Shown here: positions 1 to 64,000 of the stretch, one piece after another | Layout of the letters: every line of letters begins with the position of its first letter | Numbering within the stretch: position 1 is the stretch's first letter | NCBI GenBank assembly: GCA_963648975.1 | Contig: CAVJFW010000003.1 | Span: forward strand, 2,921 to 66,920 | DNA: 64,000 bases | Origin: a bacterium | Lineage (GTDB): Bacteria; Bacillota_I; Bacilli_A; RFN20; CAG-288 | Direction of reading: 5' to 3' | Made by a program: the position numbers and the translations under genes | Notes under the pieces: model-generated | Seen by the model: the letters and a program-made list of their open reading frames with translations, nothing else | Told to the model about the DNA's origin: nothing | The model's database searches: none

Positions 1-2
1 CT

Positions 3-1727
3 TATCATACGAGCCCGGATTTCTCCATTTCTGAAATCACCAGCTTGGATGCGGGCAAGGAATTTGTCGTCGGAGACAAGATTTCCCTCAAGGCACGCAT
101 GAACAACTCTTCCAACGTCACGATAAAGAAACTTTATGTGAATGGCAAGGAAACATCCTTTACCCTTATTGGTTCCTATATCATGTTCGAATATACCATC
201 AAGCGCGGTGAATTTTCCGCAGGGCATAATGAAATCTACATTTCTTCCATCGTAGGTCAGGAAATGAACGGCGACAAAGTCTTGCATGAATATTCCTATG
301 ATTTTGCCAAGAATGACAGCAATCAGTTTGCGTTCGAATTCTATTCGACACCATATGTTTCCGATATGATTGCTTCCAATGATCTTGATTATTATCATCT
401 CAATGATTCCTGCTTCTATGAAATCAAAATCGGTGACCTGACTGATCAGACAATTGATTCAGTGACGATGAAGGACGGATCGAGCATGGATGTGAAGACA
501 GTCGGAGGAAAAACCGGCTTCTATCTTCCGACTGACACATCTGGAATGAAAACATATCAGATTTCCGGGGTCAATTATACTGATGCAAGTGGCAATGCTT
601 CATCAATGGATTATGATGCCTTGATCCAATATTATGTATTGCCGGATGAATCTTCGATTTCCATAACCACTGTGGAAGAGTTCATGGCCATGGAATCCGG
701 AAAGACCTACTCCTTGGATGCTGACCTTGACTTCAACGGCATCGATTATGTTCCATTTGATTTCGATGGTGTTCTCAGAGGAAATGACCACGCCTTGAAA
801 AACCTCAGATTGATCGTTCCAGATACAATTACAAAGAATTCCGGATATGGTCTCTTCTCTTCTGCCAAAGGATTCATCGATGGATTGACATTGGACAATT
901 TCTATCTTGAAGACAATGTCACCAACGTGAATGACATCTATACAGGACTCATAGCCGGTACATCCGATGAATTATGTCTCAGGAATATTCAGGTGAATTC
1001 AACCTGTCTTATGAAGCTCAATGGTTCATCTTCCACTTATTCCGGTGTTCTTGTCGGACTTGCAAACAACAAGATCATCGTTGAGGATTGCTCATTGAAT
1101 TGTACAATTTGGGCGATTGGAAACAAATCCAATATTTCTGGCTCCGTCGCCAGATTCAAATCTGACGTCATGGCTGGATTCGCTACGATCCATAGAAACG
1201 AAATCTGCAACACGTTCAACTCTTCGGCAAGCTCAGTTAGGGACAATAGCATCATCTTTGTGTTTTCATCCAACATGAATGCCGACATCTCCGATATTCT
1301 TGTCAATACGGATTATTGTTCATCAAATTGCTACCATCCTTCCTATCTTACATATGCTGATTCTAAATCCAATGTCAAAATCAATCATGTCATCGACATG
1401 TCCAGCAGATATCTCCTCGATGGAATGAGTACTGCCTCAATCACAGTCAGAAATTCCTGCCTGCTTACATCTGTGTGCTGCCCTTCCCTGGATAAGGGTT
1501 CGGCTTCCTCTGTCACAATAAAGGAAAACTTCTATTTAAATGATTCCTACTATAATGGTGAAACTTCTGATGTCCTTGCATTGGAAGATATCTCAACCTA
1601 TTATGACGTCATGAAGTTTGACAGCAATATATGGACGATTGATGATGTTCCATATGCTTCAAAGGTCCCTAATTATTCAAACATACTTGTAACCTTCAAG
1701 AAACCGACCATCAATCTGAAGAAATAA
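3..1727 (+). CDS. hypothetical secreted/surface protein, 5'-truncated by the window edge
   Basis: The frame stays open from position 3 with no stop before the TTG at 45, so the N-terminus lies outside the window. I recognised no catalytic motif. It has repeated hydrophobic/Gly segments (TGLIAGTS, SGVLVGLANNKIIVEDCS) suggesting beta-helix-like repeats, and a hairpin terminator follows. Confidence 0.45.
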   Translation, partial: YHTSPDFSISEITSLDAGKEFVVGDKISLKARMNNSSNVTIKKLYVNGKETSFTLIGSYIMFEYTIKRGEFSAGHNEIYISSIVGQEMNGDKVLHEYSYDFAKNDSNQFAFEFYSTPYVSDMIASNDLDYYHLNDSCFYEIKIGDLTDQTIDSVTMKDGSSMDVKTVGGKTGFYLPTDTSGMKTYQISGVNYTDASGNASSMDYDALIQYYVLPDESSISITTVEEFMAMESGKTYSLDADLDFNGIDYVPFDFDGVLRGNDHALKNLRLIVPDTITKNSGYGLFSSAKGFIDGLTLDNFYLEDNVTNVNDIYTGLIAGTSDELCLRNIQVNSTCLMKLNGSSSTYSGVLVGLANNKIIVEDCSLNCTIWAIGNKSNISGSVARFKSDVMAGFATIHRNEICNTFNSSASSVRDNSIIFVFSSNMNADISDILVNTDYCSSNCYHPSYLTYADSKSNVKINHVIDMSSRYLLDGMSTASITVRNSCLLTSVCCPSLDKGSASSVTIKENFYLNDSYYNGETSDVLALEDISTYYDVMKFDSNIWTIDDVPYASKVPNYSNILVTFKKPTINLKK

Positions 1728-1730
1728 ATC

Positions 1731-1766
1731 AAAAAGGTGCTTCCGTATCGAGGCACCTTTTTCTGT
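1731..1766 (+). terminator. intrinsic terminator of the upstream + strand gene
   Basis: AAAAAGGTGC ... GCACCTTTTT hairpin followed by a T-run, immediately after the stop at 1727. Confidence 0.6.
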
Positions 1767-1770
1767 TCAT

Positions 1771-1799
1771 GATAAAAGGCACGGAATGAACCGTGCCTT
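1771..1799 (-). terminator. intrinsic terminator of pckA
   Basis: AAGGCACGG / CCGTGCCTT 9-bp stem with a 6-nt loop. On the minus strand it is followed by TTTTAT, just downstream of the pckA stop. Confidence 0.65.
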
Positions 1800-1813
1800 G
1801 AATGTTGATAGGT

Positions 1814-3421
1814 TTAGTCGAGCTTTGGACCAGCCTTGACAAGAGCCTTGCCGGCATCGTTGGTTTCGTATTTGTGGAAGTTCTTGATGAAGCGGGCAGC
1901 AAGATCCTTTGCCTTTTCATCCCACTTGGAACTATCGGCATAGGTGTCTCTAGGATCGAGGATGTTGGTGGCAACGCCTTCGAGTTCAGTTGGGACTTCG
2001 AAATCGAAATAAGGAATCTTCTTGGTTGGAGCCTTGAGGATGGCACCGTTGAGGATGGCGTCGATGATGCCACGTGTATCCTTGATGGAGATACGCTTTC
2101 CAGTACCGTTCCAACCGGTGTTGACCAAATAGGCCTTGGCACCGGACTTCTGCATATGCTTGACGAGTTCTTCTGCATATTTGGTTGGATGGAGTTCAAG
2201 GAAGGCCTGACCGAAGCATGCGGAGAAGGTTGGGGTAGGTTCAGTGATTCCACGTTCAGTACCAGCTAATTTTGCTGTGAAGCCAGAAAGGAAATAATAC
2301 TGAGTCTGCTCAGGTGTGAGAATGGAGACTGGTGGCAAGACACCGAAGGCATCGGCAGAAAGGAAGATGACGTTCTTTGCGGCAGGTGCGTGGCTGATTG
2401 GCTTGACGATGTTGTTGATGTGATGGATTGGATAGGAAACACGTGTATTTTCCGTGACGGACTTGTCATGGAAATCAATCTTTCCGTCCTTATCGACGGT
2501 GACATTCTCCAAAAGGGCATTCTTCTTGATGGCACCATAGATGTCTGGTTCAGCATCCTTGTCGAGATCGATGACCTTGGCATAGCATCCACCTTCAAGG
2601 TTGAAGACACCATTGTCATCCCAACCATGTTCATCATCACCGATGAGAAGTCTCTTCGGGTCGGTGGACAAGGTGGTCTTGCCGGTTCCGGAAAGACCGA
2701 AGAATACGGCTGTGTTTTCACCATTCATGTCAGTATTGGCAGAAGAGTGCATGCTGGCGATGCCCTTGAGTGGGAGGTAGTAGTTCATCATGGAGAACAT
2801 ACCCTTCTTCATTTCTCCACCATACCATGTATTGAGAATGATCTGTTCATGGGATGTGATGTTGAACATGACGGCAGTTTCGGAATTGAGGCCTAATTCC
2901 TTGTAATTGGTGACTTTGGCCTTGGAAGCGTTGTAGACGACGAAATCCGGTTTGAAATCAGCTTCTTCCTCTGCGGTCGGACGGATGAACATGTTACGGA
3001 CAAAATGAGCCTGCCAGGCAACTTCCATGATGAATCTGACTGCCATTCTGGTATCCTTGTTGGCACCGCAGAAACCATCGACGACATAAAGCTTCTTGCC
3101 GGAAAGTTCCTTCTTGGCAATGTCCATGCAGGCAGCCCAGGCTTCCTTGCTGGCTTTGTGGTTGTCATTTGGATATTCCGGAGATGTCCACCAGACAGTG
3201 TTTTCGCTGTTTTCGTCAACGACAATGAACTTATCCTTCGGGGAACGACCAGTATAGACACCGGTCATGACATTGACGGCACCCAATTCCGTTACCTGTC
3301 CCTTCTCATAACCTGTGAGGGATGGATCTGTTTCTGCCTCGAAGAGATCTTCGTAAGAAGGATTATAGACTACTTCCTTGACGTCACTGATACCATACTG
3401 ACTTAAGTCGATGTTTTTCAT
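1814..3421 (-). CDS. pckA: phosphoenolpyruvate carboxykinase (ATP)
   Basis: Full-length match by eye to ATP-dependent PckA: GRSPKDKF, the kinase-1a motif [21 protein letters not shown] and [10 protein letters not shown] prefer the second ATG (MKNIDL) because AAAGGA lies 6 nt upstream of it. Confidence 0.95.
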
Positions 3422-3480
3422 AATCTGTCCTTTCATTTATATTTTTTTCGACTATATCACAGCTTCAGCTGAGATAATCA

Positions 3481-4200
3481 CTAGTAATTCTGCTCCAACG
3501 TGACTTCTCCGGATTTCAGATTCAGCATATTTTCTTTTTCGTCTTTCACCATCAGGGAACCGTCATCGTCGATGCCGATTACCCTGCAATGTCTGTTTTC
3601 CCCATAATAATTGAGGTAGACCATTTTTCCATTGAGATAGGAATTCTCTTTCAGGACCTTCATGAATGTCATGTCGCCTTTAAGGAAATCATCCATCAGG
3701 GATTCAAATTGCTGGACATAGATATTCAGGAACTGTTCCTTGTCTACTTCATGTCCGAGTGCCATCTTCAGTGAGATGGCCTTTTCTTCAAGATCCTTTG
3801 GAAATGATTGATTGTTGACATTTATGCCGATACCGATTACAAGTGCTTCCAATTTTTCGCGGTAGATGGATTCAAGCAGGATTCCAGCACATTTTTTTCC
3901 CTGAATCAATACATCGTTAGGCCATTTGATCTGGCTTTCCAAATTCATTTTGTTCAGAGACTGGTGTAATGCGACACCGCATAATAGGGGTAACAATTCG
4001 ATGCTTCTGTAATCGAAATCCTTTTTCAGCAGGATGGAGAAGAGAAGCGAGGATGAGTCATCGACCCAAGTTCTCCCAAGTCTTCCCTTGCCAGCTGTCT
4101 GATGACCTGTATAGACAAGAGTCATGTCATCAAGATTCTGATATTCTCTTTTCAGATATTCGTTTGTGGAATCAATCTCATCGAAATATAGGAATTTCAT
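3481..4200 (-). CDS. birA: biotin--[acetyl-CoA-carboxylase] ligase, no N-terminal HTH
   Basis: GHQTAGKGRLGRTW motif (GRGRxGR-type) and KWPND. At 239 aa it lacks a DNA-binding domain. Confidence 0.85.
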   Translation of the reverse strand: MKFLYFDEIDSTNEYLKREYQNLDDMTLVYTGHQTAGKGRLGRTWVDDSSSLLFSILLKKDFDYRSIELLPLLCGVALHQSLNKMNLESQIKWPNDVLIQGKKCAGILLESIYREKLEALVIGIGINVNNQSFPKDLEEKAISLKMALGHEVDKEQFLNIYVQQFESLMDDFLKGDMTFMKVLKENSYLNGKMVYLNYYGENRHCRVIGIDDDGSLMVKDEKENMLNLKSGEVTLEQNY

Positions 4201-4209
4201 TGCTTTTGC

Positions 4210-5409
4210 TTAGCCTAAAAGCTGGATGAGAAGACCGGCTGCAACGGCTGAGCCGATGACGCCTGCGACATTAGGACCCATGGCCTGCATAAGCAAGAAG
4301 TTGGAAGGATCTTCCTTCTGTGCTTCCTTCTGCACGACTCTGGCTGCCATCGGAACGGCTGAGACACCGGCTGCGCCGATCATTGGATTGACCTTGCCAT
4401 GTGTAAGTTTGCACATAAGCTTGCCGATGAGGACGCCACCTGCCGTGGCAGAGGCAAAGGCGATGATGCCAAGCATGAAAATCCATAAGGTCTGGACGGT
4501 GAGGAATGTGCTTCCCTTTGCGGTGGCTCCGACCGTGAGACCCAGAAGAATGGTAATGATGTAAAGAAGGGAATTGGAAATGGTCTCCGTAAGTTTCTTG
4601 ACGACTCCGCTTTCCTTGACAAGGTTACCGAACATGAAGCAACCGATGAGTGGTGCACAGCTTGGAACAAGAAGAACGGTAATGAGTGTGACGGCAATTG
4701 GGAACATGATCTTCTTTGTCTTTGAAACAGGCTTGAGGTCATCCATGTGGATGAGCCTTTCCTGCTTTGTCGTAAGGGCACGGATGATAGGAGGCTGAAT
4801 GAATGGAACCAGTGCCATATAGGAGTATGCGGCAATTGCAATGTTGGCCAATAGCTCTGGTGCCAATTTCGAAGTTGTCAGAATTGCGGTAGGACCATCA
4901 GCACCACCGATGATGCCGATACTGGCAGCCTGTTGGGCTGTGAAGTTTGTCCAACCATCAACGGATGGGAACGGGATGACGATGGCAAGAAGGAATGTGA
5001 CGAAGATGCCGATCTGTGCGGCTGCACCAAGAAGAAGTGTCTTTGGATTGGAGATAAGAGGCCCGAAATCGGTAGTCGCACCGATGCCCATGAAGATCAA
5101 ACATGGATAGATTTCGTATTTGACGCCGAGATACAGCACGCCGAGCAACCCGGAATATCCGCTTGCGGAACTGGCATCTGCATCCATTATTCCGCTGAAG
5201 GGTAGATTGCTTAGCAGCATACCCACGCCCATCGGAATCAACAGATATGGTTCGGCCTCCTTGAAGATGGCCAAATAGAGCAATAATATGGCGATAAGGA
5301 TCATGATGGCATTCTGCCAACCGAATTCCGTGGCCCCAAAGCCATAGAAACCGGTGTTCTGCCAAATGCCCTTCATGACCTCGCCGAAATCAGTTAACAC
5401 GAGGCCCAT
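4210..5409 (-). CDS. oadB: Na+-translocating decarboxylase beta subunit (OadB/GcdB/MmdB family)
   Basis: A 399-aa polytopic membrane protein with the family-typical glycine-rich helices. It sits in an operon with a biotin carrier and a 5S-type carboxyltransferase. Confidence 0.85.
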   Translation of the reverse strand: MGLVLTDFGEVMKGIWQNTGFYGFGATEFGWQNAIMILIAILLLYLAIFKEAEPYLLIPMGVGMLLSNLPFSGIMDADASSASGYSGLLGVLYLGVKYEIYPCLIFMGIGATTDFGPLISNPKTLLLGAAAQIGIFVTFLLAIVIPFPSVDGWTNFTAQQAASIGIIGGADGPTAILTTSKLAPELLANIAIAAYSYMALVPFIQPPIIRALTTKQERLIHMDDLKPVSKTKKIMFPIAVTLITVLLVPSCAPLIGCFMFGNLVKESGVVKKLTETISNSLLYIITILLGLTVGATAKGSTFLTVQTLWIFMLGIIAFASATAGGVLIGKLMCKLTHGKVNPMIGAAGVSAVPMAARVVQKEAQKEDPSNFLLMQAMGPNVAGVIGSAVAAGLLIQLLG

Positions 5410-5412
5410 AAT

Positions 5413-5790
5413 TTACCCCAAAATGATCAGTGGATCCTTTGCGGAGACGTTCTGTCCCTTGCTGACCTTGATTTCCGTGACGGTACCGTCGCTGTTGGCC
5501 TTGATTTCGTTTTCGAGTTTCATGGCTTCCAGGATGGCTACTGTCTGACCAGCCTTGACGGCATCTCCGACCTTTACCTTGATGTCAAGGATTGTTCCCT
5601 GCATCGGGGAGTTGATGGATGTTCCACCGGCGGAAGCAGCCTTTGCAGGAGCTGCGGCCGGAGCAGGTGCGTTTGTCACGGCCGGTGCTGTGCCTTTGAC
5701 GGTCTTGACTTCGACAGGTTCCACCTCGGTGATACCCATCACCTTGACTTCGAAGGTTTTGCCATTTACTTTGATGTTATAGATTCTCAT
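5413..5790 (-). CDS. stand-alone biotinyl carrier subunit of the decarboxylase
   Basis: C-terminal biotinyl domain with EAMKLEN (biotinyl-Lys), preceded by an Ala/Pro-rich linker (APAPAAAPAKAASAGG). Confidence 0.8.
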   Translation of the reverse strand: MRIYNIKVNGKTFEVKVMGITEVEPVEVKTVKGTAPAVTNAPAPAAAPAKAASAGGTSINSPMQGTILDIKVKVGDAVKAGQTVAILEAMKLENEIKANSDGTVTEIKVSKGQNVSAKDPLIILG

Positions 5791-5806
5791 AATTTACCTC
5801 GATATC

Positions 5807-6133
5807 TTATTTATTTTTCTTTTTGTTGGCTTTCTCATCGTCGATCAGCTTGCAGCTGATGACTTTGACGTCTTCCTTCTTTTCCTTGCGATAGTCCAAA
5901 GTGGCAACAAGAACAGCTGCCATTGCGTCTTCGTCAAGTTCTGTTCCATCCTTCATCTTTACCGTTTCCTTGACATCCAATGCCTTGATTTTGTTTACAC
6001 CCAAGAGAATCAGGGTAATCAATGCAAGAATGATGAAGACGACCGCGATACAGAACAAAGACATCCACAATCCCTGAAGGAAATCTCCCTGAGGGATGTT
6101 CCAGACTTCCAGTTCATGAATTCCCAAGTTCAT
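5807..6133 (-). CDS. small single-TM subunit, OadG-like
   Basis: 108 aa with one N-terminal TM helix and a charged tail. Its position between the carboxyltransferase and the biotin carrier is typical for the gamma/delta subunit. Its start overlaps the oadA stop by 4 nt. Confidence 0.45.
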   Translation of the reverse strand: MNLGIHELEVWNIPQGDFLQGLWMSLFCIAVVFIILALITLILLGVNKIKALDVKETVKMKDGTELDEDAMAAVLVATLDYRKEKKEDVKVISCKLIDDEKANKKKNK

Positions 6134-7512
6134 AATTCGACGTTGTACTCCTCGGCTTCGATGCCGTATTTCAGCTTCAGGAACTTGATGGCCACCTGAT
6201 CGAACAGGGCGATGGAGAGGACATCCTCATCGCATTTGGCAATCTTCTTATATTCGTTCTTGAGCTTTTCGAACTCAGGCTCAATCTTATCAGCTGGTCT
6301 ATAAGTGATGACTTCATCTTCGCCGATGATCTTGTGCTGGACTTCTGAATTGATTTCTGCCGGTGCCTTTCCATAAAGACCATGGAGATAGTCCTTGATT
6401 TCCTTTGGCACCATCTTGTACCTTTCGCCGGTGATGACATTCATGACAGCCTGGGTTCCGACCATCTGGGAAAGAGGAGTGACAAGCGGCGGATAACCGA
6501 GATCTTTTCTGACAAGAGGTACTTCCTTGAGAACTTCGTCATATTTGTCCATGGCACCCTGCTTTTCAAGCTGGCTCATCAGGTTGGAAAGCATACCGCC
6601 GGGAACCTGATATTTGAGAATGTTCGGATTGACAAGAAGAGCCTTTGTCTTCAAGGTTCCGTTCTTGAGATATTTGTCTCTGATCTTTCCTAACTTGACG
6701 GCAGCCTCGTTGAGAAGATCTGCATTCAGGTTTGGATCATATTCTGTTCCCTTGAGACCATAGTTGAACGATTCGGTGCATGGCTGGGATGTTCCACCGC
6801 TAAGAGGGCTTAATGCCGTGTCGATGATGTCGACACCTGCTTCGATGGCCTTGAGATATGTCATCTGGCAGATACCACCGGTGCAGTGGGAATGAAGTTC
6901 GATTGGGAGATTTGTCTCCTTCTTCAGCCTGGAAATGAGTTCGAAGGCATCATTCGGAAGAAGGACGCCGGCCATATCCTTGATGCAGAGCGAATCGGCT
7001 CCCATCTTTTCGACTTCCTTTGCCAAAGAGACATAATAATCCACCGTATGGACCGGTGATGTCGTGTAGCTTAAGGCAATTTGGCAATGTGCGTTGGGAT
7101 ACTGACTCTTATATTTGTTGCAGGCATCGACGGCACTCTTCAGATTTCTGACATCATTCAGTGCATCGAAGACTCTGATGATGTCTATGCCGTTGGCCAA
7201 GGATCTTTCGACGAATTTTTCGACGACATCATCTGAATAATGATGATATCCCAAGATGTTCTGGCCGCGGAAGAGCATCTGAAGCTTGGTGTTTGGACAG
7301 GCCTTTCTTATGGCTCTGAGCCTTTCCCATGGATCTTCATCCAGGAAACGGAGACAGCTGTCGAATGTGGCGCCTCCCCAGACTTCCAATGCATAATATC
7401 CAGCTTTATCCAAAAGCGGAGCTACCTGAAGAATCTCGTCAGTTGTCAGACGTGTGGCAATCAATGACTGAGATCCATCGCGAAGTGCAGTGTCAACGAT
7501 TTTGATACCCAT
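6130..7512 (-). CDS. oadA: oxaloacetate decarboxylase alpha subunit, carboxyltransferase (5S/PycB-type) without a biotin domain
   Basis: N-terminal IVDTALRDGSQSL pyruvate-carboxyltransferase TIM-barrel signature and HxH (ELHSHCTGG). It ends after the conserved carboxylase domain with no biotinyl domain. Confidence 0.85.
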   Translation of the reverse strand: MGIKIVDTALRDGSQSLIATRLTTDEILQVAPLLDKAGYYALEVWGGATFDSCLRFLDEDPWERLRAIRKACPNTKLQMLFRGQNILGYHHYSDDVVEKFVERSLANGIDIIRVFDALNDVRNLKSAVDACNKYKSQYPNAHCQIALSYTTSPVHTVDYYVSLAKEVEKMGADSLCIKDMAGVLLPNDAFELISRLKKETNLPIELHSHCTGGICQMTYLKAIEAGVDIIDTALSPLSGGTSQPCTESFNYGLKGTEYDPNLNADLLNEAAVKLGKIRDKYLKNGTLKTKALLVNPNILKYQVPGGMLSNLMSQLEKQGAMDKYDEVLKEVPLVRKDLGYPPLVTPLSQMVGTQAVMNVITGERYKMVPKEIKDYLHGLYGKAPAEINSEVQHKIIGEDEVITYRPADKIEPEFEKLKNEYKKIAKCDEDVLSIALFDQVAIKFLKLKYGIEAEEYNVEL

Positions 7513-7793
7513 ATTGAATCCTTTCTATATATAGAAAACATACGACATATTCTACTAAATTTGTTGAAAATTTGTAAGCACTTACTGAAGAGCGGATTCA
7601 GGTGTCATCGAAAAAAATAGACTTGTATACATAAATTGATTTTTTTTGATGGAAATAGGTCTTTTTTTGTATAAAAAAATTTTTTGTGTTGCGTGTTCTA
7701 TTTTAAGTTTTCTTTAAGAAAAGGTGCTTTGCTTCATGCAAAAACCCTGATATACCGAATGTGATATAATTTTTGCGATAGGTAGGTATTACG

Positions 7794-8882
7794 ATGGCAA
7801 GATATTTTAATGACTCACATTCTTTGGTATCACTGAGCAATTCCATGCTGAAATATTTTCATTTACGGAAATTTCATGAATCGGATTCCCTGATCGACGA
7901 ACTGCTTGAGAAGAATCCGAACAGGAAAATCGTTGCCATTCTTCTCGATGGCTTCGGAAAAGCCATACAGGAAACTTATTCTGACGATTGTCCGTTCATT
8001 CTCTCCCATAGGTATGAGACCATATCTTCCGTGTTTCCGCCCACTACCGTGGCTGCAACGACAAGCTTTCTTACGGGTTTATATCCCAATGAAACCGGAT
8101 GGGTCGGATGGACGGAAAAATTTGACATGTATCCATGGCCCATCGTCATGTTCTACGACTGCTATGATGATGAGTATCACATGCCCGTCTCTGTTTCAGC
8201 CAGGGATTTATGTCCGTTCAAGAATATTTTTTCTCTAATGCATGAAAAAGGTGTAAAGGCAGACATGATTCAATCCTTTACGCATAAGGAAGACACGATT
8301 GGGCAGTTTTTCAATCGTGTCGACAGAATGATTCCACATAATGATTTCCTATATGCATACCATGTATCTCCGGATAGTCAGCTTCATGACTTTGGTGTTG
8401 GAGATGAAAGAATCACGCCATTGATTCAGGATTTTGATTTTGAGATAAGGAAACTTGTCGAAAGAAATCCGGATGTCATATTTTTCGTCTTTGCCGATCA
8501 TGGTCACAGAAATGCAAGATATTTCAACATTGCCGAACATCAGGACTTTTATGATTGCCTGAGGATGAAGACATATTCCATCGAAGCCAGGGCATCCACA
8601 TTCCTTGTCGAAGAAGAAAAAAAGAAAATCTTCGAGGAACTTGCAACGAAGTATTATGGCGAACATTTTGACATATATACGAAAAAACAGGTCCTCGAAA
8701 TGAACCTGTTTGGATATGGAGTGGATTCTCCTCGCTTCATGGAAGTGCTTGGAGACTACCTTCTTGTCTCAAAAGACGAATCGGCCTTCACCACACCGAT
8801 GGGACATGTCCTTGCTTCGACGCATGCCGGCTCCTCAAGGGAGGAACGGGAAATCAATGTCTCTGTCTTCAATGCCTTTTGA
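7794..8882 (+). CDS. alkaline-phosphatase-superfamily enzyme (nucleotide pyrophosphatase/phosphodiesterase-like)
   Basis: ILLDGFG metal-site motif, FPPTTVAATTSFLTGLYPNETG (nucleophile Thr region) and FADHGH. A TGaTATAAT extended -10 lies at about 7762-7770. Confidence 0.65.
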   Translation: MARYFNDSHSLVSLSNSMLKYFHLRKFHESDSLIDELLEKNPNRKIVAILLDGFGKAIQETYSDDCPFILSHRYETISSVFPPTTVAATTSFLTGLYPNETGWVGWTEKFDMYPWPIVMFYDCYDDEYHMPVSVSARDLCPFKNIFSLMHEKGVKADMIQSFTHKEDTIGQFFNRVDRMIPHNDFLYAYHVSPDSQLHDFGVGDERITPLIQDFDFEIRKLVERNPDVIFFVFADHGHRNARYFNIAEHQDFYDCLRMKTYSIEARASTFLVEEEKKKIFEELATKYYGEHFDIYTKKQVLEMNLFGYGVDSPRFMEVLGDYLLVSKDESAFTTPMGHVLASTHAGSSREEREINVSVFNAF

Positions 8883-8884
8883 AA

Positions 8885-9859
8885 TCAGCGAAGGATGTCG
8901 TCATACACTGACTTGTAAAGCAATTTCTTGATTTCTTCCTTGTCCTTGGTGAGAGATAGTATCCACATCATCTTTGAAAGAAGCGATTCATTGTTCATGT
9001 CATAGGATTCAAGCAGGTTGTATTCCTCCTTGATCAGTTTTCCGACCTTGTATCTATCAAGATCGGATCCCTCATACTGGACTTGGGTGGTCACAACGAC
9101 GATTTTGTCTCTGAGCATCGGATAGATGTTGTCAAAATAATCCGGTATTCCACCGACACCAAACCCTTCCATGATGATGGCATCATAATTTTCAAACGCG
9201 AAGCGAAGAGCCTTCTCATCCATGCCTGGAATCAGTTTCAGAAGAAAGACATTGGTATTGAATTCAGGATAGAATTTCACTTCTCCGGTAAATTTCCTGG
9301 TGATGTAGAAAATGACTTTCTTGTCGATGATTCTTGCGATTTCCGGATAATTTACGCTGGTAAAGGCGTTATAGGATTTGCTTCTGATTTTCTTTGCTCT
9401 CGTTCCGATGATGACCTTGCTGTCAAAGACAAGACTGACACCATATGCCCTGTCATCACTGGCAAAAAGGAGTGCATCAAAAAGATTGTTCCTGGCGTCA
9501 TTGTCCCTCATATAGATGGATTTCTGTGAACCGGTGAATACAATCGGTTTATTGGAATTCTGAATCATATAACTGAGGGCGCTTGTGGCATATGCCATCG
9601 TATCTGTTCCATGGGTGACGACAAAGCCGTCATAATTCTCATATTTTTCCTGGATCAGTTGGGCAACCTTCTGCCAGTGAAGATATGTCATGTTCGTACT
9701 GTCGAGGTTGAACAGCTGTATACAGTCGACATCACATATCAGACTGATGTCATCAAGATAGGACAATAGTTCCTTTCCATCCAGCTGAGGCGAAAGACCA
9801 TCCTGTCTAGGCTTGCATGCGATTGTGCCACCTGTGGCAATCAGAAGAATATGTTTCAT
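8885..9859 (-). CDS. ansA: L-asparaginase, type I
   Basis: ILLIATGGTIA active-site motif and HGTDTM. I prefer the start at MKHIL because AAAGGA lies about 8 nt upstream, whereas the first ATG abuts the SD. Confidence 0.85.
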   Translation of the reverse strand: MKHILLIATGGTIACKPRQDGLSPQLDGKELLSYLDDISLICDVDCIQLFNLDSTNMTYLHWQKVAQLIQEKYENYDGFVVTHGTDTMAYATSALSYMIQNSNKPIVFTGSQKSIYMRDNDARNNLFDALLFASDDRAYGVSLVFDSKVIIGTRAKKIRSKSYNAFTSVNYPEIARIIDKKVIFYITRKFTGEVKFYPEFNTNVFLLKLIPGMDEKALRFAFENYDAIIMEGFGVGGIPDYFDNIYPMLRDKIVVVTTQVQYEGSDLDRYKVGKLIKEEYNLLESYDMNNESLLSKMMWILSLTKDKEEIKKLLYKSVYDDILR

Positions 9860-10038
9860 TTCGGTCATCCTTTTTCTTTTTTAATTAAATCTCTTTGCGG
9901 AAGGAAAAGGAACATAGATATACATGAATACGGTTTCAATATTAAACAAATGCCTAGGATAGATACAAATCACCGAAATGTGTATACATTCCAAAAAGAT
10001 AATGATAAAATATGGAAAGAAAAGGAGATATCTCAAGA

Positions 10039-10824
10039 ATGTTTGATTATAAGGGAAAAGTCGTTGTCGTCACTGGCGCCTCCTCTGGTTTGGGAAAACA
10101 GATGAGTGAAGGCTTTGCCATCCAGGGTGCCTCTTTGGCCTTGCTTGCAAGAAGAGTTGAAAGATTGGAAGAATTTGCCGCTGAACTCAAGTCAAAATAT
10201 GGTGTTGATGTCCTTCCTGTCAAATGTGATGTCACGGACAATGCATCCATCGATGCAGCTGTCAAGGCAGTCAAGGATCATTTCGGCCATTGTGAAGTCC
10301 TTGTAAATGATGCCGGTGGTGAAAAGGGAACCGGAACCAAGGCTCTCGATTTCAAGGATGAGGATTGGGAGTTTACGTTGAATCTTGACCTTACTTCCGT
10401 CTTCAAGGTTTCCAGGGCTTTCGGAAATCTCATGAAGTCCGGAATCGATGAGGGAAAGCAGGGATATGGCCGTATCATCAATATTGCCTCCATTTATGGC
10501 CTTGTCGGAAATACTGCCATCCCGACGATTGCCTATCATACCTCAAAGGGTGCCGTCGTGAATTTCACCAAGGGATTGGCAGCCGAACTTGCCACAAGCA
10601 AAATCACCGTCAACGCCATCTGCCCTGGTTATTTCTACACTGAACTTACCACAGCCACCTTGGATAGCGATTATTTCCAGGCCTTTGCCCATTCTTCCGT
10701 TCCTATGCAGAGATATGGAAGCAACGGCGAACTCAATTCCTGTGCCTGCTTCCTCGGTGCCGAGGAATCCAGCTATGTCACTGGACAGATCATAGCCGTT
10801 GATGGTGGCTATACCTGCATCTAA
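10039..10824 (+). CDS. short-chain dehydrogenase/reductase family oxidoreductase
   Basis: TGASSGLGK cofactor motif, NDAG and YHTSK (YxxxK). The start is ambiguous between 10012 and 10039. Confidence 0.8.
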   Translation: MFDYKGKVVVVTGASSGLGKQMSEGFAIQGASLALLARRVERLEEFAAELKSKYGVDVLPVKCDVTDNASIDAAVKAVKDHFGHCEVLVNDAGGEKGTGTKALDFKDEDWEFTLNLDLTSVFKVSRAFGNLMKSGIDEGKQGYGRIINIASIYGLVGNTAIPTIAYHTSKGAVVNFTKGLAAELATSKITVNAICPGYFYTELTTATLDSDYFQAFAHSSVPMQRYGSNGELNSCACFLGAEESSYVTGQIIAVDGGYTCI

Positions 10825-10833
10825 GTTTTGAAC

Positions 10834-10857
10834 AAGGCGGCGTGATGGCCGCCTTTT
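10834..10857 (+). terminator. intrinsic terminator
   Basis: AAGGCGGC ... GCCGCCTT hairpin followed by TTTT, 10 nt after the SDR stop. Confidence 0.6.
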
Positions 10858-10923
10858 CCTGTGTGAAAAAGTTGAATCATCCTTTTAGGTTAGCTGTACT
10901 TAACTAAGAAGGAAGAAAAAATT

Positions 10924-11832
10924 ATGACTCTTAAAGAAAAATTCCGTGAATTCGAAAGACTTGCGCCAAAGAAGGATATGTCAATCATGGATCATACCTT
11001 TACCTATCGGTATTTTCATCATGATGATTCAACTCGAGATGTGACCATTGTCATTTTACTGGGTGGAAGCGGACTTGCCGATGGCTTTTTTTACATGTTT
11101 GACAGGCTGATTTCAAAATACAACCTTCTTTCTTTTGATTATTGCATGTCTTTCAGGACAAATGAATCACAGGCTGATGCCATTTGTTCCCTCATACGGC
11201 AGTTAGGATGTACCAATGTTTATCTCCTTGGACAATCCTATGGGGGATTGCTGGCCCAGATCATTGCAAAAAGGCATCCAGAAATCATCAAGGGTCTCAT
11301 TCTTTCAGGAACATGTGGATTAGGTGTCAACATCAAGGATTCACGACAAGACATGGATTGCATCAATCGGACGCTTGATTCGAAAAAAATCAAGAAGAAC
11401 ATAAAAATGGACAGAAAATTACCCATCGCTCTCTTGGTTCCTGTCTTCAAGATCATGACACGTAAGGTCATCAAGGACAAGAAGATGAGAAAGGATTTCA
11501 ACGAAATCATCGATATCTGCAAACCATCCATGACAAACGAATATTTTGTGCTGATGGATACATTGCTTGGAGATGTGATTCATCATGTTGCGATTATGAG
11601 AAAAGAGGATTTCTCCAGTTTCAGAAATGAATCCTTGCTCGTCTTTTCCAAGGAAGACACGATATTCACTGAGGGCCTGAAGAAGAATCTTGTTGACCTG
11701 ATGGAAGAACCTGTGGTGGTTCAAGATCTCAAGGGAGGACATTTGGCCTTGATGCAAAGTCTTGATGAATATATCTGCATCATGGATAAGTTCATTTCTG
11801 CAAGAAACGGGAACTATTCCATAAAGGAATGA
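10924..11832 (+). CDS. alpha/beta hydrolase
   Basis: Nucleophile elbow GQSYGG and overall alpha/beta-hydrolase length. Substrate unknown. Confidence 0.6.
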   Translation: MTLKEKFREFERLAPKKDMSIMDHTFTYRYFHHDDSTRDVTIVILLGGSGLADGFFYMFDRLISKYNLLSFDYCMSFRTNESQADAICSLIRQLGCTNVYLLGQSYGGLLAQIIAKRHPEIIKGLILSGTCGLGVNIKDSRQDMDCINRTLDSKKIKKNIKMDRKLPIALLVPVFKIMTRKVIKDKKMRKDFNEIIDICKPSMTNEYFVLMDTLLGDVIHHVAIMRKEDFSSFRNESLLVFSKEDTIFTEGLKKNLVDLMEEPVVVQDLKGGHLALMQSLDEYICIMDKFISARNGNYSIKE

Positions 11833-12927
11833 TCAGAGATTTGATTCGAGTGAGAAGTCACCTTTCTTTATCCAACCTAATTTCCTGAACAGGAAATCAA
11901 TGACGAAGACCAGGGCAAGTGGGGCGAGAATGGCAAAGCCGATTACTTCGATGACGAGAATCACATCGTAACTATTGACGGCAAGGATGTTGAGTGGTCC
12001 GACTAATCCGGATGTGCCCATCCCTGCTGCAACCGATAATGAAGAGATGAGGTTGTTTTCTGTATAATATTCTACGGATTGTGTTGGCATCAGCATTGCA
12101 AATGGGCCAAGAATCATCGATGCTATGATTGTGGGAAGCCATATTATCGGCTTTTTTATGATGTTCTTGAACTGCAACATGGAGGTCCCGATGCCAACGG
12201 CAAGGACACTTCCCCATTTATTGTCATATGCAGTCTCAAGGGCAAAGCCAAGCATCTGGGTTGAACATCCGATAAGTGCTGCATAACAGGCCAAAGGAAC
12301 ATTTCCGATGGAGATGGCAACACAGATGGCCACGGATGATATCGGAGCCGTGAGTGCCATTCCGACAAGGGCCGAGATGATGATGCACATCATGAAAGGT
12401 ACAGCATCAAAAGAGACCTCTATAAGATATCCAATACCTAGGGTGATGTAATGGACGTAATAGGATAGAAGGAAGGAATAGACAAGAGAGAAGAATAGAC
12501 CGACAAGTGGAATCAGAATGATGTCCACAGGTGTCTTCCTTCTCAATATCAGCTTGATTGCCAAAAGGCATAAGATGCTGGAAATGTAGCATGACAAGGG
12601 ATCACTGATTGAGGAAACCTGTCCTGTTTGGAAGCTGAAGGCATAATTTCCAACCATGCCGGCAGTCATGCAGCTGACGACAATGACTCCGCTTTTCTTC
12701 AGGGACAAGGCAACACCAAGACCGATACCAGCGCCCATAAGAGCTTTGATTACACTCGTAAAGGAAGAAAGGGATGAAAAGCCTGGAATCTGGGCAAACA
12801 GATCCAGAATCGTTCCGATGATCAATGTACCGAATAGACCTATGGCCATGCCATTGGTCGTCGTCATCAGTTTTTCCTTTATATATTTATGAAATTTCGG
12901 TTTATCCATGTTTTCTGTGTTTTCCAT
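11833..12927 (-). CDS. polytopic membrane protein, PTS-EIIC-like (PfoR/COG3641-type)
   Basis: About 10 TM helices. The N-terminal GMAIGLFGTLIIGTILD resembles the EIIC_2/PfoR family as I remember it. Start chosen at MENTEN to avoid overlap with the upstream gene. Confidence 0.4.
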   Translation of the reverse strand: MENTENMDKPKFHKYIKEKLMTTTNGMAIGLFGTLIIGTILDLFAQIPGFSSLSSFTSVIKALMGAGIGLGVALSLKKSGVIVVSCMTAGMVGNYAFSFQTGQVSSISDPLSCYISSILCLLAIKLILRRKTPVDIILIPLVGLFFSLVYSFLLSYYVHYITLGIGYLIEVSFDAVPFMMCIIISALVGMALTAPISSVAICVAISIGNVPLACYAALIGCSTQMLGFALETAYDNKWGSVLAVGIGTSMLQFKNIIKKPIIWLPTIIASMILGPFAMLMPTQSVEYYTENNLISSLSVAAGMGTSGLVGPLNILAVNSYDVILVIEVIGFAILAPLALVFVIDFLFRKLGWIKKGDFSLESNL

Positions 12928-12938
12928 GTCTTTACCTC

Positions 12939-13223
12939 TCAACATCCTTTTCCATCTATGGAACAAAATGATTTTTTCTGTGATTCATTTTCCGGAAAAC
13001 TGATATGTCCATCCGGAAATAGAAGACATGGAATTCCTATGGCCCCTGTCTTTCTTATTTCATCAAATTCCTTTCGACTGTCTCTCAAGGAAAGAAATTC
13101 CTTCAGACATGAAACCTTTTCCCCGATGTCGATGAATTCATATTCGGCTTTATCTGACAGTCTTTTTTTCAGTTCGATGCAGTCAGGACAGTCATGCATC
13201 GTATACACTTTTATTTTGTTCAT
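12939..13223 (-). CDS. glutaredoxin-like protein (NrdH/YruB-like)
   Basis: 94 aa, with a CPDC redox motif after the first beta-strand (KVYTMHDCPDC) and a GIPC cis-Pro region. GAGGAAA RBS upstream. Confidence 0.7.
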   Translation of the reverse strand: MNKIKVYTMHDCPDCIELKKRLSDKAEYEFIDIGEKVSCLKEFLSLRDSRKEFDEIRKTGAIGIPCLLFPDGHISFPENESQKKSFCSIDGKGC

Positions 13224-13435
13224 GCTATTTCCTCGAGGCCATATTATATAAGAGCTTAGGAGGAATGGTAAATAATGTTTTTATCTTCTTTTGGAATGCT
13301 TAAAATGCGCACTTATCCTACTGAAAATCATGGAATTGGTTGATAAATAAGCAAAATGGCATCAATTTTGTTAATTATGTCAATTATCATTGTAATAAAG
13401 GGCTTTCAAGACTAAAATGAACACGTTCATAAAGT

Positions 13436-13957
13436 ATGCCAAAACTCATAGACAATGCTCAGAACATCATCCTTGATGCTGCCAGGGAAGAGTTGAATGC
13501 TCATCCGGAGAGTTTTTCGATGCGCAATGTTGCCAAAAATGCAAATGTTGCTGTCGGAACCATCTATCGTTACTATCCGGACAAACTCAATCTCATTGCT
13601 GGCATTCTCCTTGATGACTGGAGAAAACAGTACGAGTTGAAGGTTGAGGAAATGAACATCTGTCACGACATCAGGGATGTATTGAGGATTGTCAGTCATC
13701 TCATTCTGGATTACCGGAAAAAGAACCAGCACATCTTTCAGTTCTACAAAGGTAGTGAGATGAACATGGATTATCCGAAATTGCATGAGATGTTCGTGTC
13801 CGAAATCAAGAAACTTTTTGTCGAGGGAAAGAAAAGATTAGGTATCCCCCTTGACGATGAAAAAGATCTTTTGATTTCTGAGATGATATTGATTCAGGCC
13901 AAGAACAAAGACATTTCCTATGAAGTTATGGCAGACGCAGTTGCAAAAATCATTTAG
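13436..13957 (+). CDS. TetR-family transcriptional regulator
   Basis: N-terminal HTH: FSMRNVAKNANVAVGTIYRYYPDK. Confidence 0.85.
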   Translation: MPKLIDNAQNIILDAAREELNAHPESFSMRNVAKNANVAVGTIYRYYPDKLNLIAGILLDDWRKQYELKVEEMNICHDIRDVLRIVSHLILDYRKKNQHIFQFYKGSEMNMDYPKLHEMFVSEIKKLFVEGKKRLGIPLDDEKDLLISEMILIQAKNKDISYEVMADAVAKII

Positions 13958-13969
13958 GAGGCAACAAAA

Positions 13970-14899
13970 ATGAAAAGCGACTTTAAGAATCTGGATCCGA
14001 AAGACAATTTCTATCAGACTTCTCTCTTTTTCCCAATGCCGGTCGTCATGATCGGGACTTTGACCGAAGATGGAAAAACCACACTTGGTCCTTACTCTCT
14101 TCTTGCACCTTACTACATCGCCGGAAAAGACTATTATGCCATGTTGCTTGAATGCAGGAATTCATCCAATACGGCACAGAACATTCTGAGAACCGGTAAG
14201 TGTACCCTCAACTTCATCTCCGATGATTCCAAGCTGTTCAAGGAAGCTGTCAGGATGGGTTGGCCGGGAGACAAGCCGGAAGAAAAGATGAAGAACTGCC
14301 TCTTTGAATTGGAAGACAGCCAATCCCAGGATGAACATCCGGATGAGAAATATCCTCAGATCGTCTCGCAGGCATTCCAGGTCGTCGAATGCACATGGAT
14401 GAAGGAACTTGACAACGCCCAGGATGACAAACCGGGTCAGTTGGATGGATATGAGGGTCCATATCATGACTTCAATGGCATCACCAGCAAGTTCGGCGCT
14501 CATTTCATCCTGAGAATCGATCATATCGACATGAAGGAAAAGTATTGGAATTCCATCGTCAATGGCGTAAATAAGAACAACTTCCCGAGAGTCCCAGTCG
14601 ACTACGGATATCGTGACAGCAAGAACTTCTGGTGTTCAAAGTTCAAGAAGCCACGTGGAGAGATGCTTCCGATGAGGGAAACAAGTGTTTCCAGCGTCAG
14701 ATATGCGGCGGAAAGACTTCAGACGGATATCAAATTCACCGATGATGCCCTTGCAAAACTTGTCAAGGTTCCCCGTATATTCCTCCCTACTGCCTTGAAG
14801 GGATGTGTGAAATGGGCTGAGGAAAATAATGTCAAAGTCATCACCGAAAAGGAAATGGCCATCATCAATGACAAACGTTCGAAGGAAAAAATGAAATAA
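13970..14899 (+). CDS. flavin-reductase-like domain protein with a C-terminal PCP_red-like domain
   Basis: The N-terminal PMPVVMIGTLTEDGKTTLGPYS ... NTAQNILRTGKCTLNF pattern fits the flavin reductase-like fold. The C-terminal KFTDDALAKLVKVPRIFLPTALKGCVKWAEENNVKVITEKEM resembles the protochlorophyllide-reductase 57-kDa C-terminal domain. Confidence 0.55.
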   Translation: MKSDFKNLDPKDNFYQTSLFFPMPVVMIGTLTEDGKTTLGPYSLLAPYYIAGKDYYAMLLECRNSSNTAQNILRTGKCTLNFISDDSKLFKEAVRMGWPGDKPEEKMKNCLFELEDSQSQDEHPDEKYPQIVSQAFQVVECTWMKELDNAQDDKPGQLDGYEGPYHDFNGITSKFGAHFILRIDHIDMKEKYWNSIVNGVNKNNFPRVPVDYGYRDSKNFWCSKFKKPRGEMLPMRETSVSSVRYAAERLQTDIKFTDDALAKLVKVPRIFLPTALKGCVKWAEENNVKVITEKEMAIINDKRSKEKMK

Positions 14900-14919
14900 A
14901 AAAAGGAGAAACGTAAAAC

Positions 14920-15780
14920 ATGAAAATCGCTATTGCAGGTGCATTCGGCCATTTGGGATTCGATATCCTGAAGAAAGCTGTCGAAGAAGGAAATGAAGTC
15001 GTTGCCTTGGACCTGAATGAAAAGGAAACGGATCTGAAGGGAAAATACACCTTCCATAAGATCGATGTGACCAACAAGGATACTTTGGTTGATACTCTTT
15101 CCGGATGTGACGTTGTTGTTTCCACCGTCGGACTTGTCTCCAAGTCTGCAAAACTTACCAATTATGACATCGATCTGAATGGCAACCTGAATCTTCTTGA
15201 AGAAGCAAAGAAGTCCGGTGTGAAGAAGTTTGTCTATACTTCCGTCATCCATGCCGAAACTGCTCCGGATGTTCCGATGCTTGACAGCAAATTCAAATTC
15301 GAGGAAAAACTCAAGAGCAGTGGACTTCAGTATGCCATCGTCAGACCGACTGGCTATTTCTATGATATCGCCCATGTCTTCATGCCGATGATCGAAAAGG
15401 GTAAAGTCACCCTCTTGGGAAGAAAGAATTATCCTGTCAATGTCATCGACACACCGGATCTGGCTGCATTCGTCTTGGAAAAGGTTCATGAAGATGGCAG
15501 TTCCTTCGATGAAATCGGAGGTAAGGAAACCTACAGTTACGAGGAAATCGCAAAGCTGTTCTTCTCTGCCGCCGGCAAGAAAGTCAAAATTTCCAGAGCC
15601 CCTGTCTTCCTCTTTGACCTCATCATCAAGAAGGCAAAGAAAAAGAACGATGGCTCTGAGGCCATCATCCGCTTCAGCAAATGGACTTTGACACATGCCA
15701 TGGAAGGAAGTGTGAAATATGGCAACAATTCCTTCAAGGCCTACATCGAATCTCTCTATTCCAATAAGGAGAGCAAATAA
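14920..15780 (+). CDS. NAD(P)-binding NmrA-like/atypical SDR protein
   Basis: N-terminal Rossmann motif MKIAIAGAFGHLG. At 286 aa it is typical of the NmrA/NAD(P)H-binding family. Confidence 0.7.
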   Translation: MKIAIAGAFGHLGFDILKKAVEEGNEVVALDLNEKETDLKGKYTFHKIDVTNKDTLVDTLSGCDVVVSTVGLVSKSAKLTNYDIDLNGNLNLLEEAKKSGVKKFVYTSVIHAETAPDVPMLDSKFKFEEKLKSSGLQYAIVRPTGYFYDIAHVFMPMIEKGKVTLLGRKNYPVNVIDTPDLAAFVLEKVHEDGSSFDEIGGKETYSYEEIAKLFFSAAGKKVKISRAPVFLFDLIIKKAKKKNDGSEAIIRFSKWTLTHAMEGSVKYGNNSFKAYIESLYSNKESK

Positions 15781-16673
15781 TGTACATAAATTATAATGAG
15801 GCGTTTAACAATGGCGTCATCGAAAGCTCCGGTGCGTTCTGGATTCTTCTTGCCATCATGTTTGGCATTGCCTTGTTGATGTCCAGCATTGGCTTCAAGA
15901 AATTTGTTTATTTCCTCTCTGTCGGCTATGGCCTTGCCGTAATGGGAATCGGCATTGCCCTCATCGTCTTCACTGCCGGTAAGTTTGAGTTCGTTCATAT
16001 CGCCAACAACGGCTTCGTGAACTATATCCTGGCTGTCGTCTTCATTCTTTATGGCTGTCGTCTTGCGGGATTCCTTCTCTTCAGGGAAATCAAGTCTGCA
16101 AGTTACAGAAAGACCTTGGAGAATGTTGCTGGCAAGGAAGAAAAGAAGATGCCGTTCTTCGTCAAGTTCACCATTTGGATTTCCGTTGGTCTTCTTTATG
16201 TCATGCAGACCTATCCTGTCATCTACCGTGTCGGTGGATCCTTCACATCTGAGGGTGCACATATGGTTGCTCCTCTTATCGGCGCCGTAATCGCCATCAT
16301 AGGATTATCCATCGAAACAATTGCCGACCTTCAGAAGAGTGCGGCAAAGAAGGTCAATCCGCATACTTTTGTCTCCACAGGTCTTTTCAAATTTGTCAGA
16401 TGTCCGAACTATTTAGGTGAAATCATCTTCTGGACCGGTATCTTCATCAGTGGTGTCGACATCTATCTTGCCGATTGGCCGTGCTGGATTATTTCAATCC
16501 TTGGTTATCTTCTCATCGTCTATGTCATGGTCAGCGGTGCCAAGAGGCTCGAACTCCGCCAGAAGAAGAATTACGGCAATGATCCGAAATTCCAGGAATA
16601 CTGCAAGAAGACCCCAATCCTCATGCATATGATTCCTGTAAAGTCTCTCGAAAAAGTCAACTGGATCAAGTGA
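15780..16673 (+). CDS. DUF1295 / steroid-5-alpha-reductase-like membrane protein
   Basis: Polytopic, with the C-terminal motif FKFVRCPNYLGEIIFWTG, characteristic of the DUF1295/ICMT-like family. Its start overlaps the upstream stop (TAATG). Confidence 0.65.
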   Translation: MYINYNEAFNNGVIESSGAFWILLAIMFGIALLMSSIGFKKFVYFLSVGYGLAVMGIGIALIVFTAGKFEFVHIANNGFVNYILAVVFILYGCRLAGFLLFREIKSASYRKTLENVAGKEEKKMPFFVKFTIWISVGLLYVMQTYPVIYRVGGSFTSEGAHMVAPLIGAVIAIIGLSIETIADLQKSAAKKVNPHTFVSTGLFKFVRCPNYLGEIIFWTGIFISGVDIYLADWPCWIISILGYLLIVYVMVSGAKRLELRQKKNYGNDPKFQEYCKKTPILMHMIPVKSLEKVNWIK

Positions 16674-16674
16674 T

Positions 16675-17394
16675 ATGTTTTCTTTGACTGAATTCAAGGA
16701 TGCTCCCCGTGGCGGACTGATCGGACAGGGATTCTACGATTTGATTCCGGTCATCCTGTTCATGGTCGGCAGTGTCATACTTCTGAGAGCTCTTTACAAT
16801 AAGATGGTCAAGGGATGTTATTGTCTGTTGGCAGCCGGAAGCATCATGGTATTCTGTGCCGGTGTCCTCAAGGCTTTCCACAAAATCATCATGGGTATCT
16901 TCCAGGTTGACTACATCATTCTTGACAAGCAGTTCACACCCACGCAATCCATCGGCTTCATTCTTCTCTTCCTTGCATTGCTTGGCATGTTCACGACACA
17001 TAACACAAAGCATATCCATCCGACCAAGACTTCCATCGTCACTTTGCCTGTACTTTTCATCTTCCTTGCCGAGGAAGCAACAAAGCTCGGTGACAGTGGA
17101 CTTCCCGCCTTTACCAATGCATGGCCTTTCTTAAGCGTCATGATCATCGGTGCCGCTGGATATCTTGTCATGTTATGTATCATCTCCTTCAAGATGAACC
17201 GTAAACTTGAAGCCATACTCTTCATGATTTCCATCATTCTCATGGTCGGTATGGGATATCTTTCGACGAAACGAGGCTATGAAGGTGCCTGGATGCAGAT
17301 TTCCTGCAATGTTCTATATCAGGGAACCTTCTGCGCAGCCTGTCTGCTGTTGAAGAAACATGGACTTGAGGAAGCGAAAATCTTCAAGGACTGA
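16675..17394 (+). CDS. hypothetical polytopic membrane protein
   Basis: About 6-7 predicted TM helices. It starts 1 nt after the previous stop. No family recognised. Confidence 0.5.
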   Translation: MFSLTEFKDAPRGGLIGQGFYDLIPVILFMVGSVILLRALYNKMVKGCYCLLAAGSIMVFCAGVLKAFHKIIMGIFQVDYIILDKQFTPTQSIGFILLFLALLGMFTTHNTKHIHPTKTSIVTLPVLFIFLAEEATKLGDSGLPAFTNAWPFLSVMIIGAAGYLVMLCIISFKMNRKLEAILFMISIILMVGMGYLSTKRGYEGAWMQISCNVLYQGTFCAACLLLKKHGLEEAKIFKD

Positions 17395-17404
17395 ATATTA
17401 CAAA

Positions 17405-17441
17405 AGACATTCTGGATTCTTCGTCCAGGATGTCTTTTTTT
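17405..17441 (+). terminator. intrinsic terminator of the TetR-led operon
   Basis: AGACATTCTGGA / TCCAGGATGTCT stem followed by T7. Confidence 0.7.
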
Positions 17442-17498
17442 GTTCAATTCATTATGTGTAAAAATGTGAAGATCTTTTTGCCGATACGAGCAATATCT

Positions 17499-17527
17499 TT
17501 GCATAAGTGTTACAAATGCCATATAAT
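17499..17527 (+). promoter_or_regulatory. sigma-A-type promoter driving the riboswitch leader
   Basis: TTGCAT (17499-17504), a 17-nt spacer, then TATAAT (17522-17527). Confidence 0.6.
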
Positions 17528-17530
17528 AAA

Positions 17531-17622
17531 GTCATCAGTTCATCGGGCAAAATCAGAGAAATCTGATGACGCAAAGCTATAGGGCCTTTTTAGGCAGCCA
17601 GTTGCACTATGTCACATTATAT
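17531..17622 (+). promoter_or_regulatory. c-di-GMP class I (GEMM-I) riboswitch aptamer
   Basis: GGGCAAA, then an ATCAGA-GAAA-TCTGAT hairpin with a GNRA loop, then GACGCAAAGC, a CTATAG...TTGCAC-CTATG second stem. This lines up with the V. cholerae Vc2 aptamer as I recall it. It sits in the 5' leader of a GGDEF gene. Confidence 0.75.
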
Positions 17623-17624
17623 TT

Positions 17625-17658
17625 TGGCTTTGCCTGATTGACTGCAAAGCTATTTTTT
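17625..17658 (+). terminator. riboswitch expression-platform terminator
   Basis: GCTTTGC (17627-17633) pairs with GCAAAGC (17644-17650) and is followed by TATTTTTT. The 3' arm GCAAAGCTAT is an exact copy of the aptamer core at 17571-17580. Confidence 0.65.
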
Positions 17659-18765
17659 ATGACAGAGAAAACAAAAGACAAAGCAAAGAAGATATTCGGT
17701 CTGACCTTCAATGAAAAGAAACTTGAAGAGAAAATGACAAAGAACAATTACATATTGGGCTGTTCTTTCGTCATTGTGCTTTTTGGAATCAATTTCGTCA
17801 GATTCATCATGCTCCTATGTGACCAATGGCATTACATGAACCAAAAGTCGATATCCTTATTCATTGGTGCTTTGGCATTCGTTGTCCTTCTTATCTATCC
17901 TATCATCATGATATTGTTCTTCAAAAAGAAGATACCACCTCTTGCCGCTGACATCATATTCAATGCCTATGTACTTGCAGCATTGTTCTATGACCTTCAA
18001 ATCGGACTTGAGATCAAGATGATGCTCGGTTCCTATTTCCCTTTGTATATCATCATGATTTACATATTCCTTCTTTCTCATCTAAGACCGATCATTTCTG
18101 TTTTCTATTATCTGATTGTTGCATATGTCTTATCAATCATCTGGATCAACAATAACGGATTTGATTCCAATACGATGCAGCAGATTTATCTTTTCAGCAT
18201 CTATGTCATCTCCATCATCCGTTATTACATGAGTGACATCTCCATAAGAAATGCCATCAAGGTCGAAGAAGCAAACGAAAAGCTTCTGATTCTAAGTCTG
18301 ACGGATTCATTGACTCAGATACCAAATCGTCTTGCCATGAAGGATGACTATAAGAAATTTGAGGGAAAGAAAATACTTGTCGTCTTTCTTGATTTGGATA
18401 ACTTCAAGTCGATCAACGATGACTATTCACACGAAGACGGAAACAAAGTATTGCAGATGTTTGCCAACCATCTCAAATCAAAACTTGGACATGATGATCT
18501 TTATCGATATGGCGGAGATGAATTTGTCATCATAAGACAATGTGAAGTCGTCTCAAAAGATGAAATCCTTTCGCTCAAGGAAGATATAGGTACTCTTCAT
18601 GTCGATTACCTTGATCATGACATTCATTGCAGCATGGGTTATCAGTATGGCCTATGCACGGATGAGATGGAATATGAAAACATCATCCAGAAGGCAGATT
18701 ATTATCTCCATGAGGTAAAAAGAAACGGCAAATTCAGCATCCATGGCAGTCTTGATATAGACTGA
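17659..18765 (+). CDS. membrane-anchored diguanylate cyclase (GGDEF domain)
   Basis: An N-terminal block of about 6 TM helices and a C-terminal GGDEF domain (LTQIPNR, LDLDNFKSINDDYSHEDGN, RYGGDEF). The start is uncertain (TTG 17638, ATG 17659 or ATG 17734) and none has a strong SD. Confidence 0.85.
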   Translation: MTEKTKDKAKKIFGLTFNEKKLEEKMTKNNYILGCSFVIVLFGINFVRFIMLLCDQWHYMNQKSISLFIGALAFVVLLIYPIIMILFFKKKIPPLAADIIFNAYVLAALFYDLQIGLEIKMMLGSYFPLYIIMIYIFLLSHLRPIISVFYYLIVAYVLSIIWINNNGFDSNTMQQIYLFSIYVISIIRYYMSDISIRNAIKVEEANEKLLILSLTDSLTQIPNRLAMKDDYKKFEGKKILVVFLDLDNFKSINDDYSHEDGNKVLQMFANHLKSKLGHDDLYRYGGDEFVIIRQCEVVSKDEILSLKEDIGTLHVDYLDHDIHCSMGYQYGLCTDEMEYENIIQKADYYLHEVKRNGKFSIHGSLDID

Positions 18766-18796
18766 TTGTATCCCCTTATAAGAAGGTAGGCATGTC

Positions 18797-19315
18797 CTAT
18801 CTTCTTTTTCTTTCCTCCATTTTGAATGCATCGGGAATTCTCCTAAGCAGGATGGAACAGATGATTGCCATGAAGATTCCGGTCAAAAGAGAAAGTGGGC
18901 CTAAGATAGAGACATACGTAAAAATCTGGAATGTTCCAAAGAAGATTGCATAGGCAAGCAATTGGCCTATGGTATGAAACAACGCGGAAAGAGAGGAAAG
19001 AGAATAAATGCTGGGTCTTATGAAAAAATAAAGTAAGGTCGTGATCATGAATGAAGCCACACTTCCCGTCAATGACATGAAGAACTGAATGGAAAAGCCT
19101 CCGGATATCAATGGCACGAACAGGACTTTCAGTACCAGGACAAAGACATAACTTGGGAAGTCAAAATAATATAAGGCGAAGAGTGTGATGATGTTTGCGA
19201 GTCCAAGCCTGAAACCTGGAATCGGCAAAAAGGAGGGAATCAGGCTTTCAAGATAATGAAGCAGTACGCTCATCGCAACCATGAGTGACAATGTCACGAT
19301 TCTTTTTGTCTTCAT
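18797..19315 (-). CDS. Gx transporter family protein (heptaprenyl-diphosphate-synthase component I-like, PF07456-type)
   Basis: 172 aa, 5 TM, with N-terminal LHYLESLIPSFLPIPGFRLGLANIITL typical of this family. It is adjacent to a NusG-II protein, as is common. Confidence 0.65.
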   Translation of the reverse strand: MKTKRIVTLSLMVAMSVLLHYLESLIPSFLPIPGFRLGLANIITLFALYYFDFPSYVFVLVLKVLFVPLISGGFSIQFFMSLTGSVASFMITTLLYFFIRPSIYSLSSLSALFHTIGQLLAYAIFFGTFQIFTYVSILGPLSLLTGIFMAIICSILLRRIPDAFKMEERKRR

Positions 19316-19316
19316 T

Positions 19317-19838
19317 TCAGTTCACGCTTTCCGGGAATCCATAATCAGAGACAATCATGATCTGTATGCCATTTGGCATACAGACAATCGGTGTATAAAG
19401 AGAATGGATTCTTCCCATCTTGGAGCATACATGGTCAGGACAGGTGATATCTTCCGTCATGATCTGTATGCTTTTGTCACTATATAACGTGAATGACACG
19501 CTTTCTCCCTCAAAGGAAAATTCCGTGATTCCCTCTATATAAGTTGAGGCTTCTTTCTTCATGAAAGTGATTTTCTTTTCCCCTGTCATGGGAAAGGAAA
19601 TCTCTTTTTTTCTCTCTGAGTCATTTTTGTCAAACAGCAACTGATTTTGATATTTGATTTCGACATGAACATTGTCGGATTTCCTGACGGAGAAATAGCT
19701 GGCAAGGAAAATGCTGACAATCAGAAGAATGCCAAAGGAGAACAGCGGAATATCCTTTCTTGGATTGAATGTCAGTCTCTTGTCAGAAATATTTTTTTCC
19801 ATAGTTTTCATTATAGTTTTTTTCTCATGGCAACTCAA
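19317..19838 (-). CDS. NusG domain II-containing membrane-anchored protein
   Basis: One TM helix and the C-terminal motif CPDHVCSKMGRIHSLYTPIVCMPNGIQIMI, which matches the NusG_II signature CxxxxC...CLPN. Confidence 0.7.
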   Translation of the reverse strand: MSCHEKKTIMKTMEKNISDKRLTFNPRKDIPLFSFGILLIVSIFLASYFSVRKSDNVHVEIKYQNQLLFDKNDSERKKEISFPMTGEKKITFMKKEASTYIEGITEFSFEGESVSFTLYSDKSIQIMTEDITCPDHVCSKMGRIHSLYTPIVCMPNGIQIMIVSDYGFPESVN

Positions 19839-19926
19839 ATGGGATGGGATTGTTTATTGCAGTCATATAAGGACGTTTTACCTTTTTTCTTGCAAAATCA
19901 TATGGTTTGAAGTATCGTAATCCAAA

Positions 19927-21366
19927 ATGAAAAAACAATTGATTCCTATTCTTTTCAGCTCCTTGTCAATGCTTCTTTTCTCCTGTAACCAGAAAAAGGA
20001 GATGGTCTATTCCTTCCCATCGCTTTTTGTCATACAAAAGGATTCATCGGATAGACTGAGTGTTGAATCTGATGAACTGATCTCTCCTTTCAATACCTAT
20101 TTTCAGACATCACTATATTGCTATGAGGGAGATTACTCATCAAGTCAGATAGATAAGATGAAAGAAGATTATCAGGAAAAAATCTGTTATTATCATGCTC
20201 TGAGTGACCGACATTATTACTATGATTACGATGAAAAGAGAATCAATAACATCAAGGTCATAAACGATTCCTATGGCAAGGAAGAATGGATTCAGCTTGA
20301 TCCCTATCTTTATGACCTACTCAAGAGAAGTTTTCAGTTCTCGCTCGACAGTGACGGGAAATTCAACATCTTCCTTGGTGAAATCAATGATGTCTATGAA
20401 AAGAAGTTGTCTGAAATCCATTCATCCTTGAATGTGTCTGATGAGGATAAGAAGCTGATGGATGTGACAGGCCTATATTTCTCGTCATTCACTGAGGAAG
20501 AAAAGGATGATATCAAGAAATATGTTTCCTATCTCCCATCCTTGGAAGAAATGAAATCGATGCTGAGCTTTGATGATGATACCAATCAGGTCATATTCCA
20601 TGCTCTGTATGATTCAGATGGGAAACAAAAGAAAATTCAGATATCCCTTGGTGGATCTGCCAAAGGCTATGCCACTGAATATTACACTTCAGAACTGAAG
20701 AAGGAATATCCGGATATCTGTCTTATCATGAATTCCGGAACTTCATCCATCAAGGCAACTGCCAAGAGAGTCGATGGAAAGAACTTTAAGATAAGATACA
20801 TAAATCCGGCTTATCAGGAACAGATTGATGCCCTGAATTCGAAGTATGTTGATTATGAAGTCATGCTCTCTCTATCCGGCCCATTCAGTCTTTCCACTTC
20901 CGGATTTTACGAAAATTATTTCTACGAGAATCAGGATGGTGATTTCATCAGAAGAAGCCATATTCTGGATTCCGCTACCGGGTATTCCTCTTCTTGCTTC
21001 GATCAGGTCGGAATCGTTGGTGATGATGCTTTTTTATCTGACATGTATACGACGGCTTTGATGAACTGCCATTCACTGGATGAAGCAAAGAGTCTTCTTG
21101 ATGGCCTGAATGGAATATATGATACTGAGTACAAGGCAATCTTCTGCGTACGTATGGAAGATAATGGTCTTTATTCCTTTTCCAAGGATAAATATTCTCC
21201 TTTGGATGAAAAGAATGATTTCATCTTCAGTGATGGCAAACCGGTGACGAAGCTCACGGGGCAATTCAAAGAAGTCTACTATGTCGATGATGATCTATAT
21301 GAAAGCTTTTCCCTGATTGAGTCGAAAACCAATAAGACTCGGATAAGTGAAATCAGGAAAATATAA
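19927..21366 (+). CDS. apbE: ApbE-family FAD:protein FMN transferase, lipoprotein with a long N-terminal extension
   Basis: Signal peptide plus lipobox (LLFSC). ApbE motifs: ISLGGSAKGYATE and SHILDSATGYS. Confidence 0.7.
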   Translation: MKKQLIPILFSSLSMLLFSCNQKKEMVYSFPSLFVIQKDSSDRLSVESDELISPFNTYFQTSLYCYEGDYSSSQIDKMKEDYQEKICYYHALSDRHYYYDYDEKRINNIKVINDSYGKEEWIQLDPYLYDLLKRSFQFSLDSDGKFNIFLGEINDVYEKKLSEIHSSLNVSDEDKKLMDVTGLYFSSFTEEEKDDIKKYVSYLPSLEEMKSMLSFDDDTNQVIFHALYDSDGKQKKIQISLGGSAKGYATEYYTSELKKEYPDICLIMNSGTSSIKATAKRVDGKNFKIRYINPAYQEQIDALNSKYVDYEVMLSLSGPFSLSTSGFYENYFYENQDGDFIRRSHILDSATGYSSSCFDQVGIVGDDAFLSDMYTTALMNCHSLDEAKSLLDGLNGIYDTEYKAIFCVRMEDNGLYSFSKDKYSPLDEKNDFIFSDGKPVTKLTGQFKEVYYVDDDLYESFSLIESKTNKTRISEIRKI

Positions 21367-21370
21367 AAAA

Positions 21371-21400
21371 GTCCGGTTGAATTCAGACCGGACTTTTTTG
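21371..21400. terminator. bidirectional intrinsic terminator
   Basis: AAAAAAGTCCGGT ... ACCGGACTTTTTT, a perfect hairpin flanked by an A-run and a T-run. Confidence 0.75.
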
Positions 21401-21588
21401 AAAGGAAAGGCAATCGGAATTTGATTTTTGTGGAAGATGCTGCAGTTCGGATGGAAGGACGACTGCTTTTATGCCAAGATTGCCGGTTGGCATTTTAGAA
21501 AGGAGGGTCCAAATTCGAGTATGATTTGAACATCTATAGGATACCACTACGCTTGTCCGTTTTTTTGGACATGAAAAAAGATTACGAA

Positions 21589-22311
21589 TCAAATCGTAAT
21601 CTTTGCTCTTGTGATGATGTTTCCTTCCTTATCCTTAAGCAGATAATAGAGTTCATTGTCAATCTTCGTGTAATCGATGGTGAGATTGTCACCTTCCTTC
21701 GCTTCCTTGATGTAATTGACTTCCATCTCCTTGTAGGGTAGGTGTCTTAGCTCACTGGATTTCAGGCAATTCATGAAATAACGGATGTAGGAAATATTGT
21801 TCAGATGGTTTGAATAGTCGATGTCCGTGGATTCGACAATGACATCCCTATGGATGGTGTTTTCATTGTTGTAGTCTGGGTAGCGGTTGAACAGTCCTTT
21901 TATGGACACGTTTTCCTCTTCTGCCTTCAGATCAAGGAATGGTTTGAATTCATCTAAGTTTCTCAGCTTTCTGGTGACCATGTCGATGCTCGAGAGCTGG
22001 ATATAGGAGGTAAGAAGTGGCTCGTTCTCGTTTTCCCTGTAAAGTCTAGTGCGGAGGATGATGGCGACGGATGATTTTCTTATGGCATCCACCTTGCTAT
22101 AGATCGTATCCATGAAATGGACCCTGGAATGAAAGATGATATGGTTACGCAATACAACCATGATGGCACGATAGGTGTGATTCAGTTCCTTGGATGAGAA
22201 ACCGTTGTCACTCAAAAACTCAGTCGTCGCATCTTCGACGATCTTTGCCAATGAAAGCAGTGTGACATGCATACCGCTGTCAACCATGGAATAACGGATT
22301 TGGGTTTTCAT
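21589..22311 (-). CDS. acyl-ACP thioesterase family protein
   Basis: 240 aa with a double hot-dog layout. The second half carries DIDYSNHLNNISYIRYF (D-x-D-x-N-x-H-V/L-N-N-x-x-Y signature). It is the last gene of the fab operon. Confidence 0.65.
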   Translation of the reverse strand: MKTQIRYSMVDSGMHVTLLSLAKIVEDATTEFLSDNGFSSKELNHTYRAIMVVLRNHIIFHSRVHFMDTIYSKVDAIRKSSVAIILRTRLYRENENEPLLTSYIQLSSIDMVTRKLRNLDEFKPFLDLKAEEENVSIKGLFNRYPDYNNENTIHRDVIVESTDIDYSNHLNNISYIRYFMNCLKSSELRHLPYKEMEVNYIKEAKEGDNLTIDYTKIDNELYYLLKDKEGNIITRAKITI

Positions 22312-22393
22312 TTTGATTTCTCCAGTGATGAGTTGCCGTGTATAGGATTACGGCAATTGTGATTGATGAAAGCAGCTTTGCTTATGATGAAGA

Positions 22394-23302
22394 TTATCCA
22401 AGGATTGCCTTGATTGTATCTTCATAGCCCTGGATGTCAGAGACGTTGTAAATGTTGACAGGTGTAGTTGCCGTCTTTTTGACAAAGCTGGAAAGTGTCT
22501 TTCCTGGACCGATTTCAATGAAGGTATCGACACCTTTGTCAAGAAGGTAACGGATGGAGTCCTCGAAATAGACGGAATGGCAGATCTGAGCCTTGAGGAT
22601 GTCATTTATCGGTTCATCCATTTCCTTTCCGGAAACGTTATAGATGATTTTGTATGTCGGCTTATTGGGAGTGAAACGGTCAAGCACTTCCTTCAATTCA
22701 TCGCTGGCATGCTTCAACAGGGAACAATGGAAAGCACCAGAGACATTCAGTGGAATGCATCTTCTTGCCTTGTCCTTGAGCAGAACGATGGCATCATCGA
22801 CAGCTTTGCTTTCACCGGTGATGACTATCTGTCCAGGACAGTTGTAATTGGCGATTTCGACAATTCCGCTTTTGACTTCCTTCAATGTCTCCTGAATCGT
22901 CTCTCTGTCGAGATTGATGATGGCAGCCATCTTAGTAGTTCCAAGTGGAAGGGCGTTCTGCATGATTCTTCCACGGTTGGAGATGATCTCAATGGCATCC
23001 TTCAATGTCCACACATCAGAGAAAGTCAAGGCCGTGTATTCGCCCAAGGAAAGACCACAGCAATATTCCGGTTCGATGCCTTTATCCTTCAAGGCAGAGG
23101 CGATGCAATAGGATGTCAACAGCATTGCCTTCTGGGCATACATGGTCTGGTTGATCACTCCATCCTTGTCGATGAAGCAAAGATCCCTGACTTCAGGGAA
23201 ATCATCATAAGTCTTCCTGACGGCTGGAATCTGGTCATAGAAGTCTTTTCCCATATTGACGGCTTGGGCACCCTGACCAGCGAACAAAAAAGCGATTTTC
23301 AT
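22394..23302 (-). CDS. fabD: malonyl-CoA:ACP transacylase
   Basis: FAGQGAQ, the GLSLGEY active-site Ser motif, and a conserved C-terminal region. Confidence 0.9.
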   Translation of the reverse strand: MKIAFLFAGQGAQAVNMGKDFYDQIPAVRKTYDDFPEVRDLCFIDKDGVINQTMYAQKAMLLTSYCIASALKDKGIEPEYCCGLSLGEYTALTFSDVWTLKDAIEIISNRGRIMQNALPLGTTKMAAIINLDRETIQETLKEVKSGIVEIANYNCPGQIVITGESKAVDDAIVLLKDKARRCIPLNVSGAFHCSLLKHASDELKEVLDRFTPNKPTYKIIYNVSGKEMDEPINDILKAQICHSVYFEDSIRYLLDKGVDTFIEIGPGKTLSSFVKKTATTPVNIYNVSDIQGYEDTIKAILG

Positions 23303-23306
23303 ATAT

Positions 23307-24224
23307 TTACCTTCCTATTTTTCTGAATTTATCATATCTTTGGGAGAGCATATCCTCGACATCCATATTGGAGAGCTGTTCAATTTTTGAAATCAGGTTT
23401 TCCTTCAGCTTGTTGGAATAGTCCAAGGAAAGATATCTGAGACCTCCCAAAGGTTCGTGGATGATTTCATCGATGATTCCATATTCAAGAAGATCCTCTG
23501 ATGTCATCTTCATATAGTTGACAGCTTCCTCCGGCTTTACCTTACCTTTGAAAAGAATGGAGGAAAATCCTTCAGGGGAGAGAACACTGTAGACAGCATT
23601 TTCAAACATGTAGATGTAATCTGAAACAGTGAGTGCAAGTGCACCGCCGCTTCCTCCTTCAGAGAGGATGACGGAAATGACAGGGGTCTTAAGCATGGAG
23701 AATTCCATGAGGTTTTCGGCTATAGCCCTGGCCTGGCCTCTTTCTTCAGCTCCTTTTCCCGGATAAGCACCGGAAGTATCGACGAAGCAAAGAATCGGTC
23801 TATGGAATTTTTCGGCTTCCTTGGCAAGTCTCAATGTCTTTCTGAAACCTTCCGGAGATGTCATGCCGAAATTTCTTTTGATTTTTTCACTTGTGTCGGA
23901 ACCTTTGGCCTGTGCCAAGATGGTTACCGGATATTTCCCCAGATAGCCGATACCGGATATGATGGAGGCATCATCGGAATAATATTGGTCACCATGTAGT
24001 TCATAGAATTCAGTGATAAGATGTGAAATCAGGGTCTTTGCCTTGATTCTTTTGTCGCTTCTGGCAATACAAACCTTATCCCAAGCTGTTAGGTTGGCAT
24101 ATGTTTCCTGCTTGAATTTCTTCAGCGCATCTTTCTTTTGAAGATATTCTTCACTTTTTGGATCCAGTGTGAGAAGCTCCTCTTCCAAAGCTTCTATCTT
24201 CATTTCATTTTCTTCCAAGATCAT
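23307..24224 (-). CDS. accA: acetyl-CoA carboxylase carboxyltransferase alpha subunit
   Basis: Typical AccA motifs FVDTSGAYPG, AEERGQA and GEGGSGGALA. Confidence 0.9.
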   Translation of the reverse strand: MILEENEMKIEALEEELLTLDPKSEEYLQKKDALKKFKQETYANLTAWDKVCIARSDKRIKAKTLISHLITEFYELHGDQYYSDDASIISGIGYLGKYPVTILAQAKGSDTSEKIKRNFGMTSPEGFRKTLRLAKEAEKFHRPILCFVDTSGAYPGKGAEERGQARAIAENLMEFSMLKTPVISVILSEGGSGGALALTVSDYIYMFENAVYSVLSPEGFSSILFKGKVKPEEAVNYMKMTSEDLLEYGIIDEIIHEPLGGLRYLSLDYSNKLKENLISKIEQLSNMDVEDMLSQRYDKFRKIGR

Positions 24225-25096
24225 TATCTGTAATTATGAAGCTTTAACAAGAGACCCAAGGTCTTCTTCATATCCTTTCTTTCCACGATATTGTCGATAT
24301 ATCCTTTGCTAAGAAGGAACTCTGCTGTCTGGAAATCCTTCGGCAGGGTTTCCTTGATGGTCTGTTCGATGACTCTCTTTCCGGCAAAACCGATAAGAGC
24401 CTTTGGCTCTGCCAGGGTGATGTCGGCTAGACTTGCAAATGAAGCAGAAACACCACCGGTCGTCGGATCAGTCATTACGACGATGAACAGTTCTTTTTCC
24501 TTGAGTTTTCCAATTGCCTGACTGGTCTTTGCCATTTGGAACAGGGAAATGACACCTTCCTGCATTCTGGCACCTCCAGAGCATGTAAAGATGATGAGAG
24601 GCTTATGTTCCTTAAGTGCCTTTTCGGCCAACAAGGTGACTTTCTCACCGCAGATCGAACCCATGCTACCCATCATGAAATAGGAATCCATGACGCCGAC
24701 CAGGACACTGATGGAAGAAATCTTTCCATCAACACAGACGATGGATTCATCATCTCCTGATGTTTTTTTGGCTGTTTCCAGCTTATCCTTGTATTCCGGA
24801 AAGTCAGTATATTTTTCTTCGATGTTCTCGAATATGACGGTGTATCCTTCATCCATGACCTGGTCCAATCTTTCATGGGCATGAAGTCTTCCATGATGTC
24901 CGCAGCTCGGGCATACATGAAGATTGGAGGTGTATTCCTCGTTTAGGAGAGTCTTTCCGCAATGCGGACATTGGACAAGAAAGCCTTCCGGGATTTCTCT
25001 GGGAGTGGAGGTTTCAGGTTTTCTGATCTGAAGCTTGTCCAAGGCTTCAGAGAATTCCTTCAGCTCTTCTTTTCTTTTACTGAATGAGTCTGACAT
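24224..25096 (-). CDS. accD: acetyl-CoA carboxylase carboxyltransferase beta subunit
   Basis: N-terminal Zn ribbon CPHCGKT...CPSCGHH, then the MGSMGS and SGGARMQEG motifs. Confidence 0.9.
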   Translation of the reverse strand: MSDSFSKRKEELKEFSEALDKLQIRKPETSTPREIPEGFLVQCPHCGKTLLNEEYTSNLHVCPSCGHHGRLHAHERLDQVMDEGYTVIFENIEEKYTDFPEYKDKLETAKKTSGDDESIVCVDGKISSISVLVGVMDSYFMMGSMGSICGEKVTLLAEKALKEHKPLIIFTCSGGARMQEGVISLFQMAKTSQAIGKLKEKELFIVVMTDPTTGGVSASFASLADITLAEPKALIGFAGKRVIEQTIKETLPKDFQTAEFLLSKGYIDNIVERKDMKKTLGLLLKLHNYR

Positions 25097-26444
25097 TGTT
25101 TTCTAGCTCCTTTAGTGCCTCTTCCACAAAGGAAGTGTTGAAGTTGCCCAGGATGTATTTGGTATGATGCATGAGGTAGTAATGGAATTCAATGGTGGTC
25201 GGGACGCCTTCAATGATGAGTTCAGCCAGGGCCTCACGCATCTTTCTGATGCATTCAAGTCTTGATTCGCCATGTACGATGAGTTTGAGAATCATGGAAT
25301 CGTAGAAAGGTGGAATCTCATATCCAGGATATACGGCAGTGTCGATTCTGACCCCCTTGCCTCCAGGAAGATTCAGGAAAGTGATCTTGCCTGCAGAAGG
25401 ACGGAAGTCATTGTTGATGTCTTCGGCGTTGATTCTGCATTCGATGGCAAATCCATTCTGATGGATGTCTTCTTGTCTGTATGGAAGCTTGTTTCCCGCT
25501 GCTATTTTGATCATCAGCTTCACAAGGTCTATACCGGTGATTTCTTCGGTGATGGAATGTTCTACCTGGATTCTGGTATTCATTTCGATGAAATAATAGT
25601 TTTCATCTTCGTCAACCAAGAATTCGATGGTTCCGACTGAATCATAATTGGTTGCCTTGCAAGCCAGGATTGCAGAATCATAAAGCTTTTTCTTCAGTTC
25701 ATCGGAAATGGACTGACAGGGTGCTTCCTCAAGAATCTTCTGCTTTCTCCTCTGCATGGAGCAATTTCTTTCGAAAAGGTGTATGCAGTTATGATGTTTG
25801 TCAGCAACGACCTGAACCTCGACATGCTTTGGATTGAGGACTAATTTTTCGACATAAAGTTCATCGTTTCCGAAGAATTTCTTTGCTTCTTCCTTGGCTT
25901 CGTTGTATTTGTCAAGAAATTCCTTTTCACTGGAAACCTGACGGATGCCTTTGCCTCCGCCACCGGCGCTAGCCTTGATCAGGACAGGGAAGCCGATTTT
26001 CTGGGCGATTGCCAATCCCTCCTCACCACTGACTGCTCCATAGGATCCTGGAACGATAGGTACTCCGGCTTCCTTCATCATGGAGATGGCTTCGGACTTG
26101 TTTCCCATTTTCTCCATGACATCTGGATTGGGACCAATCCAGGTAAGTCCGCAGGTGATGACCATTCTTGCAAAGAGAGGTGATTCACTTAGGAATCCAA
26201 AGCCCGGATGAATCGCATCACAACCAGTCATGCAGGCGGCCGAAATAATGCTGGCCATGTTCAGGTATGACTGATCAGATGATGGTCCGCCGATGCAAAC
26301 TGCCTCATCGGCAAACTGGACATGAAGGGCAGATTTGTCCGCCGTTGAATAGATGGCGACGGTCTGGATTCCCATCTCCTTGCAGGCTCTGATGATTCTT
26401 ACGGCGATTTCGCCTCGGTTGGCAATCAAGATTTTCTTGAACAT
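25077..26444 (-). CDS. accC: biotin carboxylase
   Basis: KILIANRGEIA, the ATP-grasp motifs GGGGKG and EMNTRIQVEH. Confidence 0.95.
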   Translation of the reverse strand: MFKKILIANRGEIAVRIIRACKEMGIQTVAIYSTADKSALHVQFADEAVCIGGPSSDQSYLNMASIISAACMTGCDAIHPGFGFLSESPLFARMVITCGLTWIGPNPDVMEKMGNKSEAISMMKEAGVPIVPGSYGAVSGEEGLAIAQKIGFPVLIKASAGGGGKGIRQVSSEKEFLDKYNEAKEEAKKFFGNDELYVEKLVLNPKHVEVQVVADKHHNCIHLFERNCSMQRRKQKILEEAPCQSISDELKKKLYDSAILACKATNYDSVGTIEFLVDEDENYYFIEMNTRIQVEHSITEEITGIDLVKLMIKIAAGNKLPYRQEDIHQNGFAIECRINAEDINNDFRPSAGKITFLNLPGGKGVRIDTAVYPGYEIPPFYDSMILKLIVHGESRLECIRKMREALAELIIEGVPTTIEFHYYLMHHTKYILGNFNTSFVEEALKELENNVRLIQ

Positions 26445-26446
26445 AG

Positions 26447-26869
26447 TCAGTCTCCCAAGACAAACAGTGCCTGATCGAATTCCACCATGTCACCTTCGTT
26501 GGCAAGAATTTCCAGTACGGTACCATCCTTGTCGGCGGTGATTTCATTCATGACCTTCATGGCTTCAATGATACAGAGCTTGTCTCCTTTTTTGATATGC
26601 TGTCCAACAGAGACAAAAGGCTTTCCATCCTGATATGGAGCCTGATGGTATGTGCCGACCAATGGTGATTTGATGGTCTTGCCAGAGGTGGGCTTGACTT
26701 CTTCCTTGTTTTCTTCATTGGAAGCTTCAACAATTGGTGTACCATTTACGACAATAGGCGTCATTTCCTTTGTCAGCTTGATTTTCACGCCATCATCTTC
26801 GACTTCCAAGGAAGAGATGTTCGCTTTTTCAAACAGATGGATTACTTTTTCTATTTCTTCGAGTTTCAT
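26447..26869 (-). CDS. accB: biotin carboxyl carrier protein of ACC
   Basis: C-terminal CIIEAMKVMNEI biotinylation motif; 140 aa. Confidence 0.9.
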   Translation of the reverse strand: MKLEEIEKVIHLFEKANISSLEVEDDGVKIKLTKEMTPIVVNGTPIVEASNEENKEEVKPTSGKTIKSPLVGTYHQAPYQDGKPFVSVGQHIKKGDKLCIIEAMKVMNEITADKDGTVLEILANEGDMVEFDQALFVLGD

Positions 26870-27105
26870 TATCTGGAACCTCCTTTTTTCTTTTCAACCA
26901 AGGCAACGACATCATTTACCGTGATGAGGGTCTTGAGTTCTTCAGGTTCAATCTTGATTTTGAAATGTGTCTCCAGCTCCAGGGCCATTTCAACGGCATA
27001 AAGGGAATCAAAGGAAAGATCTTCCTTTAGTCTTGCCTCAGGGTTGATCTTATCTTCCTTTACGTTTGCAGTATCAATCAATAGTTGCTTTACTTCTTCG
27101 AACAT
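26869..27105 (-). CDS. acyl carrier protein (ACP-2)
   Basis: 78 aa with the DLSFDSLYAVEM phosphopantetheine-Ser motif and an AGGAGG RBS. Its stop overlaps the accB start. Confidence 0.8.
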   Translation of the reverse strand: MFEEVKQLLIDTANVKEDKINPEARLKEDLSFDSLYAVEMALELETHFKIKIEPEELKTLITVNDVVALVEKKKGGSR

Positions 27106-27117
27106 TGTCGAAACCTC

Positions 27118-27867
27118 CTATTTTTGGCCTTTGTTTCTTTCTTCGTCCCAGAAATTCTTCAGGAATATCTTATAGGCACCTTCCGTGAATGGTGGTTTGC
27201 TGAGTGACTGCAGTTCTTCAGCGGAAAGGGTTCCTTCATTTCGAAATACTTCACCTGCCTTTATGAATTTGTCGAGATAGCGGTTTAATTTGTTCTCGTT
27301 ATGCAGATCGACAAGTGTCTTCATCTGTGGAACGAGAATCGGCGTATAGTTTCCTTTTCCCATTATGGCGTCATGTTGAGCTATCAAGGCCTGATAGACA
27401 CCATTCGTTTCGGTATATGCACAGGTCGAAATCAGAATAAATCTCTTGCTTGCATCCGGATACCTAAGTCCGTGGAAGGACTCGCCGTTATCAGGAGCTT
27501 TCTGTCCTTCATATGTGGACATCATGCAGAGAAGTCTGTCAGTGAGAACCTTCATGATTCCCGGCATGGAGAAATAATAAAGCGGATAGGAACAAATGAT
27601 GATGTCAGAATCAAGAATCTTCTGCTTGACCATATTCACATCATCGTCTTTTATGACGCATTCACCCGCCGTTCTTCCCCAGCAGGAGAGGCATCCCATG
27701 CAAGGTCTAATGTGGAGAGCAGAAACATCGATCATTTCTATTTCCAGGTCCGATTTGAAGTTAAGTCCCTTTAAGAAGGCCTTTGTGACGATGAGGGTAT
27801 TGCTGAGAGTCCTTCTTGGAGAACCATTCAACACCAAAACCTTCCTGGGGGAAAATTTATTCTCCAT
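27118..27867 (-). CDS. flavodoxin-fold NAD(P)H/FMN reductase-like protein with an iron-sulfur-flavoprotein Cys motif
   Basis: VLVLNGSPRR (FMN_red/flavodoxin-like N-terminus) and the compact CMGCLSCWGRTAGEC (C-x2-C-x2-C-x7-C) motif. Its ATG lies 11 nt inside the 3' end of fabZ. Confidence 0.65.
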   Translation of the reverse strand: MENKFSPRKVLVLNGSPRRTLSNTLIVTKAFLKGLNFKSDLEIEMIDVSALHIRPCMGCLSCWGRTAGECVIKDDDVNMVKQKILDSDIIICSYPLYYFSMPGIMKVLTDRLLCMMSTYEGQKAPDNGESFHGLRYPDASKRFILISTCAYTETNGVYQALIAQHDAIMGKGNYTPILVPQMKTLVDLHNENKLNRYLDKFIKAGEVFRNEGTLSAEELQSLSKPPFTEGAYKIFLKNFWDEERNKGQK

Positions 27868-28312
27868 AGATGGCTTCTTTGTTGACGGAAGTGAATGTCA
27901 TGCTTCCTTTGGCATACACAACATCATCTACCTTTACGATGGCATCAAAGCTTGTGAGAGGACCAAGAACCTTGCTCTTCTTTACCGTGATGACAAGTGT
28001 GTCACCTGGTATGACAGGCTTGATGAACTTGAAATTGTCGACTTTCAGAAGGACATAGATCTGACCATCCTTCACTCCGTCGGAATCGATGACCAAGGAA
28101 CTGAGCTGTGCACAGCATTCGATGACAAGGACACCTGGCATGATTGGAGCATCAGGAAAATGACCCATGAAATATGGCTCGTTGACAGAAACGTTCTTGA
28201 TTCCGGTGGCAGAGACGTTTGGCTCAAGTTCGATGACTTTCTCAATCATCTGGAATGGTGGACGCTGTCTGATCTTCTTATTGATGTCGTTGATATTCAT
28301 TACTGCTTTCAT
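27857..28312 (-). CDS. fabZ: 3-hydroxyacyl-ACP dehydratase
   Basis: EPYFMGHFPDAPIMPGVL active-site motif; 151 aa hot-dog fold. Confidence 0.9.
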   Translation of the reverse strand: MKAVMNINDINKKIRQRPPFQMIEKVIELEPNVSATGIKNVSVNEPYFMGHFPDAPIMPGVLVIECCAQLSSLVIDSDGVKDGQIYVLLKVDNFKFIKPVIPGDTLVITVKKSKVLGPLTSFDAIVKVDDVVYAKGSMTFTSVNKEAIYGE

Positions 28313-29043
28313 TATAAGGATAAACCTCCATCGAGTGTGATGACCTGACCGGTGAGATAGCTTGCCTCATCGCTGACGAGCATGCTGACGACATTGGCGA
28401 TATCTTCTACTTCACCAAGTCTGTGAAGCGGAATTCTGTCAAGGTTGGCCTTCATCTGTTCTTCAGGGATGTGATCGAGCATTTCGGTCTTGATGAAGCC
28501 TGGTGCGATGGCGTTGACACGGATTCCATATCTTGCCAGTTCCTTTGCAGCAGTGGCAGTGAAGGAATTGACGGCACCTTTCGTTGCGGAATAGACCGTC
28601 TGACCTGGCAAGGCGAATTTTCCGGAAACAGAGGACATGTTGACGATTGCTCCATGCTTCTTTCTCATCATCTTCAGGGCAACCTGTTGCGTGCAGTAGA
28701 AATAACCTTTGATGTTGAGATTTGTGCAGAGGTCAAGATTGTCCGGATTCATCATCAAAAGATATTCATCCCTGACGATGCCGGCGTTGTTGACGAGAAC
28801 ATCGATCTGGCCATAGGTCTTGAAGACTTCGTTGACCATCTTCTTTACTTCGTCGAGCTTGGAAACATCAGCCTTGTAGGCAATGGCTTCTCCCCCGTCG
28901 GCCTTGATTGTTTCGACAGTATTGAGTGCTGCTTCTTCGCCATGGGAGTAGTTGACGACGACAAGATAACCATCTTTTGCCAAACGGATGGCAACACCTT
29001 TTCCGATTCCCTTGGAGGAACCTGTGACAATTGCGACTTTCAT
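28312..29043 (-). CDS. fabG: 3-oxoacyl-ACP reductase
   Basis: TGSSKGIGKG, NNAG, YSATKGA and a classical SDR layout. Start set at MKVAIV, which has AAGGAGA 7 nt upstream. Confidence 0.85.
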   Translation of the reverse strand: MKVAIVTGSSKGIGKGVAIRLAKDGYLVVVNYSHGEEAALNTVETIKADGGEAIAYKADVSKLDEVKKMVNEVFKTYGQIDVLVNNAGIVRDEYLLMMNPDNLDLCTNLNIKGYFYCTQQVALKMMRKKHGAIVNMSSVSGKFALPGQTVYSATKGAVNSFTATAAKELARYGIRVNAIAPGFIKTEMLDHIPEEQMKANLDRIPLHRLGEVEDIANVVSMLVSDEASYLTGQVITLDGGLSL

Positions 29044-29059
29044 GAATGATTCTCCTTTT

Positions 29060-31450
29060 TTATTTGCTGATGATGACGGCAGTATAGCTTCCACCGGAAG
29101 CAAAGGCCGTGACCAAGATGTGCTTCATATCCTTGCCATAGGCAGTTGTGTTGATGACACCGGACTTCTTGAGAAGGTAGCAGGATTTGTCTTCCTTGAC
29201 GGTCTCAGAGACAAGCAGTGAAGCATCGACCAAGGAAAGAAGTGCTGCATTGGCTCTGGCTTCACCGATTCTTCTCTTTGTGGAGATGATCGGCAAGGTT
29301 TCGAGTCTGTCTTTGAAGACCTTTTCATAGACATTCTTTTCAAGATCGTCGATGGCTTTCATGCCATTTGCGAAACCGGAAATGGCAGAGATGTCATCGA
29401 TGGTAAGATGTGCTTCCTTCATGGCTTCGAGAATGGCTTTTTCCAGGGCAGCTTCTGATCCGGAAACATGTCCATATGGAACAGCGGAGTTGAATGTGGC
29501 ATATCCGGAAATCTTTCCGTAGGTCTTCACGCCTCTGTCCTTGGCATGTTTCTCGGATTCGAGAATCAGACTTGTGGCACCATCGGAAAGAACGAAGCCG
29601 TTGGATGAGGAGTATGGTTCGACATAACCATCGGCGACATATCCGAGCTGATGATATAACTGGCTGGTGATTGAGATGTTTTCATCGCTTCCGCTGACAA
29701 GGACCATTTCTTCCTTCTTGTTTTCAAGGATGTTCATGGCATAGCCGATGGAGGCAAGACCAGACTGTGGACCATTGCAAATGGTGACGTTGTAACCCTT
29801 GATGCCGGTGTAGATGGAAAGGTATCCCGCAGCGGCATTATATACGGTATTCGGGAACTTGAAGGCTGAACCAGCTGCATTTCCCTTTTCGGCCAAGGTT
29901 TCCTCAAAGAGACAACCCATGCCCATGGCACCTTCGCTCGTGCCATCGACGATGCCGATCTTCGTGGCATTGTCGTCAGTTATGGTGATGTTTGCATTCT
30001 TCAGCGCTTCGACACCGGAGAATGTTTCCAACTGTGAGACGACATCCCATTTTCTGTAGATGGACATCGGAATTCCGATGCTTGCGAAGTCCTCCTTGGA
30101 GATTTCGGAATGGACGTCACTTCCTTCGACCTTAACGTCATTATTGAAATTTTCGACATATTTTTCAAAACCGTTGCCAAGTGGAGTGACGATGCCAAAT
30201 CCGGTGATGACCTTATTGTCAAGATCCTTATCCACTTTGACGTCACCGACCTTGTCGGAGAAAATGATGGATGCATTGTTTCCGCCAAAGGCAAAGGAAT
30301 TGTTCATGACGTAATCCAACTTCTTTTCCTTTGCAACATTTGGAACAAAGTCGATATCTCCGGCATTTTCCTTCAATTGAGGCATATCCTCATCAGAGAA
30401 GCCTAGCGTCGGAGGAATGATGGAATTGTTGAGAGACTTGATGCAGAAAATGGCTTCGATGGAACCTGCTGCGCCAAGACAATGTCCCACCATCGGCTTG
30501 GTGGAGGAAACGCTGAGCTTGTCGTTGTCTGCACCGAAGATGGTCTTGAGTGACAGGAATTCGGCATAGTCATTCTTGTGGGTACCAGTACCATGGGCGT
30601 TGACATAACCGATTTCCTTGGCATCGATGCCGGAATTTCTGATGGCCCAGTTGATGGCGTTCATCTGTCCTTCGCCATCTTCCCTAGGGGCAGTGATGTG
30701 GTGGGCATCGGTGGAGACACCGCTTCCGAGAACCTCACAGTACATATGTGCTTTTCTCTTCATTGCGTGTTCATAGGATTCGACGATGAGAATGCCACTA
30801 CCTTCTCCGAGGTTGATGCCTGTGGTATGGTTGAAGGAGGAACACTGTTCTGGATCCATGGCGTGGAGGGCGAGGAATCCGGCATATGGAACGCTGGCAA
30901 AGGCATCGGTACCACCGCAGATGACAACATCTGCTCTGCCGTCACGGATAAGGTCTGTGGCATAGGAGATGGACATGGTACCTGCTGCACAGGCGTTGGC
31001 AATGGTGGTTACGACACCACCTGCATTGACATATCTTGCGACCTGGGAAGAGATGCATGCCATAGGCATCTGAAGAATCTCTTTGGTTTCCTTTCCTTTG
31101 GTGTAATAGTTCTCGATGGCATCGACACCTGCGACGCAGTTGCCGATGATGCAGGAAACGCGGGAGGAATCCTCAAATTCTTCAATTCCGGCGTCTTTCA
31201 GAGCTTCTTTTGCGGCATGAATGCATAATTTTGTTGCCCTGTCGAGATATTCCCCATTTCCGATGTCGCTAAGGTCGGTATGGACTTCGCTTGCCTTCTT
31301 TGCATAGCATCCTTCGGTTGGAACGGATGTGATTTCCTTTGTACCTGAAATGCCTTTGATCGCGTTATCGAAGCATTCCTGGACATTGTCACCGATGGAA
31401 GTGATCATTCCTAAGCCGGTGACGACACAACGATTTTTGTTTTCAGTCAT
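29060..31450 (-). CDS. fused beta-ketoacyl-ACP synthase (KAS I/II-type) plus catalytically degenerate KS-like (CLF-like) domain
   Basis: The N-terminal half has ANACAAG (Cys), DAHHITAP and NAHGTGT (His-His) and GHCLGAAG. The C-terminal half has a KS fold but reads NGPQSG / FANGMKA / IGEARANAA at the corresponding positions. Confidence 0.8.
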   Translation of the reverse strand: MTENKNRCVVTGLGMITSIGDNVQECFDNAIKGISGTKEITSVPTEGCYAKKASEVHTDLSDIGNGEYLDRATKLCIHAAKEALKDAGIEEFEDSSRVSCIIGNCVAGVDAIENYYTKGKETKEILQMPMACISSQVARYVNAGGVVTTIANACAAGTMSISYATDLIRDGRADVVICGGTDAFASVPYAGFLALHAMDPEQCSSFNHTTGINLGEGSGILIVESYEHAMKRKAHMYCEVLGSGVSTDAHHITAPREDGEGQMNAINWAIRNSGIDAKEIGYVNAHGTGTHKNDYAEFLSLKTIFGADNDKLSVSSTKPMVGHCLGAAGSIEAIFCIKSLNNSIIPPTLGFSDEDMPQLKENAGDIDFVPNVAKEKKLDYVMNNSFAFGGNNASIIFSDKVGDVKVDKDLDNKVITGFGIVTPLGNGFEKYVENFNNDVKVEGSDVHSEISKEDFASIGIPMSIYRKWDVVSQLETFSGVEALKNANITITDDNATKIGIVDGTSEGAMGMGCLFEETLAEKGNAAGSAFKFPNTVYNAAAGYLSIYTGIKGYNVTICNGPQSGLASIGYAMNILENKKEEMVLVSGSDENISITSQLYHQLGYVADGYVEPYSSSNGFVLSDGATSLILESEKHAKDRGVKTYGKISGYATFNSAVPYGHVSGSEAALEKAILEAMKEAHLTIDDISAISGFANGMKAIDDLEKNVYEKVFKDRLETLPIISTKRRIGEARANAALLSLVDASLLVSETVKEDKSCYLLKKSGVINTTAYGKDMKHILVTAFASGGSYTAVIISK

Positions 31451-31490
31451 TTTCTTTTGTTTCCTTTGTGATTTTCAAATATTCAAATTG

Positions 31491-31520
31491 TGAAGAAAAA
31501 AAGTGGCATAATGCCACTTT
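31491..31520 (-). terminator. intrinsic terminator/attenuator between ACP-1 and the KS gene
   Basis: AAAGTGGCAT / ATGCCACTTT hairpin, followed on the minus strand by T7. It lies in the 82-nt gap after the ACP stop. Confidence 0.6.
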
Positions 31521-31532
31521 CATGTACGATGT

Positions 31533-31781
31533 TTACTTCTTGTTGGCAATGATATAAGCAGCGATGGTATCAATGCTTCTGAAGTTTTCCTTGGCAACAC
31601 CAGTCATGGAAACCTGATATTGTTCATCGATGTGGGAGATGATTTCGATGGAATCAATGGAATCAAGTCCGATTTCAGTGCCTTCGAACAATGGAGTGGA
31701 GAATTCAAGGCTGTCTGCATCGACACCGAGATTCTCGACGATGAAATCCTTAAGGTCCTGCTTAACTTCGTTTTCGTTCAT
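31533..31781 (-). CDS. acyl carrier protein (ACP-1)
   Basis: 82 aa with the GLDSIDSIEI phosphopantetheine-Ser motif. It is the first gene of the fab operon. Confidence 0.75.
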   Translation of the reverse strand: MNENEVKQDLKDFIVENLGVDADSLEFSTPLFEGTEIGLDSIDSIEIISHIDEQYQVSMTGVAKENFRSIDTIAAYIIANKK

Positions 31782-31823
31782 GATTAATTTTTCCTTTCAT
31801 CAATTAAGATAAACTTTCGATAT

Positions 31824-31853
31824 ATTATATAAAATAATATAGCTGAATGTCAA
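31824..31853 (-). promoter_or_regulatory. sigma-A-type promoter of the fab operon
   Basis: On the minus strand: TTGACA (31853-31848), an 18-nt spacer, then TATAAT (31829-24). This is about 45 nt upstream of the ACP-1 ATG. Confidence 0.55.
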
Positions 31854-31983
31854 AAACTGACGTTGCAATTGTATCACCCTATTTTGCCTCGGACAATACA
31901 TTCACTTCGGAATGGACATATTTTCTTTGATTTGTCGCATCAATTCATGCTGTTTTAAAGGAATATATATTTCAAAATAATGA

Positions 31984-32535
31984 CTATTCATGTATTTTGA
32001 CAAAATAATGGAGATTTGGAAAAATCTCAAAACATATGGCGGATATTTCATCCACGGAGAGGTCAAAGTCATTCTCCACCCATAGTTCGACTACGTTCAG
32101 CATGGCACTCATCAATGCCTCAAGCTGATATTCCTCCTTCTTGTCATATCTTTTCTTTTCCATTTCCGGAAGGTATTTGAGCAACGAGGATACCCTTGCC
32201 TTGAATATGAGCCTTACGATTCGTTCGTTATTCTTGACTATCGTAAATAGATTCTGATACCACTTCTCGGGATGGGTGATGTTTTCCTTCGTATTCAGTC
32301 CATTGAACAGAAGGTGGAAGACCGAAATGGAAAAATCCTTGAGGATATCTTCCTTTGATTTGTAGTTTCGGTAATAGGCTGACCTTGATACACCCGCCTT
32401 CTCCACGATTTCCGTCACGGAAATATCCTGGATTTCCTTTTTTCCCAAAAGATAGACCAATGCTTCCTGGATCGCGTTCTTGGTCAGATGATTTATTTCT
32501 TCGTTGGATAGTTTCAGATTTTTGTTTTCATTCAT
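31984..32535 (-). CDS. TetR-family transcriptional regulator
   Basis: HTH ISVTEIVEKAGVSRSAYYRNYKSKEDIL. It lies immediately upstream of the fab promoter. Confidence 0.8.
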   Translation of the reverse strand: MNENKNLKLSNEEINHLTKNAIQEALVYLLGKKEIQDISVTEIVEKAGVSRSAYYRNYKSKEDILKDFSISVFHLLFNGLNTKENITHPEKWYQNLFTIVKNNERIVRLIFKARVSSLLKYLPEMEKKRYDKKEEYQLEALMSAMLNVVELWVENDFDLSVDEISAICFEIFPNLHYFVKIHE

Positions 32536-33113
32536 TTGATTTTTTTCTTCATTGTCAAAAGGTAGCTGTTTTCGGTTTCTTCTGCCTTGATGATGTCAAA
32601 GGAATCAAGATATAAGGATGCTTCCTCATTTACAGGAAGAAGATTCCTGGAAATCGGTGATATGCCTTGATGTACTTTTGAAAGATAATCTCTTGAGATA
32701 TCATGGACGATTGCCAATATGCCATCCTTTGAAAGAACTTCTAGGGATTTTCTCTTGAATTTCCCAAGATCGAGGAAGTGGGGATAGGAATCAAACAGGA
32801 CGATTTTGTCAAAACCTTTCCTTTTCGTCAAATAGAAATCTTCATTGACAAAAGTCACTTTTGAATCCGGTATTCCTTTTTCCAGGGCAAAATGTATCAT
32901 CTTGTCGGAAAGATCCATGGCAATGACGGTTTCTAGGCTTCTTTCATATAGTCTTTCTGATATTACGCCTTTTCCACATCCGAGATCGAGAACACTGTCA
33001 CCTTTTCTTATTCCGATTTCATCGAGCAGGGAATCTATGAGACAAAAATCTTTTTTTGCGCCGTTGTCATATTCCTCTGCGATGCTGTTGAAGAATTGCT
33101 GTATTATATTCAT
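32532..33113 (-). CDS. class I SAM-dependent methyltransferase
   Basis: Motif I VLDLGCGKGV and the post-I acidic residue (AMDLS). Its stop overlaps the TetR start. Confidence 0.75.
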   Translation of the reverse strand: MNIIQQFFNSIAEEYDNGAKKDFCLIDSLLDEIGIRKGDSVLDLGCGKGVISERLYERSLETVIAMDLSDKMIHFALEKGIPDSKVTFVNEDFYLTKRKGFDKIVLFDSYPHFLDLGKFKRKSLEVLSKDGILAIVHDISRDYLSKVHQGISPISRNLLPVNEEASLYLDSFDIIKAEETENSYLLTMKKKIK

Positions 33114-33227
33114 GTTCGTTTTTCTTTTTGATAAATGTTAGCATAATTCCATCTGTTTACCAATCAGATGAACGATATTCTCATTATCATATGAAGAACA
33201 ATGATGAATTTCAGGGAGGTATAAGAC

Positions 33228-33953
33228 ATGATCAAGGCAATCCTGTTTGACCTGGATGGAACACTCTTGCCAATGGATGAGAAAAAATTCACCGAAAAAT
33301 ATTTTTCGCTGTTGGCAAGGAAACTTTACCCTTTAGGTTATGAACCCAAAAAACTTGTGAATGCCATTGTGGCAGGACTTGAAAAAATGTATGCAAATGA
33401 CGGAACGGAATCAAACGAGGCTGTCTTCTGGAATACATTCAATACTTTTTATGATGAAGACAAAAGGAAGGACTCCGAAACATTCCTTTCCTTCTATGAA
33501 AACGAATTTTCCAAGACAAGGGATGAGACAAAGCCTAATCCCATGGCAAGGGAAATCATCGACTTCTGCAAGTCCCATTTTGACAAGGTAATTCTTTCGA
33601 CTAACCCTATTTTTCCACTTGAAGCACAGAAGATGAGATTGTCTTTTGTTGGACTTGAATATGACGATTTTGATTTTGTGACCGATTATTCCAATTCCGG
33701 CCATTGCAAACCAAATCCGTGTTTCTTCAAGGATGTTTTGGATAAATGCCATCTTCTGCCAGAGGAAGTCATTCTTTTCGGAAATGATTATCTTGAGGAT
33801 GGAGACTGTGCTTCATCATTGGGAATCAGGACATATCTCATCGATGGATGTCTTTTACATAAGGAAAAGGCAAAAGGTGATTATCCGGTCTTATCCATGA
33901 GTGAAGTCATACCTACCTTGGAAAAGGAAATCCTTAACAATGGAACTCACTGA
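33228..33953 (+). CDS. HAD-family hydrolase
   Basis: Motif I ILFDLDGTL, motif II STNP and motif IV GNDYLEDGD. Confidence 0.8.
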   Translation: MIKAILFDLDGTLLPMDEKKFTEKYFSLLARKLYPLGYEPKKLVNAIVAGLEKMYANDGTESNEAVFWNTFNTFYDEDKRKDSETFLSFYENEFSKTRDETKPNPMAREIIDFCKSHFDKVILSTNPIFPLEAQKMRLSFVGLEYDDFDFVTDYSNSGHCKPNPCFFKDVLDKCHLLPEEVILFGNDYLEDGDCASSLGIRTYLIDGCLLHKEKAKGDYPVLSMSEVIPTLEKEILNNGTH

Positions 33954-34461
33954 AATCATAAAAAGACGGTATTCCACAAGAGATTATTCTTCCAAGGAAG
34001 TTCCTCTCCCGTTGCTTAGGGAGGTCATCTCCGAGGCTAGACTTGCCCCATCGGCAAAGAACCATCAACCTTATCGTGTCATCTGTATCAGGAATGCCTC
34101 AATCATTGAAAAACTGAAAAAAGAACAGATTCCCCTGTTTAATTCACAATGTGTCCTGGTTTTTCTTGGAAGCTATGACCTAGCTTGGAAAAACAAGAGA
34201 GATGAAGGGAAAGGAAGTCAGGAAATGGATCTTTCCATATTCATGACATATGTCAACCTTTTACTTGAAGACAAAGGAATCTCATCCTGCATCATTGGTG
34301 CCTTTGACAAAGTTGCAGTATCAAATATTCTCGATATTCATGATTCTTTTACTCCTTATGCCTTAATGACCGTCGGCTATGCGTCAAAGCAGTCGGAACC
34401 CTGTTCTCCATTTCATGACCATAGGAAGGATATCGATGAGTTGTTCACCGTGGTCGATTGA
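33940..34461 (+). CDS. nitroreductase-family protein
   Basis: IIKRRYSTRDY and APSAKNHQPYR motifs. Start placed at MELTEI, overlapping the HAD stop by 14 nt. Confidence 0.75.
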   Translation: MELTEIIKRRYSTRDYSSKEVPLPLLREVISEARLAPSAKNHQPYRVICIRNASIIEKLKKEQIPLFNSQCVLVFLGSYDLAWKNKRDEGKGSQEMDLSIFMTYVNLLLEDKGISSCIIGAFDKVAVSNILDIHDSFTPYALMTVGYASKQSEPCSPFHDHRKDIDELFTVVD

Positions 34462-34502
34462 AATCTCTTGCATTCCCTTTTTCTGAATCCTATACTATCA
34501 GC

Positions 34503-34588
34503 GTTACGGCGGGACTGCATATTGCGGTTGAGAGGGTTTAAACCCGACGCTTAGAACCTGTTGGTCAAGACCAGTGTAGGGAGTAAAC
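34503..34588 (+). promoter_or_regulatory. TPP (THI-box) riboswitch aptamer
   Basis: TTGAGAG...ACCC...GAACCTGTTGGTCAAGACCAGTGTAGGGAG matches the CUGAGA / ACCUGAUCUGG..CCAGCGUAGGGA core. P1 is TTAC/GTAA. It is upstream of a ThiT-like gene. Confidence 0.8.
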
Positions 34589-34617
34589 AAAACGATCGAT
34601 TGTTCACTTGTCTATTT

Positions 34618-34646
34618 GCCTTGCCCGATTTGGTCAAGGCTTTTTT
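34618..34646 (+). terminator. TPP riboswitch expression-platform terminator
   Basis: GCCTTG ... CAAGGC hairpin followed by T6, 20 nt before the thiT ATG. Confidence 0.7.
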
Positions 34647-34666
34647 AATAGCCGGAAAGGTCATTT

Positions 34667-35647
34667 ATGGAAGAAGCAAGGACGAAAAATAAATTTAGTA
34701 GGGAGAAATCCCAAAAATCGATTGCCCAGATCGTCATCTCGGGCATGATGCTGGCTTTGGCAATTGCCATGGAAGGTATTTCCAAATGCATACCTTTCTT
34801 TTCATGGCCACTTGGTGGATCTGTATCCATCACGATGGTTCCCTTGATACTTGTCGGTCTGTATTGTGGTCCATTATATGGTGTCGTCATTTCCGTTCTC
34901 TTCGGTGTCTTCAATTTCCTGCTTGATGGTGTCATTTCCTGGACACCGAATGTCACGGCTGTCATTCTCTCCCTGATCTTGGATTATGTCATTGGCTTTG
35001 GTGCATGTGGACTTAGCTCCATCTTCAGGAAGAAATTCTTCCAAAAAGATAGATTTGCCTGTCTTTATGCTACTCTGCTTTGTGGATTTGTCAGACTTGT
35101 TTCCAGCTTCTTCAGCGGCATGATCGTCTTTACCACGGCTTTTGACTACAGTTCCACGTCAGGACTTACGCCGGCGTTCACCTGGGCTGGATTCACTTAT
35201 TCATTGGGCTACAATGCCGGATATATGTTGCCTAGCATCGCACTTGACATCCTTGTCTTCTTCGTTCTTATCAAGCCGTTGTTCATTTCCCTTGATACGA
35301 CAATCGTGAAGAATCTTGCTCCAAAGAACAGCGAGGAAACTAAATCCCTTCCTCTTCCCTCTTTCCTACAGATGCTTCCCATCTATCTTCTTTTCGAAGT
35401 TGCCTTTGGCATCGTCAGCATGATTCCATCTCTCAAGGTAAGTTATTTTGGATACTTTGGCATTATGCTTGGTGTCGGACTTGTCAGCTACATATTGGTA
35501 GGTCTTATCAAGAAGAAAGATGAGATGAGTGTTAATCAAAGAATTCTTTATATCGTTTATCTTTTCGTTTCCCTTGTCGGCATCGCCTTATGCATCACCG
35601 GATGTGTTTCACCTGTCACATATGGTGCCACGTCCTATTCTGAATAA
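34667..35647 (+). CDS. thiT: thiamine transporter ThiT (ECF S-component-like) with an extra C-terminal membrane domain
   Basis: The N-terminal ~200 aa resemble ThiT/YuaJ (WPLGGSVSITMVPLILVGLYCGPLYG). Residues ~205-326 add about 3 more TM helices. TPP riboswitch upstream. Confidence 0.7.
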   Translation: MEEARTKNKFSREKSQKSIAQIVISGMMLALAIAMEGISKCIPFFSWPLGGSVSITMVPLILVGLYCGPLYGVVISVLFGVFNFLLDGVISWTPNVTAVILSLILDYVIGFGACGLSSIFRKKFFQKDRFACLYATLLCGFVRLVSSFFSGMIVFTTAFDYSSTSGLTPAFTWAGFTYSLGYNAGYMLPSIALDILVFFVLIKPLFISLDTTIVKNLAPKNSEETKSLPLPSFLQMLPIYLLFEVAFGIVSMIPSLKVSYFGYFGIMLGVGLVSYILVGLIKKKDEMSVNQRILYIVYLFVSLVGIALCITGCVSPVTYGATSYSE

Positions 35648-35679
35648 AGCTTGTAAAAAAAGAATTTTTTTGTCAAATA

Positions 35680-35709
35680 AGATGGATGGAATGCTTCATC
35701 CATCTTTTT
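35680..35709 (+). terminator. intrinsic terminator
   Basis: GATGGATG ... CATCCATC hairpin followed by TTTTT. Confidence 0.6.
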
Positions 35710-35755
35710 ATTCATCTGATTTTTTTCTATAATTTAGTCAAGGAAGTAATGAAAT

Positions 35756-36487
35756 ATGGATAATTGGTTCATCTCGCTTGTCGATAGATTTGATGGATAC
35801 GGAATTGCCGTATATGTTCTTCTGACCTGCCTCATTGCCGGTCTTCTTTCTTCCATCATCGGATTGGAAAGAGAATTCAAGGGTCAGCCTGCGGGTCTTA
35901 GGACACATGTACTCGTTTCAATAGGATGCTGTCTTCTCATGTCGTTATCCATCTATGCCATAAAGAGAGCAGTCCAAGACACAAGCTACAGTTCCCTAAG
36001 CTATGATGCAAGCAGAATCGGTGCCGGTATCCTTTCCGGCGTCGGCTTCATCGGTGCGGGAACCATCATAAAAAGCGGACTGAACATCCGTGGACTTACC
36101 ACAGCTGCCACATTGTGGCTTACGGCTGCTCTTGGTATGGCATGCGGTTGTGGATTCATCTTTGAGGCAGTCATCGTCGCCATCGTCAGCATGTTCTTCC
36201 TCATATCGCTTACCTATGTCGAGAAATTCTTTGAGAAAAGGTCTCCTACCTTCGTCCTGTTGGTTCAGAATGATGACGGATATGAAGAGGAAATCCGCAA
36301 GGAAGCATCCAATTATGAAATGCATATCAAGAACATGATCGTCCTGGGAGAAGAAAAAAAGGATGAAGATTCCTATACCAGGATCCTTGTGAAACTTTCT
36401 TTCAGACCGGATAAGGAAATGTTACGTCTCTTTGAACAGAGACTTCATTCCCTGGATCAAGTCAAAATGGTCGAGAGAATTCATTGA
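35756..36487 (+). CDS. MgtC/SapB-family membrane protein
   Basis: SIIGLEREFKGQPAGLRTHVLV signature and a C-terminal ACT-like soluble domain. Confidence 0.8.
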   Translation: MDNWFISLVDRFDGYGIAVYVLLTCLIAGLLSSIIGLEREFKGQPAGLRTHVLVSIGCCLLMSLSIYAIKRAVQDTSYSSLSYDASRIGAGILSGVGFIGAGTIIKSGLNIRGLTTAATLWLTAALGMACGCGFIFEAVIVAIVSMFFLISLTYVEKFFEKRSPTFVLLVQNDDGYEEEIRKEASNYEMHIKNMIVLGEEKKDEDSYTRILVKLSFRPDKEMLRLFEQRLHSLDQVKMVERIH

Positions 36488-36625
36488 TTCATCTTTTTTC
36501 ATGAACTTTCCTTTTTCTGATTGTATACGCTTTATATGAATAAATTTAAATCAGGAAATATCTTTTCATTGCCAATATAATGAATGATTATTAAAATATA
36601 GATATTTTTATGGGGGTTGTCTGAT

Positions 36626-37309
36626 ATGAAAGCATTGATCGTCGAAGACAAGGCACCGCTTGCCGATGCCGTCAAGGATTATCTGAAGATGAAAAAAGTT
36701 GACACCATCGTCAGATATGATGGCATGGAAGGCTACAAGGAAGCCCTTGTGGGAAACTTTGATGTCATGATTCTTGATCTCATGCTTCCTGGCAAGGATG
36801 GCTTTTCCATCATCAAGGATCTCAGGGCCAATAAGATAGAGACTCCAATCCTCGTGCTTTCCGCAAAATCTTCCACTGAGGACAAGGTCGAATGTCTTCT
36901 TGCCGGTGCCGATGACTATCTCACAAAACCATTCGTGCTTGAGGAACTCCTTGCCAGACTTCTTACTCTTACGAGAAGAAAAGGCAATATCATCCCCAAC
37001 GAAATCACATTCGGAGATATCCGTCTGAATAAGCTTACACATGCCCTTTCCCGTGGAGAACTTTCCGTTTCCCTTTCGTTGAAGGAATATCAGATCATGG
37101 AAATCCTCATGACGAATTCCAAGAAGATCGTCGAAAAGGATTTCATCATTTCCAAGGTATGGAATTCCAAGGATGACAGGGACTACAATTCTGCCGAGGT
37201 CTATGTCTCCTTCCTCAGAAAGAAGCTTGTCGGACTCAAGGCGGAAAGCACGATCCGTTCAGTTAGGAACCTTGGATATAAGCTAGTGGAAAAAACGGAT
37301 GAAAACTAA
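36626..37309 (+). CDS. OmpR-family response regulator
   Basis: Receiver domain (VMILDLMLPGKDG, LSAK) plus a winged-helix output (RSVRNLGYKL). Start placed at MKALIVEDK. Confidence 0.85.
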   Translation: MKALIVEDKAPLADAVKDYLKMKKVDTIVRYDGMEGYKEALVGNFDVMILDLMLPGKDGFSIIKDLRANKIETPILVLSAKSSTEDKVECLLAGADDYLTKPFVLEELLARLLTLTRRKGNIIPNEITFGDIRLNKLTHALSRGELSVSLSLKEYQIMEILMTNSKKIVEKDFIISKVWNSKDDRDYNSAEVYVSFLRKKLVGLKAESTIRSVRNLGYKLVEKTDEN

Positions 37310-38600
37310 GAAGACCCAAAATACCAGTCAACTCATTCTGCATGAAAGAATCTCCATCACGGTGCTTGTCATGTCCGTGATGGCGATATTCATTTTCTTT
37401 GTCGGTTTTTTTGTTCCTTTTTTCCAAAGAAGAAACATCCGAGTCTCTGCCTACAAGACATTGGATCAGGCTGTCATAAAGTGTGTCAATGCGACATATG
37501 GCTACGGGTCGAATGACAATCTGCTCAGTGAATACAACAAAAGCATCTTTGTTGTCATCAAGGACAACGACGGAACTCATTTTTTCCCTGAATCCATGGA
37601 CAATCAGACAAAGATCACACTTCAGGATAAATTTACTACAATCAGCGTGAAACAGAATTCGAGGGAAAACAGTCTCAACGATTCCGTATTCCTCTCCTAT
37701 ATGGATTCTGATTATGTCGAGTCGAATCTTTCCATCGAAAAAAGCAAGGAAATCATCTCCAAACCGATTGATGTTCCTGACGAGGCATTGATATATGCCG
37801 GCATCGACAAGAAACAGGAACTCGATGCCGCATCTTCTTTTGCCCTGATTTTAGGCGTAGTCCTCCTCATCGGCTTTGTCTGTCTTCTTCCGATAATCTA
37901 CCTCATTTCCTCAAGGGTCATGAAACCGACAAAGGATACCATCCGACATGAAAAGGAATTCGTGGCCAATGCCTCCCATGAACTGAAGACACCGCTTGCC
38001 ATCATCACGGCTGATGCGGAAATACTCAAGGAAAAGAATCCGGAAAACTACGAATATGTCAACAATATCATCAACCAGTGCAACAACATGAACGAAACCG
38101 TGCTTGATATGATTGATCTATCCAAGCTTGAGGCAGTACAGAGGAATCTCGAGGATGTCAATTTCTCCGAACTTCTTCTTAACCTCTGCCTTTCCTTTGA
38201 TGCATTGGCGTTTGAGAGAGAAATCGATTATGCGTATGATGTCGATGAGAACATCATCCTTCACGATGCGGATAAGAAGAATCTCACACGTCTTGTCAAT
38301 CTTCTCATCGACAATGCCATGAAATACACGGAAGACCCGAAATATATCAGAGTTTCACTGAAGATGGTGAAGAAGGAACCGGTGTTCAAGGTCTATAATT
38401 CGGGATGCCAGGTATTTGACGAAGACCGGGAAAAAGTCTTCGAAAGATTCTACCAAGGCAAATCCGGTGCTGACAATGAAAGAAAAGGCTCTGGACTCGG
38501 ACTTGCCATCGTCAAGCAGATCTGTGACACTTACAAATATCGTATTTCCATCGACTCACATTATCACAAGGATATGATGTTTACCATTTTGATGAAATAA
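37299..38600 (+). CDS. sensor histidine kinase (HisKA/HATPase_c)
   Basis: Two TM helices flank an extracytoplasmic domain. H-box ASHELKTPL, N-box LIDNAMKYT and G-box GSGLGLAIV. It overlaps the RR stop. Confidence 0.85.
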   Translation: MKTKKTQNTSQLILHERISITVLVMSVMAIFIFFVGFFVPFFQRRNIRVSAYKTLDQAVIKCVNATYGYGSNDNLLSEYNKSIFVVIKDNDGTHFFPESMDNQTKITLQDKFTTISVKQNSRENSLNDSVFLSYMDSDYVESNLSIEKSKEIISKPIDVPDEALIYAGIDKKQELDAASSFALILGVVLLIGFVCLLPIIYLISSRVMKPTKDTIRHEKEFVANASHELKTPLAIITADAEILKEKNPENYEYVNNIINQCNNMNETVLDMIDLSKLEAVQRNLEDVNFSELLLNLCLSFDALAFEREIDYAYDVDENIILHDADKKNLTRLVNLLIDNAMKYTEDPKYIRVSLKMVKKEPVFKVYNSGCQVFDEDREKVFERFYQGKSGADNERKGSGLGLAIVKQICDTYKYRISIDSHYHKDMMFTILMK

Positions 38601-38722
38601 ATGTTGAAACGGCTTTCACTGAAAAGTTCCTGTTTTTTGTATGCTTTCCTTATGTTAATATAATCTATATTTCAATTTCGCCGTCTTTCAGTATCTTACT
38701 TGTTCAGAAAAGGAGCCAAATC

Positions 38723-40189
38723 ATGCAAAACAAGATTGTTATGGAAGGTATCACATTCGACGACGTGTTATTATTGCCCCGGTATTCGGAAATCACTCCG
38801 GATATGGTTACGCTCAAGTCTAGACTGACAAAACATATCACCTTGAACATTCCTCTTCTTTCCGCTGCCATGGATACGGTCACGGAAGCAGACATGGCCA
38901 TCGCCTTGGCCAGGGAAGGTGGCATAGGCATTATCCATAAGAATATGACCATTGAACGTCAGGCCAAGGAAGTTGACAAGGTAAAGAGAAGTGAGAATGG
39001 CGTCATCACCGATCCTATCACTCTTTCCCCTGACAAGACATTACAGGATGCCTTGAAGATTCTTTCTGATTACCATATTTCTGGCATTCCGATCACCGAT
39101 GAGGACAGAAAGCTCATTGGTATCATCACCAACCGCGACCTCAAGTTCGAACATAATCTGACAAAGAAGATTTCCGAAGTCATGACAAGCGAGAACCTTG
39201 TCGTCGGCAAGGTCGGAACAACGCTTGACGAGGCAAAGGAAATCCTTGCCCGTGCCAAGAAGGAAAAACTTCCTATCGTCGATGATGAATTCCATCTCTG
39301 TGGTCTTATCACCATCAAGGATATCGACAAAATCCAGCAATATCCGAATTCCGCCAAGGACAAATATGGAAGACTCCTTTGCGGCGCCGGAATTGGCATC
39401 ACCAAGGATTATCTCATTCGTGCCAAGGCTTTGATAGATGCGGGTGTCGATGTTCTTGTCCTTGACAGTGCCCACGGCGACAGCAAAAATGTCGTACTAG
39501 CCCTCAAGGAACTCAAGAAGAATTTCCCGGATACTGATGTCATCGCTGGAAACATCGCTACCTATCAGGGAGCCAAGGATCTCATGGAAGCCGGTGCGGA
39601 TGCCGTAAAGGTCGGTATGGGACCTGGTTCCATCTGTACCACGCGAGTCATCTCCGGCATGGGTGTTCCTCAAATCACTGCCATCATGGAAGCAAAGAGA
39701 GCCAGTCTCGAATATGACTGTCCGATCATCGGTGATGGCGGAATCAAATATTCCGGTGACATCACCAAGGCTCTTGCAGCCGGTGCCGACACCGTCATGA
39801 TGGGTGCAATCTTCGGAGGCTGTGAGGAAGCTCCTGGAGATACCGAAATCTTCCATGGAAGAAAATACAAGGTCTATCGTGGCATGGGTTCCCTTGCTGC
39901 AATGGAACAGGCCCACGGTTCTGCTGACAGATACTTCCAGTCAGGACATAGAAAACTTGTTCCTGAAGGTGTCGAAGGCAGAGTCCCATTCAGAGGCAAT
40001 GCAAGCGACGTCATCTTCGAACTTCTCGGCGGTATCCGTTCCGGTATGGGATATCTAGGCGTCACGACCATCAAGGATCTTCAGGATAAGAGCGAATTCG
40101 TCAAGATTACCTCCGCTTCCCTCAAGGAATCCCATCCACACGACATCGACATCACCAAGGAAGCTCCTAACTACTACACTGAAAAATAA
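38723..40189 (+). CDS. guaB: IMP dehydrogenase
   Basis: [11 protein letters not shown], a CBS pair, the catalytic loop [11 protein letters not shown], and GGIKYSGD. Confidence 0.95.
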
Positions 40190-40332
40190 GATAACTACAA
40201 AGACTGTCACGGACTGGTATGAATGTACTGGTCTTGTGACAGTTTTTTTATGGAAATTAAACAATTTGACTGAAAAGAACTTGTCATAATGTGATATGTG
40301 TAATTAAATCTGTCTTGCACATATCGAGATAC

Positions 40333-40361
40333 TTGATTTTTTTTTTTTTTTTGAGTATTCT
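40333..40361 (+). promoter_or_regulatory. candidate promoter whose -35/-10 spacer is a homopolymeric T tract
   Basis: TTGATT (40333-40338), a 17-nt spacer (14 T plus GAG), then TATTCT (40356-40361), about 30 nt upstream of the collagen-like lipoprotein ATG. The -10 is weak, so the call is tentative. Confidence 0.4.
40337..40352. repeat. T16 homopolymer
   Basis: Counted directly: 16 consecutive T residues. I noticed no longer homopolymer in the window. Confidence 0.95.
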
Positions 40362-40390
40362 TTCTTTTAAAAGAAAGGATTTTAAATCGT

Positions 40391-42523
<2,133 letters not shown>

Positions 42524-42547
42524 TTTGATCAATTAAATCAACATAGA

Positions 42548-42580
42548 AAATGGCACTCCGTTATTACGAGAGTGCCATTT
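42548..42580 (+). terminator. probable terminator of the collagen-like gene
   Basis: TGGCACTC ... GAGTGCCA hairpin followed by a short T-run. Confidence 0.5.
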
Positions 42581-42644
42581 CATGTATTTTAAGTAATATA
42601 TGATAATCAATCCAAATTGTTAAGTTTGTTATCATTTGCTTTCA

Positions 42645-42679
42645 AATAAAAAAACTGCATCACCATAAGGCGATGCAGT
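42645..42679 (-). terminator. intrinsic terminator of mscL
   Basis: ACTGCATC ... GATGCAGT hairpin, followed on the minus strand by a run of seven T. Confidence 0.7.
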
Positions 42680-42690
42680 GATTTGTTTAC

Positions 42691-43383
42691 TTACTTGGAT
42701 TCTTCAGTGGATTCTTCGGATTCTTCGGCTTTCTTTGCTTCTTCCTTAGCTTTGATCTTGGCAAGCATCTGAGCTTCGAAGGCAGCTCTCTTGGCCTTGA
42801 GACCATTGAAGACCTTGACGATGGTGAAGAGTGTCATGGCGATGATGAGGAAGGAGATGATGGCATTGATGAAGGTACCCCAGTCGATGACGGCAGACAT
42901 ATTGAAGGTATAGGTGGTTCCGTGAAGAGTGTACTTGCTGAGGATGGTTGTCTTCATGTTTTCAATCAAGGTTGGAGTGGCATCGACAGTAGCCTGACCA
43001 TAGGTTGCAACAGCTTCCTTGATGGCAAGTGACTGTAAGTCAGCTGCCTTGAAGAACTGTCCTAAACCATTTGCGGCATCCATACCCTTCTGAGCATCAT
43101 TGACTGCCGGTAAGACAGTGACAAGACCCTTAAGACCACCTGGGACACCCCATGTGCAGACACTGAGAAGGATGTTGGTCAAAGCGGTGACGATGGCACC
43201 GAAGGCAGAACCCATGATGACACCGACTGCCATATCAAGGACATTACCCTTGGAAATGAACTTCTTGAAGTCGTTCCACAATGTTTCGCCGTTGGCCTTT
43301 CTCTGTTCCTTGGCCTGTTTTTTTGCTAATTTCTTAGCCTGCTTTTCTTCTTCTGTTAACTTTTTCATTTTTTTATTCTCCAA
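42691..43383 (-). CDS. mscL: large-conductance mechanosensitive channel with expanded loop and termini
   Basis: TM1 signature [20 protein letters not shown]. However, it is 230 aa long, with a Lys-rich N-terminal extension and about 95 aa between TM1 and TM2. Confidence 0.75.
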
Positions 43384-43446
43384 AAAAATACTTTACAATT
43401 GTAACATCTTAAAATCTATTTTCAACAATTAAAGGAAAGTAAGTGG

Positions 43447-43794
43447 TTACTTTCTGAAGGTATCGTTAAGAATTTCCTTGAATTCCTCTTCTGGACGGGA
43501 ACCCATAAGGACTTCTTCCTTTGTTCCATCGATGGTGACATGGATTCTTTTTCCATCCTTGAATGCGACCATGGTAGGAATGGACATTACGCCGAACTGC
43601 TGGGCGATTTCAGGAAAATCATCCGTGTCTACCTTCAGGAAGGTGATGTCCTTTTCCTCTTCTTCGATGTCTTCGATGACTCTCGACATCATTCTGCATG
43701 GGCCACACCATTTGGCATTGAAATCGACAAGCACATTTCCACCCTGGTTGATGATGTCCACGAATTCCTTCAATTCAGATAATACTTTGATCAT
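43447..43794 (-). CDS. trxA: thioredoxin
   Basis: WCGPC active site; 115 aa; cis-Pro region SIPT. Confidence 0.9.
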   Translation of the reverse strand: MIKVLSELKEFVDIINQGGNVLVDFNAKWCGPCRMMSRVIEDIEEEEKDITFLKVDTDDFPEIAQQFGVMSIPTMVAFKDGKRIHVTIDGTKEEVLMGSRPEEEFKEILNDTFRK

Positions 43795-43854
43795 GTTTGT
43801 TTTCTCCTCAGTAAAAAGAATATCAAATCTGCCTTGATTTGAAAAATGATTTGC

Positions 43855-44730
43855 TCAGAAATCAGCCAAAACACCAAAACACATGGACATGATGCCTAGA
43901 ATGATGAGGTGAAGAGGATAATAGGCATAAAAGGAATATTTGATGACCTTGTTGTCGAATCCTCTCTTTCCGTTATATAACAGGATGAAGATTCCGGCAA
44001 GAGTAGAATAGGTTCCGATAGGTACGAATTCATTAGGGATGACAAAGGCCGTGTAATTGAGCCTGTAGATGAGATAGAAGATGGCTTCCGTAAGGACGAG
44101 TGCGACACATTCGGCAAGCTGATATGACTTTCCAGGATTGAGTATGTAGGCATCTTCCTCAAGTCCGGAATTCACAGCCTTTCTTTTCAGATAGATATCC
44201 GTTGCTTCCCGGGCAATGAAGAAGAAGAGGAACAGAATGATGGAAAAGGTTCCCCAGTCTGATTTGAAAAGTGTCCCATAGGAGTCGGAAATGACGAAAT
44301 CAGAGAATATTTCGTATAATAACGGAAGAACTGCAAGAAGGGAATAACGGTCTTTCCTCCTCAAAAGGGAAATCATCACTACGCCCATGAAAAGATCGGT
44401 GAATGCATTTCCCAGGATAGGGTTCGAAGCGATTGTGATGTTGTTTATGGCTCCAAAGGCATAGGCAAAGCCATCAAGCAGTATTGCCATGCTTCCAAGT
44501 CGAAGAAGATACATTTTTATATTCCTTGACTTGTAGGCACCCTCGACGGCCAGAAAGGCAAAGATTGGGAAAGCCATTTTGCCTATGGCACGAAGAAGAT
44601 AATATGAGGTTGGGATATCTCCTGTCCCTCTTTGGATGAAAAGAAGTGCCACATGATCCATCGTCATCATGACACATGCGATGATTTTCAGCCAAAAAGC
44701 CGAAATTCCAATATTTTCACGTTTTTCCAT
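43855..44730 (-). CDS. TraX-family membrane protein
   Basis: N-terminal FWLKIIACVMMTMDHVALLF matches the TraX signature (LK..A...M..DH); polytopic. Start set at MEKREN, directly after the upstream stop. Confidence 0.6.
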   Translation of the reverse strand: MEKRENIGISAFWLKIIACVMMTMDHVALLFIQRGTGDIPTSYYLLRAIGKMAFPIFAFLAVEGAYKSRNIKMYLLRLGSMAILLDGFAYAFGAINNITIASNPILGNAFTDLFMGVVMISLLRRKDRYSLLAVLPLLYEIFSDFVISDSYGTLFKSDWGTFSIILFLFFFIAREATDIYLKRKAVNSGLEEDAYILNPGKSYQLAECVALVLTEAIFYLIYRLNYTAFVIPNEFVPIGTYSTLAGIFILLYNGKRGFDNKVIKYSFYAYYPLHLIILGIMSMCFGVLADF

Positions 44731-44732
44731 AT

Positions 44733-45605
44733 TTATTTTCCGAATGTCTGAATAAAAGATACGATCATCGAGAACATATTTACCCCCATATGGGCAATCA
44801 TGCTTGAGGAAATCTTTCCTGATTTGGAGTAAGTCAATGCTAGGAAGAAACCTGATCCGATGTAGATGGGAAGATTCAGCCATTCATTATATAGAGCATA
44901 AGTGGCTTCCTTGATTACTTCCGCGGAATATTCCATCTCTTTATAATAGACCAGCTCGTTGTAGCAGTTGATGATGTCTGCATGGATGCAACCAAAGATG
45001 ATGGCAGAAAGGATGATTCCCAGCCATCTCAATTTGTATTTATGGCCGAATGTGTCGACAAGTCCGATTCTGTAGGTGAGTTCTTCAGCAAATGGTGCAA
45101 AGAAAACGGTCATTATGAACATCAATACAGGATATACGCTCGTCATGCTTTCTATGCTGGATTCGTTGTTGTTGTTTCCGTAGAATGAGAAGGAGACACT
45201 GAACAGATTCCCCAAGAGGAGCTGATAACCAAGAACCAAACCAAATCCGATCAATGCCCAGACATAGGTGTCCGGCTTCTTTAGTTCATTGATGAATTTT
45301 CGGTATGTCTTTCGTTTGTCAAGAAATATGAAACCCACGAATGCCAGAACCAGAAGAAGGTAGGTGAGGAAGTTGACAAGCACCTGGGCAAGTGTCAGGT
45401 TCTCCGTAGGCAGAAGTGTCAGAACCATGATTCTGCTGATGATGAGGGAAATGAGTTTTAACCCTAGGAAACCAATGAGGAAAAAGGCGATTTTTTCCCA
45501 TAATGGAAGCCAGTCGTTCAGCTCAGAACGTGGAAAAAAGCTTCGTTCCTTTGTACTATCATTGTATTTTTCGCTTGAATTGTCATCGTTGTTGAAGATT
45601 TCCAT
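44733..45605 (-). CDS. CPBP-family intramembrane glutamic endopeptidase (CAAX protease/Abi)
   Basis: Motif 1 FFAPFAEELTYR and motif 2 FGCIH, plus a C-terminal His motif (SSMIAHMGVN). Confidence 0.75.
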   Translation of the reverse strand: MEIFNNDDNSSEKYNDSTKERSFFPRSELNDWLPLWEKIAFFLIGFLGLKLISLIISRIMVLTLLPTENLTLAQVLVNFLTYLLLVLAFVGFIFLDKRKTYRKFINELKKPDTYVWALIGFGLVLGYQLLLGNLFSVSFSFYGNNNNESSIESMTSVYPVLMFIMTVFFAPFAEELTYRIGLVDTFGHKYKLRWLGIILSAIIFGCIHADIINCYNELVYYKEMEYSAEVIKEATYALYNEWLNLPIYIGSGFFLALTYSKSGKISSSMIAHMGVNMFSMIVSFIQTFGK

Positions 45606-45674
45606 TTTCAGAGCTCCATAATGTAGGCTTCATTATAGAGTATAATTGAAATTTTTGCTATAATTTTAATAAAT

Positions 45675-48600
45675 ATGACACCTAGTACATTGAATACCAT
45701 TCTGATCATCGTGTTCGTGTTGGTTGTCCTGATTGCCATTCTTGCTGGCGTCATCGGATTTCTCAAGGGAATATACAAGACGAGTCTGAAAACCATTCTG
45801 AAAACTATACTTGTCGTAGTCCTTGTCTTTACTACCCCATCCATTGCCATTCTTGTCGGTAAAATCAATATCCAGGGCATTCTTCAATCCGACAGTGCCG
45901 TCACCTTGCAGACGTGGATTGCCAACTTTGTCACCGAGTCCGGTCTCTTCTCGCCAATCAATGGCATTCAGATCTATGAGATGGCTTTTGTCATTGCTAC
46001 ATCTCTTCTTTCCTTTGCCGTGTTTCTTTTTGGAATGATATTGATCCAGATTTTCATTGTACCGCTGACACTTATTCTTTATCAGGGTATATTTCGTTGG
46101 ATTCTCCCTGTGGAAACCCCTAAGGAAAGAAAATTCAGAAAGAAAAACAAAGACGCTGCAGCCTTGAAGAAAGGACTTGTCGACGAAGACAACAACATTC
46201 TTGATAAGCCGAGACGTAAATGGTCTTTGTTCCGTATCCCTTCTGCCATCATTGGTGGAATACAGGAATTCGGCTTTGTCCTCATCCTTCTTACGCCGAT
46301 TGTTTCCCTTGCCACAACGGCATTGAAGAATCGTGACGGAATAAAGAATGTCATGACTTCCATGGATGTGTCTGAAGAAAATCAGAATCTTGTTTCATCC
46401 TACCTTGATACAATCGAGAACTCATGGATTTACAATCTTATTTCCTTCAGCAAACTGGATACTACCTTGATAAACAAGGCAACATCGGTAAGTGTCAATG
46501 GGGAATCCATCAGTTTCAATATTCTTGTCTCCTCTTCCTTCGATCTTATCAATCCGCTTCTTGAAAATGAGACGATATCCTATGATTCGGCATATAAGAA
46601 ACTGACCGTGAATTATTCGGCCCTCATGTCTCTTACGACGATTGACGGGATTGTGGATACATTATCCTCCAATCCAATGCTTCTTGCCTTGCTTCCACCA
46701 TTGTTGGATTCAGCCATGAATTCCATTTCGGGCGATTATTTTGCCTTGAACTCCCTTGATTTCTCCAATATCGATTATTCCAGTGAAATCACTGTCTTGA
46801 GAGATATTTATTCGATTGTCTATGATTCAGGCATCAAGCCGCTTCTCAATGGAAACGACTTTGATTTCAATCATTATGTCATGAAGGTTTCCTCATTCAC
46901 TGATGATGATATATTGTCTTATGTCAGTGCAGTCCGTGAATTGGGAAAAATGGAAGTCGTCAGGAAGAATCTTCCTGCTCTTCTCTCTTCCCTAGGTGTC
47001 TACCTCAACCAAAAAGGATATAATATCTTTCCTACCGAGGCCTCAGCGTATGAAAATGTGGATTGGTCCGAGGATTTGGCCATCATCACATCTGTTGCCC
47101 TGAAATTCTTCAGGCTGATTCAAGTCGACATCCAAAGCAAGATGGATGCCACTGAACTGAAGAACAAAATCATTTTGGCATTGAAAGATGATGGCAAACG
47201 TGAACAGATTGAAGAATTCATGTGTTCCGGTGATGACGAAAAGGGCCTTCTGGATACAGAACTTTTCTCCATCGTCTCCCTTCCGGATATTCTTTCCTCA
47301 TCATTCAGCACTGTCCCTTCCCTTTCCGAATACTCAAGCCAGATAGATTACCATCAGATTTTCTCCGGTTATGGTAGTGAAGACTATAAGAAGGAAATCC
47401 ATGTCCTGTTTGATATGCTGGATGTTCTTTTTGCTGCGGATAGCAAAATCAATGTTGAAAATTTCTTCTCTGCCGATTTTACGGATGAGACCGTTTCCGC
47501 TCAGATTGTCGATTTACTTAAACTGGCAAGGAATTCCAGGATTTTTTCTTCAATGTATCCGACATTGCTGAAGACCCTTCTCTATTCCGGAAAATTCAAT
47601 TTCTCGAATTATCTCTTCGGACTTACACCATATAATTTCAATTATTCATCCGGGACTTTCATCGATGATTTCATCTCCTTGGTGGAAATTCTTCCTTCCA
47701 TTGCTGATATGATGAAGAATCTTTCAGATTCAACACTCTCGAGAAAGGAAAAGCTGGAGTCCATCGATACTGCCCTCATCGAAAAAATGCTTACGATTAT
47801 CACTTCATCGGATTTCTTCAATTCGGATCAATTGACCGGAATCTCTTCGGTAAAACAGAAAAACATCAATATTCAGACAGTTCTTTCCAATTTCTTCTCA
47901 AATGACATCTTCGCAACCATCGGATTTGTCACACCGGATCTTCAGACAATGCAGAACATCGATTGGATCGGAACGACAGAAAAGAGAGGCGAAATCAGCA
48001 ATATCTGTCACATAGTCGAGGATTTCAAGAAGAACCCTTATTTTGGTTCTTCCTCCAAATTCAATCTGAAAGACATAGAAGATACTTCTGCCTTCTCTGA
48101 TCTGATTACGGATGGCCTGGAGTCAGACCTGCTTCATGATTCGATATTGAACATCATCGATGATTCCATGAATCAATATCTCGAAAAGATGGGTATCCAT
48201 ATGTCAATCTCCGAGATGCGAACTGAATTGTGGATTGAGGAATCAGATGAAATCGCAGACCTCATTTCCATCCTGCAGGAATTTGATTTCGATGATTTTG
48301 ACCTTAAGAATATGGATCTCAACCTTTTGAATGCCCTGCTTACCCAAGTCAGACAGATGAAACTTTTTGACTATGTCAATACTTCCAACGGTGATTCGTT
48401 TGGTTCTCTCTTATATCATGTCCTGCTTAAATCCGACATTCAATCCTTGATCAATCTGACAACCCTGGACAGTTCCCTGTTTTCTCAGGATGCATCCCTT
48501 TGGTCAGTGGAAACAAGTGAGTATGAATATCAAACCAAGGATAGATATAACAATCCCGTCACCAAAAGATTTGTTGTCACATCCGATGGTGATATCAGCA

Positions 48601-50468
48601 ATCTTGTGAAACTTATGGACATCATCAGGGCTGAAGGCACATCTGCCATTTCATCTGGTATCATTTCGATGGATTTCTTCGATAAGACTTCTGTACTGAT
48701 GTCCTCAAAGTTCATCAGAGGAATTGTAGGCACCTGTCTTCAGTCACTGGTGAGAAATCTCAATGTTCCGTTCGAATTTTCATCTTTCCTTTCCTCGATT
48801 GATTTCTCCCTCTTTGCGGATTTGAGTGAAGATGATGCAAGGAAGGAACTGAACCTGTTATCTGATCTGACGGCGTATATGCAAAAAATGCCTGATTCGG
48901 ATGAAACATATTTTTCTTATCTCATGGACAATGTTCTGAAACTGAACTCCACGGAATCAGTCCTCAATGAATCCTCGGAGTCACTTACCATGGAAGATGA
49001 CCTATATCAGATTCTGGATGAAATGGCTTCATCAAGATTGATGAACAGCATGAAGGATGCAATTGAACTTTCACCATTGAAGATCTTCATCAAGGCGATG
49101 ATTTCCAGTCTGGGCATGGAAAAGCAAGTTACTCTTTCTTCGGATGAGATGTATGCAAATCATGTTCTTGATGGCATCCTGATGGATGTAGCTGACGATG
49201 AAATGGTCATTGAAATTTCTACTCTCAAGTTGATGCTGAATACTTTGCAGGGTTATTCCTTCGAACTTGAAGTCGGTAAATCCGTATCTGAATCCGCGAT
49301 GTCCATTCTTTTGCAGACCATGAACAATTCTGCCATTTTCCATCGTTATCCGATTTATGTCATGAAGGATGCATTTGAAAAACTGAATATAAATGATTAT
49401 TTGAATGACCCTGATGATTCTTCTCATGTCATTGAAACGGAATTCATGGTTCATCTGACCACATCCAAGGATGACATCTCTTACTGGCAGAATGACATAG
49501 ACATGCTTCTGAAGATTGCCTATGGAGAAACTTCTCTTTCCAACCTATTTGAAAAGGATGAGACCTTGTCTGCAATTGATCTTTCTTCAACCACAGTCTC
49601 GTTGGACTTTCTCTATTATCTTGGAAACATGAATGTCCTGAAGGAAGGACGTAGCTATCTTGTGTATAATCTGATAAATGAATCATGCCCGTCCTCAATT
49701 GATCCAAAACAGATTCTGAAGAAGTCAACATCAGCACCCTATGGTGAAAATGAATATGTCCATCGAATTGAAGAACTGTTCTATCAAAACCCAAAATTGA
49801 TGAATGCCAATGGTGAATTGGATAAGGAAAAAGCATTGAGTGATCTAACGATGATTCATGATGTGTTTTCCTGTGTCCTTTCCGAATTGGATGTTGTTTC
49901 TGAAAGAAAGGATATCAATGTTGATTTCCATAAGCTGATGTCATGCTGTTCCTCCGTTGATGAAAATGGGTTGTTTTATCGTTCCGACTTAGCCAGTGAG
50001 TTTGTCGCCGGAACCATCGGACTGCTTTTTGAGAATTCGCATTATCTCAACTATGCCTCACTTCTTTCCTCACTGGATTTCTACAAGGATGATTATCTCC
50101 TTGTCAATCCGATCGAGGGTGAGGCACTCAATGGACTTGTCCATATTGTCAATATCGATTTGTCAGTCTCCAAGACCTACCTTACATTTGCTGAAATTGA
50201 AACCATACTTCCTTGCTTTGGCAAAAACATGGTGGATGAGTCTGACCTTCTGGCTCTTTATTTCCTCTCCCTGGATGAATATCAGTCCGTAGGTGAGAAT
50301 TCCTATGTTGGCATGAAGCTTAGTGATGTGATTGGAAAACTTCCAGTCTGTAAAGTCATGGAAGACAGTCCCTGTCTTCTTTCCTCTCTTGTCAACATCT
50401 CTGAAAGCTATCTTTTGACACATTCCTACCAGGATGTCGTTTCTTCCTTGGATGGCTTGATCAAATGA
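45675..50468 (+). CDS. giant (1597 aa) membrane-anchored protein of unknown function
   Basis: An uninterrupted 4.8-kb ORF. The first ~230 aa contain about 5 TM helices, and the remaining ~1350 aa are acidic and rich in Ser/Leu/Asp/Ile/Phe. I recognised no catalytic motif. Confidence 0.6.
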   Translation: MTPSTLNTILIIVFVLVVLIAILAGVIGFLKGIYKTSLKTILKTILVVVLVFTTPSIAILVGKINIQGILQSDSAVTLQTWIANFVTESGLFSPINGIQIYEMAFVIATSLLSFAVFLFGMILIQIFIVPLTLILYQGIFRWILPVETPKERKFRKKNKDAAALKKGLVDEDNNILDKPRRKWSLFRIPSAIIGGIQEFGFVLILLTPIVSLATTALKNRDGIKNVMTSMDVSEENQNLVSSYLDTIENSWIYNLISFSKLDTTLINKATSVSVNGESISFNILVSSSFDLINPLLENETISYDSAYKKLTVNYSALMSLTTIDGIVDTLSSNPMLLALLPPLLDSAMNSISGDYFALNSLDFSNIDYSSEITVLRDIYSIVYDSGIKPLLNGNDFDFNHYVMKVSSFTDDDILSYVSAVRELGKMEVVRKNLPALLSSLGVYLNQKGYNIFPTEASAYENVDWSEDLAIITSVALKFFRLIQVDIQSKMDATELKNKIILALKDDGKREQIEEFMCSGDDEKGLLDTELFSIVSLPDILSSSFSTVPSLSEYSSQIDYHQIFSGYGSEDYKKEIHVLFDMLDVLFAADSKINVENFFSADFTDETVSAQIVDLLKLARNSRIFSSMYPTLLKTLLYSGKFNFSNYLFGLTPYNFNYSSGTFIDDFISLVEILPSIADMMKNLSDSTLSRKEKLESIDTALIEKMLTIITSSDFFNSDQLTGISSVKQKNINIQTVLSNFFSNDIFATIGFVTPDLQTMQNIDWIGTTEKRGEISNICHIVEDFKKNPYFGSSSKFNLKDIEDTSAFSDLITDGLESDLLHDSILNIIDDSMNQYLEKMGIHMSISEMRTELWIEESDEIADLISILQEFDFDDFDLKNMDLNLLNALLTQVRQMKLFDYVNTSNGDSFGSLLYHVLLKSDIQSLINLTTLDSSLFSQDASLWSVETSEYEYQTKDRYNNPVTKRFVVTSDGDISNLVKLMDIIRAEGTSAISSGIISMDFFDKTSVLMSSKFIRGIVGTCLQSLVRNLNVPFEFSSFLSSIDFSLFADLSEDDARKELNLLSDLTAYMQKMPDSDETYFSYLMDNVLKLNSTESVLNESSESLTMEDDLYQILDEMASSRLMNSMKDAIELSPLKIFIKAMISSLGMEKQVTLSSDEMYANHVLDGILMDVADDEMVIEISTLKLMLNTLQGYSFELEVGKSVSESAMSILLQTMNNSAIFHRYPIYVMKDAFEKLNINDYLNDPDDSSHVIETEFMVHLTTSKDDISYWQNDIDMLLKIAYGETSLSNLFEKDETLSAIDLSSTTVSLDFLYYLGNMNVLKEGRSYLVYNLINESCPSSIDPKQILKKSTSAPYGENEYVHRIEELFYQNPKLMNANGELDKEKALSDLTMIHDVFSCVLSELDVVSERKDINVDFHKLMSCCSSVDENGLFYRSDLASEFVAGTIGLLFENSHYLNYASLLSSLDFYKDDYLLVNPIEGEALNGLVHIVNIDLSVSKTYLTFAEIETILPCFGKNMVDESDLLALYFLSLDEYQSVGENSYVGMKLSDVIGKLPVCKVMEDSPCLLSSLVNISESYLLTHSYQDVVSSLDGLIK

Positions 50469-50483
50469 AAAACCGGCTTTTGA

Positions 50484-50518
50484 TTCTGCCTCCCCTACAT
50501 GAGAATGGGGAGGCAGAA
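50484..50518. terminator. strong hairpin between convergent genes (probable terminator)
   Basis: TTCTGCCTCCCC / GGGGAGGCAGAA 12-bp stem. There is no clear U-tract on either side. Confidence 0.5.
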
Positions 50519-50537
50519 ATCATTGAGCCGGATTTTA

Positions 50538-51416
50538 TTATTTGGATTTTGGATTTTTAAGCATATAGGCAAGGCCGACGGTATTCTCTCCGCAATGGCA
50601 GCAGATGATGCCACTTGCCTCGACTGGAATCAGGATCGTCTCACCGACAAGTTCCTTGAGTTCCTTTTCGATTTTCTCGACGCCATAATCCCCGGTGACA
50701 TGCGGAATCATGATTGGGTAAGAGAAATCTATGTTGTCCTTGGCGAACTGTTCCTTGAATTCCTCTGCCATCTTGCTGAGTCCTTTGGACAGGTCTTTTC
50801 CTCTGACGAGGGAATGTACATTCATTTTTCCATCGTCGAGCTGTACGATTGGATGGATGGAGAATTTGTTCCCGAGAAGATAGGTGAGGCCTGAACATCT
50901 ACCGCCCTTGTGGAGGAATTCCATCGTCTGGATGACAAACTGCATGGAAATCTTCTTTACTCTTTCTTCATGATTATGAATGATTTCGTCTACTGACAGA
51001 TCCTTTTTGAAGTCTTCGCAGATGCCCATGGCTTCAAGGGCAATGCCTGAAGACAATGACTGGGAGTCAAGAACCGTTACCTTTTCCTGAAGGTTGAGAT
51101 CAGCTACGGCGATATGGGCATTGTTGTTGATGGAAGATATGAAGGAGGATATCGGCATATAGAATAGATGGTCGACGTCCTTGCTTTCCCTTTTCAGCAT
51201 TTCCTCGATTTCAGGGATGTTCAGAGCGGAAGTTTTTGGAAAGATTCCGGTATCCTTGTATTTCGTGATGATTTCGGATGCGGTGATTTCCTTTCTGTCA
51301 AGGAACTGTCTTTCGTTGAAGTTGATGACAAGGTCAGTGACACCGATGTTATATTTCTCATAGAATTCAAGAGGAAGGTCGCAACTTGAATCCACAACTA
51401 ATTTGTACTTTGACAT
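50538..51416 (-). CDS. DegV-family fatty-acid-binding protein
   Basis: N-terminal YKLVVDSSCDLP plus typical length and layout. Start at MSKYKL, with GAGG 7 nt upstream. Confidence 0.85.
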   Translation of the reverse strand: MSKYKLVVDSSCDLPLEFYEKYNIGVTDLVINFNERQFLDRKEITASEIITKYKDTGIFPKTSALNIPEIEEMLKRESKDVDHLFYMPISSFISSINNNAHIAVADLNLQEKVTVLDSQSLSSGIALEAMGICEDFKKDLSVDEIIHNHEERVKKISMQFVIQTMEFLHKGGRCSGLTYLLGNKFSIHPIVQLDDGKMNVHSLVRGKDLSKGLSKMAEEFKEQFAKDNIDFSYPIMIPHVTGDYGVEKIEKELKELVGETILIPVEASGIICCHCGENTVGLAYMLKNPKSK

Positions 51417-51481
51417 AGTTAACCTCACTTTTTTTGGTATAATTTATTTTAGGTAAAAAGAAAGTTGATGTCAAAAAATAT

Positions 51482-51877
51482 ATGCCTGAATTGCTTTCCC
51501 AATTGTCATACGAAGAAAAAAAGAGCAAATTTATTGCGCTGATGTACCATATTGATACGGAAGAAACGAATAAAAGAATTCTTTCTTCCCTGAAGGAAGA
51601 ACATAAGGACGCCAAACATATCCTTCATGTCTCACGCTTTGTCAATCGTTTTTCCGCATATACGTTGGAGGCAAGCGATGACCGGGAACCAATATCCTCG
51701 ATGAAAAAAGCCAGTCGATATTTTGAGCGGGACAACATCACGGATATGGGTATCTATATCGTCAGATATTATGGTGGAAAGGAATTGGGAGCCAGCCACC
51801 TTGATCAAATCTATTTCAAACTTGCAATGAAGCTGTTCGAAGAATATAAATCCATGAACAAGGAGAAAAACAAATGA
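51482..51877 (+). CDS. YigZ/IMPACT-family N-terminal-domain protein
   Basis: Aligns by eye to E. coli YigZ: EEKKSKFIALMYH, EHKDAKH, SDDREP and IVRYYGGKELGASHL. At 131 aa it has no C-terminal domain. Confidence 0.6.
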   Translation: MPELLSQLSYEEKKSKFIALMYHIDTEETNKRILSSLKEEHKDAKHILHVSRFVNRFSAYTLEASDDREPISSMKKASRYFERDNITDMGIYIVRYYGGKELGASHLDQIYFKLAMKLFEEYKSMNKEKNK

Positions 51878-52737
51878 AAATCGCTGTATCTGCAGAAAGC
51901 ACGATTGACATGCCTAAGGATCTTCTGAATGAATATGACATTCACACTCTTCCTTTTGGCATTGTCATGGGAGATGAGATGCGTCTTGATGGAGAAGTGG
52001 ATTCCACCGATCTGTTCAAGTTTGCCGACGAGACCAAAAAACTTCCAAAGACGAGTGCCGTCAATCAGTTCCAATATCAGGAACATTTCGGCAAACTGAA
52101 GGAAATGGGATATGATGCCATCATACATTTTTCACTTTCCAGCAAGATCTCCTCTGCCTGTCAGAATGCAAAGACAGTGGCAGAATCTCTTGAAAATGTA
52201 TATGTCATCGATACACTTTCCTTATCCACAGGTATTGCCCTTCAGGCCATCTATGCCTCCAAGCTTGCCAAGGCAGGTTATTCCGCTGAAGAAATCGTAA
52301 AGATGTGTACTGAACGTATTCCAACCTGCCAGGCCAGTTTTTCACTCGAAAGCGTAAATTATCTTTATATGGGCGGCAGATGCTCCATGCTTAGCATGCT
52401 TGGTGCCAATGTCCTTCATCTCAAACCGGCCATCCTGGTCGAAAACGGATCCATGAGAGCCGGAAAGAAGTATCGTGGAAACATGATGAAGGCGGTCATG
52501 GGTTATGTCGGAGATATTCTTGCCGAATTCAATACTCCAGACCTTGAGGAAGTCTTCATCACCTATTCGAGTGCACCTGATGATGTCGTCACGAAGGTCA
52601 GGGAAGTGCTTGCTAACAAAGGATTCCATAATATTCATGTCACTAAGGCAGGGGGAACGATATCCTGCCATTGTGGACCAAACTGTTTAGGCATTCTTTA
52701 CTTCAATGATGGCGAACATGCCATCATCAACAAATAA
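51874..52737 (+). CDS. DegV-family fatty-acid-binding protein
   Basis: MKIAVSAESTIDMP start and the DegV layout. It overlaps the previous stop by 4 nt. Confidence 0.85.
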   Translation: MKIAVSAESTIDMPKDLLNEYDIHTLPFGIVMGDEMRLDGEVDSTDLFKFADETKKLPKTSAVNQFQYQEHFGKLKEMGYDAIIHFSLSSKISSACQNAKTVAESLENVYVIDTLSLSTGIALQAIYASKLAKAGYSAEEIVKMCTERIPTCQASFSLESVNYLYMGGRCSMLSMLGANVLHLKPAILVENGSMRAGKKYRGNMMKAVMGYVGDILAEFNTPDLEEVFITYSSAPDDVVTKVREVLANKGFHNIHVTKAGGTISCHCGPNCLGILYFNDGEHAIINK

Positions 52738-52749
52738 GGAGAAACAAAA

Positions 52750-53562
52750 ATGACTGAAAATAAGACTGATACTTCAAAGGCTCCATATCTTCCCAAGACT
52801 GAACCATCACAGGGTAGCAGAATTGCCCATGCCGTTGCCGTAATGTCAGGAAAGGGTGGTGTCGGAAAATCATTCACATCCGCTTATCTTGCCGTAGCCT
52901 TGGCAAGGAAGGGGTATAAGGTTGGCATCCTTGATGCCGATATCACTGGACCTAGCATTCCATTCTGCTTCAATGTGAAAGGCCCGACCTATTCCGAAGG
53001 TGGAACAATTCTCCCTGTCATGAGCAAGACAGGCATCGCCATCATGTCCTCAAACCTTCTTCTGGATAATCCTGAAGATCCTATCGTCTGGAGAGGAACG
53101 ATGATTTCCACTCTCATCGAACAGTTCTATTCCGAAGTGAAATGGGATGTCGATTATCTTATCATCGATTTGGCTCCAGGTACCGGTGACATCTCCCTGA
53201 CTGTCTTTCAGAAGATCAGACTCAGTTCGGCGGTCCTTGTCACGACCCCACAATCCATGGTGAACATGGTTGTCGAGAAATCCGCCAAGATGGCTGACAT
53301 GCTTTCTGTTCCGCTTCTTTCACTTGTCGAGAACATGGCCTATGTGAAATGCCCTAATTGCTCTGAACGTATCGACATCTATGGCAAAAGGGATACCGAT
53401 ATCGGAAAGAAACATGGCATTCCTGTATTTGATGAAGTTCCATTCGATGAAAGAATAAGCAAGGCAATGGATGAAGGCGACATTGAATCGCTATATGTCG
53501 ATTATCTTGATTCAACGGTTGATGCCATCATCAAAAACAGCATTGAGAGCGATATGAACTGA
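52750..53562 (+). CDS. Mrp/NBP35/ApbC-family ATP-binding Fe-S cluster carrier
   Basis: Deviant Walker A VMSGKGGVGKS, switch DLAPGTGD and CPNC cluster-ligand motif. Confidence 0.85.
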   Translation: MTENKTDTSKAPYLPKTEPSQGSRIAHAVAVMSGKGGVGKSFTSAYLAVALARKGYKVGILDADITGPSIPFCFNVKGPTYSEGGTILPVMSKTGIAIMSSNLLLDNPEDPIVWRGTMISTLIEQFYSEVKWDVDYLIIDLAPGTGDISLTVFQKIRLSSAVLVTTPQSMVNMVVEKSAKMADMLSVPLLSLVENMAYVKCPNCSERIDIYGKRDTDIGKKHGIPVFDEVPFDERISKAMDEGDIESLYVDYLDSTVDAIIKNSIESDMN

Positions 53563-53563
53563 T

Positions 53564-54286
53564 ATGACTTCAGAGGAAAAAAACATTCAGTTTCTGAAAC
53601 ACTTCAAGGAATTGGAAAACCATGTCATTTCCATTGCCAAAATCAATGGTGATGGACATGTTTCCTTTTCCAGAGCCCTGAATGAAGTCTATTATCAAAG
53701 AAAGAATCCTCTGATCAGCGAATATGAAAACTATGATTTTCTCAAGACTGCTGCTGACCTGAGAAACATCCTTTCCCATGAGAATGACATATGCATTCCA
53801 GGTGATGACTTCCTTGAAAGATTCATAAATCTCAAGAATGCCATCATGCATCCCCTCACATGTTATTCTGTCTGTTCGAAGAAGGTCCATTCCTGCAGGA
53901 AAGACGATTTGGTTATGGATTGCATCAAGAAGATGACCTATCATTCCTTATCGCATCTTCCGATTTTGGATGAAGATGGATGCGTGATCGGAATATTTTC
54001 CAGGAATAGCCTTTTTGATTATTACAGCATGAACGAAACCATATCGTTTGACTCGAAGACCAAGATATCCGAAATGAATGAATTCCTCTCCATTGACGAT
54101 CATCTCAATGAACAGTTTCTGTTTGTTGGGAAAACAAAAAGGGTAGACGAAGTCTACCCAATCCTGTTCAAGAAAAAGGAACATGATAGGAACATCAGTC
54201 TTCTTCTTGTCACCGAGCATGGCAGAAGCAGCGAGAAACTTCTTGGTGTCATCACTTCCACCGACTTGGTGAAATACCATATATGA
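53564..54286 (+). CDS. CBS-pair protein with an N-terminal HEPN-like (RNxxxH) helical domain
   Basis: The N-terminal ~95 aa are helical and end in DLRNILSHEN (R-x4-H). The C-terminal part carries two CBS-like repeats (HLPILDEDGCVIGIFS; LLLVTEHGRSSEKLLGVITSTDL). Confidence 0.5.
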   Translation: MTSEEKNIQFLKHFKELENHVISIAKINGDGHVSFSRALNEVYYQRKNPLISEYENYDFLKTAADLRNILSHENDICIPGDDFLERFINLKNAIMHPLTCYSVCSKKVHSCRKDDLVMDCIKKMTYHSLSHLPILDEDGCVIGIFSRNSLFDYYSMNETISFDSKTKISEMNEFLSIDDHLNEQFLFVGKTKRVDEVYPILFKKKEHDRNISLLLVTEHGRSSEKLLGVITSTDLVKYHI

Positions 54287-54287
54287 T

Positions 54288-56537
54288 CTATTTCGTGATT
54301 TTCAGATAGAAAACGACAGTTTCCGTATGCAGGGAAGAATCTTCCGTGTATGCGACAGTGACCTTGATACCGACAAGGTCTTTTTCTGTTGTCGGTTCAA
54401 TGGTAGTGAACTTGTTGGAAAGAAGACCATTCTTCTTTGCGAGTGAGTCATCCGTGCTTGCATATGTCGCAATGGCCCCACTGGGAAGCTGTATCAATGC
54501 CGATGGATCGAATGTGGCCCCCGCTTTTATCGTGTATTCCCTGGTTGTGGAATCAAAGGCGGAATTTTCCTTAAAGGTCGTCTTGGTGTTTCTGAAGCCC
54601 TTGGCTGTGCCTTCATATTTCACTGACACGGATTTGGTTTGACTGGAAATGGTCGTCACGTTCTCCTTTGGCGTTATGGTGAAGGTGATACTTGCTGAAC
54701 TGTCACATTGCTTTTCATTCTTGCTGTTGACCTCACCATTGTAGATTGACTTGATGGGAACAACTTTCTTCTGTTCCTGATCGATGGTGAACATTTCCTC
54801 GTCGGAGGATTTCAATGTGTAGTCAAAGTCATTCACACTTTCACCGGCAAGAAGATGAAGGGCCTCACTTTTCGCTTCATCGGAATCCTTGAATGTCGTA
54901 GATTCCAGATTGCATTTCACATAATCCTCATACGAGAGGTCGAGGCTTTGGATTCTTCTATATAAGGGATAGAGAAGCCTTTTTCTTTCTTCGCTGACAA
55001 AGGAGGAATAATAATAGGAAAGAAGTGAGTCCTTCTTGTTTTTCATGTTCTGGTTGTTTGTGGCTCCGTAGTTGGTTTCGGCCTGATATAGGATGTCACT
55101 TTCCTTTATCAATGAGACGACGTTTGTCTTTTCATCCTCAAAAGTGAAATTTTCCGAAGCTTTTATGTAATTCACCAGCTCATCTTTTCTTTTTGAAAGA
55201 GAATCATCCGTCTTCTGTACAGGCTTATCCATGGAGATGCTGAAGAATGTATATTCCTCATCAGTCGACTTTCTTTTTCCATTGATTCTGAAAGTGATGT
55301 TTTTTGTTGGATGCGTGTCATCTTCCTTGCTGATGACGACTTCCATTGCAGTGATGCTTTTTGGCAAAGTGAAACTTATTTCGATGTCATCATTGCTATA
55401 GCTGTACTCACTCTCTGTGACATGTTCTTCATAGAAACTTTCTACGAATTTCATTCCTGTCTCATTCAGCGAAAGAGTTGCTGAATTGTCATCCTTCTTT
55501 TCGTCAATGTAGTTGGATAGGAAAGAAGATAACTGCAATAAGCCATCCTTTGTCAATAATTCCGAATAATCGAATGAAGTTTCGTTTTCGAGCTTGTCTT
55601 CTTTCTTTGATTTCAGGAATTCTTTGTAAATCGGTAGCAAAAGCGAAGTGAAATCAATTTGTTGGAAGGCAAATGCATGCTCTTCTTTTGTGTTTGATGT
55701 CGTGAAATCCCTGTTGATTGAAGAATAGAAATCAGTTCCATTCAGACAGGATATGTTGAGGGAAGTGATGTCTTTGTAGTCGTTCTTGTCAAGATATTCA
55801 TCATATGATGTGTTCATGATCGATAAAAGGGAAGAATAAAGGATGCCTTTGATGTTTGAGATTTTATCTGCCGCAGATAGAAGAATGTTTCTTGAACAGA
55901 TGTCATTCAGGAAAGTCTTTGATTGAATGGATAAATCCATCATGTTCTTTTTTTCTTCGTTTTCCGCATATTCATATATTGACAGATTGATTGGAAGCTT
56001 CAGGTTTCCGTATGTTGATGTGTTTGACGTGTCGAAAAGCTCCATTTCCAATGAGGATGAGGATAACTTTCCGCTGATTTTTCCTAAATCCATGGAGATG
56101 CTCACTGGAATGGTCACACCTTTATCATATTCATAGCTTTCCAGATCGGATTTGGCTTCCCCGATGGATGAAAAAGCCTGTGATATTTTTTCTACGACGG
56201 TATAAGATATGACTTTCTTTATCGTTTCATCTGCCTTGCAGGATACTTCTATCTTGCCTGATCCCTTCTTCAGGGCGGTGACAAGTCCTGTTTCGCTGAC
56301 GGAAAGAATTTCTTCCGTCAATGACTTGTAGTTGACTTCGTCCTTGCTTCCACCATATACATGAGCTTCGATCTGGTTTGTTTCACCGACGGAAAGGTTT
56401 TTTCTGTCATTCTCGCTTTCGCACACAAGGGTCAGATTGTTCTGACAGACGTTGCTAGCCACGTTATTTTCGTTGCATGATGTCAAAATGGAAAATGGGA
56501 TAATGCCAAATAACATTGCTTTTGTTATTTTCTTCAT
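54288..56537 (-). CDS. large surface lipoprotein with an N-terminal Big_2-like Ig domain
   Basis: Lipobox ILTSC. Residues ~35-115 fit a bacterial Ig-like group 2 domain (GETNQIEAHV...ILSVSETGLVTALKKGSGKIEVS). The rest is unassigned. Confidence 0.55.
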   Translation of the reverse strand: MKKITKAMLFGIIPFSILTSCNENNVASNVCQNNLTLVCESENDRKNLSVGETNQIEAHVYGGSKDEVNYKSLTEEILSVSETGLVTALKKGSGKIEVSCKADETIKKVISYTVVEKISQAFSSIGEAKSDLESYEYDKGVTIPVSISMDLGKISGKLSSSSLEMELFDTSNTSTYGNLKLPINLSIYEYAENEEKKNMMDLSIQSKTFLNDICSRNILLSAADKISNIKGILYSSLLSIMNTSYDEYLDKNDYKDITSLNISCLNGTDFYSSINRDFTTSNTKEEHAFAFQQIDFTSLLLPIYKEFLKSKKEDKLENETSFDYSELLTKDGLLQLSSFLSNYIDEKKDDNSATLSLNETGMKFVESFYEEHVTESEYSYSNDDIEISFTLPKSITAMEVVISKEDDTHPTKNITFRINGKRKSTDEEYTFFSISMDKPVQKTDDSLSKRKDELVNYIKASENFTFEDEKTNVVSLIKESDILYQAETNYGATNNQNMKNKKDSLLSYYYSSFVSEERKRLLYPLYRRIQSLDLSYEDYVKCNLESTTFKDSDEAKSEALHLLAGESVNDFDYTLKSSDEEMFTIDQEQKKVVPIKSIYNGEVNSKNEKQCDSSASITFTITPKENVTTISSQTKSVSVKYEGTAKGFRNTKTTFKENSAFDSTTREYTIKAGATFDPSALIQLPSGAIATYASTDDSLAKKNGLLSNKFTTIEPTTEKDLVGIKVTVAYTEDSSLHTETVVFYLKITK

Positions 56538-56662
56538 TTATGTAATCTCTCCTCGCTATGAATTTATTTTAACACGAAAAAATATGTCACAATCATCATT
56601 TCACATGTTTGTCTTATTGTTGCAGAGTCATCTTTTGTTTATAATTATCTCATTGTCATAAC

Positions 56663-57373
56663 ATGATCAGAATTGCCATAGTCGAAGATGAATCCTTGTC
56701 TAGTCAACTGCTATCCGAAATGATTCATCGATATTCATCCCAGAAGAATGCCTCCGTTGATGTGTCCGTGTTTTCTGATGGAGATTCTTTTCTGGAAAAA
56801 AAGAATGATCGTTTCGACCTTGTCTTCCTGGATATCAACATGCCTGGGAAAAACGGAATGGAAGTGGCAAAGGAATTTCGCAGATACCAAACCGAAACTT
56901 TTCTCATATTCGTCACTGACCTTGCCCAATATGCCATAAAGGGATATGAGGTCGATGCCATGGATTTTCTTGTCAAACCTGTAAACTATAATCACCTGTC
57001 TTCCAGATTGGATAAGATTTTCCGTCTGATTCATGAAAAAAGCAAGGATAGCAAATTTCAGATACGGTCATCGAAAGGGATCGTTGCCGTATCCCCATAT
57101 GAAATCAGATATGTCGAGGTACTCGAACATACTTTGATTTTTCATATGGGAGACGAACTCATCTATTCTTCCGGAAGCCTCAACGAGATGGAAAAGAAAC
57201 TATCTTCATTTGATTTTGTCAGATGCAACAATTGCTATCTTGTCAATCTTGCCTTTGTCACATCCATTTCCAAATATACTTTGTATATTCATGACGATAC
57301 ACTAAGTATCTCCAGAAACAGAAAGAAAATGTTCATGGAAGCTTTCACTGAATATTTGGGGAAACATAATTAA
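56663..57373 (+). CDS. LytTR-family response regulator
   Basis: Receiver domain (LVFLDINMPGKNG) plus a C-terminal LytTR domain (IRYVEV..., FVRCNNCYLVNL). Confidence 0.85.
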   Translation: MIRIAIVEDESLSSQLLSEMIHRYSSQKNASVDVSVFSDGDSFLEKKNDRFDLVFLDINMPGKNGMEVAKEFRRYQTETFLIFVTDLAQYAIKGYEVDAMDFLVKPVNYNHLSSRLDKIFRLIHEKSKDSKFQIRSSKGIVAVSPYEIRYVEVLEHTLIFHMGDELIYSSGSLNEMEKKLSSFDFVRCNNCYLVNLAFVTSISKYTLYIHDDTLSISRNRKKMFMEAFTEYLGKHN

Positions 57374-58680
57374 TGCAAATCACTTTGAATCATTACTTCA
57401 ATATGATCATGGAGGCAGAATATCTGTTTTTCTGTCTCTTCTTTTCCTATCATTTCCCAAGGAAAAGACATTTTTATGTAAAAGCTTCGTTGCTTGGACT
57501 GTTGTTTTTGGGAATCTGCTTTTTGTCTCAAAGCATAAATATTGGGAATTTCATCGTATCCAATTCACTGAATTATTCAATCATGTTCATCACCGGCATA
57601 ATCTACCTGTTTTTATGCTTTGATTATCCTCTTCAGTCAGCCCTTTATTTATCCACAATCAGCTATGTCTTCCGTCACATAATATATCTTCTTTGGCAGT
57701 TGCTGACTTATATACTGGAATCTGCCGGTCAGGATATGTCAAATTTCAATTATCTTTGGGTTCTCATGGCAACCATTTCCTTTGTTGCTTATTTGCCTGT
57801 CGGGATATGGCTGTTCCTTCGCATCAAGGAATTTCCTGATGTTGCCCTTCCCAAAATGAAAATCCTTGTTGTTTCCCTGGTCGCTCTTTTTGTTGCCATC
57901 GTTCTTAACAGCTTTTCCATTTATTATGACTTCGATGGATTTTCTCCTTCTCTTCCCTATGTACTGAATATATTTTCCGTTCTATGCTCAGCCATGATCA
58001 TATTCCTTCTTATGAGCAATGCCAAGGAAGTCAGCCTGAAGACGGAAATAGATTCCATAAACCAATTGCGTTATCAGGAAGAAAAACAATATAGGATGAG
58101 CAAGGAATCCATCGACCTGATCAACATAAAATGTCATGATCTGAGACATCAGATCAGAAATTTGAAGAATTCCCACAAACAAATTTCCGAGGATGAACTT
58201 TCCCAGATTGAGGATGCCATCCGTATCTATGACACCAAAGTCAAGACGGGAAACGATTCCCTTGACATCATTCTTCAGGAAAAATCCTTGAAATGCAATA
58301 ATGACAATATTACTTTCGACTATATCATCGATGGAAAACTTCTCTCATTCATGAAGGAAAATGATGTGTATTCCCTGTTCGGCAATATCATTGACAATTC
58401 GATAGAAGCCTGCCTGAAGATATCCGATACTGAGAAGAGAATCATTCGTCTGAAGATAAAAAGTGCGGCAGATGGCGTCTTTGCCATTGAAGAAAACCCC
58501 TACGTCGGTGAGATGAAGATGGTTGATGGATTGCCTGTCACTGACAAGAAAGATTCCGATTATCATGGATTTGGCCTCAAATCGATTCTTCATATCGTGA
58601 AAGCCTATCATGGAACAATGAAAATCACAAACGACAATCAGAATTACAGGATTTCCATCTTCTTCCCGATGAATTCATAA
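57373..58680 (+). CDS. HPK10/AgrC-type sensor histidine kinase
   Basis: About 6 N-terminal TM helices, H-box KCHDLRHQIRNL, and a GHKL ATPase (NIIDNSIEA, HGFGLKSI). It overlaps the RR stop. Confidence 0.75.
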   Translation: MQITLNHYFNMIMEAEYLFFCLFFSYHFPRKRHFYVKASLLGLLFLGICFLSQSINIGNFIVSNSLNYSIMFITGIIYLFLCFDYPLQSALYLSTISYVFRHIIYLLWQLLTYILESAGQDMSNFNYLWVLMATISFVAYLPVGIWLFLRIKEFPDVALPKMKILVVSLVALFVAIVLNSFSIYYDFDGFSPSLPYVLNIFSVLCSAMIIFLLMSNAKEVSLKTEIDSINQLRYQEEKQYRMSKESIDLINIKCHDLRHQIRNLKNSHKQISEDELSQIEDAIRIYDTKVKTGNDSLDIILQEKSLKCNNDNITFDYIIDGKLLSFMKENDVYSLFGNIIDNSIEACLKISDTEKRIIRLKIKSAADGVFAIEENPYVGEMKMVDGLPVTDKKDSDYHGFGLKSILHIVKAYHGTMKITNDNQNYRISIFFPMNS

Positions 58681-58684
58681 AAAA

Positions 58685-58704
58685 AGATCTCCCGAAGGAG
58701 ATCT
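58685..58704. terminator. bidirectional hairpin terminator (HK gene and tRNA)
   Basis: AGATCTCC-CGAA-GGAGATCT perfect hairpin. It is followed by T5 on the minus strand and by a weaker T-rich tail on the plus strand. Confidence 0.6.
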
Positions 58705-58716
58705 CTGTTTACTGAA

Positions 58717-58793
58717 TGGTGAGCCTGGCGTGACTCGAACACGCGGCCCTCTGCTTAGAAGGCAGATGCTCTATCCAACTGAGCTACAGGCCC
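58717..58793 (-). tRNA. tRNA-Arg (anticodon UCU), CCA-encoded
   Basis: The reverse complement reads GGGCCTGTAGCTCAGTTGGATAGAGCATCTGCCTTCTAAGCAGAGGGCCGCGTGTTCGAGTCACGCCAGGCTCACCA. It has a 7-bp acceptor stem, anticodon loop CUUCUAA, T-loop GTTCGAG and a terminal CCA. Confidence 0.9.
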
Positions 58794-58807
58794 AAGACAG
58801 CCTTAGT

Positions 58808-58836
58808 ATATTATCTCAAAGTCACCTTGATTTCAA
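58808..58836 (-). promoter_or_regulatory. sigma-A-type promoter of the tRNA gene
   Basis: On the minus strand: TTGAAA, a 17-nt spacer, then TAATAT, ending 14 nt upstream of tRNA position 1. Confidence 0.5.
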
Positions 58837-59017
58837 GAAGTTTTTACGAATTATACTTCATATTTGTCAAGTGTCCTCCACCAAGGAGAGATTCCACTAA
58901 GTCCATGTCGCAGGAGCTTGAGAGGATTTGATGATTTCATATTGACGGTCATACATGATTTTCTTGTAGAATCGAAAAGGATTTCATAAAATAGGACGAT
59001 AAACTGAGAGGTAAAAC

Positions 59018-60010
59018 ATGTTCGACAAAAAAACATTCAAGCAGTTGCATCAACAATTCAAATATCTGGAAAACAAAATCAAGGAATATGACCATATCGT
59101 CATCTATCGTCATACGTCTCCTGATTTTGATGCCTTGGGTAGTCAAATGGGACTTTACCAGTGGATCGTTGATAATTTTCCTTCCAAGGATGTACATTTC
59201 GTAGGCGAAAACCATCCGACATTCATGCCTGATCTTTTCCCATTTGCTGAAGAGGTCAATGATGAATGGTTCCATCAACCGCATCTTGCCATCACCTGTG
59301 ACATATCCAATCTTCCAAGACTTTCCGGAAAAGAAACACTTGGTTTTGCCAAGGAAGTCATCAAGATTGATCATCACCCCATTCCGGAAAAGGCAGAGGA
59401 ACAGTTTGGTGACTATCTCATCGTCTATCCGGAAAGACCGGCTGCAAGTGAGCTGATTGCATTATTTGCCCTGTCACGTGGAAAAAAATACACGTTGAGC
59501 AAACTTGCCGCACGTTACATGTATTGCGGAATCGTCGGAGATACAGGAAGATTCATGTATCAGGACACGGATGGTGCGACCCTGAGAATATCAGCGGATT
59601 TGCTTGATATCGGTATCGACAAGACTGAGATTTATGACCTTATGTATATGACTGACCAAAGAAGGATGAATATCCTGAAATTTGTTCTCAACAACTACCA
59701 TCTTTCCGAAAAGGGAACCTGCTATTATGTCCTTACGAAGGAAGACCAGGAAAATCTCCATATGACAAGTGATGAAGGAAATCTTCATATCAATACCTTC
59801 CGCAACATGAAGGGTGTCCGTGTTGTTGCTTCTGTCACATGGAACGAACAGAAACAGGAATATCGCGTTTCTTTGAGAAGCGGTCATCTTGTCATTGCCC
59901 CTGTTGCCAACAGGTTTGGTGGTGGTGGACATGATTTTGCAGCTGGATGCAAGCTTAAATCCCTTGATCAGCTTCCGGAACTTGTCAAGGCATTGGATGA
60001 AATCAAATAA
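59018..60010 (+). CDS. nrnA: DHH/DHHA1 phosphoesterase, NrnA-like oligoribonuclease/pAp phosphatase
   Basis: HTSPDFDALGS (DHH motif I/II region), IKIDHHP, GDTGRF and GGGGH (DHHA1). Confidence 0.8.
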   Translation: MFDKKTFKQLHQQFKYLENKIKEYDHIVIYRHTSPDFDALGSQMGLYQWIVDNFPSKDVHFVGENHPTFMPDLFPFAEEVNDEWFHQPHLAITCDISNLPRLSGKETLGFAKEVIKIDHHPIPEKAEEQFGDYLIVYPERPAASELIALFALSRGKKYTLSKLAARYMYCGIVGDTGRFMYQDTDGATLRISADLLDIGIDKTEIYDLMYMTDQRRMNILKFVLNNYHLSEKGTCYYVLTKEDQENLHMTSDEGNLHINTFRNMKGVRVVASVTWNEQKQEYRVSLRSGHLVIAPVANRFGGGGHDFAAGCKLKSLDQLPELVKALDEIK

Positions 60011-60045
60011 GCACCTAAATGAAAAGTGAGCATCAGCTCACTTTT

Positions 60046-60822
60046 TTATATGTCTTTTTCATCAAAATATTTATAGTTTTCAACTTCCTTGTTTCCATCA
60101 AAGTGGATTTCAAGACATGTTGATTCACCATATGGGATTCCGAAAACTTTCTCTTCTGTGGTCTGCTCTGAGGAATTGAATGTCATGTCCTTGATTCCAT
60201 TGTCATTCATATAAGTCATGATAGACATGAATTGTGTGATTTTCGTTTCCTTTAAGAAAAGACAGCTTTCAAAGTCCTTGCATGAATCCTTCCTGGAAAG
60301 AAAACGATAGGAATCGAATGATTCAAGCGTCGTGCTGGTTTCAGATTCATTGTGGACGTAAATCTTGCTGTCATATGTTTTTTTTCTGAGACTTTCTTCG
60401 AGATCCTCTACAGATCCGATGTCACTGAAATCGGTCATATAGTCATCGACTTTGCCTTCATTCAAAAAGAGGATTGCGGAATCAGTGATGTTCAGATGAT
60501 TCTTGCTGTTCATGTATGCGTCATATGTCATGAAGGGGAGGATATAATCATGTTTTTTCACGAAGGTTTTCATGATATAGCCGAACAGATCACAGGAATT
60601 GCATCCTGATGCCAGGACATAAACCATGGAAGAAACTTTTTTTTCACAGATGAAATCATATTCCTCGCTGCTCAGGGAAAGAAAACGAGTTACCTTTGTG
60701 CCTGACATTTCCATACATGCTTTTTCGTAGTGGAGCAAAGGTATCGATGGCTTTGATTCTTCATTCTGACAGCCGCCCATCAAAAGAAGCGTAATCAATA
60801 AAAAGGAAAATCTTTTCTTCAT
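60046..60822 (-). CDS. lipoprotein with one thioredoxin-like CxxC segment
   Basis: Lipobox LMGGC. VYVLASGCNSCDLF resembles the Trx strand-CxxC-helix. It is a paralog-like neighbour of the upstream gene. Confidence 0.5.
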   Translation of the reverse strand: MKKRFSFLLITLLLMGGCQNEESKPSIPLLHYEKACMEMSGTKVTRFLSLSSEEYDFICEKKVSSMVYVLASGCNSCDLFGYIMKTFVKKHDYILPFMTYDAYMNSKNHLNITDSAILFLNEGKVDDYMTDFSDIGSVEDLEESLRKKTYDSKIYVHNESETSTTLESFDSYRFLSRKDSCKDFESCLFLKETKITQFMSIMTYMNDNGIKDMTFNSSEQTTEEKVFGIPYGESTCLEIHFDGNKEVENYKYFDEKDI

Positions 60823-61994
60823 AATTTTTCATTGAGGAATCGTATTGCCGACTTCTTGTCGTAATCCATAGCCAGTGACTGAAGTTCGGAGAGTGCTTTT
60901 TGATAATCGGATGTGACAGGATCAAGACTTTTGACCTTGCTTTTTGACTTGATGGATTTCACTTCTTCATGAAATGCCTTTGCATAAGATAATGTTCTGT
61001 CATCGTTCAAGGATGGATTTTCCTCATTGAGATAAACTTCGATGTCTGAGTAAGAACCGTTTTCGTATCTGACCAATGTGGGTGTATAACCTGTGTGGCT
61101 TCCGTTTTCATCCGTGTTGTAGAAAACGTCTGTATAGAGATGGAATTCATCACAGAAACCAGACCACATATCAAGACCGAGTGCCTTGTATGTATTATCC
61201 TGCATCCTTTTCAGTTGTGCATAGCCGTCGATTTCATAGTAATAAAGTTTTTTGTCCTCATGTTCCAACAGATAGGAATTCAGTACTTCCGTCCTCAGTG
61301 ACTTGCAGTCTTCACATCTTCGCCAGGTGTAAAGAACAACGATGCTATTTTTTCCGCTGATCATGCTTTTCAGATTTGAGGAGGAAAATCCCAATAAATC
61401 AAGATTTTTGGTAGCTTCCAGGTTTTCACTGTTGTCGAGATAATGATATTCGACAAGCCCATCGTTTTCTTTCCCGGTGAAATAATCGTTTGTCATGTAA
61501 AGATTGATTGGCTTGACATATTTCTCGATTGCATAGGCGAAGTCATCATAGGCATCTTTCTGGAATCCGGCTACATGAGAATCTTTCAGTTTCCCTTCCT
61601 TATAGAAAAGGTAGGTCGGCGTTCCAGTGACTTTTGGATACTGGAAGGCGTAGTCTCCTACGCTGTTTGTTGTATCGTCATAGGCTTCCTGATAAATATC
61701 AAAGCTTACTTCATAGATCATGCATTGGTTCTTTTTGATATATTCATCAAGCAGGACTCTTTCATTCTTGCAGTGACTGCAGTTGGGAAGAGTCACGAAA
61801 ACCGCAGCATCCTCATAACGTGTCACGGAACGTAGTTGCTCGGCGCTGACAAGATGGAAAGTCGTGTAGGCACCTTCTGTCTTTCTTAACAGAACCTTGT
61901 TTTCAGCTATGTTTTCCGCTTCCGTCTTTCCGTTGCATGAAAGCAAAGAAAAAGGAAGGAGGGAAAACAACAAAATCCAATTTTTGATTTTCAT
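60819..61994 (-). CDS. lipoprotein with two thioredoxin-fold halves, each with CxxC
   Basis: Lipobox LLSC. Half 1 has FVTLPNCSHCKNE ... TGTPTYLFYKEGK. Half 2 has VLYTWRRCEDCKSL ... GYTPTLVRYENGS (CxxC plus a cis-Pro T-P-T loop). Start at MKIKNW, with GGAGG 7 nt upstream. Confidence 0.6.
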   Translation of the reverse strand: MKIKNWILLFSLLPFSLLSCNGKTEAENIAENKVLLRKTEGAYTTFHLVSAEQLRSVTRYEDAAVFVTLPNCSHCKNERVLLDEYIKKNQCMIYEVSFDIYQEAYDDTTNSVGDYAFQYPKVTGTPTYLFYKEGKLKDSHVAGFQKDAYDDFAYAIEKYVKPINLYMTNDYFTGKENDGLVEYHYLDNSENLEATKNLDLLGFSSSNLKSMISGKNSIVVLYTWRRCEDCKSLRTEVLNSYLLEHEDKKLYYYEIDGYAQLKRMQDNTYKALGLDMWSGFCDEFHLYTDVFYNTDENGSHTGYTPTLVRYENGSYSDIEVYLNEENPSLNDDRTLSYAKAFHEEVKSIKSKSKVKSLDPVTSDYQKALSELQSLAMDYDKKSAIRFLNEKL

Positions 61995-62020
61995 GTTTTC
62001 ACCTCCTTCCGTGAATTTGA

Positions 62021-63274
62021 TCAAAGGCCTAAGATTCTTGCAGTATCCAATGCGATCATCAACTCTTCATCAGTAGGAATGACGGCGACAGGAATCCTGC
62101 TATCCTTGGCGGAAATGATTCCTTCCTTGCCTAAACGCATTTCATCGTTCAGTTTGTCATCGAGGACGATGCCCAATGCTTCCTTGACGCATTCAAATGC
62201 GTGGGCTCTGTACATCGGGGCATTTTCGAAGACACCGGCAGAGCAGACGATCATGTCGACATGACCGAGCTTTCCATAATACATCATGATATATTCTGCG
62301 ATTCTGGAAGAATACATGTCGATGGCCAGCTTGGCTCTCTCATTGCCCTCATTATAAGCGGATTCGACATCTCTGGTATCATTGCTGATTCCGGAAATAC
62401 CGACAAGTCCTGACTTATGGTTATAGGCATCATAGACTTCATCAGCAGTGAGACCTGTGCATTTGCAGATGTATGGCATGCAGGATGGATCGATGTCACC
62501 GGTTCTTGTTCCCATCATGACGCCGGCAAGTGGGGTAAGACCCATACTTGTTGCGATTACCTTGCCATCCTTGATGGCGGCTAATGAAGCACCGGAACCG
62601 ACATGACATGTGATGATGTTGCAGTGCTCGGAATTCGGGAAATAGGTTTCCTTTGCATACTGTGCAAGATACTTGTGGGATGTACCATGTGCACCATATC
62701 TTCTGACATCATATTTTTCATACCATTCGTATGGAATGGCATACATATATTCCTTAGGCTCCATTGTCTGATGGTAGGCTGTATCGAAGACGGCGACTTC
62801 ACCGACATTGGGAAGTGCCTTCTTGAATGCATCATAGCAGGTGAGATGTGCTTCTGCATGAAGTGGATCAAGTGGAACAAGTTCCTTGATCTTGGCATAG
62901 GTATCTTCATTGAATACGGCAGAATCAGAGAAATATTTGCCACCCTGGACAACTCTGTTTCCGACACCATTGATTTCATCAAAACTGGCAATGATTTTCT
63001 CTTCGATGAGACCGTTGAGGACAAGCTTGACACCCTCATCATGGTTCATGATCGGCAAGGTCTTGGAATTCTTGTATCCGCCAGGCTTCTTGATTGTGAA
63101 GATTGCATCATCGTGACCGATTCTTTCGACAAGACCGGAACAGAGGACAGTCATGAATTCGCTCTTTTCCTTGATGGTCTTGGCATTGCATGCCTCTTCC
63201 TTCATTTCGTACAGCTTGAACTTGATGCTGGACGAACCGGCGTTGACACACATGATCTTGTAAGATTTAGACAT
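62021..63274 (-). CDS. ackA: acetate kinase
   Basis: VNAGSSSIKF, RVVQGG, YGAHGTSH and VGSGASL motifs; 417 aa. Confidence 0.95.
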   Translation of the reverse strand: MSKSYKIMCVNAGSSSIKFKLYEMKEEACNAKTIKEKSEFMTVLCSGLVERIGHDDAIFTIKKPGGYKNSKTLPIMNHDEGVKLVLNGLIEEKIIASFDEINGVGNRVVQGGKYFSDSAVFNEDTYAKIKELVPLDPLHAEAHLTCYDAFKKALPNVGEVAVFDTAYHQTMEPKEYMYAIPYEWYEKYDVRRYGAHGTSHKYLAQYAKETYFPNSEHCNIITCHVGSGASLAAIKDGKVIATSMGLTPLAGVMMGTRTGDIDPSCMPYICKCTGLTADEVYDAYNHKSGLVGISGISNDTRDVESAYNEGNERAKLAIDMYSSRIAEYIMMYYGKLGHVDMIVCSAGVFENAPMYRAHAFECVKEALGIVLDDKLNDEMRLGKEGIISAKDSRIPVAVIPTDEELMIALDTARILGL

Positions 63275-63398
63275 TTTAAGCTCCTATTCTTTTTTCGAAC
63301 TGATTTCATTTTAGATTCTGACATGGTTTTTTACAAGGCAAAAACAAATGAAATTTGAATATTGTATGCTATAATCAGTTGATTCGTGGAGGCGAAAT

Positions 63399-64000
63399 AT
63401 GAATTCTTACAGCTTCTTTGATAAATATCTGGATGGGCATTTACCTGATGCCTACAAATATTTTGGTGTACACAAGGGTGTGAAAGACGGAAAGGAAGGG
63501 TATTATTTCCGTGTCTATGCACCTATGGCCAAAAATGTCAGTCTCATCGGTGATTTCAATCGATGGGAGCCTGAGAAAATGGAAAAAGTCGACTACCGTG
63601 GCTTGTATGAAATCTTCAGCGAGAAAGTACATGATGGCGATAAATACAAATTCCAGATATTAGGGTGCGACGGATGCCTCAAGGATAAGCAGGATCCGTT
63701 TGCGTTTGCCGATGAACTCAAGGAACAAACCTGTTCCTATGTTGTTGACATCAACCAGATCCATATTGATGATGAGGAATGGATGAAGAAGAGGGAAAGG
63801 AATTTCTCAAAGCCTGTTTCTATTTATGAATTTCATATGGGTACATGGAAAAGGAAATCAGACAACACTTATTATAACTATTCTGAGCTTGCTGACATCA
63901 TGGTCCCATATCTCAAGGAAATGGGCTATACCCATGTCGAGGCCTTGCCTGTGACTTCCTATCCGAATGATAAATCCTGGGGTTACCAGACCACTGGATA
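63399..64000 (+). CDS. glgB: 1,4-alpha-glucan branching enzyme, 3'-truncated by the window edge
   Basis: My own translation from ATG 63399 (GGAGG 6 nt upstream) gives YFGVH..., FRVYAPMAKNVSLIGDFNRW, IYEFHMGTW and GYTHVEALPV...SWGYQTTG. The frame is still open at 64000, and this ORF is absent from the supplied track. TGcTATAAT lies at 63367-63375. Confidence 0.9.
   Translation, partial: MNSYSFFDKYLDGHLPDAYKYFGVHKGVKDGKEGYYFRVYAPMAKNVSLIGDFNRWEPEKMEKVDYRGLYEIFSEKVHDGDKYKFQILGCDGCLKDKQDPFAFADELKEQTCSYVVDINQIHIDDEEWMKKRERNFSKPVSIYEFHMGTWKRKSDNTYYNYSELADIMVPYLKEMGYTHVEALPVTSYPNDKSWGYQTTG

Follow-up and report, generated by a model that had tools for sequence, protein, structure and literature searches.

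A fatty-acid synthesis operon with a fused condensing enzyme and a candidate flavoprotein reductase, without FabH or a known enoyl-ACP reductase in cis

How could acyl chains be started, and their enoyl intermediates reduced, by an operon that looks like a complete fatty-acid pathway yet encodes neither FabH nor a recognised enoyl-ACP reductase? The operon in question lies in a 64,000-nucleotide stretch of bacterial DNA (the window) and comprises 12 genes, all on the minus strand, from a promoter at 31853-31824 to a terminator at 21604-21577. Pfam and NCBIfam searches, together with gene calls from an identical contig, place them in the order ACP-1, a KS~KS' fusion (796 aa), FabG, FabZ, a flavoprotein (249 aa), ACP-2, AccBCDA, FabD and an acyl-ACP thioesterase, in agreement with a first-pass annotation of the same DNA. 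Intergenic junctions measure -20 to +16 nt; two longer gaps, one behind ACP-1 and one ahead of the thioesterase, are each 82 nt. Canonical fab clusters normally carry genes for FabH and an enoyl reductase; the first-pass wording, that they "always" encode a KAS III and an enoyl reductase, was too strong. We found no published description of this operon arrangement in the literature.

None of FabH, FabI, FabK, FabL and FabV is encoded in the 64-kb window. Using E. coli FabH and FabI, S. pneumoniae FabK and T. denticola FabV as phmmer probes, we obtained a single match in the window, that of the FabK probe to an IMP dehydrogenase (20.7 bits). Besides FabG the window encodes one further SDR (10012-10824), which resembles gluconate 5-dehydrogenase. 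FabH and enoyl reductases are also absent from the 10 kb past the window end, as represented on a contig of a related assembly, and about 85 distinct related loci, searched within 10 kb on either side of the fused KS, yielded no match to FabH, FabK or FabV and no FabI-like SDR. The earlier claim that FabH and every known type of enoyl-ACP reductase are missing in cis thus extends from the window to its relatives; canonical fabH and fabK, fabI, fabL or fabV genes may be present elsewhere in the genome, outside the window and the locus search.

The other enzymes of the operon are of standard type. FabG, a 3-oxoacyl-ACP reductase of 243 aa (28312-29043), matches adh_short_C2 (3.4e-66) and TIGR01830 (1e-81; 274 bits, slightly below the cut-off of 297.75); a 263-aa ORF with a TTG start was rejected, as the gene call begins at the ATG at 29043. 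The 3-hydroxyacyl-ACP dehydratase FabZ (27857-28312) exceeds the cut-off of NF000582 (132.7 against 113 bits); it also draws weak ApeI-like matches. Acetyl-CoA carboxylase is represented by AccB, the biotin carboxyl carrier protein (26447-26869; TIGR00531, 119.2 bits, cut-off 115.2), AccC, the biotin carboxylase (25077-26444; Biotin_carb_N, CPSase_L_D2 and Biotin_carb_C on the identical gene, and the JGI name "biotin carboxylase subunit" for a member of its 90% cluster), AccD, the carboxyltransferase beta subunit (24224-25096; Zn_ribbon_ACC and Carboxyl_trans), and AccA, the alpha subunit (23307-24224; ACCA and Carboxyl_trans). They are followed by the malonyl-CoA:ACP transacylase FabD (22394-23302; TIGR00128, 263.3 bits, cut-off 260.9) and a double-hotdog acyl-ACP thioesterase (21589-22311; Acyl-ACP_TE_C, 35.9 bits, cut-off 21; 4HBT_2, 1.6e-12). 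Read directly, GLSLGE in FabD, EAMKVM in AccB, the zinc ribbon of AccD and HFPxxPxxPGVL in FabZ are all intact. On these assignments ACC and FabD are predicted to supply malonyl-ACP, FabG to carry out ketoreduction and FabZ dehydration.

The two carrier proteins differ in their associations. ACP-1 (82 aa, 31533-31781; PP-binding, 2.4e-9; serine motif LDSID) lies immediately upstream of KS~KS' in 77 of 81 related loci and is in this sense the universal partner of the fused KS, found with it at nearly all of them. ACP-2 (78 aa, 26869-27105; PP-binding, 1.1e-10) is AcpP-like, scoring 66 bits against AcpP models, slightly below their cut-offs, and occurs in 19 of the 81 loci, exclusively with AccB/AccC. 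It looks like an ordinary AcpP, so that the proposal that the second ACP is part of the novelty is doubtful.

The sigma-70-type promoter (TTGACA-18-TATAAT, 31824-31853, minus strand), noted in the first pass, is the sole 12/12 consensus match in 21200-32200. Its -10 box is overlapped by an AT-rich inverted repeat, TATATTAT-N5-ATAATATA (31821-31841); that this is a TetR operator is speculative, as the sequence is of low complexity and a chance origin is conceivable. Directly upstream of the operon, on the same strand, is a gene for a TetR-family regulator (31984-32535; weak TetR-type NCBIfam matches), which is likely to be the operon's regulator. Of 81 related loci, 23 have a TetR gene next to the cluster, and the product is 55-71% identical in syntenic loci (L090, L006, L007 and L040). 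A terminator scan found a ten-pair stem followed by TTTCTT 3' of ACP-1 (31499-31521, minus strand), possibly a partial terminator or attenuator, and the operon ends at a terminator-like hairpin with an eleven-pair stem and a T-run (21577-21604, minus strand).

We found that the fused condensing enzyme (29060-31450, minus strand) contains two pairs of ketoacyl-synt and Ketoacyl-synt_C domains. The KS domain (residues 1-400, 30251-31450) matches TIGR03150 (fabF) at 1.8e-141, NF005589 at 448 bits (cut-off 387) and B. subtilis FabF (4ls5) at 8.6e-83, and all 85 relatives keep its catalytic residues Cys154, His286, His323 and Lys318; the N-terminal half is, by sequence, an intact and fully equipped FabF-type ketosynthase, and is predicted to be active. 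The KS' domain (residues about 415-796, 29060-30208) also aligns to FabF (4e-27), with the catalytic Cys replaced by Pro561 and the two His by Phe693 and Glu730. None of the 85 relatives has Cys at the catalytic Cys position, which is Ala or Pro and not Gln, whereas Phe693, Glu730 and Arg732 are invariant. KS' is thus predicted to be a non-condensing, chain-length-factor-like partner, and is unlikely to generate primers, because both His needed for KS-type decarboxylation have been lost. In sequence, FabF is closer to both halves than any PKS KS or CLF is. The structure model of KS~KS' (pTM 0.92) matches the KS-CLF didomain of PfaC (6RIW, TMq 0.80).

The second unusual component is a flavodoxin-fold FMN protein with PCMGCLSCWGRTAGEC (249 aa, 27118-27867, minus strand; FMN_red, 1.4e-16; Flavodoxin_2, 2.5e-14), whose gene overlaps that of FabZ by 11 nt. 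Its motif CX2CX2CX7C (Cys56, Cys59, Cys62 and Cys70) is invariant in 43 homologues and is kept in 62 of 62 copies from related loci, and the NGSP loop is likewise invariant among homologues. The four cysteines form a predicted [4Fe-4S] site; the cluster, the FMN and all activities discussed below are predictions. The AF2 model (pLDDT 93) has the azoreductase/quinone-reductase fold, of the FMN two-electron reductase type, although this structural similarity is generic: azoreductases rank above flavone reductase (FLR), which stands at rank 24 (TM 0.41-0.47). By sequence, however, FLR is the nearest solved structure (7D38, E = 1.7e-9). The alignment is limited to residues 10-113, the Cys motif included, and the C-terminal substrate-binding part is unrelated to that of FLR. 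FLR itself, an ene-reductase with FMN, catalyses the hydrogenation of an alpha,beta-unsaturated carbonyl and cannot use NAD(P)H directly (PMC7862272).

Comparison of related loci indicates that the didomain KS and the flavoprotein, singled out in the first pass, are conserved partners and not local oddities. The KS~KS' fusion is encoded in at least 587 species genomes, and its arrangement with the flavoprotein is repeated in hundreds of species from gut and rumen. The core of ACP-1, KS~KS', FabG and FabZ is kept in 76-77 of 81 loci, and in 56 of 68 informative loci the flavoprotein is no more than 10 kb away from the fused KS; three of three flavoprotein homologues looked up independently (50-53% identity) also sit inside such clusters. 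The association persists through at least three gene orders and several phyla as labelled, and the position of the flavoprotein varies by architecture, after FabZ in one and after AccA in another, which speaks for a functional link and against mere inheritance of neighbouring positions. The 12 informative loci without it in cis are mostly labelled Fibrobacter, with two Treponema; the mostly Fibrobacter-labelled variant comprises ACP, KS~KS', FabG, FabZ, a PlsC-like gene and a patatin. A standalone FabF occurs within 10 kb in four related loci, so the fused KS is not always alone and not always accompanied by the flavoprotein. In 15 loci, L086 among them, the flavoprotein is followed by PlsX, and related clusters finish with PlsX or an acyl-ACP thioesterase, or contain a PlsC-like acyltransferase, genes that connect the product with phospholipid synthesis. 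Among complete genomes, the nearest one that shares the cluster and its flanking genes carries the name Treponema rectale (CP031517.1), and MAGs with matching synteny bear the label Bacilli; the host, compared in the first pass with Firmicutes, may not be one.

The full ACC and FabD, together with these PlsX, thioesterase and PlsC-like links in relatives, suggest a primary fatty-acid pathway, as was first supposed, and ordinary saturated acyl chains for membrane lipids are the most likely product. Our preferred reading, to which we give a probability of about 0.5, is a variant housekeeping FAS II in which enoyl-ACP reduction falls to the flavoprotein and the fused KS is self-priming. KS~KS' would fold as an intramolecular, KS-CLF-like pseudo-heterodimer, its dead half standing in for the second subunit of the FabF homodimer and shaping the acyl pocket. 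The active half would decarboxylate malonyl-ACP to acetyl-ACP and then condense, or alternatively would take short acyl primers; P. putida FabB is a known case of a KAS I/II enzyme that starts synthesis without FabH (PMC10869286). The flavoprotein may be an unrecognised kind of enoyl-ACP reductase, because it and the fused KS sit in the place of the usual reductase and starter enzyme in an arrangement that recurs across hundreds of species. Electrons would enter at the [4Fe-4S] cluster, with reduced ferredoxin or flavodoxin as the probable donor and NAD(P)H as a possible one, and pass to the FMN, and FMNH- would give hydride to C3 of trans-2-enoyl-ACP, as flavone reductase does with a C=C bond in conjugation with a carbonyl. 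A term search of a 2022 review of ENR diversity (PMC9260719) returned no mention of a flavodoxin-fold or iron-sulfur ENR.

It is possible, though rather unlikely, that the operon is simply part of a scattered standard FAS II, with FabH and FabK or FabI encoded elsewhere and the flavoprotein an accessory redox protein. Roles that come into question are oxygen or peroxide detoxification, for which iron-sulfur flavoproteins of similar type are also known, quinone or azo reduction, and redox protection of the pathway. The search for FabH and the reductase covers the window and 10 kb around the related fused KS genes, and the best matches of the flavoprotein fold to general azo and quinone reductases, the standalone FabF near four loci and the 12 loci without the flavoprotein are all consistent with this. 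However, the 11-nt overlap with FabZ indicates that the flavoprotein is translationally coupled in the operon, its linkage survives the changes of gene order and phylum, and the independently looked-up homologues all lie in clusters. Moreover, not one of about 85 loci has fabH or fabK/fabI/fabV beside ACC and fabD, their usual canonical place. The same assumption of a reductase encoded elsewhere burdens a further reading, which we consider improbable, that the flavoprotein is a FabX-like acyl-ACP dehydrogenase/isomerase introducing unsaturation. H. pylori FabX carries FMN and a [4Fe-4S] cluster, the pair of cofactors predicted here, in a different fold; the flavoprotein shows no homology to FabX or FabK, and the window operon lacks a further KS dedicated to the elongation of cis-3 intermediates. 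Catalysis by FLR is reversible, its kinetic parameters having been measured from apigenin to naringenin and back (PMC7862272), and the enzyme of clostridial unsaturated fatty-acid synthesis is described as still unidentified (PMC2700279). If true, this reading would address anaerobic unsaturated fatty-acid synthesis in organisms without FabA, FabM and FabN.

Of the two alternatives first drawn for the operon, non-canonical initiation and reduction or an unsaturated or polyene-like product, the evidence favours the former over a polyene. As a secondary-lipid synthase, modelled on aryl-polyene, ishigamide and PUFA systems, the operon would combine a KS-CLF, a ketoreductase and a dehydratase without a true enoyl reductase to make a polyunsaturated or polyene chain, which the PlsC-like protein and patatin would load onto a lipid, the flavoprotein being a tailoring enzyme. 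The best match of KS~KS' to the PfaC KS-CLF, the ApeI-like matches of FabZ and the mostly Fibrobacter-labelled variant that has PlsC-like and patatin genes and no flavoprotein in cis fit this reading. We nevertheless think it has little chance of being correct: both KS halves resemble FabF more than any PKS KS or CLF, the Cys position of KS' is not Gln, FabZ and FabD exceed housekeeping equivalog cut-offs, the operon includes a full ACC and its relatives continue into PlsX, and no cyclase, adenylation enzyme, methyltransferase or exporter is found inside the operon.

Set against known systems, the operon resembles canonical FAS II clusters (fabH-acpP-fabK/fabI-fabD-fabG-fabF-accB-fabZ-accCDA) in uniting ACC, FabD, ACP, FabG, FabZ and a Cys-His-His FabF-type KS, and in the link of its relatives to PlsX or thioesterase. 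It differs from them in lacking KAS III and FabI, FabK, FabL and FabV, in the fusion of its KS to a dead KS-like domain, in the Cys4 flavodoxin-fold flavoprotein within the cluster, and in the adjacent regulator, which is of TetR type and not FapR or FabT. Like the KS-CLF pairs of PfaC (6RIW), actinorhodin (1TQY) and ishigamide (6KXD) synthesis, KS~KS' joins an active KS to a homologous partner without the catalytic Cys, and the covalent fusion of the halves is shared with PfaC of the PUFA synthases, on whose didomain (6RIW) the full-length model superposes. Unlike those pairs, its halves are nearest FabF, the Cys position is Ala or Pro instead of Gln, and both His of KS' are replaced by the invariant Phe and Glu; unlike PfaC, it stands alone with discrete FabG and FabZ, outside any megasynthase. 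An anammox heterodimer (9S5H, chains B and C) similarly pairs a FabF-like KS with a Cys-less KS-like partner, but unfused. Among solved structures chain C ranks second as a match to KS', and it too carries Glu in place of the second His; as its score is just 95 bits, we treat it as a separate family. It comes from Brocadiaceae: when reconstructed from the alignment, its sequence shares about 90% identity with Brocadia proteins.

The proposed start in the absence of KAS III has parallels in P. putida FabB, E. coli MadA and P. aeruginosa FabY, where an enzyme of KAS I/II type either decarboxylates malonyl-ACP or carries out the condensation directly (PMC10869286), but these are homodimeric single-domain KS enzymes or a separate decarboxylase, with no fused dead partner. 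With FLR of Flavonifractor plautii (7D38) and the Isf-type iron-sulfur flavoproteins, the flavoprotein shares a flavodoxin-like FMN domain and, towards its N terminus, the Cys-rich insertion. FLR, however, has 310 aa, a different C-terminal substrate-binding tail and genes outside fatty-acid clusters; the substrate proposed here is an acyl-ACP thioester. FabI, FabL and FabV (SDR/Rossmann) and FabK (FMN TIM barrel) carry out the reaction proposed for the flavoprotein, and FabK shares its predicted use of FMN, but the candidate belongs to a different fold and family.

The twelve co-directional minus-strand genes described in the first-pass annotation were recovered by ORF listing, by Pfam and NCBIfam scans and in the gene calls of an identical public contig, and the promoter proposed for them, TTGACA-18-TATAAT (31853-31824, minus strand), proved to be the only perfect match in the region. 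In order, and all on the minus strand, the operon encodes an acyl carrier protein, ACP-1 (31533-31781; PP-binding in Pfam); a fused condensing enzyme of 796 aa with two complete ketosynthase modules (29060-31450), which we write KS~KS', KS being the N-terminal and KS' the C-terminal half; FabG (243 aa, with its true start at the ATG at 29043); FabZ (27857-28312); a 249-aa FMN_red/Flavodoxin_2 flavoprotein (27118-27867), which carries PCMGCLSCWGRTAGEC; a second carrier protein, ACP-2 (26869-27105; PP-binding in Pfam); AccB, AccC, AccD and AccA; FabD (22394-23302); and a double-hotdog acyl-ACP thioesterase (21589-22311). Junctions overlap or span at most 16 nt, save for two 82-nt gaps after ACP-1 and before the thioesterase, and one terminator-like hairpin stands after ACP-1 (31521-31499) and another after the last gene (21604-21577), both on the minus strand. 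The only Rfam matches in the window, one tRNA and two riboswitches (TPP and c-di-GMP-I), lie outside the operon.

Catalytic motifs read from the sequence are intact in KS, FabD, AccB, AccD and FabZ. FabD and FabZ score above their NCBIfam equivalog cut-offs, AccB reaches 119.2 bits on TIGR00531 (cut-off 115.2), and AccC, AccD and AccA have the expected domain sets. FabG, at 274 bits against a cut-off of 297.75, still has FabG as clearly its closest family, and both ACPs pass Pfam PP-binding without reaching the NCBIfam AcpP cut-offs. Apart from the reductase, the operon holds everything needed for malonyl-ACP supply and chain elongation. Among the related loci that we classified, ACP-2, the more AcpP-like of the two carrier proteins, occurs only together with AccB/AccC; ACP-1 appears to be the dedicated partner of KS~KS'.

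The earlier claim that FabH and the known enoyl-ACP reductases (ENRs) are missing in cis holds for the 64-kb window. We used E. coli FabH, E. coli FabI, S. pneumoniae FabK and T. denticola FabV as phmmer probes and found no match to FabH and no true match to FabK or FabV in the window or in approximately 85 related loci, nor any SDR in either set that scores nearer to FabI than to FabG. A FabK probe match of 20.7 bits in the window is IMP dehydrogenase, and the Pfam model ACP_syn_III gives only a sub-threshold match, inside the KS domain. On the FabL model FabG reaches 203 bits (cut-off 328), and the only other SDR in the window (10012-10824), considered as a hidden FabI/FabL, resembles gluconate 5-dehydrogenase. 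The 10 kb past the window end, taken from a contig of a related assembly, hold glycogen genes, trigger factor, Lon and ValS, and neither FabH nor an ENR. The absence in cis is thus solid.

The KS half of the fused enzyme (residues 1-400) matches the fabF model at 1.8e-141, passes the KAS II subfamily cut-off (NF005589, 448 bits vs 387) and has B. subtilis FabF as its nearest solved structure; its Cys154, His286, His323 and Lys318 are invariant in 85/85 relatives. KS' is also nearest to FabF (4e-27), and in its alignment Pro561, Phe693 and Glu730 stand at the positions of the catalytic Cys, His and His. Among the 85 relatives the Cys position of KS' is occupied by Ala, Pro, Ser, Phe or Asn, never by Cys, while Phe693, Glu730 and Arg732 are invariant. 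This residue conservation shows KS' to be a conserved non-condensing domain rather than a decaying duplicate, and the invariant Glu, Arg and Phe point to a conserved function in binding or structure. We rejected KS' as a KSQ-type malonyl-ACP decarboxylase: Gln562 lies one residue past the Cys position and is present in only 59/85 relatives, and both His are replaced, so that KS' is unlikely to be a decarboxylase itself. The AlphaFold model of KS~KS' (pLDDT 87.7, pTM 0.92) can be superposed along the whole chain on 6RIW, the KS-CLF didomain of the PUFA synthase subunit PfaC, itself a covalent fusion (TMq 0.80), and from this model we infer that KS~KS' forms an intramolecular KS-CLF-like pseudo-dimer.

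The fusion occurs in at least 587 species-representative genomes. Record titles include Treponema, Fibrobacter, Anaeroplasma bactoclasticum ATCC 27112 and Acholeplasmatales, as well as Eubacterium sp. AF22-9, Agathobacter, Lachnospiraceae, Ruminococcus and Christensenella; some of the MAG labels are clearly wrong bins. We classified the ORFs of 81 distinct loci and found a core of ACP-1, KS~KS', FabG and FabZ in 76-77 of them, surrounded by four architectures whose assignment to taxa is our own reading of record titles. Type A, found in this window, in Mollicutes-like records and in T. rectale, consists of core, flavoprotein, ACP-2, AccB, AccC, AccD, AccA, FabD, (thioesterase). Type B, mostly Clostridia-type, reads (TetR, patatin, PlsC-like), core, FabD, (TldD/PmbA), AccD, AccA, flavoprotein, thioesterase or PlsX; type C, mostly Treponema, reads core, flavoprotein, (PlsC-like, patatin); and type D, mostly Fibrobacter with two Treponema, reads (carboxyltransferase + FabD, divergent), core, PlsC-like, patatin, with no flavoprotein in cis. 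FabH, FabK, FabV and FabI-like SDRs were found in none of the loci, and a standalone FabF lies within 10 kb in four of them (Treponema L023; Fibrobacter L055, L062 and L076). The flavoprotein lies inside the cluster in 56 of the 68 loci with enough sequence to judge. Unlabelled ORFs were considered as divergent reductases and rejected; those 3' of FabZ in flavoprotein-less loci are a PlsC-like acyltransferase, a patatin/DUF6363 protein and a LysE transporter, and those near standalone FabF are a DUF2334 protein and an AMP-binding enzyme.

The core is accompanied in 28-30 of the 81 loci (L031, L050, L055-L065, L076 and L002/L085/L087) by a PlsC-like acyltransferase and by a patatin-like phospholipase carrying a DUF6363 tail. 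Both lie downstream in Fibrobacter- or Treponema-labelled loci and upstream in Clostridia-labelled ones, and their travelling with the core suggests a pathway coupled to lipid acylation or remodelling. A TldD/PmbA metalloprotease-like gene pair stands between FabD and AccD in several Clostridia-type loci of type B (L002, L024, L029, L030, L034). Many type B clusters (e.g. L014, L017, L025, L085-L087) have AccD and AccA only, with AccB/AccC not nearby; Fibrobacter-labelled loci instead have a 498-aa single-chain carboxyltransferase beside FabD. The flavoprotein gene of two Treponema loci (L023 and L047, 15100-17703) is followed by a divergent TetR gene, then by genes for an acyltransferase that fuses PlsC-type and LRAT-type parts and for an FAD enzyme resembling amine oxidases/phytoene desaturases.

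Outside the operon, too, the window and four records have a common gene order: a complete genome of 2.86 Mb recorded as Treponema rectale (CP031517.1), MAGs with the labels Bacillales and Candidatus Enterosoma, and a contig placed in a Bacteroides bin, with flanking proteins 45-65% identical. Upstream they share MgtC, a ThiT-type transporter preceded by a TPP riboswitch, a HAD hydrolase and TetR, and downstream ApbE and NusG_II; the T. rectale locus (L090, CP031517.1, 242958-265351) matches positions 19900-36500 of the window in both its type-A operon and its flanking genes. MAGs of the same synteny are also labelled Clostridia or Bacteroides uniformis. The syntenic records belong to one clade with inconsistent public labels, and either some of these labels are wrong or more than 20 kb of DNA have been transferred as a block from one phylum to another. 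Synteny favours T. rectale and Bacilli-labelled MAGs equally, and a Firmicute host is therefore not assured. A TetR gene adjoins the cluster in 23/81 loci, and the upstream TetR is likely to regulate the operon. The start of the TetR gene is overlapped by 4 nt by a class I SAM methyltransferase gene (32532-33113, minus strand), whose product has weak similarity, well below cut-offs, to BioC (malonyl-ACP O-methyltransferase) and cyclopropane-fatty-acid synthase, and which is conserved in three related loci (L006, L007, L040) and not in T. rectale.

Elsewhere in the window, the TPP riboswitch (34498-34599, plus strand) lies upstream of the ThiT/YuaJ-type thiamine transporter gene (34667-35647), and the c-di-GMP-I riboswitch (17536-17609, plus) lies directly 5' of a GGDEF diguanylate cyclase gene (17638-18765, plus), an arrangement that would constitute feedback. 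A second biotin enzyme system is encoded at 1814-7512 (minus), where PEP carboxykinase, a BirA-like gene and a four-gene biotin-dependent decarboxylase set (carboxyltransferase alpha, small subunit, biotin carrier and membrane beta subunit) occur together; a member of the JGI 90% cluster of the alpha subunit is named Na+-extruding oxaloacetate decarboxylase. At 40391-42523 (plus) a 710-aa lipoprotein has collagen-like Gly-X-Y repeats, with sub-threshold matches to Lcl/Scl adhesins. Two DegV/FakB-type fatty-acid-binding proteins (50538-51428, minus; 51874-52737, plus) indicate that uptake of exogenous fatty acids is probably also possible, and together with the operon thioesterase they hint at a path by which free fatty acids would enter phospholipid via the Fak system.

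The flavoprotein is a conserved partner of the cluster. It occupies one position in types A/C and another in type B, and three homologues looked up independently (50-53% identity) all lie within KS~KS' clusters, one of them with PlsX directly after it. Cys56, Cys59, Cys62 and Cys70 (C-X2-C-X2-C-X7-C), the NGSP phosphate loop and the SxPLxxF segment are invariant in 43 homologues, and all 62 flavoprotein copies of the loci have the pattern CxxCxxCx(4-12)C. Pfam assigns FMN_red and Flavodoxin_2, a flavodoxin-like FMN-binding fold, and the AlphaFold (AF2) model (pLDDT 93) shows the flavodoxin-like fold seen in FMN azo/quinone reductases. Foldseek matched the model to such reductases and to the flavone reductase of Flavonifractor plautii (FLR, PDB 7D38) with probability 1.00; as FLR ranks only 24th, the fold match is generic, and we do not take these matches to flavodoxin-fold reductases as specific support for an FLR-like function. 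By sequence, 7D38 is the best solved relative (E = 1.7e-9, residues 10-113, Cys motif included). A compact N-terminal CX2CX2CX4-7C motif is the defining feature of Isf-type iron-sulfur flavoproteins; the flavoprotein has this motif, aligned with the Cys motif of FLR, and is predicted to bind a [4Fe-4S] cluster.

FLR uses FMN and, through an FMNH- hydride, hydrogenates the flavone C2-C3 double bond, which is conjugated to the carbonyl; it cannot use NAD(P)H directly, and its physiological electron donor is reported as unknown (PMC7862272). It shares the Cys-rich motif of the flavoprotein (CTGCTAC...C). Neither cysteine nor an iron-sulfur cluster turned up for FLR when that paper was searched by term (PMC7862272). 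A [4Fe-4S] cluster lost from FLR could account for the donor being reported as unknown. From FLR biochemistry and gene context only, the flavoprotein may act as an ene-reductase on activated C=C bonds.

Non-orthologous displacement of two FAS II steps is the most economical reading of these results. The flavoprotein, whose closest characterised relative reduces an enone-type C=C, would be the candidate ENR, with electrons probably entering through the predicted [4Fe-4S] cluster from ferredoxin or flavodoxin, and the active KS half would self-prime by decarboxylating malonyl-ACP, for which P. putida FabB offers a precedent (PMC10869286). Relatives of the operon are linked to PlsX, thioesterase or a PlsC-like acyltransferase. 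In its full form this reading makes the flavodoxin-fold Cys4 flavoprotein a new structural class of ENR, possibly ferredoxin-driven, which with the self-priming, fused KS-CLF-like enzyme would constitute the sole housekeeping FAS of hundreds of gut and rumen anaerobes (records labelled Treponema, Mollicutes-like Bacilli, Clostridia and perhaps Fibrobacter), with FabH and all known ENRs dispensable. We put this full form at a probability of about 0.4.

The type D loci and the standalone FabF genes nearby speak for a scattered standard pathway to which the flavoprotein is an accessory, but we consider this unlikely, given that the linkage of the flavoprotein is tight and resists rearrangement and that some 85 loci have no canonical ENR or FabH beside ACC and FabD. 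A FabX-like, desaturating role for the flavoprotein would leave the pathway without a reductase and seems very improbable, even though the predicted pair of FMN and Fe-S cofactors fits it. Much the same holds for a polyene or PUFA-type secondary lipid synthase, which would suit the type D genes and a fold like that of PfaC; the sequences are FabF-like, FabZ and FabD are of housekeeping grade, ACC is embedded in the operon and PlsX is linked in relatives, all of which make such a product a poor prospect.

ENR is the best-validated drug target of bacterial lipid synthesis, and inhibitors of FabI and FabK are promoted as microbiome-sparing or selective according to the ENR that each member carries. 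If displacement by the flavoprotein is correct, abundant gut and rumen taxa would carry an ENR class that has gone unrecognised; predictions of inhibitor selectivity would change, and a new ENR fold, possibly the first fed by low-potential ferredoxin, would stand beside the SDR-type and FabK-type. A pseudo-heterodimer of KS-CLF type, so far a feature of polyketide and PUFA synthases, would be working in primary FAS without FabH, and pathway gaps behind fatty-acid auxotroph calls in genome-scale models would be closed. Cultured hosts exist in the T. rectale strain of CP031517.1, Anaeroplasma bactoclasticum ATCC 27112 (NZ_QXEV01) and Eubacterium sp. AF22-9 (NZ_QRVH01), and the cluster also occurs on the 1.69-Mb contig ERZ4963561:contig_2463 and in GCA_963618855.1. 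Neither a flavodoxin-type ENR nor this fused KS in fatty-acid synthesis was found described in the literature searched, which covered few subscription journals and gives a weak negative. The abstract of a 2022 ENR review covers FabI, FabK, FabV, FabL and soil-metagenome ENRs, and a term search of that review turned up neither flavodoxin nor iron-sulfur (PMC9260719).

Compared with known FAS II clusters, the operon has AccABCD, FabD/FabG/FabZ/ACP and an elongating KAS I/II with its Cys-His-His triad; KAS III (FabH) and a known ENR (FabI/FabK/FabL/FabV) are found neither in the window nor in the approximately 85 loci. The flavoprotein differs from an FLR orthologue in that the C-terminal extended substrate-binding domain of FLR (residues 222-308) is missing, the alignment ending at query residue 113 (249 vs 310 aa; TMt 0.41). 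The Gln at the Cys position that marks KSQ/CLF decarboxylases is absent from KS', whereas the pairing of an active KS with a Cys-less homologous partner in a KS-type dimer, as in KS-CLF, is found in KS~KS', with the packing predicted. Chains B and C of 9S5H, a recently deposited structure from anammox Brocadiaceae of which we found no mention in the literature searched, pair a FabF-like KS with a KS-like, Cys-less partner as a heterodimer and are an unfused analogue of KS~KS' in another lineage; the rebuilt sequence is about 90% identical to Brocadia/Brocadiaceae proteins, a separate family, and 9S5H is not a solved form of the KS~KS' system. Judged from genomic context and remote homology only, the system would be a FAS II whose condensing enzyme is a KS-CLF-like fusion and whose reductase is a candidate for a new class.

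Follow-up and report, generated by a model that had tools for sequence, protein, structure and literature searches.

The enoyl-ACP reductase (ENR) step pulls every elongation cycle of fatty acid synthesis forward, and the enzyme is the main antibacterial target of the pathway, as with FabI and FabK inhibitors. To our knowledge, the bacterial ENR classes known so far are either SDR-type (FabI, FabL, and FabV) or the FabK TIM barrel only. FabK is flavin-dependent, is encoded within Firmicutes fab operons, and fills the enoyl-reductase slot. Helicobacter pylori FabX also acts on acyl-ACP and carries both FMN and a [4Fe-4S] cluster. It has the FabK fold and works as a dehydrogenase/isomerase for unsaturated fatty acids. 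Isf, of the Methanosarcina thermophila family, uses ferredoxin as the electron donor for the reduction of O2 and H2O2, and we know of no Isf in lipid-synthesis operons. The Flavonifractor plautii flavone reductase (FLR, PDB 7D38-7D3B) is a flavodoxin-fold, WrbA-like FMN ene-reductase (PMC7862272). Its C-terminal tail forms the pocket for the substrate and is required for activity, and its reduced FMN donates a hydride to the β-carbon of an α,β-unsaturated carbonyl (PMC7862272).

The DNA analyzed here is a 64,000-nucleotide stretch, referred to as the window. It carries at 27118..27867, on the minus strand, a flavoprotein gene whose product fairly probably serves a non-canonical type II fatty acid synthase (FAS II) as its enoyl-ACP reductase, and is thus a candidate for a new, non-homologous class. 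The original prediction had described a 249-aa ORF of the flavodoxin-like, FMN-reductase type at 27118-27867, and the ORF call, Pfam, and the AlphaFold2 model all confirm it. The minus strand is a correction to that account. The product has the N-terminus MENKFSPRKVLVLNGSPRR and scores above threshold with FMN_red PF03358 (60.9 bits, cut-off 24) and Flavodoxin_2 PF02525 (53.9 bits, cut-off 27). The homologue search returned 198 database homologues with a best E-value of 1e-166. The AlphaFold2 model has a mean pLDDT of 91 and a flavodoxin-like α/β fold, for which Foldseek found AzoR, NQO, and FLR as neighbors with a probability of 1.00. Because of these 198 homologues, a Cys motif shared by all 120 of those listed, and the pLDDT of 91, we do not regard the reading frame as a chance ORF. 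The NCBIfam scan of the protein gave no model at or above its cut-off. Public labels are 'flavodoxin family protein' (NCBI/nr, RefSeq) and 'multimeric flavodoxin WrbA' (JGI), and its function is assigned by no paper we found, no NCBIfam model, and no RefSeq name.

The gene belongs to a tightly coupled operon in the order ACP, fused KS-CLF, FabG, FabZ, flavoprotein, ACP, AccBCDA, FabD, and acyl-ACP thioesterase, and all of these genes are on the minus strand. The promoter scan found a consensus sigma-70-type promoter matching at 12/12 hexamer positions (31824..31853, minus strand) upstream of the first operon gene, ACP-1 (31533..31781), a PKS-like carrier protein with a PP-binding match that is also found in related loci. 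The fused KS-CLF of 796 aa (29060..31450) contains two ketoacyl-synt and Ketoacyl-synt_C pairs. Its N half has Cys154/His286/His323, whereas its C half has Gln562 in place of the active Cys, and these four residues are invariant in 59/59 fused homologues. The FabG-like 3-oxoacyl-ACP reductase (28312..29043; Pfam adh_short_C2 and KR) likely starts at the ATG at 29043, with the mechanical ORF start being a TTG at 29103, and it scores 274 bits against TIGR01830, under the 297.75 cut-off. FabZ, the 3-hydroxyacyl-ACP dehydratase (27857..28312), reaches 132.7 bits with the NCBIfam model PRK00006 FabZ (cut-off 113). The flavoprotein follows, and then the AcpP-like ACP-2 (26869..27105; PP-binding and NCBIfam acyl carrier protein models). 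The acetyl-CoA carboxylase genes, called from their ORFs and translations and found in related loci, are AccB (26447-26869), AccC (25077-26444), AccD (24224-25096), and AccA (23307-24224). The malonyl-CoA:ACP transacylase FabD (22394..23302; Acyl_transf_1) and an acyl-ACP thioesterase-like protein (21589..22311; 4HBT_2 and Acyl-ACP_TE_C) are the last two genes, and the terminator scan found a terminator-like hairpin at the operon end (21577-21604).

The start codon of the flavoprotein gene lies 11 nt inside the fabZ 3′ end, as originally predicted and as the sequence confirms. The prediction had also placed the stop codon 12 nt from the AGGAGG of ACP-2. The 12 nt instead run from the stop TAG to the ACP-2 ATG, and the AGGAGG shares nucleotides with that stop codon (tAGGAGGtttcgacaATG). 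Every FAS II function is present in the operon except FabH and the enoyl reductase, as its gene content is without FabI, FabK, FabL, or FabV. The flavoprotein is the sole operon gene without an assigned FAS II step. Coupling directly after fabZ stands as predicted. The operon nevertheless departs from the canonical fab type: its KS-CLF is fused and carries Gln in the second active site, and FabH is missing.

Three conserved regions were found in the flavoprotein. Residues 14-24, NGSPRRTLSNT (27796..27828, minus strand), form the predicted FMN phosphate-binding loop. Their counterpart in the FLR alignment is the loop that contacts the FMN phosphate there, and N14, S16, P17, S22, and T24 are invariant in the homologue alignment. 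The second region, at residues 56-70 (CMGCLSCWGRTAGEC; 27658..27702, minus strand), is the presumed [4Fe-4S] site, C56-x2-C59-x2-C62-x7-C70. The C-x2-C-x2-C-x7-C cluster had been part of the original prediction and is well borne out: all four Cys are invariant in the alignment, and the motif, including the x7 spacing, is kept in 120/120 listed homologues. It fits the ISF motif CX2CX2CX5-7C (as quoted in PMC3164229), and also the pattern when written as CX2CX2CX4-7C. Judged from this pattern, the loop probably holds a [4Fe-4S] cluster. The third region is a Flavodoxin_2/NQO-type flavin-site segment at residues 95-111 (PLYYFSMPGIMKVLTDR; 27535..27585, minus strand), supported by HMMER alignments to NQO2 and FLR. 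P95, L96, F99, M101, P102, G103, K106, D110, and R111 are invariant there, and D110 aligns at most one residue from the FLR Asp that touches the partner-subunit flavin. At the other end of the protein, a helical extension (about residues 190-246) is conserved with the motif KPPF..GAYKIFL..FW.

FLR is the closest solved relative of the flavoprotein and its top PDB sequence match, with an E-value against 7D38 of 1.7e-9 by single-sequence phmmer and 1.6e-11 by profile. The single-sequence alignment spans flavoprotein residues 10-113 and includes the Cys loop. Both proteins have the flavodoxin/WrbA-like core and the FMN phosphate loop. Their '...TDR' interface segments are similar, a Cys-rich loop occupies the matching position in each, and each has a C-terminal extension. 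The similarity is nevertheless detectable over about 100 N-terminal residues only, with a Foldseek TM-score of about 0.46, and the C-terminal extension of the flavoprotein is not alignable by sequence with the FLR tail. FLR is 310 aa long, its Cys spacing is x2-x2-x11 instead of x7 in the last interval, it is located outside any fatty-acid cluster, and it acts on free flavones and not on acyl-ACP. No Fe-S cluster was reported for FLR (PMC7862272), and our full-text literature search found nothing on Fe-S in this enzyme. Because FLR was assayed with added flavin reductase (PMC7862272), its activity does not imply that NAD(P)H is used directly. The original prediction had stated that no flavodoxin-fold Fe-S enzyme is known for enoyl-ACP reduction. 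FLR provides a precedent for ene-reduction by this fold. For the enoyl-ACP step itself, the full-text literature search found no description of a flavodoxin-fold or Fe-S enoyl-ACP reductase, and a 2022 ENR review leaves flavodoxin unmentioned. The same search found no description of the KS-CLF fatty-acid cluster of the flavoprotein, and nothing on the ENR content of L. eligens or Acholeplasma.

The other known enzymes resemble the flavoprotein in part. Like the flavoprotein, Isf is a flavodoxin-like FMN protein of anaerobes with a compact Cys motif thought to bind [4Fe-4S]; Isf has no C-terminal domain of the flavoprotein type. The support for the suggested kinship with archaeal Isf is the Cys motif, and no chain named as Isf was found among the PDB sequence matches with E-values up to 10. 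AzoR and NQO1/NQO2 (Flavodoxin_2) are the best structural matches, with a Foldseek E-value of about 2e-9 and a TM-score of about 0.55, and share a PLYWFS.P..LK...DR-type segment with the flavoprotein. They lack the Cys cluster and an ACP context, their C-terminal region is different, and their substrates are soluble quinones or azo compounds. Two Foldseek matches (1tik and 1t5b) carry the name 'ACP phosphodiesterase', a historical misnomer for E. coli AzoR that is no evidence of an ACP link. FabK matches the role proposed for the flavoprotein but belongs to the TIM-barrel NMO family (PF03060, TIGR03151), with no kinship in sequence or fold. FabX uses the proposed cofactor pair on an ACP-bound acyl chain, but it has no homology to the flavoprotein.

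We searched for canonical enoyl reductases and FabH around the cluster. FabK and FabH queries in tblastn had no match in the window, in 10 kb beyond one window end, or within 10 kb at the 80 loci described below, and FabI queries over the same regions matched only the in-cluster FabG. The FabK query itself scores as TIGR03151 FabK, and as a positive control the same FabK and FabH queries recovered both genes in a canonical plsX-fabH-fabK-fabD-fabG-acpP-fabF cluster. The ENR search reached 20-kb neighborhoods, about 74 kb of the source genome, and, as a partial FabK check, the 626-kb replicon of Lachnospira eligens. A tblastn search of PLSDB with FabK returned no L. eligens record among the 60 best matches, and a close FabK on that replicon is unlikely. 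The flavoprotein gave no match to PF03060/TIGR03151 (FabK, NMO) and no adh_short-type match of the SDR-type ENRs (FabI/FabL/FabV). An SDR at 10012-10824 was considered as a hidden FabI or FabL and rejected: it matches the gluconate 5-dehydrogenase subfamily best, and its 25 listed matches include no ENR model.

A subfamily occurring mostly outside fab contexts had been named as grounds for rejecting the enoyl-reductase proposal. With the flavoprotein as the query, it was found in the same synthase cluster in 80/80 of the genome loci retrieved. Two gene orders were seen. In Acholeplasmatales-like Bacilli the flavoprotein follows FabZ, and in Clostridia such as L. eligens it lies between AccA and PlsX or a thioesterase. 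Its retention in both orders indicates that it moves with the pathway and not with one fixed neighbor. In L. eligens the cluster is directly upstream of plsX. We also looked for KS-CLF clusters in which FabK replaces the flavoprotein. A metagenome scan seeded with the L. eligens KS-CLF as its first row showed the flavoprotein in all loci with enough flank, with matches almost only to L. eligens strains and thus little diversity. A protein search with the CLF half gave mostly fragments and ordinary FabF. PlsX, PlsC-type acyltransferases, an acyl-ACP thioesterase, BirA, and a putative BioY-like membrane protein are found in or beside the cluster, and the nearby PlsX scores 251.8 bits with TIGR00182 (cut-off 243.4). 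These neighbors fit membrane-lipid synthesis. The placement of the flavoprotein in the enoyl-reductase slot is strengthened by the synteny, by the absence of FabK, FabI, and FabH nearby, and by the PlsX, PlsC, and thioesterase genes, while the strand, canonical-operon, no-precedent, and Isf-kinship details of the original prediction had to be amended.

The wider family is more diverse. In-cluster members are at least 47% identical to the window flavoprotein, whereas the examined paralogues reach at most 43%, lie outside the cluster, and are often fused to a lipid-binding SCP2 domain. Fusions in the wider family involve the SCP2 domain or a GDSL lipase, and the last homologue profile search returned only long SCP2-type forms. 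One long-form paralogue is in a cluster with a type I PKS, a thioesterase, and AccBCDA, and two of four adjoin PadR regulators. As the contexts of the top paralogues examined were varied in this way, the fold alone is no proof of a role in lipid synthesis.

We propose the following mechanism, in which the substrate, cofactor content, electron donor, and catalytic residues of the flavoprotein are putative. Acetyl-CoA carboxylase and FabD would supply malonyl-ACP. The KS-CLF, with Gln at its second active site, may prime synthesis through malonyl-ACP decarboxylation, and the KS half would then elongate the chain. Such priming would account for the absence of FabH, and the fusion suggests PKS-style decarboxylative priming in primary metabolism. 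FabG would reduce the 3-keto group and FabZ would then dehydrate the product. The flavoprotein would act as a dimer of flavodoxin-fold subunits that bind FMN where they meet, and its C-terminal helical extension may form the pocket for the acyl chain and pantetheine. Reduced FMN would transfer a hydride to C3 of trans-2-enoyl-ACP, with a proton added to C2, as FLR does on an α,β-unsaturated ketone. A [4Fe-4S] cluster, probably present in the Cys loop, would relay electrons one at a time to FMN, with ferredoxin or flavodoxin as their source. Direct FMN reduction by NAD(P)H in a ping-pong manner, as in AzoR/NQO1, is the alternative. Either PlsX or PlsC would receive the saturated acyl-ACP, or the thioesterase would release it. 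In its widest form, the proposal is that the subfamily is an unrecognized, non-homologous enoyl-ACP reductase class (flavodoxin fold, FMN, probably [4Fe-4S], and maybe ferredoxin-driven) in a KS-CLF-primed, FabH-less FAS II, and that this synthase serves several hundred gut and rumen species, among them L. eligens, Anaeroplasma, and Acholeplasmatales-like Bacilli, as their housekeeping lipid pathway. We hold the chances of this full statement to be evenly balanced.

A canonical FabK or FabI might be encoded elsewhere in the genome, and the flavoprotein might be an accessory redox enzyme, either a FabX-like dehydrogenase/isomerase that introduces a cis double bond for anaerobic unsaturated acids or a partner for electron transfer or flavin reduction. 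The precedent for an enzyme with FMN and [4Fe-4S] acting on acyl-ACP is H. pylori FabX. Besides its one FabZ, the cluster contains neither FabA nor FabM nor FabN, which leaves the unsaturated-acid route without an assigned cluster gene as well. However, canonical Firmicutes clusters keep FabK inside the fab operon, whereas 80/80 clusters here have the flavoprotein and no FabK. The closest characterized homologue, FLR, reduces an activated C=C bond, and the flavoprotein has no homology to FabX or FabK. We therefore consider an accessory role unlikely. ApbE, a flavin transferase adjoining the operon, was considered as a partner of the flavoprotein and rejected, as it carries a lipoprotein signal and its position next to the cluster is not conserved.

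Polyene-forming highly reducing type II PKSs likewise combine KS-CLF, KR, and DH without ER. The cluster may be such a PKS-like system for a polyene or a partly reduced specialized lipid instead of the housekeeping fatty acid synthase, with the flavoprotein as a tailoring ene-reductase for some double bonds only. A KS-CLF pair whose second site has Gln is characteristic of PKSs, sub-threshold NCBIfam likeness to cispentacin AmcF, AmcE, and AmcB and flexirubin FlxB was seen, and the type I PKS cluster of one long-form paralogue points the same way. Yet FabZ and the KS half exceed FAS-type NCBIfam cut-offs, and AccABCD, BirA, the putative BioY-like protein, PlsX, PlsC, and the acyl-ACP thioesterase surround the cluster. 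It is also conserved in the Acholeplasmatales-like Bacilli, which have small genomes, and its L. eligens counterpart lies directly upstream of plsX. A specialized-lipid role is thus quite improbable. A further reading is that the flavoprotein is a general NAD(P)H quinone/azo reductase, or an oxidative-stress protein of the Isf kind, that shares a transcript with the fab genes and has no role in chain synthesis. The azoreductases and quinone reductases among the structural neighbors, the Isf-type Cys motif, and the PadR stress regulators beside two of the four long-form paralogues would agree with it. This reading is very improbable, given the translational coupling within the operon, the retention in the cluster in two gene orders and two bacterial classes at 80/80 loci, and the identity of in-cluster members compared with paralogues (at least 47% versus at most 43%).

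If the flavoprotein is the enoyl-ACP reductase, its flavodoxin-fold Fe-S class would be a new analogous enzyme in a textbook pathway and would account for the completion of fatty acid synthesis in many abundant gut anaerobes. Pathway calls for metagenome-assembled genomes would improve, and commensals naturally spared by narrow-spectrum FabI- or FabK-directed drugs would be predicted. With a ferredoxin link, lipid synthesis would be coupled directly to the redox metabolism of anaerobes. Directly upstream of the operon, Pfam identifies two further minus-strand genes that are conserved in the closest relatives: a TetR-family regulator (31984-32535) and a SAM methyltransferase (32532-33113).

The flavoprotein gene (27118-27867, minus strand) is a genuine open reading frame and sits in a minus-strand operon with the order ACP-1, a 796-aa double ketosynthase, FabG, FabZ, the flavoprotein, ACP-2, AccB, AccC, AccD, AccA, FabD, and an acyl-ACP thioesterase-like protein. 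A promoter matching 12 of 12 consensus positions (31853-31824, minus strand) lies 5' of the operon, a terminator-like hairpin (21604-21577, minus strand) marks its end, and genes for a TetR regulator and a methyltransferase are immediately upstream. Most junctions overlap or have gaps of a few bases. The flavoprotein ATG overlaps the 3' end of fabZ by 11 nt, in agreement with the original prediction. The predicted distance of 12 nt on the ACP-2 side is also correct, but it runs from the TAG stop to the ACP-2 ATG; the AGGAGG, to which it had been assigned, overlaps the stop codon. The operon encodes two acyl carrier proteins, a PKS-like ACP-1 (31533-31781, minus strand) and an AcpP-like ACP-2 (26869-27105, minus strand), and Clostridia-type clusters retain ACP-1 only. 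A second terminator-like hairpin (31521-31499) follows ACP-1.

The double ketosynthase (29060-31450, minus strand) is a fusion of ketosynthase and chain-length factor (KS-CLF). Its N-terminal half retains Cys154, His286, and His323, and its C-terminal half has Gln562 at the active-Cys position, both in agreement with all 59 fused homologues. In type II PKS chain-length factors and KSQ domains, such an arrangement primes the chain via malonyl-ACP decarboxylation. Priming of this kind would explain the missing FabH, which tblastn found neither in the window nor in the 80 related loci. The conserved residues suggest that an apparently primary fatty acid synthesis is primed by decarboxylation in the PKS style, and we found no description of such a fusion or such priming there in the literature. 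With KS-CLF priming as a candidate for the FabH step, enoyl reduction is the only FAS II step left without one, and among the operon genes only the flavoprotein has no assigned step.

The 249-aa flavoprotein starts with MENKFSPRKVLVLNGSPRR and carries the Cys motif in residues 56-70 (CMGCLSCWGRTAGEC). Its Pfam matches, FMN_red at 60.9 bits and Flavodoxin_2 at 53.9 bits, both exceed the gathering cut-offs, and no NCBIfam model reaches its own cut-off. We found 198 homologues in a set of 5.8 billion proteins; those with an NCBI/nr name appear as "flavodoxin family protein", and one entry from JGI as "multimeric flavodoxin WrbA". In a 31-sequence alignment, the FMN loop residues (N14, S16, P17, S22, and T24), all four cysteines of the motif, the PL.F.MPG..K...DR segment, and C149 are invariant, and the x7 spacing of the motif occurs in all 120 listed homologues. 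This motif fits the iron-sulfur flavoprotein (Isf) pattern CX2CX2CX5-7C (PMC3164229), supporting that part of the predicted Isf kinship, but a sequence search of the PDB recovered no Isf structure, so Isf membership is unproven.

The AlphaFold2 model (mean pLDDT 91, pTM 0.90) has lower confidence only near the Cys loop. In the PDB, Foldseek matched it to azoreductases that depend on FMN, to NQO1/NQO2, and to flavone reductase (TM-scores 0.46-0.57). The top solved relative by sequence is 7D38 ("Cd1"), the flavone reductase FLR of Flavonifractor plautii, which is described as a distinct class of ene-reductase with a WrbA-like fold, binds FMN at the dimer interface, and requires its C-terminal tail for activity (PMC7862272). 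In its proposed mechanism, FMNH- donates a hydride to the beta-carbon and solvent protonates the alpha-carbon (PMC7862272). The single-sequence alignment with FLR spans residues 10-113, including the phosphate loop, the Cys loop, and a TDR segment that holds the FLR Asp contacting the flavin of the partner subunit. The Cys loop of FLR is CxxCxxCx11C, whereas the last spacing in the flavoprotein is x7. The original prediction had seen no precedent for this step in a flavodoxin fold, but FLR, as the best solved relative, already gives the fold a precedent for alpha,beta-unsaturated carbonyl reduction. An enoyl-reductase function for the flavoprotein itself is assigned in none of the papers, NCBIfam models, or RefSeq names that we found.

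We consider the flavoprotein to be probably the enoyl-ACP reductase of the operon. A flavoprotein dimer with FMN would reduce trans-2-enoyl-ACP by hydride transfer from the reduced FMN, with the acyl pocket presumably formed by the C-terminal helices. The Cys loop probably carries a [4Fe-4S] cluster through which ferredoxin or flavodoxin could supply electrons; FMN may instead be reduced directly by NAD(P)H, the route used by AzoR and NQO1. A known pathway step would then apparently be done by a non-homologous fold inside a variant FAS II.

A canonical enoyl-ACP reductase elsewhere in the genome, leaving the flavoprotein an accessory or FabX-like role, is in our judgment unlikely, on searches that covered the window, the 80 loci, 10 kb more of the source contig, and a plasmid collection. 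With FabK, FabI, and FabH as tblastn queries against the window and the 80 loci, FabK was not found, and the sole FabI match was the in-cluster FabG. As controls, the FabK query scored 506 bits on TIGR03151, and the same queries recovered fabH and two NMO genes from a cluster of canonical type (plsX-fabH-fabK-fabD-fabG-acpP-NMO-fabF). The additional 10 kb from the source contig (GCA_963618855.1) contained no enoyl-ACP reductase, and Lachnospira eligens was absent among the 60 best FabK matches in a plasmid collection (listed down to about 37% identity).

Scanning a single genome for each GTDB species gave 436 stretches encoding a flavoprotein relative; in all of the best 80, which were fetched, the gene is inside the same fatty acid cluster. 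It follows FabZ in Acholeplasmatales, Anaeroplasma, and "Enterosoma"-type Bacilli, as in the window. In Clostridia (L. eligens and MAGs resembling Christensenella and Ruminococcus), the genes run ACP, KS-CLF, FabG, FabZ, FabD, AccD, AccA, and flavoprotein, with an 8-nt overlap between accA and the flavoprotein gene. The next gene is plsX in 25 Clostridia-type loci (TIGR00182 251.8 bits, cut-off 243.4) and an acyl-ACP thioesterase in others, with PlsC-type acyltransferases upstream. The gene keeps with the pathway though its neighbors change, which argues for a functional link, not merely inherited adjacency. We regard it as quite improbable that the cluster encodes a reducing type II PKS of the polyene type, in which the flavoprotein would be a tailoring ene-reductase. 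A hitch-hiking quinone, azo, or stress reductase is very improbable.

In E. eligens ATCC 27750, the cluster is on a 626-kb replicon immediately 5' of plsX, and RefSeq names its flavoprotein "flavodoxin family protein". The whole KS-CLF/flavoprotein/plsX cluster, within the fetched stretch NC_012780.1 209408-238136, is about 6 kb from ftsZ on this "plasmid", which thus behaves as a secondary chromosome. The same record has three more matches to the flavoprotein.

A profile search of 1.84 billion representatives gave 226 proteins at E <= 1e-30. Among the top matches, identity to the window protein shows a break near 45%, with the in-cluster subfamily at 47% or more and the remaining top matches examined at 43% or less. 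Of this more distant group, about half are long forms carrying a lipid-binding SCP2 domain at the C terminus, and one is fused to a GDSL lipase. Of four long forms, two adjoin PadR regulators. In Clostridium algidicarnis (GCA_020443655.1), a 531-aa long-form paralogue with a flavodoxin-like domain and SCP2 (10001-11596 of the fetched locus) sits between a type I PKS/thioesterase/ABC transporter set and an AccBCDA set, and it may be a trans-acting ene-reductase for a polyketide. The wider family appears to handle hydrophobic substrates, and the consistent tie to fatty acid synthesis is confined to the in-cluster subfamily. One profile-search match (P0243, 390 aa) joins AccA to the flavoprotein, perhaps through a true gene fusion, perhaps as an artefact or frameshift from the overlapping genes.

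In Bacilli-type loci, BirA follows FabD, often with a putative BioY-like membrane protein or thioesterase next. BirA is thus within the fatty-acid cluster in related genomes, whereas in the window (3481-4200) it follows a Na+-pumping oxaloacetate decarboxylase-type set (3481-7512 with BirA, all minus strand) of an alpha subunit (6130-7512), a small membrane ORF as a possible gamma subunit (5807-6133), a biotin carrier (5413-5790), and a beta subunit (4210-5409). An ApbE-family flavin transferase gene with a lipoprotein-type signal (19927-21366, plus strand) is convergent with the operon end; it is not kept beside the cluster in related loci and is therefore probably unrelated to the operon. 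Two DegV-family genes (50538-51428, minus strand; 51874-52737, plus strand) are present; such proteins are FakB-like and bind fatty acids, so uptake of exogenous fatty acids may also occur in this organism. In a 1597-aa ORF (45675-50468, plus strand), the N terminus contains a hydrophobic segment, and Pfam gave no match at E <= 1e-5. A TPP riboswitch (34498-34599, plus strand) is upstream of a ThiT/YuaJ-type thiamine transporter component (34667-35647, plus strand). A c-di-GMP-I riboswitch (17536-17609, plus strand, 56.2 bits) is directly 5' of a GGDEF diguanylate cyclase gene (17638-18765, plus strand), and the pair could form a feedback loop on c-di-GMP synthesis.

Follow-up and report, generated by a model that had tools for sequence, protein, structure and literature searches.

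In type II polyketide synthases (PKS), an active ketosynthase (KS) and an inactive partner share a single active site and tunnel, as in the KS-alpha/chain-length factor (CLF) pairs of actinorhodin (1tqy) and ishigamide (Iga11/12, 6kxd) and in ApeO/ApeC. The two are separate subunits, and the CLF of aromatic PKSs carries a Gln exactly at the Cys position. Minimal type II PKS systems do without a KAS III enzyme and initiate by decarboxylating malonyl-ACP. In PfaC (6riw), a KS and a CLF-like domain occur in one chain, in this order, and the chain continues into dehydratase (DH) domains inside the multi-protein PfaA-D megasynthase. In granadaene-type (cyl) clusters, the product of which is a conjugated polyene amide, CylI of group B Streptococcus (CylH/I) is presumably also a fused didomain, judging from the 'CylH/I' naming; a literature search on fused KS-CLF proteins with granadaene found nothing specific. 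The amxFabF2/amxFabFmut pair of anammox bacteria, encoded in a radical-SAM ladderane cluster of Planctomycetes, needs to be assembled as a heterodimer to decarboxylate malonyl-ACP and form acetoacetyl-ACP, and has been termed the first chain-length factor in a fatty-acid pathway (bioRxiv 10.64898/2026.05.19.726425).

Within the window analyzed here (the whole 64-kb stretch of DNA), one uninterrupted open reading frame (29060..31450, 796 amino acids plus stop) on the minus strand, as are the operon genes, domains, and codons located below, was confirmed to encode a didomain protein in which a KS is followed by a catalytically dead KS-like half. Its ATG is preceded by a ribosome-binding site, AAAGGAAA. 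The N-terminal half (residues 1-400, 30251..31450) is an active FabF-type KS with Cys154 (30989-30991) in ANACAAG, His286 (30593-30595) in NAHGTGT, and His323 (30482-30484) in GHCLGAAG, together with Lys318 (30497-30499) and the gating Phe388 (30287-30289). All five residues are invariant in 120 homologues, and only this half of the protein has the FabF residue set. The initial annotation had recognized the full triad, which holds for these three residues, although the DAHHITAP string that it included is a conserved D-A-x-H-x-T-x-P motif that contributes no triad His. The N-half scored 471.5 bits against the FabF equivalog model TIGR03150, below the trusted cut-off of 493.75, and 448 bits against the broader subfamily model NF005589, passing the cut-off of 387; Bacillus subtilis FabF (4ls5) matched it with 284 bits and 39% identity.

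Following a short linker with a conserved G-D/N-V motif (residues 401-412, 30215..30250), the C-terminal half (residues 413-796, 29063..30214) again has a KS fold, as first described, and lacks the triad. The two halves align with each other over 375 columns in a profile-profile comparison (99.9% probability), and the C-half also matches FabF entries in the PDB (down to 4e-27). The Cys position is occupied by Pro561 (29768-29770), the first His position by Phe693 (29372-29374), the second by Glu730 (29261-29263), and the gating-Phe position by Ser785 (29096-29098), while the Lys is kept as Lys725 (29276-29278). A displaced yet complete triad was considered and rejected, as hhalign and phmmer alignments are ungapped across all three sites and no alternative Cys, His, and His are conserved. 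All strings quoted in the earlier description (NGPQSG, FANGMKA, IGEARANAA, VITGFGIVTPLGNG, and FASGGSYTAVII) are present. Purifying selection acts on the C-half, with dN/dS of 0.07-0.29 compared to 0.04-0.13 for the N-half. The C-half is far closer to FabF (98 bits) than to the actinorhodin CLF (37 bits), which suggests, at the level of sequence, that it degenerated independently from a FabF-like ancestor.

Among solved structures, both halves are most closely related to chains B and C of 9s5h; chain 9s5h_B aligns to the N-half with 280 bits, and 9s5h_C alone matches the C-half over its full length. We presume 9s5h/9s5i to be the Brocadia amxFabF2/amxFabFmut heterodimer from the anammox ladderane cluster; a literature search on the PDB code 9S5H found nothing specific. 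Like the didomain, the anammox pair combines an active FabF-like KS with a FabF-derived partner lacking Cys-His-His, and has a dedicated ACP and FabZ. Unlike the didomain, it is made of two polypeptides from two genes, and in its dead subunit the Cys is replaced by Val or Thr, with no conserved adjoining Gln.

The fusion cannot be explained by misassembly, because at least 120 clusters (at 90% identity) keep the same architecture, with proteins of ~790-830 amino acids that are 54-100% identical to the query at 100% coverage. The assemblies behind these clusters are independent of one another and comprise, among others, complete contigs measuring 1.69 and 2.86 Mb. We found no support for the possibility that two neighboring KS genes had been joined by an assembly or frameshift error near residue 410; past annotation of the streptococcal cyl operon as 'CylH/I' indicates that such genes are sometimes called as two (PMC6985545). 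The gene is in a single frame throughout, the linker is conserved in residues as well as in length (the segment over residues 398-413 is equally long in 107 of 120 homologues), selection extends across the junction, and the AlphaFold model is confident through it (linker pLDDT 86-95). With complete genomes also showing the fusion, this explanation is effectively refuted, and its residual probability is negligible.

The didomain is a member of a large uncharacterised family of ~800-amino-acid KS-KS' fusions in ACP-KS-KR-DH cassettes, including those of cyl-like (granadaene-type) and lipopeptide-like clusters. This wider family comprises dozens of clusters at 50% identity, with fused proteins of ~750-870 amino acids that have Cys, His, and His in the N-half and no Cys in the C-half, and in our locus, too, genes for a small ACP, a ketoreductase (KR), and a FabZ/ApeI-like DH adjoin the KS-KS' gene. 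The covalent KS/CLF fusion pointed out in the initial annotation is thus real but has precedents, both in PfaC and in this family. A cyl-like Paenibacillus cluster, for example, encodes an 812-amino-acid KS-KS' protein (P0132) with ~32% identity to the didomain in the order FabD-like, KR, ACP, DH, CylF-like aminomethyltransferase, and KS-KS', without FabH or an enoyl reductase. Unlike our operon, cyl-like clusters have a more degenerate C-half, in which the Lys is lost, and lack the flavoprotein, acetyl-CoA carboxylase (acc), and thioesterase genes.

The two halves are predicted to pack as an intramolecular KS/CLF-like pseudo-dimer, because AlphaFold modeled the whole chain as a single compact body (pLDDT 92.7, pTM 0.94) and the best Foldseek match in the PDB, the KS-CLF didomain of PfaC (6riw; TMq 0.79, 916 columns, E = 5.6e-51), covers both halves at once. 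Single FabF chains reached a TMq of 0.47 against the whole model. This prediction agrees with the pairing originally proposed from the sequence. Compared to the FabF/KAS II homodimer of identical active subunits, the N-half is a typical FabF, whereas the place of the partner subunit is taken in the model by a second KS fold that is fused in cis and has lost its triad. The C-half resembles CLFs in having a KS fold without triad that is predicted to pair with an active KS into a single active site and tunnel, like the partners in type II PKSs, but it is fused rather than a separate polypeptide, and no cyclases or aromatases are encoded in the operon. Similarly, the model shares with PfaC the presence of KS and CLF-like domains in one chain and their pseudo-dimer packing (by Foldseek on the model), but the two proteins are only 16% identical, and the didomain ends at residue 796 as a stand-alone enzyme with discrete FabG and FabZ neighbors instead of a FabA-like DH with PfaA, PfaB, and PfaD.

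The didomain is the sole condensing enzyme of an operon that otherwise encodes one of each function except for two ACPs. Directly upstream is ACP1 (31533..31781), a divergent dedicated acyl carrier protein, and downstream are a FabG-type 3-oxoacyl-ACP reductase (28312..29043), a FabZ-type 3-hydroxyacyl-ACP dehydratase (27857..28312), a flavodoxin-like FMN reductase with an invariant CxxCxxCx7C motif (27118..27867), the AcpP-like ACP2 (26869..27105), accB, accC, accD, and accA (23307..26869), fabD (22394..23302; 263 bits against TIGR00128, cut-off 260.9), and a FatA/B-type acyl-ACP thioesterase (21589..22311). We inspected 19 related loci (15 of the same subfamily and 4 outgroups, each up to 22 kb with 10 kb of flank per side). 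The core of ACP1, KS-KS', FabG, FabZ, and flavoprotein was found in 15/15 subfamily loci, and acc, fabD, and thioesterase genes complete the operon wherever the contig reached far enough, while Treponema-type loci have the five-gene core alone, without acc or fabD. ACP1 was detected in 17 of the 19 loci; one of the remaining two (L007) begins inside the KS gene, and the other (L017) yielded none at the threshold used. Close relatives have ACP1 proteins with 93-96% identity.

Neither the 64-kb window nor the 19 related loci yielded a FabH-like sequence, which bears out the absence of FabH noted initially within that range. When the E. coli FabH and FabI proteins served as tblastn queries on the same DNA, only faint matches were returned, to the KS itself and to generic short-chain dehydrogenase/reductase (SDR) proteins. 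An SDR at 10012-10824 is gluconate-5-dehydrogenase-like, and it is improbable that a FabK-like (NMO) gene of the window escaped recognition, with ~35 of the long ORFs there judged by eye. FabH, FabF, or an established enoyl reductase may nevertheless be encoded in other parts of the genomes, as ~22-64 kb of each was covered. The flavoprotein is, from its sequence and position, a candidate enoyl reductase: it is present in every subfamily locus (15/15) and absent from the four outgroup cassettes, one of which (L017) has a cyl-like (polyene-type) gene order. Its nearest solved relative by sequence is the FLR ene-reductase 7d38 (E = 1.7e-9, ~100 N-terminal residues including the Cys motif). The idea that it is a close FLR homologue was only partly borne out, as the match is short and the structure is nearer to azo/quinone reductases (TMq 0.58 or less), with FLR in 36th place among the structural matches. 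Literature searches on flavodoxin-like or Fe-S flavoprotein enoyl-ACP reductases and on fatty-acid synthesis in Acholeplasma found nothing specific.

The explanation we favor, with moderate confidence, is that the didomain is a KS/CLF-like pseudo-heterodimer with a condensing N-half and a C-half serving as tunnel partner, which primes without FabH at the N-half and supports synthesis of saturated fatty acids. The N-half would be the only condensing active site, and the C-half a non-catalytic FabF-derived partner that stands in for the second subunit of the KS dimer. With its invariant FPNTVYNAA-G-YLSI segment (residues 532-546) and the dimer interface, the C-half probably serves to complete the acyl tunnel of the N-half and to set its size. 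Together with ACP1, the FabG-like ketoreductase, and the FabZ-like dehydratase, it would form an iterative type II cassette of a family also found in the cyl-like cluster, to which this subfamily may have added the flavodoxin-like Fe-S/FMN reductase. The reductase in the cassette, with accBCDA, fabD, the AcpP-like ACP, and the thioesterase alongside, points to saturated fatty acids as the most likely product. For initiation, the Cys-His-His site of the N-half may decarboxylate malonyl-ACP to acetyl-ACP, after which the N-half would acylate itself and condense.

Where initiation takes place can be weighed from the vestigial pocket of the C-half. The initial annotation suggested that a Gln of this half might be equivalent to the decarboxylating Gln of CLFs, and that priming by the C-half from malonyl-ACP, as in a CLF or KS(Q)-type decarboxylase, would replace FabH. 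This residue, Gln562 (29765-29767), is conserved in 117/120 homologues beside the strongly conserved Lys725, Glu730, and Arg732 (29255-29257), and in the model it lies at a helix N-terminus (the helix begins at Ser563), which is the place of the nucleophile in a real KS. Such conservation hints that these residues may have some role beyond a purely structural one. However, the equivalence was rejected on register. Gln562 falls at Cys+1 in two independent alignments, one made by phmmer with E. coli FabF C163Q and the other by hhalign with the N-half of the same protein, and the anchors on either side are ungapped; the Cys position itself has Pro561 here and can be Ala, Ser, Asn, or Pro in the family. 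KS(Q)-type decarboxylases require both His and the gating Phe, whereas in the C-half the Gln is offset by one, Phe693 and Glu730 replace the His pair, and the gating Phe is lost. Priming by the C-half thus appears unlikely, because of the offset Gln and the two missing His, and the original mechanism as a whole is decidedly improbable given that most of the wider fused family lacks Gln562, with no FabH in its clusters either, and that the dead anammox subunit has Val/Thr at the Cys position while the heterodimer still decarboxylates (bioRxiv 10.64898/2026.05.19.726425). Malonyl-ACP decarboxylation would more likely occur at the N-half site than at the C-half, in line with what has been reported for the anammox heterodimer. 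Initiation might instead be left to a FabH, FabY-like, or MadA-like enzyme encoded elsewhere, or the KS might take acetyl-CoA directly, with the didomain acting in elongation only. Non-FabH initiators are known in MadA (PMC8666670) and P. putida FabB (PMC10869286), FabY of P. aeruginosa is a KAS I/II-type initiator that condenses acetyl-CoA with malonyl-ACP, and our view extends over 64 kb here and up to 22 kb per relative, but the 19 loci contain no FabH-like sequence although all other fab functions cluster there, and type II PKS-like cassettes of the fused family generally do without KAS III; we therefore consider this unlikely.

The role of the pathway is a separate matter. Assignment to a primary fatty-acid synthesis (FAS) operon, as made at first, is plausible from the gene content, but that content alone does not prove a housekeeping FAS, because close relatives of the cassette lie in secondary-metabolite-like clusters, some of which carry their own acc and fabD genes. 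The operon could instead encode a highly reducing type II PKS-like route to a polyene or special lipid, with any housekeeping FAS located elsewhere, which we regard as rather unlikely. Outgroup L017 is cyl-like (FabD-KR-ACP-DH-GCV_T-KSKS'), outgroups L016 and L018 have a radical SAM enzyme, small peptides, and ABC transporters, some outgroup clusters hold acc and fabD genes, and the five-gene core is solitary in Treponema-type loci; furthermore, ACP1 scores best against an aryl-polyene-type model, and FabZ and FabG also match the ApeI-like family and FlxB, respectively. Nonetheless, the operon lacks tailoring enzymes, exporters, and CylE-like acyltransferases, contains a FatA/B-type thioesterase, an AcpP-like ACP2, and full accBCDA, and has a gene order like that of the fab operons in streptococci and clostridia, with a single gene for each function. 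The reductase is in all subfamily loci and none of the outgroups, and in other taxa the neighbors are patatin and PlsC-like acyltransferases. Under the favored explanation, fatty-acid synthesis in the host gut bacteria probably departs from the standard scheme, because the didomain is the only condensing enzyme in the operon and the usual starter enzyme and final reductase are lacking from it. A broader proposal, which we put forward only tentatively, is that the five-gene module with its Fe-S flavodoxin-like reductase is a self-sufficient, so far unrecognised type II FAS that serves uncultured Bacilli and relatives, abundant in gut and rumen, as their housekeeping FAS. FabH would be dispensable because the fused KS/CLF-like enzyme would both initiate and elongate, and FabI, FabK, FabL, and FabV because the reductase would represent a novel enoyl-ACP reductase class akin to gut ene-reductases. 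Such a module may have arisen by a polyene-type cassette acquiring the reductase, or the reverse, and lineages reported to lack fatty-acid synthesis could possibly be included.

If the operon is a housekeeping FAS, it would represent a widespread alternative among gut anaerobes to textbook bacterial FAS II, in which supposedly universal steps, namely initiation by FabH and enoyl reduction by FabI/K/L/V, are performed by different protein families. Pathway-based calls of fatty-acid auxotrophy for uncultured, genome-reduced gut bacteria would then need to be revisited, as for RF39, reported to be without the fatty-acid pathway entirely (PMC6784871), and antibacterials against FabH and FabI would miss these organisms. 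The didomain would also provide, after the anammox pair, another example of a chain-length factor in a fatty-acid pathway, one that is fused and far more widespread, and a soluble, single-chain KS/CLF would suit as a scaffold for studying and engineering chain-length control.

Several putative regulatory features flank the genes. A TetR-family regulator (31984..32535, minus strand) is encoded directly upstream of the operon and is conserved in close relatives, and a sigma-70-type promoter-like site with 12/12 consensus positions (31824..31853, minus strand) lies upstream of ACP1. A 10-bp hairpin followed by a T tract, resembling a terminator or attenuator, separates ACP1 from the KS gene (31499..31521, minus strand), and a terminator-like hairpin after the thioesterase (21577-21604) marks the operon end.

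The didomain gene (29060-31450, minus strand) is a single unbroken ORF of 796 codons, in which Pfam places two ketoacyl-synt and two Ketoacyl-synt_C domains. Residues 1–400 of the product (KS-KS') score as a FabF-type enzyme, passing the cut-off of NF005589 (448 bits vs 387) and falling slightly below that of TIGR03150 (471.5 bits vs 493.75), and align over their full length with Bacillus subtilis FabF (4ls5; 284 bits). This N-terminal half carries the catalytic triad Cys154 (ANACAAG), His286 (NAHGTGT) and His323 (GHCLGAAG), unchanged across all 120 homologues compared, together with Lys318 and the gating Phe388. The initial annotation had likewise read a full elongating-KS triad here, and every string it quoted is found in the protein, but the histidine it took from DAHHITAP belongs to a conserved D-A-x-H-x-T-x-P motif and not to the triad. 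After a 12-residue linker the KS fold resumes (residues 413–796), and the profile of this C-terminal half aligns with that of the N-terminal half over 375 columns with 99.9% probability (hhalign). At the aligned catalytic positions, Cys is replaced by Pro561, the two His by Phe693 and Glu730, and the gating Phe by Ser785, with the Lys kept (Lys725); the suspected lack of Cys-His-His in this half is thus borne out.

In a search of 5.8 billion proteins, more than 120 clusters (90% identity), some with thousands of member sequences, matched the query with complete coverage at 54%–100% identity, all about 790–830 aa long. Many independent assemblies encode these homologues, among them contigs 1.69 Mb and 2.86 Mb long, and the segment at residues 398–413, with its conserved G-D/N-V motif, has an identical length in 107 of 120 homologues. 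The C-terminal half changes at roughly double the rate of the N-terminal half (dN/dS 0.07–0.29 vs 0.04–0.13, with 0.07–0.09 for the least saturated pairs), and judged from these ratios it is clearly under purifying selection. On these grounds, an assembly artefact as the source of the fusion is exceedingly improbable.

The register of the C-terminal Gln, which had been proposed as a possible equivalent of the CLF Gln, was fixed by two independent alignments: phmmer against Escherichia coli FabF C163Q and hhalign against the protein's own N-terminal-half family. Both run without gaps through N-x-C/x-x-x-G...SI.YA and pair Asn559 with Asn152, Pro561 with Cys154 and Gln562 with Ala155, placing the Gln one residue past the Cys position, so the proposed equivalence does not hold. 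The Cys-equivalent position varies in the family (Ala in 61 of 120 homologues, Ser in 24, Asn in 14, and Pro and others), Gln562 is retained in 117, and the set Gln562/Lys725/Glu730/Arg732 is near-invariant. By alignment, then, Gln562 is real and conserved, but offset by +1 from the Gln site of KS(Q) domains and aromatic CLFs. According to DSSP on the AlphaFold2 model, the N-terminal-half helix begins at Ala153, making Cys its second residue, and the corresponding C-terminal-half helix begins at Ser563, with Gln562 at its N-terminus, so that the elbow is remodelled in the model. Since both His and the gating Phe are lost, there is no support for decarboxylation of the KS(Q) type in this pocket, and priming by Gln562, for all the conservation of that residue, is improbable.

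AlphaFold2, given an 80-sequence alignment, predicted the whole chain with a mean pLDDT of 92.7 and a pTM of 0.94, the latter indicating a confident mutual arrangement of the two halves. The first Foldseek match in the PDB was the fused KS-CLF didomain of PfaC (6riw; TMq 0.79, 916 columns), and single FabF chains reached a TMq of only up to 0.47, corresponding to one half of the query. Because 6riw matches over the whole chain and FabF over half of it, the halves are predicted to pack like a KS dimer or KS-CLF pair, in agreement with the pseudo-dimer expected at the outset. The sole low-confidence stretch (residues 531–540, pLDDT 53) falls within the most conserved part of the C-terminal half, F532-P-x-T-V-Y-N-A-A-x-G-Y-L-S-I546, which phmmer aligns to FabF residues 134–148 (V-P-S-T-I-V-N-M-V-A-G-H-L-T-I). 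In FabF acyl-enzyme structures, the stretch around residues 133–134 supplies residues to the acyl pocket of the partner subunit, and we therefore propose that segment 532–546 may have a tunnel-shaping, CLF-like role.

Among solved structures, 9s5h_B (280 bits) matches the N-terminal half nearly as well as B. subtilis FabF, and 9s5h_C, which alone in the PDB matches the C-terminal half over its full length, likewise lacks the Cys (NGVTSS). Because residues and chain sizes match, we presume that 9s5h is the amxFabF2/amxFabFmut complex, although the PDB code is absent from the text of the 2026 preprint that describes it. This Brocadia fulgida heterodimer belongs to a ladderane cluster; its dead subunit, amxFabFmut, has Val at the Cys position, and either subunit alone is inactive, whereas together they decarboxylate malonyl-ACP and produce acetoacetyl-ACP (bioRxiv 10.64898/2026.05.19.726425). 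It is a direct precedent for how a FabF/dead-FabF pair can initiate without FabH, at the active subunit's site. The C-terminal half is much closer to FabF (98 bits, phmmer) than to act KS (46) or act CLF (37), and is thus probably a FabF-like domain that degenerated independently, outside the aromatic-PKS CLF clade.

The operon starts at a sigma-70-like promoter with a 12/12 consensus match (31853-31824, minus strand), ends at a terminator-like hairpin after the thioesterase gene (21604-21577, minus strand), and comprises ACP1, KS-KS', FabG, FabZ, a flavoprotein, ACP2, AccB, AccC, AccD, AccA, FabD and an acyl-ACP thioesterase, with a TetR regulator gene upstream. Relatives carrying the labels Bacilli, Ca. 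Enterosoma, Erysipelotrichaceae and Clostridia share this order, as does a complete genome submitted under the name Treponema rectale. All 15 subfamily loci, as far as contigs reach, contain the five-gene core (ACP1 to flavoprotein); among them are Lachnospiraceae- and Treponema-labelled MAGs, where the core occurs with patatin, PlsC-like acyltransferases, FabD, AccD/AccA and a thioesterase, or stands alone. In the Treponema-labelled MAG (L011/L012), an amine-oxidase/phytoene-desaturase-like FAD enzyme (14469-15971) is encoded after the stand-alone core, hinting that the acyl product of that lineage is modified, perhaps desaturated. Locus L015 (CP031517.1, 242958-265351, in the 2.86-Mb complete genome deposited as T. 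rectale) is colinear with positions 21600-37200 over 22 kb at about 70%–73% nucleotide identity, with an IMP dehydrogenase 87% identical. The other close matches are MAGs labelled Bacilli or Eubacteriales, Treponema being otherwise absent from the top 120; either one of the labels, that of the L015 record or those of the MAGs, is in error, or the lineage has been misplaced. Should this strain exist in culture, it is the obvious experimental system.

The divergent ACP1 (31533-31781, minus strand) invariably lies ahead of the KS gene and shows the highest conservation of any protein in the operon (93%–96% in relatives where the KS is 71%–79%), and the AcpP-like ACP2 (26869-27105, minus strand) occurs only in full-operon lineages; BLAST detected no similarity between them. 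They might divide priming and elongation between them. ACP1 is separated from the KS gene by a GC-containing 10-bp hairpin with a T tract after it (31499-31521, minus strand), which, with the 12/12 promoter, suggests that ACP1 may be transcribed more abundantly than the genes behind it, only part of the transcription reading through, as for acpP-fabF of E. coli.

The flavodoxin-like flavoprotein (27118-27867, minus strand; 249 aa; Pfam FMN_red and Flavodoxin_2) fills the operon slot expected for an enoyl-ACP reductase, and accompanies KS-KS' in 15/15 subfamily loci vs 0/4 outgroup loci. Its homologues share four invariant Cys in a CxxCxxCx7C motif, of a type typical of iron-sulfur flavoproteins, and a fifth invariant Cys. 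The model (pLDDT 94.6) has FMN-dependent azo/quinone reductases as structural neighbours (TMq ≤0.58), with FLR 36th. By sequence, the best PDB match is 7d38 (E = 1.7e-9; residues 10–113, Cys motif included), which is FLR, an FMN-dependent flavone ene-reductase of gut clostridia that reduces the C=C bond of alpha,beta-unsaturated carbonyls (PMC7862272). From context and chemistry, an enoyl-ACP reductase is a reasonable hypothesis, and the flavoprotein may stand for a new class of such enzymes.

The C-terminal half was used in an exhaustive HMMER search of 1.84 billion representatives, which gave 11,796 matches at E<1e-3, of which 114 had E<1e-30, and most of the best 150 were two-KS proteins of 750–870 aa. 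Every two-KS protein examined has C/H/H in the N-terminal half and nearly all lack the Cys in the C-terminal half; Glu at the second His position is common to many, and the NGxQSG...F...K...E.R signature is restricted to the close subfamily. Named members, from Clostridium fungisolvens, two Paenibacillus species, a Spirochaetales MAG and a Helarchaeota MAG, all carry the generic label 'beta-ketoacyl-ACP synthase family protein'. A Paenibacillus shirakamiensis-type locus (L017) reads FabD-like, KR, ACP, DH, aminomethyltransferase, KS-KS', which is the order of the streptococcal granadaene operon, cylD-cylG-acpC-cylZ...cylF-cylI (PMC4315905), where the gene is written 'CylH/I' (PMC6985545). Loci of C. 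fungisolvens (L016, BLZR01000001.1) and a P. piscarius-like strain (L018) read ACP-KSKS'-KR-DH, and a third outgroup locus reads ACPS-ACP-KSKS'-KR-DH-FabD-AccD-AccA. These contexts indicate that fused KS-KS' with ACP, KR and DH is a general iterative cassette in Firmicutes. The L016 and L018 cassettes are neighboured by a radical SAM enzyme, a BtrH_N-like protein, an ECF sigma factor, ABC transporters and two to four ORFs of about 50–60 aa, and one encodes its own accB, accC and accDA; these neighbourhoods look like lipidated ribosomal peptide gene clusters.

We consider it reasonably probable that KS-KS' is a single-chain KS/CLF-like pseudo-heterodimer acting, with one active site, as the only condensing enzyme of a type II cassette without FabH; the structural part is well supported and the functional part inferred. 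Malonyl-ACP would be decarboxylated in the N-terminal site for priming, KS-KS' would then elongate, and the added reductase and thioesterase would yield a saturated fatty acid. Compared with the streptococcal/clostridial fab operon, there would be one gene per function, if KS-KS' stands for FabH plus FabF and the flavoprotein for FabK. The granadaene-like order at L017 favours a specialised lipid or polyene pathway, and the operon's accABCD, ACP2 and thioesterase genes speak against one; we regard the specialised pathway as unlikely, yet the most serious competitor. The absence of FabH noted at the outset extends to all 19 loci examined; initiation by an enzyme encoded elsewhere in the genome we hold to be somewhat less likely still.

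KS/CLF pairs, fused KS-CLF domains and this gene family in known clusters are already known, and PfaC contradicts the idea that the fusion is unprecedented; the KS-KS' gene is itself known, but no description of it as a KS/CLF fusion was found in the literature searched. The apparent novelty lies in an operon of abundant gut and rumen bacteria that otherwise resembles primary FAS but has a free-standing KS/dead-KS fusion for its sole ketosynthase, paired with a non-canonical reductase.

Elsewhere in the window, two DegV (FakB-type fatty-acid-binding) genes (50538-51416, minus strand; 51874-52737, plus strand) flank a UPF0029 gene (51482-51877, plus strand), which, with the operon thioesterase, fits a route from acyl-ACP via free fatty acid to acyl-phosphate by fatty acid kinase; in L015, too, the operon has a DegV gene as a neighbour. 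An ApbE-family (flavin transferase) lipoprotein gene (19927-21366, plus strand), in the same position in L015, is convergent with the thioesterase at the operon end. A cluster on the minus strand (1814-7512) joins PEP carboxykinase and a BirA-like biotin ligase with putative Na+-pumping oxaloacetate decarboxylase genes, read by eye as membrane (beta), biotin-carrier, small and carboxyltransferase (alpha) subunits, a second biotin-dependent system alongside ACC. A c-di-GMP-I riboswitch (17536-17609, plus strand; 56 bits) is positioned immediately before a gene for a membrane protein with a GGDEF motif (RYGGDEF; 17659-18765, plus strand), so that a c-di-GMP sensor would control a putative diguanylate cyclase. 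A TPP riboswitch (34498-34599, plus strand) precedes a membrane protein gene (34667-35647) whose colinear counterpart in L015 encodes a YuaJ/ECF-type thiamine transporter, and a predicted 710-aa lipoprotein (40391-42523, plus strand) has long collagen-like G-x-x repeats followed by a beta-helix-like region.

Follow-up and report, generated by a model that had tools for sequence, protein, structure and literature searches.

A poly-T tract in the candidate promoter spacer of a collagen-like lipoprotein gene: a putative slippage switch in an uncultured gut commensal

Sigma-70-type promoters depend on a spacer of 17 ± 1 nt, and phase variation through promoter homopolymers is textbook material for a few pathogens. 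The porA and opc promoters of Neisseria meningitidis hold a repeat tract in the spacer between the -35 and -10 elements, with graded output in the case of porA, and in Helicobacter pylori sabA the tract adjoins the -35 element instead of lying in the spacer and acts together with a CT repeat in the coding region. The tract of the vlp genes of Mycoplasma hyorhinis is said to lie between -35 and -10, 17 residues reportedly being the ON length. The streptococcal Scl1 and Scl2 are Gly-X-Y surface proteins with a variable number of repeats, and the expression of Scl2 is controlled by slipped-strand mispairing at a pentanucleotide repeat in the coding region. Each vlp promoter carries a poly-A tract, according to the summary of Citti and Wise 1995 given in PMC10502178, which for Vmm of M. 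mycoides cites a 2002 study of phase variation by a simple repeat in the promoter; the sabA promoter tract is poly-T (PMC2715451). Invertible promoters with a tyrosine recombinase include the E. coli fim type, Mycoplasma Vpma/Xer1, and the invertons of gut Firmicutes and Bacteroides (PMC11868660), and BclA of Bacillus and Clostridioides is a further collagen-like surface protein (PMC13188886).

Here we describe a run of 16 T (T16) in a window of 64 kb, i.e., the whole stretch of DNA analyzed (GCA_963648975.1, contig C3:2921-66920), which belongs to a 1.57-Mb draft genome (75 contigs, 44% G+C). The run lies in a candidate promoter ahead of a gene for a collagen-like lipoprotein. The locus resembles the vlp system in that the candidate promoter of a gene for a surface lipoprotein contains an A:T homopolymer, in coding for a protein with tandem repeats of variable number, and in belonging to the small-genome Bacilli/Mollicutes radiation. 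It differs in that the protein is unrelated (collagen repeats plus a beta-solenoid, with PF01391 as its only Pfam match), only one of the paralogues, of which there are at least five, has the tract, the genome encodes MutS and MutL, and the host is an uncultured gut commensal. With Vmm, porA, and opc it shares a simple repeat inside the -35/-10 spacer whose number of units would set both spacing and transcription, but theirs are dinucleotide or G:C tracts instead of poly-T, belong to pathogens, and have been proven experimentally. The difference from sabA is one of position, the tract being beside the -35 element there and in the spacer here. Invertons are comparable in outcome, namely stochastic expression of a surface protein, and homologues of the lipoprotein use one; the window locus, unlike them, has neither a recombinase nor flanking repeats, and its mechanism would be slippage.

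A 16-nt T run in a candidate promoter

The sequence at positions 40333-40361 of the window is TTGATTTTTTTTTTTTTTTTGAGTATTCT. Direct reading gives 16 consecutive T at 40337-40352 on the forward strand, a candidate slippage tract and, as the initial annotation had it, the longest homopolymer of the window; the runner-up measures 8 nt. Under an i.i.d. model, about 2e-4 T16 runs are expected per 64 kb. The A/T runs of the whole genome number 1322 at a length of 6 nt, 483 at 7, 53 at 8, and 5 at 9; there are none of 10 to 12 nt, two of 13, and two of 16. The four outliers above 9 nt are the T16 of the window, a second T16 (C32:678-693), and two A13 runs (C30:1062-1074 and C36:786-798), and the empty interval below them speaks for purging of long runs as the rule, with these four retained. 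A mutator genome as the cause of T16 was rejected because the genome encodes MutS and MutL, and it is thus not a general mutator.

The annotation had further placed the run between TTGATT and TATTCT with a spacer of exactly 17 nt, and this agrees with the sequence. The candidate -35 hexamer TTGATT (40333-40338, forward strand) matches the consensus at four of six positions, and T16 begins with its last two T. The candidate -10 hexamer TATTCT (40356-40361, forward strand), also with four of six matches (T1, A2, and T6 kept), ends 29 nt before the ATG. The 17-nt spacer (40339-40355) is composed of T14 followed by GAG. With 4 + 4 matches, i.e., 8/12, the site was not listed by a promoter scan with a 9/12 cutoff. 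When the 140 nt from the upstream terminator to the ATG (40391) were ranked by consensus, TTGATT-17-TATTCT came second, and the top-ranked site overlaps the terminator stem. TATTCT is the sole TAnnnT between the tract and the ribosome-binding site. Judged by these matches, the pair appears to be the best candidate promoter clear of the terminator and the only plausible one of the sigma-A type near the gene.

The lipoprotein gene has guaB upstream and mscL, which is convergent, downstream. The coding sequence of guaB ends at 40189 and is followed by an intrinsic terminator (40196-40250, forward strand) with a long hairpin and then T7 (-26.9 kcal/mol, z = -6.7), whose arms form the inverted repeat 40196-40210/40236-40250. 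Since this terminator is strong, the lipoprotein gene needs a promoter of its own. A two-component system is located directly upstream of guaB.

We propose that T16 supplies 14 of the 17 spacer bases and the last two -35 bases of a sigma-A-type promoter that would drive the lipoprotein gene. A homopolymer of 16 nt would gain and lose units by slipped-strand mispairing at replication, so that spacer lengths would come to differ within a lineage: T16 would give the optimal 17 nt, T15 and T17 would give 16 and 18 nt, and the spacer would be 15 nt or shorter with tracts of up to T14 and 19 nt or longer from T18 on. The lipoprotein gene would thereby pass, heritably and reversibly, between full, reduced, and nearly silent transcription. 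Provided that TTGATT and TATTCT form the promoter, changes in the length of such a homopolymer are a physical inevitability and must alter the spacing; one T less or more, for a spacer of 16 or 18 nt instead of 17, usually weakens a promoter without abolishing it, and a graded dimmer is therefore likelier than an on/off switch. We infer the promoter identity of the hexamers, the biological origin of the differences in length described below, and their effect on expression. With a putative promoter as its basis, a spacer slippage switch is the reading of T16 that we hold to be moderately probable. The phase switch suggested in the initial annotation is supported in part: the tract lies in a candidate promoter behind a terminator, differs in length between assemblies, and has a design that recurs on contig C30, and the gene family is phase-variable in another lineage. 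Its on/off form appears less likely than a graded one.

The lipoprotein and an invertible promoter on its homologues

The gene downstream of the tract (40391-42523, forward strand; ATG 38 nt downstream of T16) codes for 710 aa. That its product is a lipoprotein with collagen-like repeats, as annotated, was borne out by a LAGC lipobox at the N-terminus, in a genome that has the genes for Lgt and LspA, and by Collagen PF01391 (E 6e-25), the only Pfam family matched. The Gly-X-Y blocks cover residues 64-99 (12 triplets) and 132-245 (38 triplets), and these repeats, combined with the lipobox as a surface-display signal, assign the protein to the collagen-like surface proteins. In an AlphaFold model (pLDDT 93.4), the C-terminal 466 aa form two beta-solenoid modules, for which the best PDB matches, all of them weak (E ~1e-3), were the SRRP adhesin of Limosilactobacillus reuteri, PL6 lyases, and phage tailspikes. 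Going by the model, the lipoprotein is a probable adhesin. The single Pfam match and the C-terminal double beta-solenoid set it outside the Vlp family, and its relatives are collagen/beta-helix proteins of gut Firmicutes. As in Scl and BclA, the Gly-X-Y triple-helix repeats of this surface protein vary in number; unlike in those proteins, the anchor is a lipobox and not LPXTG or the exosporium, and the head is a double beta-solenoid. The contrast with Scl2 extends to the repeat concerned, a homopolymer in the promoter here and a pentanucleotide in the coding region there.

The genome contains at least five paralogous lipoproteins of the collagen type, and the long tract is found at this one only. 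A multiple alignment of the paralogue promoters was uninformative. By eye, the promoter region of the paralogue on contig C57 that starts MKKKFTLLMLSALMLTGC resembles that of the window (gatatTTGACT ... GATAAT); the GATAAT ends 29 nt before the ATG, and the spacer, over-long at 20 nt, contains G6-A-G4, which includes one of only two G6 runs genome-wide.

Homologues from a large protein collection share the lipobox, a YxxYxxxGGxLSYEEWL motif, the collagen repeats, and a C-terminal domain that is 52-54% identical, and their genes sit after a tyrosine recombinase gene in their contigs. The region upstream of the homologue gene (L061:1208-1384) has 25-nt inverted repeats around a 127-nt segment that carries TTGACA-17-TACAAT, a match to the consensus at 11 of 12 positions with TG. 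For one identical protein (P0129), this segment is directed towards the gene in an ENA scaffold (L088) and away from it in a Logan contig (L089); in L061 it is directed away, as in L089. Two of the homologue contigs begin inside the inverted repeat, and a scan of metagenome contigs for the inverton flank returned 0 hits. The occurrence of both orientations for P0129 indicates that the lipoprotein gene family is phase-variable in another gut lineage. As read from these contigs, the invertible promoter is direct evidence for that lineage and no proof about T16; it shows that stochastic control of the lipoprotein family is selected for. An invertible promoter of the recombinase type is absent from the window locus, where there is no adjacent recombinase and no inverted repeats flank the promoter segment.

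Tract length among assemblies and long tracts elsewhere

The locus was found in three assemblies in all; the species is rare in the collections searched. The sister strain (GCA_963618855.1), about 98.8% identical over 7.4 kb, has T15. A Logan contig (SRR13434654_23416) shows 0 differences from the sister strain over 4,629 nt and runs on to at least 18 T, ending inside the tract, and the following Logan contig of the same sample begins only within the collagen repeats. A comparison of tract length among strains, proposed with the initial annotation, did give lengths that differ among the three assemblies (T16 in the window, T15 in the sister strain, and at least T18 in the Logan contig), but short runs turned out to differ as well. 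In the convergent intergenic region between the lipoprotein gene and mscL, three other assemblies of the species have A6 where the window has an A7 run (42648-42654), and an intergenic T7 run at 43368-43374 is one base shorter in one other assembly. Such one-base homopolymer differences between assemblies are common here, all of them intergenic, and those at ordinary A7 and T7 runs mean that one-base differences are not special to T16. The two runs include the tail of the mscL terminator and the run just before the mscL start. The break in the Logan contig and the differences in length can fit a tract of heterogeneous length, and could also be obtained from sequencing or assembly errors at a homopolymer of 15-18 nt.

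The coding region varies as well. The second collagen block (40784-41116) has 48 Gly-X-Y triplets in the sister strain and in one Logan assembly against 38 in the window, i.e., two extra 45-nt units, and both also have a GGA-to-TGA nonsense change at window position 42026, which splits the gene into 575 + 159 aa. Because the strain with T15 carries this nonsense allele, the lipoprotein gene may be decaying there. The 38 versus 48 triplets, the nonsense allele of the sister strain, and the at least five paralogues may be taken as marks of a variable surface gene. Searches for more copies of the locus were negative in each collection: scans of metagenome and genome contigs for the flanks of the tract gave 0 hits, no record matched the 710-aa protein exactly, the guaB cluster had a single member and yielded no further strains, a search with the N-terminal 140 aa for partial genes of the species gave nothing above 47% identity, and no related locus was found in genome contigs. 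The 45 genomes of the genus held no lipoprotein orthologue, only domain-level homologues with a different N-terminus and no tracts.

The A13 run at C36:786-798, together with C52:7809-8008, belongs to a secreted-protein multigene family that is present in 10 of the 45 genus genomes with up to 5 copies per genome (loci L067-L086 in other species of the genus). The N-termini of the family are near-identical (MKNKFKKSKIIVPALALITATT.ASVTGTVAWFTA, with the start MKNKFKKSKIIVPALALITATT..AWFTA), and the copies have a conserved 5' module, cacTTGCA-T(n)-gTAAAAT, with a leader that measures about 170 nt. Six of nine copies have T13 and the rest T10, T12, or T16, and several have a 7-bp hairpin directly against the run, in the manner of a terminator. 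In its organization the family is vlp-like. The C36 tract, first read as TTGCAT-15-TAGAAT, was dropped as a third case of the promoter design, since the orthologues give a spacer of only 13 nt with T13 and often have an abutting hairpin. At the tract loci Rfam found tRNAs alone, the sequence behind the C36 tract matching none of its leader RNAs, and a look-up of spx-neighbour records for this tract in the sister strain returned no record. Since the T13 of this family is mostly constant, a long poly-T run in the genus need not be a switch.

That last point, together with the variation at short runs, bears on the alternative that survives best, in which T16 has a fixed, structural place in the promoter, as an AT-rich enhancer or as a spacer made rigid by its A-tract, and the differences in its length are incidental slippage or sequencing noise of little consequence. 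Between the same assemblies, one-base differences are seen at ordinary intergenic A7 and T7 runs too, T13 keeps its length in six of nine copies across species, and T15 and T16 would both provide workable spacers (16 and 17 nt), all of which would suit a structural element. Such an element is harder to reconcile with a genome that has only four runs above 9 nt and none of 10-12, or with T15 and at least T18 in one strain background, and if the hexamers are the promoter, the spacing changes whatever the tract was selected for. We consider a purely structural role unlikely.

The spacer slippage switch gains a possible second example from contig C30, where an A13 run (C30:1062-1074), located 137 nt after a tRNA gene and ahead of the gene for a membrane GGDEF diguanylate cyclase, is part of TTGTAG-A13-TGA-TATAAT, with a spacer of 16 nt and a perfect extended -10. 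It seems to share with T16 the design TTGnnn/tract/3 nt/TAnnnT and is a candidate for a second promoter-spacer tract, under a layout criterion that was set after the data had been seen and that 0.3-0.8% of random intergenic positions satisfy. The second T16 of the genome (C32:678-693; L057:678-693) lies inside an intact gene for a 712-aa helicase of the DUF2075/Schlafen-group-3 type. Homologues that are 76-81% identical have F-C-L-E-F-K (TTT TGC TTA GAA TTT) at the tract, and the C32 copy has F-F-F-F-F (TTT four times, then TTC), in frame and with the length unchanged. This T16 was built by six substitutions, all to T, with the loss of a conserved Glu that looks like part of an ExK nuclease motif; one T more or less would put the helicase gene out of frame. 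An ORF of about 110 aa (VVLITIQRGLIMA.PKGI...) is common to the starts of C30 (218-556) and C32 (8-346); it probably belongs to a mobile element or other repeat at which the assembly breaks.

Elsewhere in the genus, A/T runs of at least 12 nt occur in 32 of the 45 genomes, often at contig ends. The promoter-spacer layout was seen in only 1 of 27 long A/T tracts sampled from other species of the genus, and a genus-wide generalization of the promoter design is accordingly unsupported. Among 28 internal long A/T tracts (loci L025-L054), TA directly follows the A run in 12; the hexamer after the A run mostly has no T at position 6 and so is not simply a -10 box. One locus of another species (L036, from positions 40-57 on) has A18, TAAAAAAAA, and then 17 G directly before TAGAAT, so that the promoter region of a prepilin-type gene (MKLKRKKGFTLVELLVVIAILAIL) contains two long homopolymers.

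Possible transcription from farther upstream and the wider meaning

The tract could also be part of the transcript. A promoter located upstream, for example, at the extended -10 TGTCATAAT (40282-40290, forward strand), would make T16 a U16 stretch within a transcribed leader of about 95 nt, where it could act through pausing, RNA stability, or translation. TGTCATAAT matches the hexamer at five of six positions and has a correctly placed TG, against only 8/12 for the promoter at the tract, but it has no usable -35. The RNA of this model would also include a palindrome that covers the ribosome-binding site, namely the inverted repeat ATTCTTTCTTTT/AAAAGAAAGGAT (40357-40380), which overlaps the -10 box and the Shine-Dalgarno-like AGAAAGGA (40373-40380, forward strand; read from the sequence). 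Its arms abut perfectly, and its 10-bp hairpin did not reach significance when compared with shuffled sequences. Masking of the ribosome-binding site by this repeat would be confined to RNAs initiated upstream of the tract, a point in favor of the model.

The only other inverted repeat in the lipoprotein promoter region is a palindrome of 33 nt, GATATGTGTAA-N11-TTGCACATATC (40293-40325), with 11-nt arms that are 91% complementary (-12.1 kcal/mol, z = -2.7). Located 8 nt upstream of the candidate -35 box and present nowhere else in the genome, it may be an operator, an activator or regulator site, or a hairpin. The 11 nt from its end to the T run mean that it does not serve T16 as a terminator stem. 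A terminator scan found no hairpin abutting T16, and the local fold reached only -3.3 kcal/mol. T16 was rejected as the U-tail of an intrinsic terminator on these grounds, and the lack of an abutting hairpin means that it is not an attenuator either, which tells against a role in the leader. Under the upstream-promoter model, moreover, the recurrence of TTGnnn/tract/TAnnnT on C30 would be a coincidence. We judge this model less probable still than a structural role. The assembly is a draft of 75 contigs, homopolymer lengths are error-prone, and many long tracts of the genus are at contig ends, but an assembly or sequencing artefact is highly improbable, as a long, uninterrupted T run recurs at this very position in two independent assemblies (as T15 and as at least T18), so that T16 is not an artefact of a single assembly, and T16 itself is internal to a 70-kb contig.

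A slippage switch in the promoter spacer thus remains our preferred reading. The mechanism is of a known type, and the T16 locus is probably a further instance of it; what it adds is an A:T tract in reduced-genome gut Bacilli, a small set of outlier tracts, and two types of switch on one family. Only tentatively do we suggest a joint reading of these findings, in which the genome would possess a private A:T contingency set, made up of T16 in the collagen-lipoprotein promoter, A13 in the promoter of the GGDEF cyclase, the T16 in the frame of the defence-type DUF2075 helicase, and a vlp-like secreted family with poly-T modules, and in which one lipoprotein family would be subject to slippage here and to promoter inversion elsewhere.

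To our knowledge, uncultured gut commensals have furnished little documentation so far of phase variation through homopolymers in promoters. Tracts of this kind would also account for contig breaks and "strain differences" in metagenome assemblies. If our reading is true, a lineage of gut Bacilli with a reduced genome varies a probable adhesin stochastically, and the different switch in the other lineage points to a strong, general selection for variable display of the lipoprotein, possible sources of which are host immunity, phage receptors, and attachment in the niche. Two unrelated switches on one lipoprotein family would then represent convergent selection for bet-hedging in commensals.
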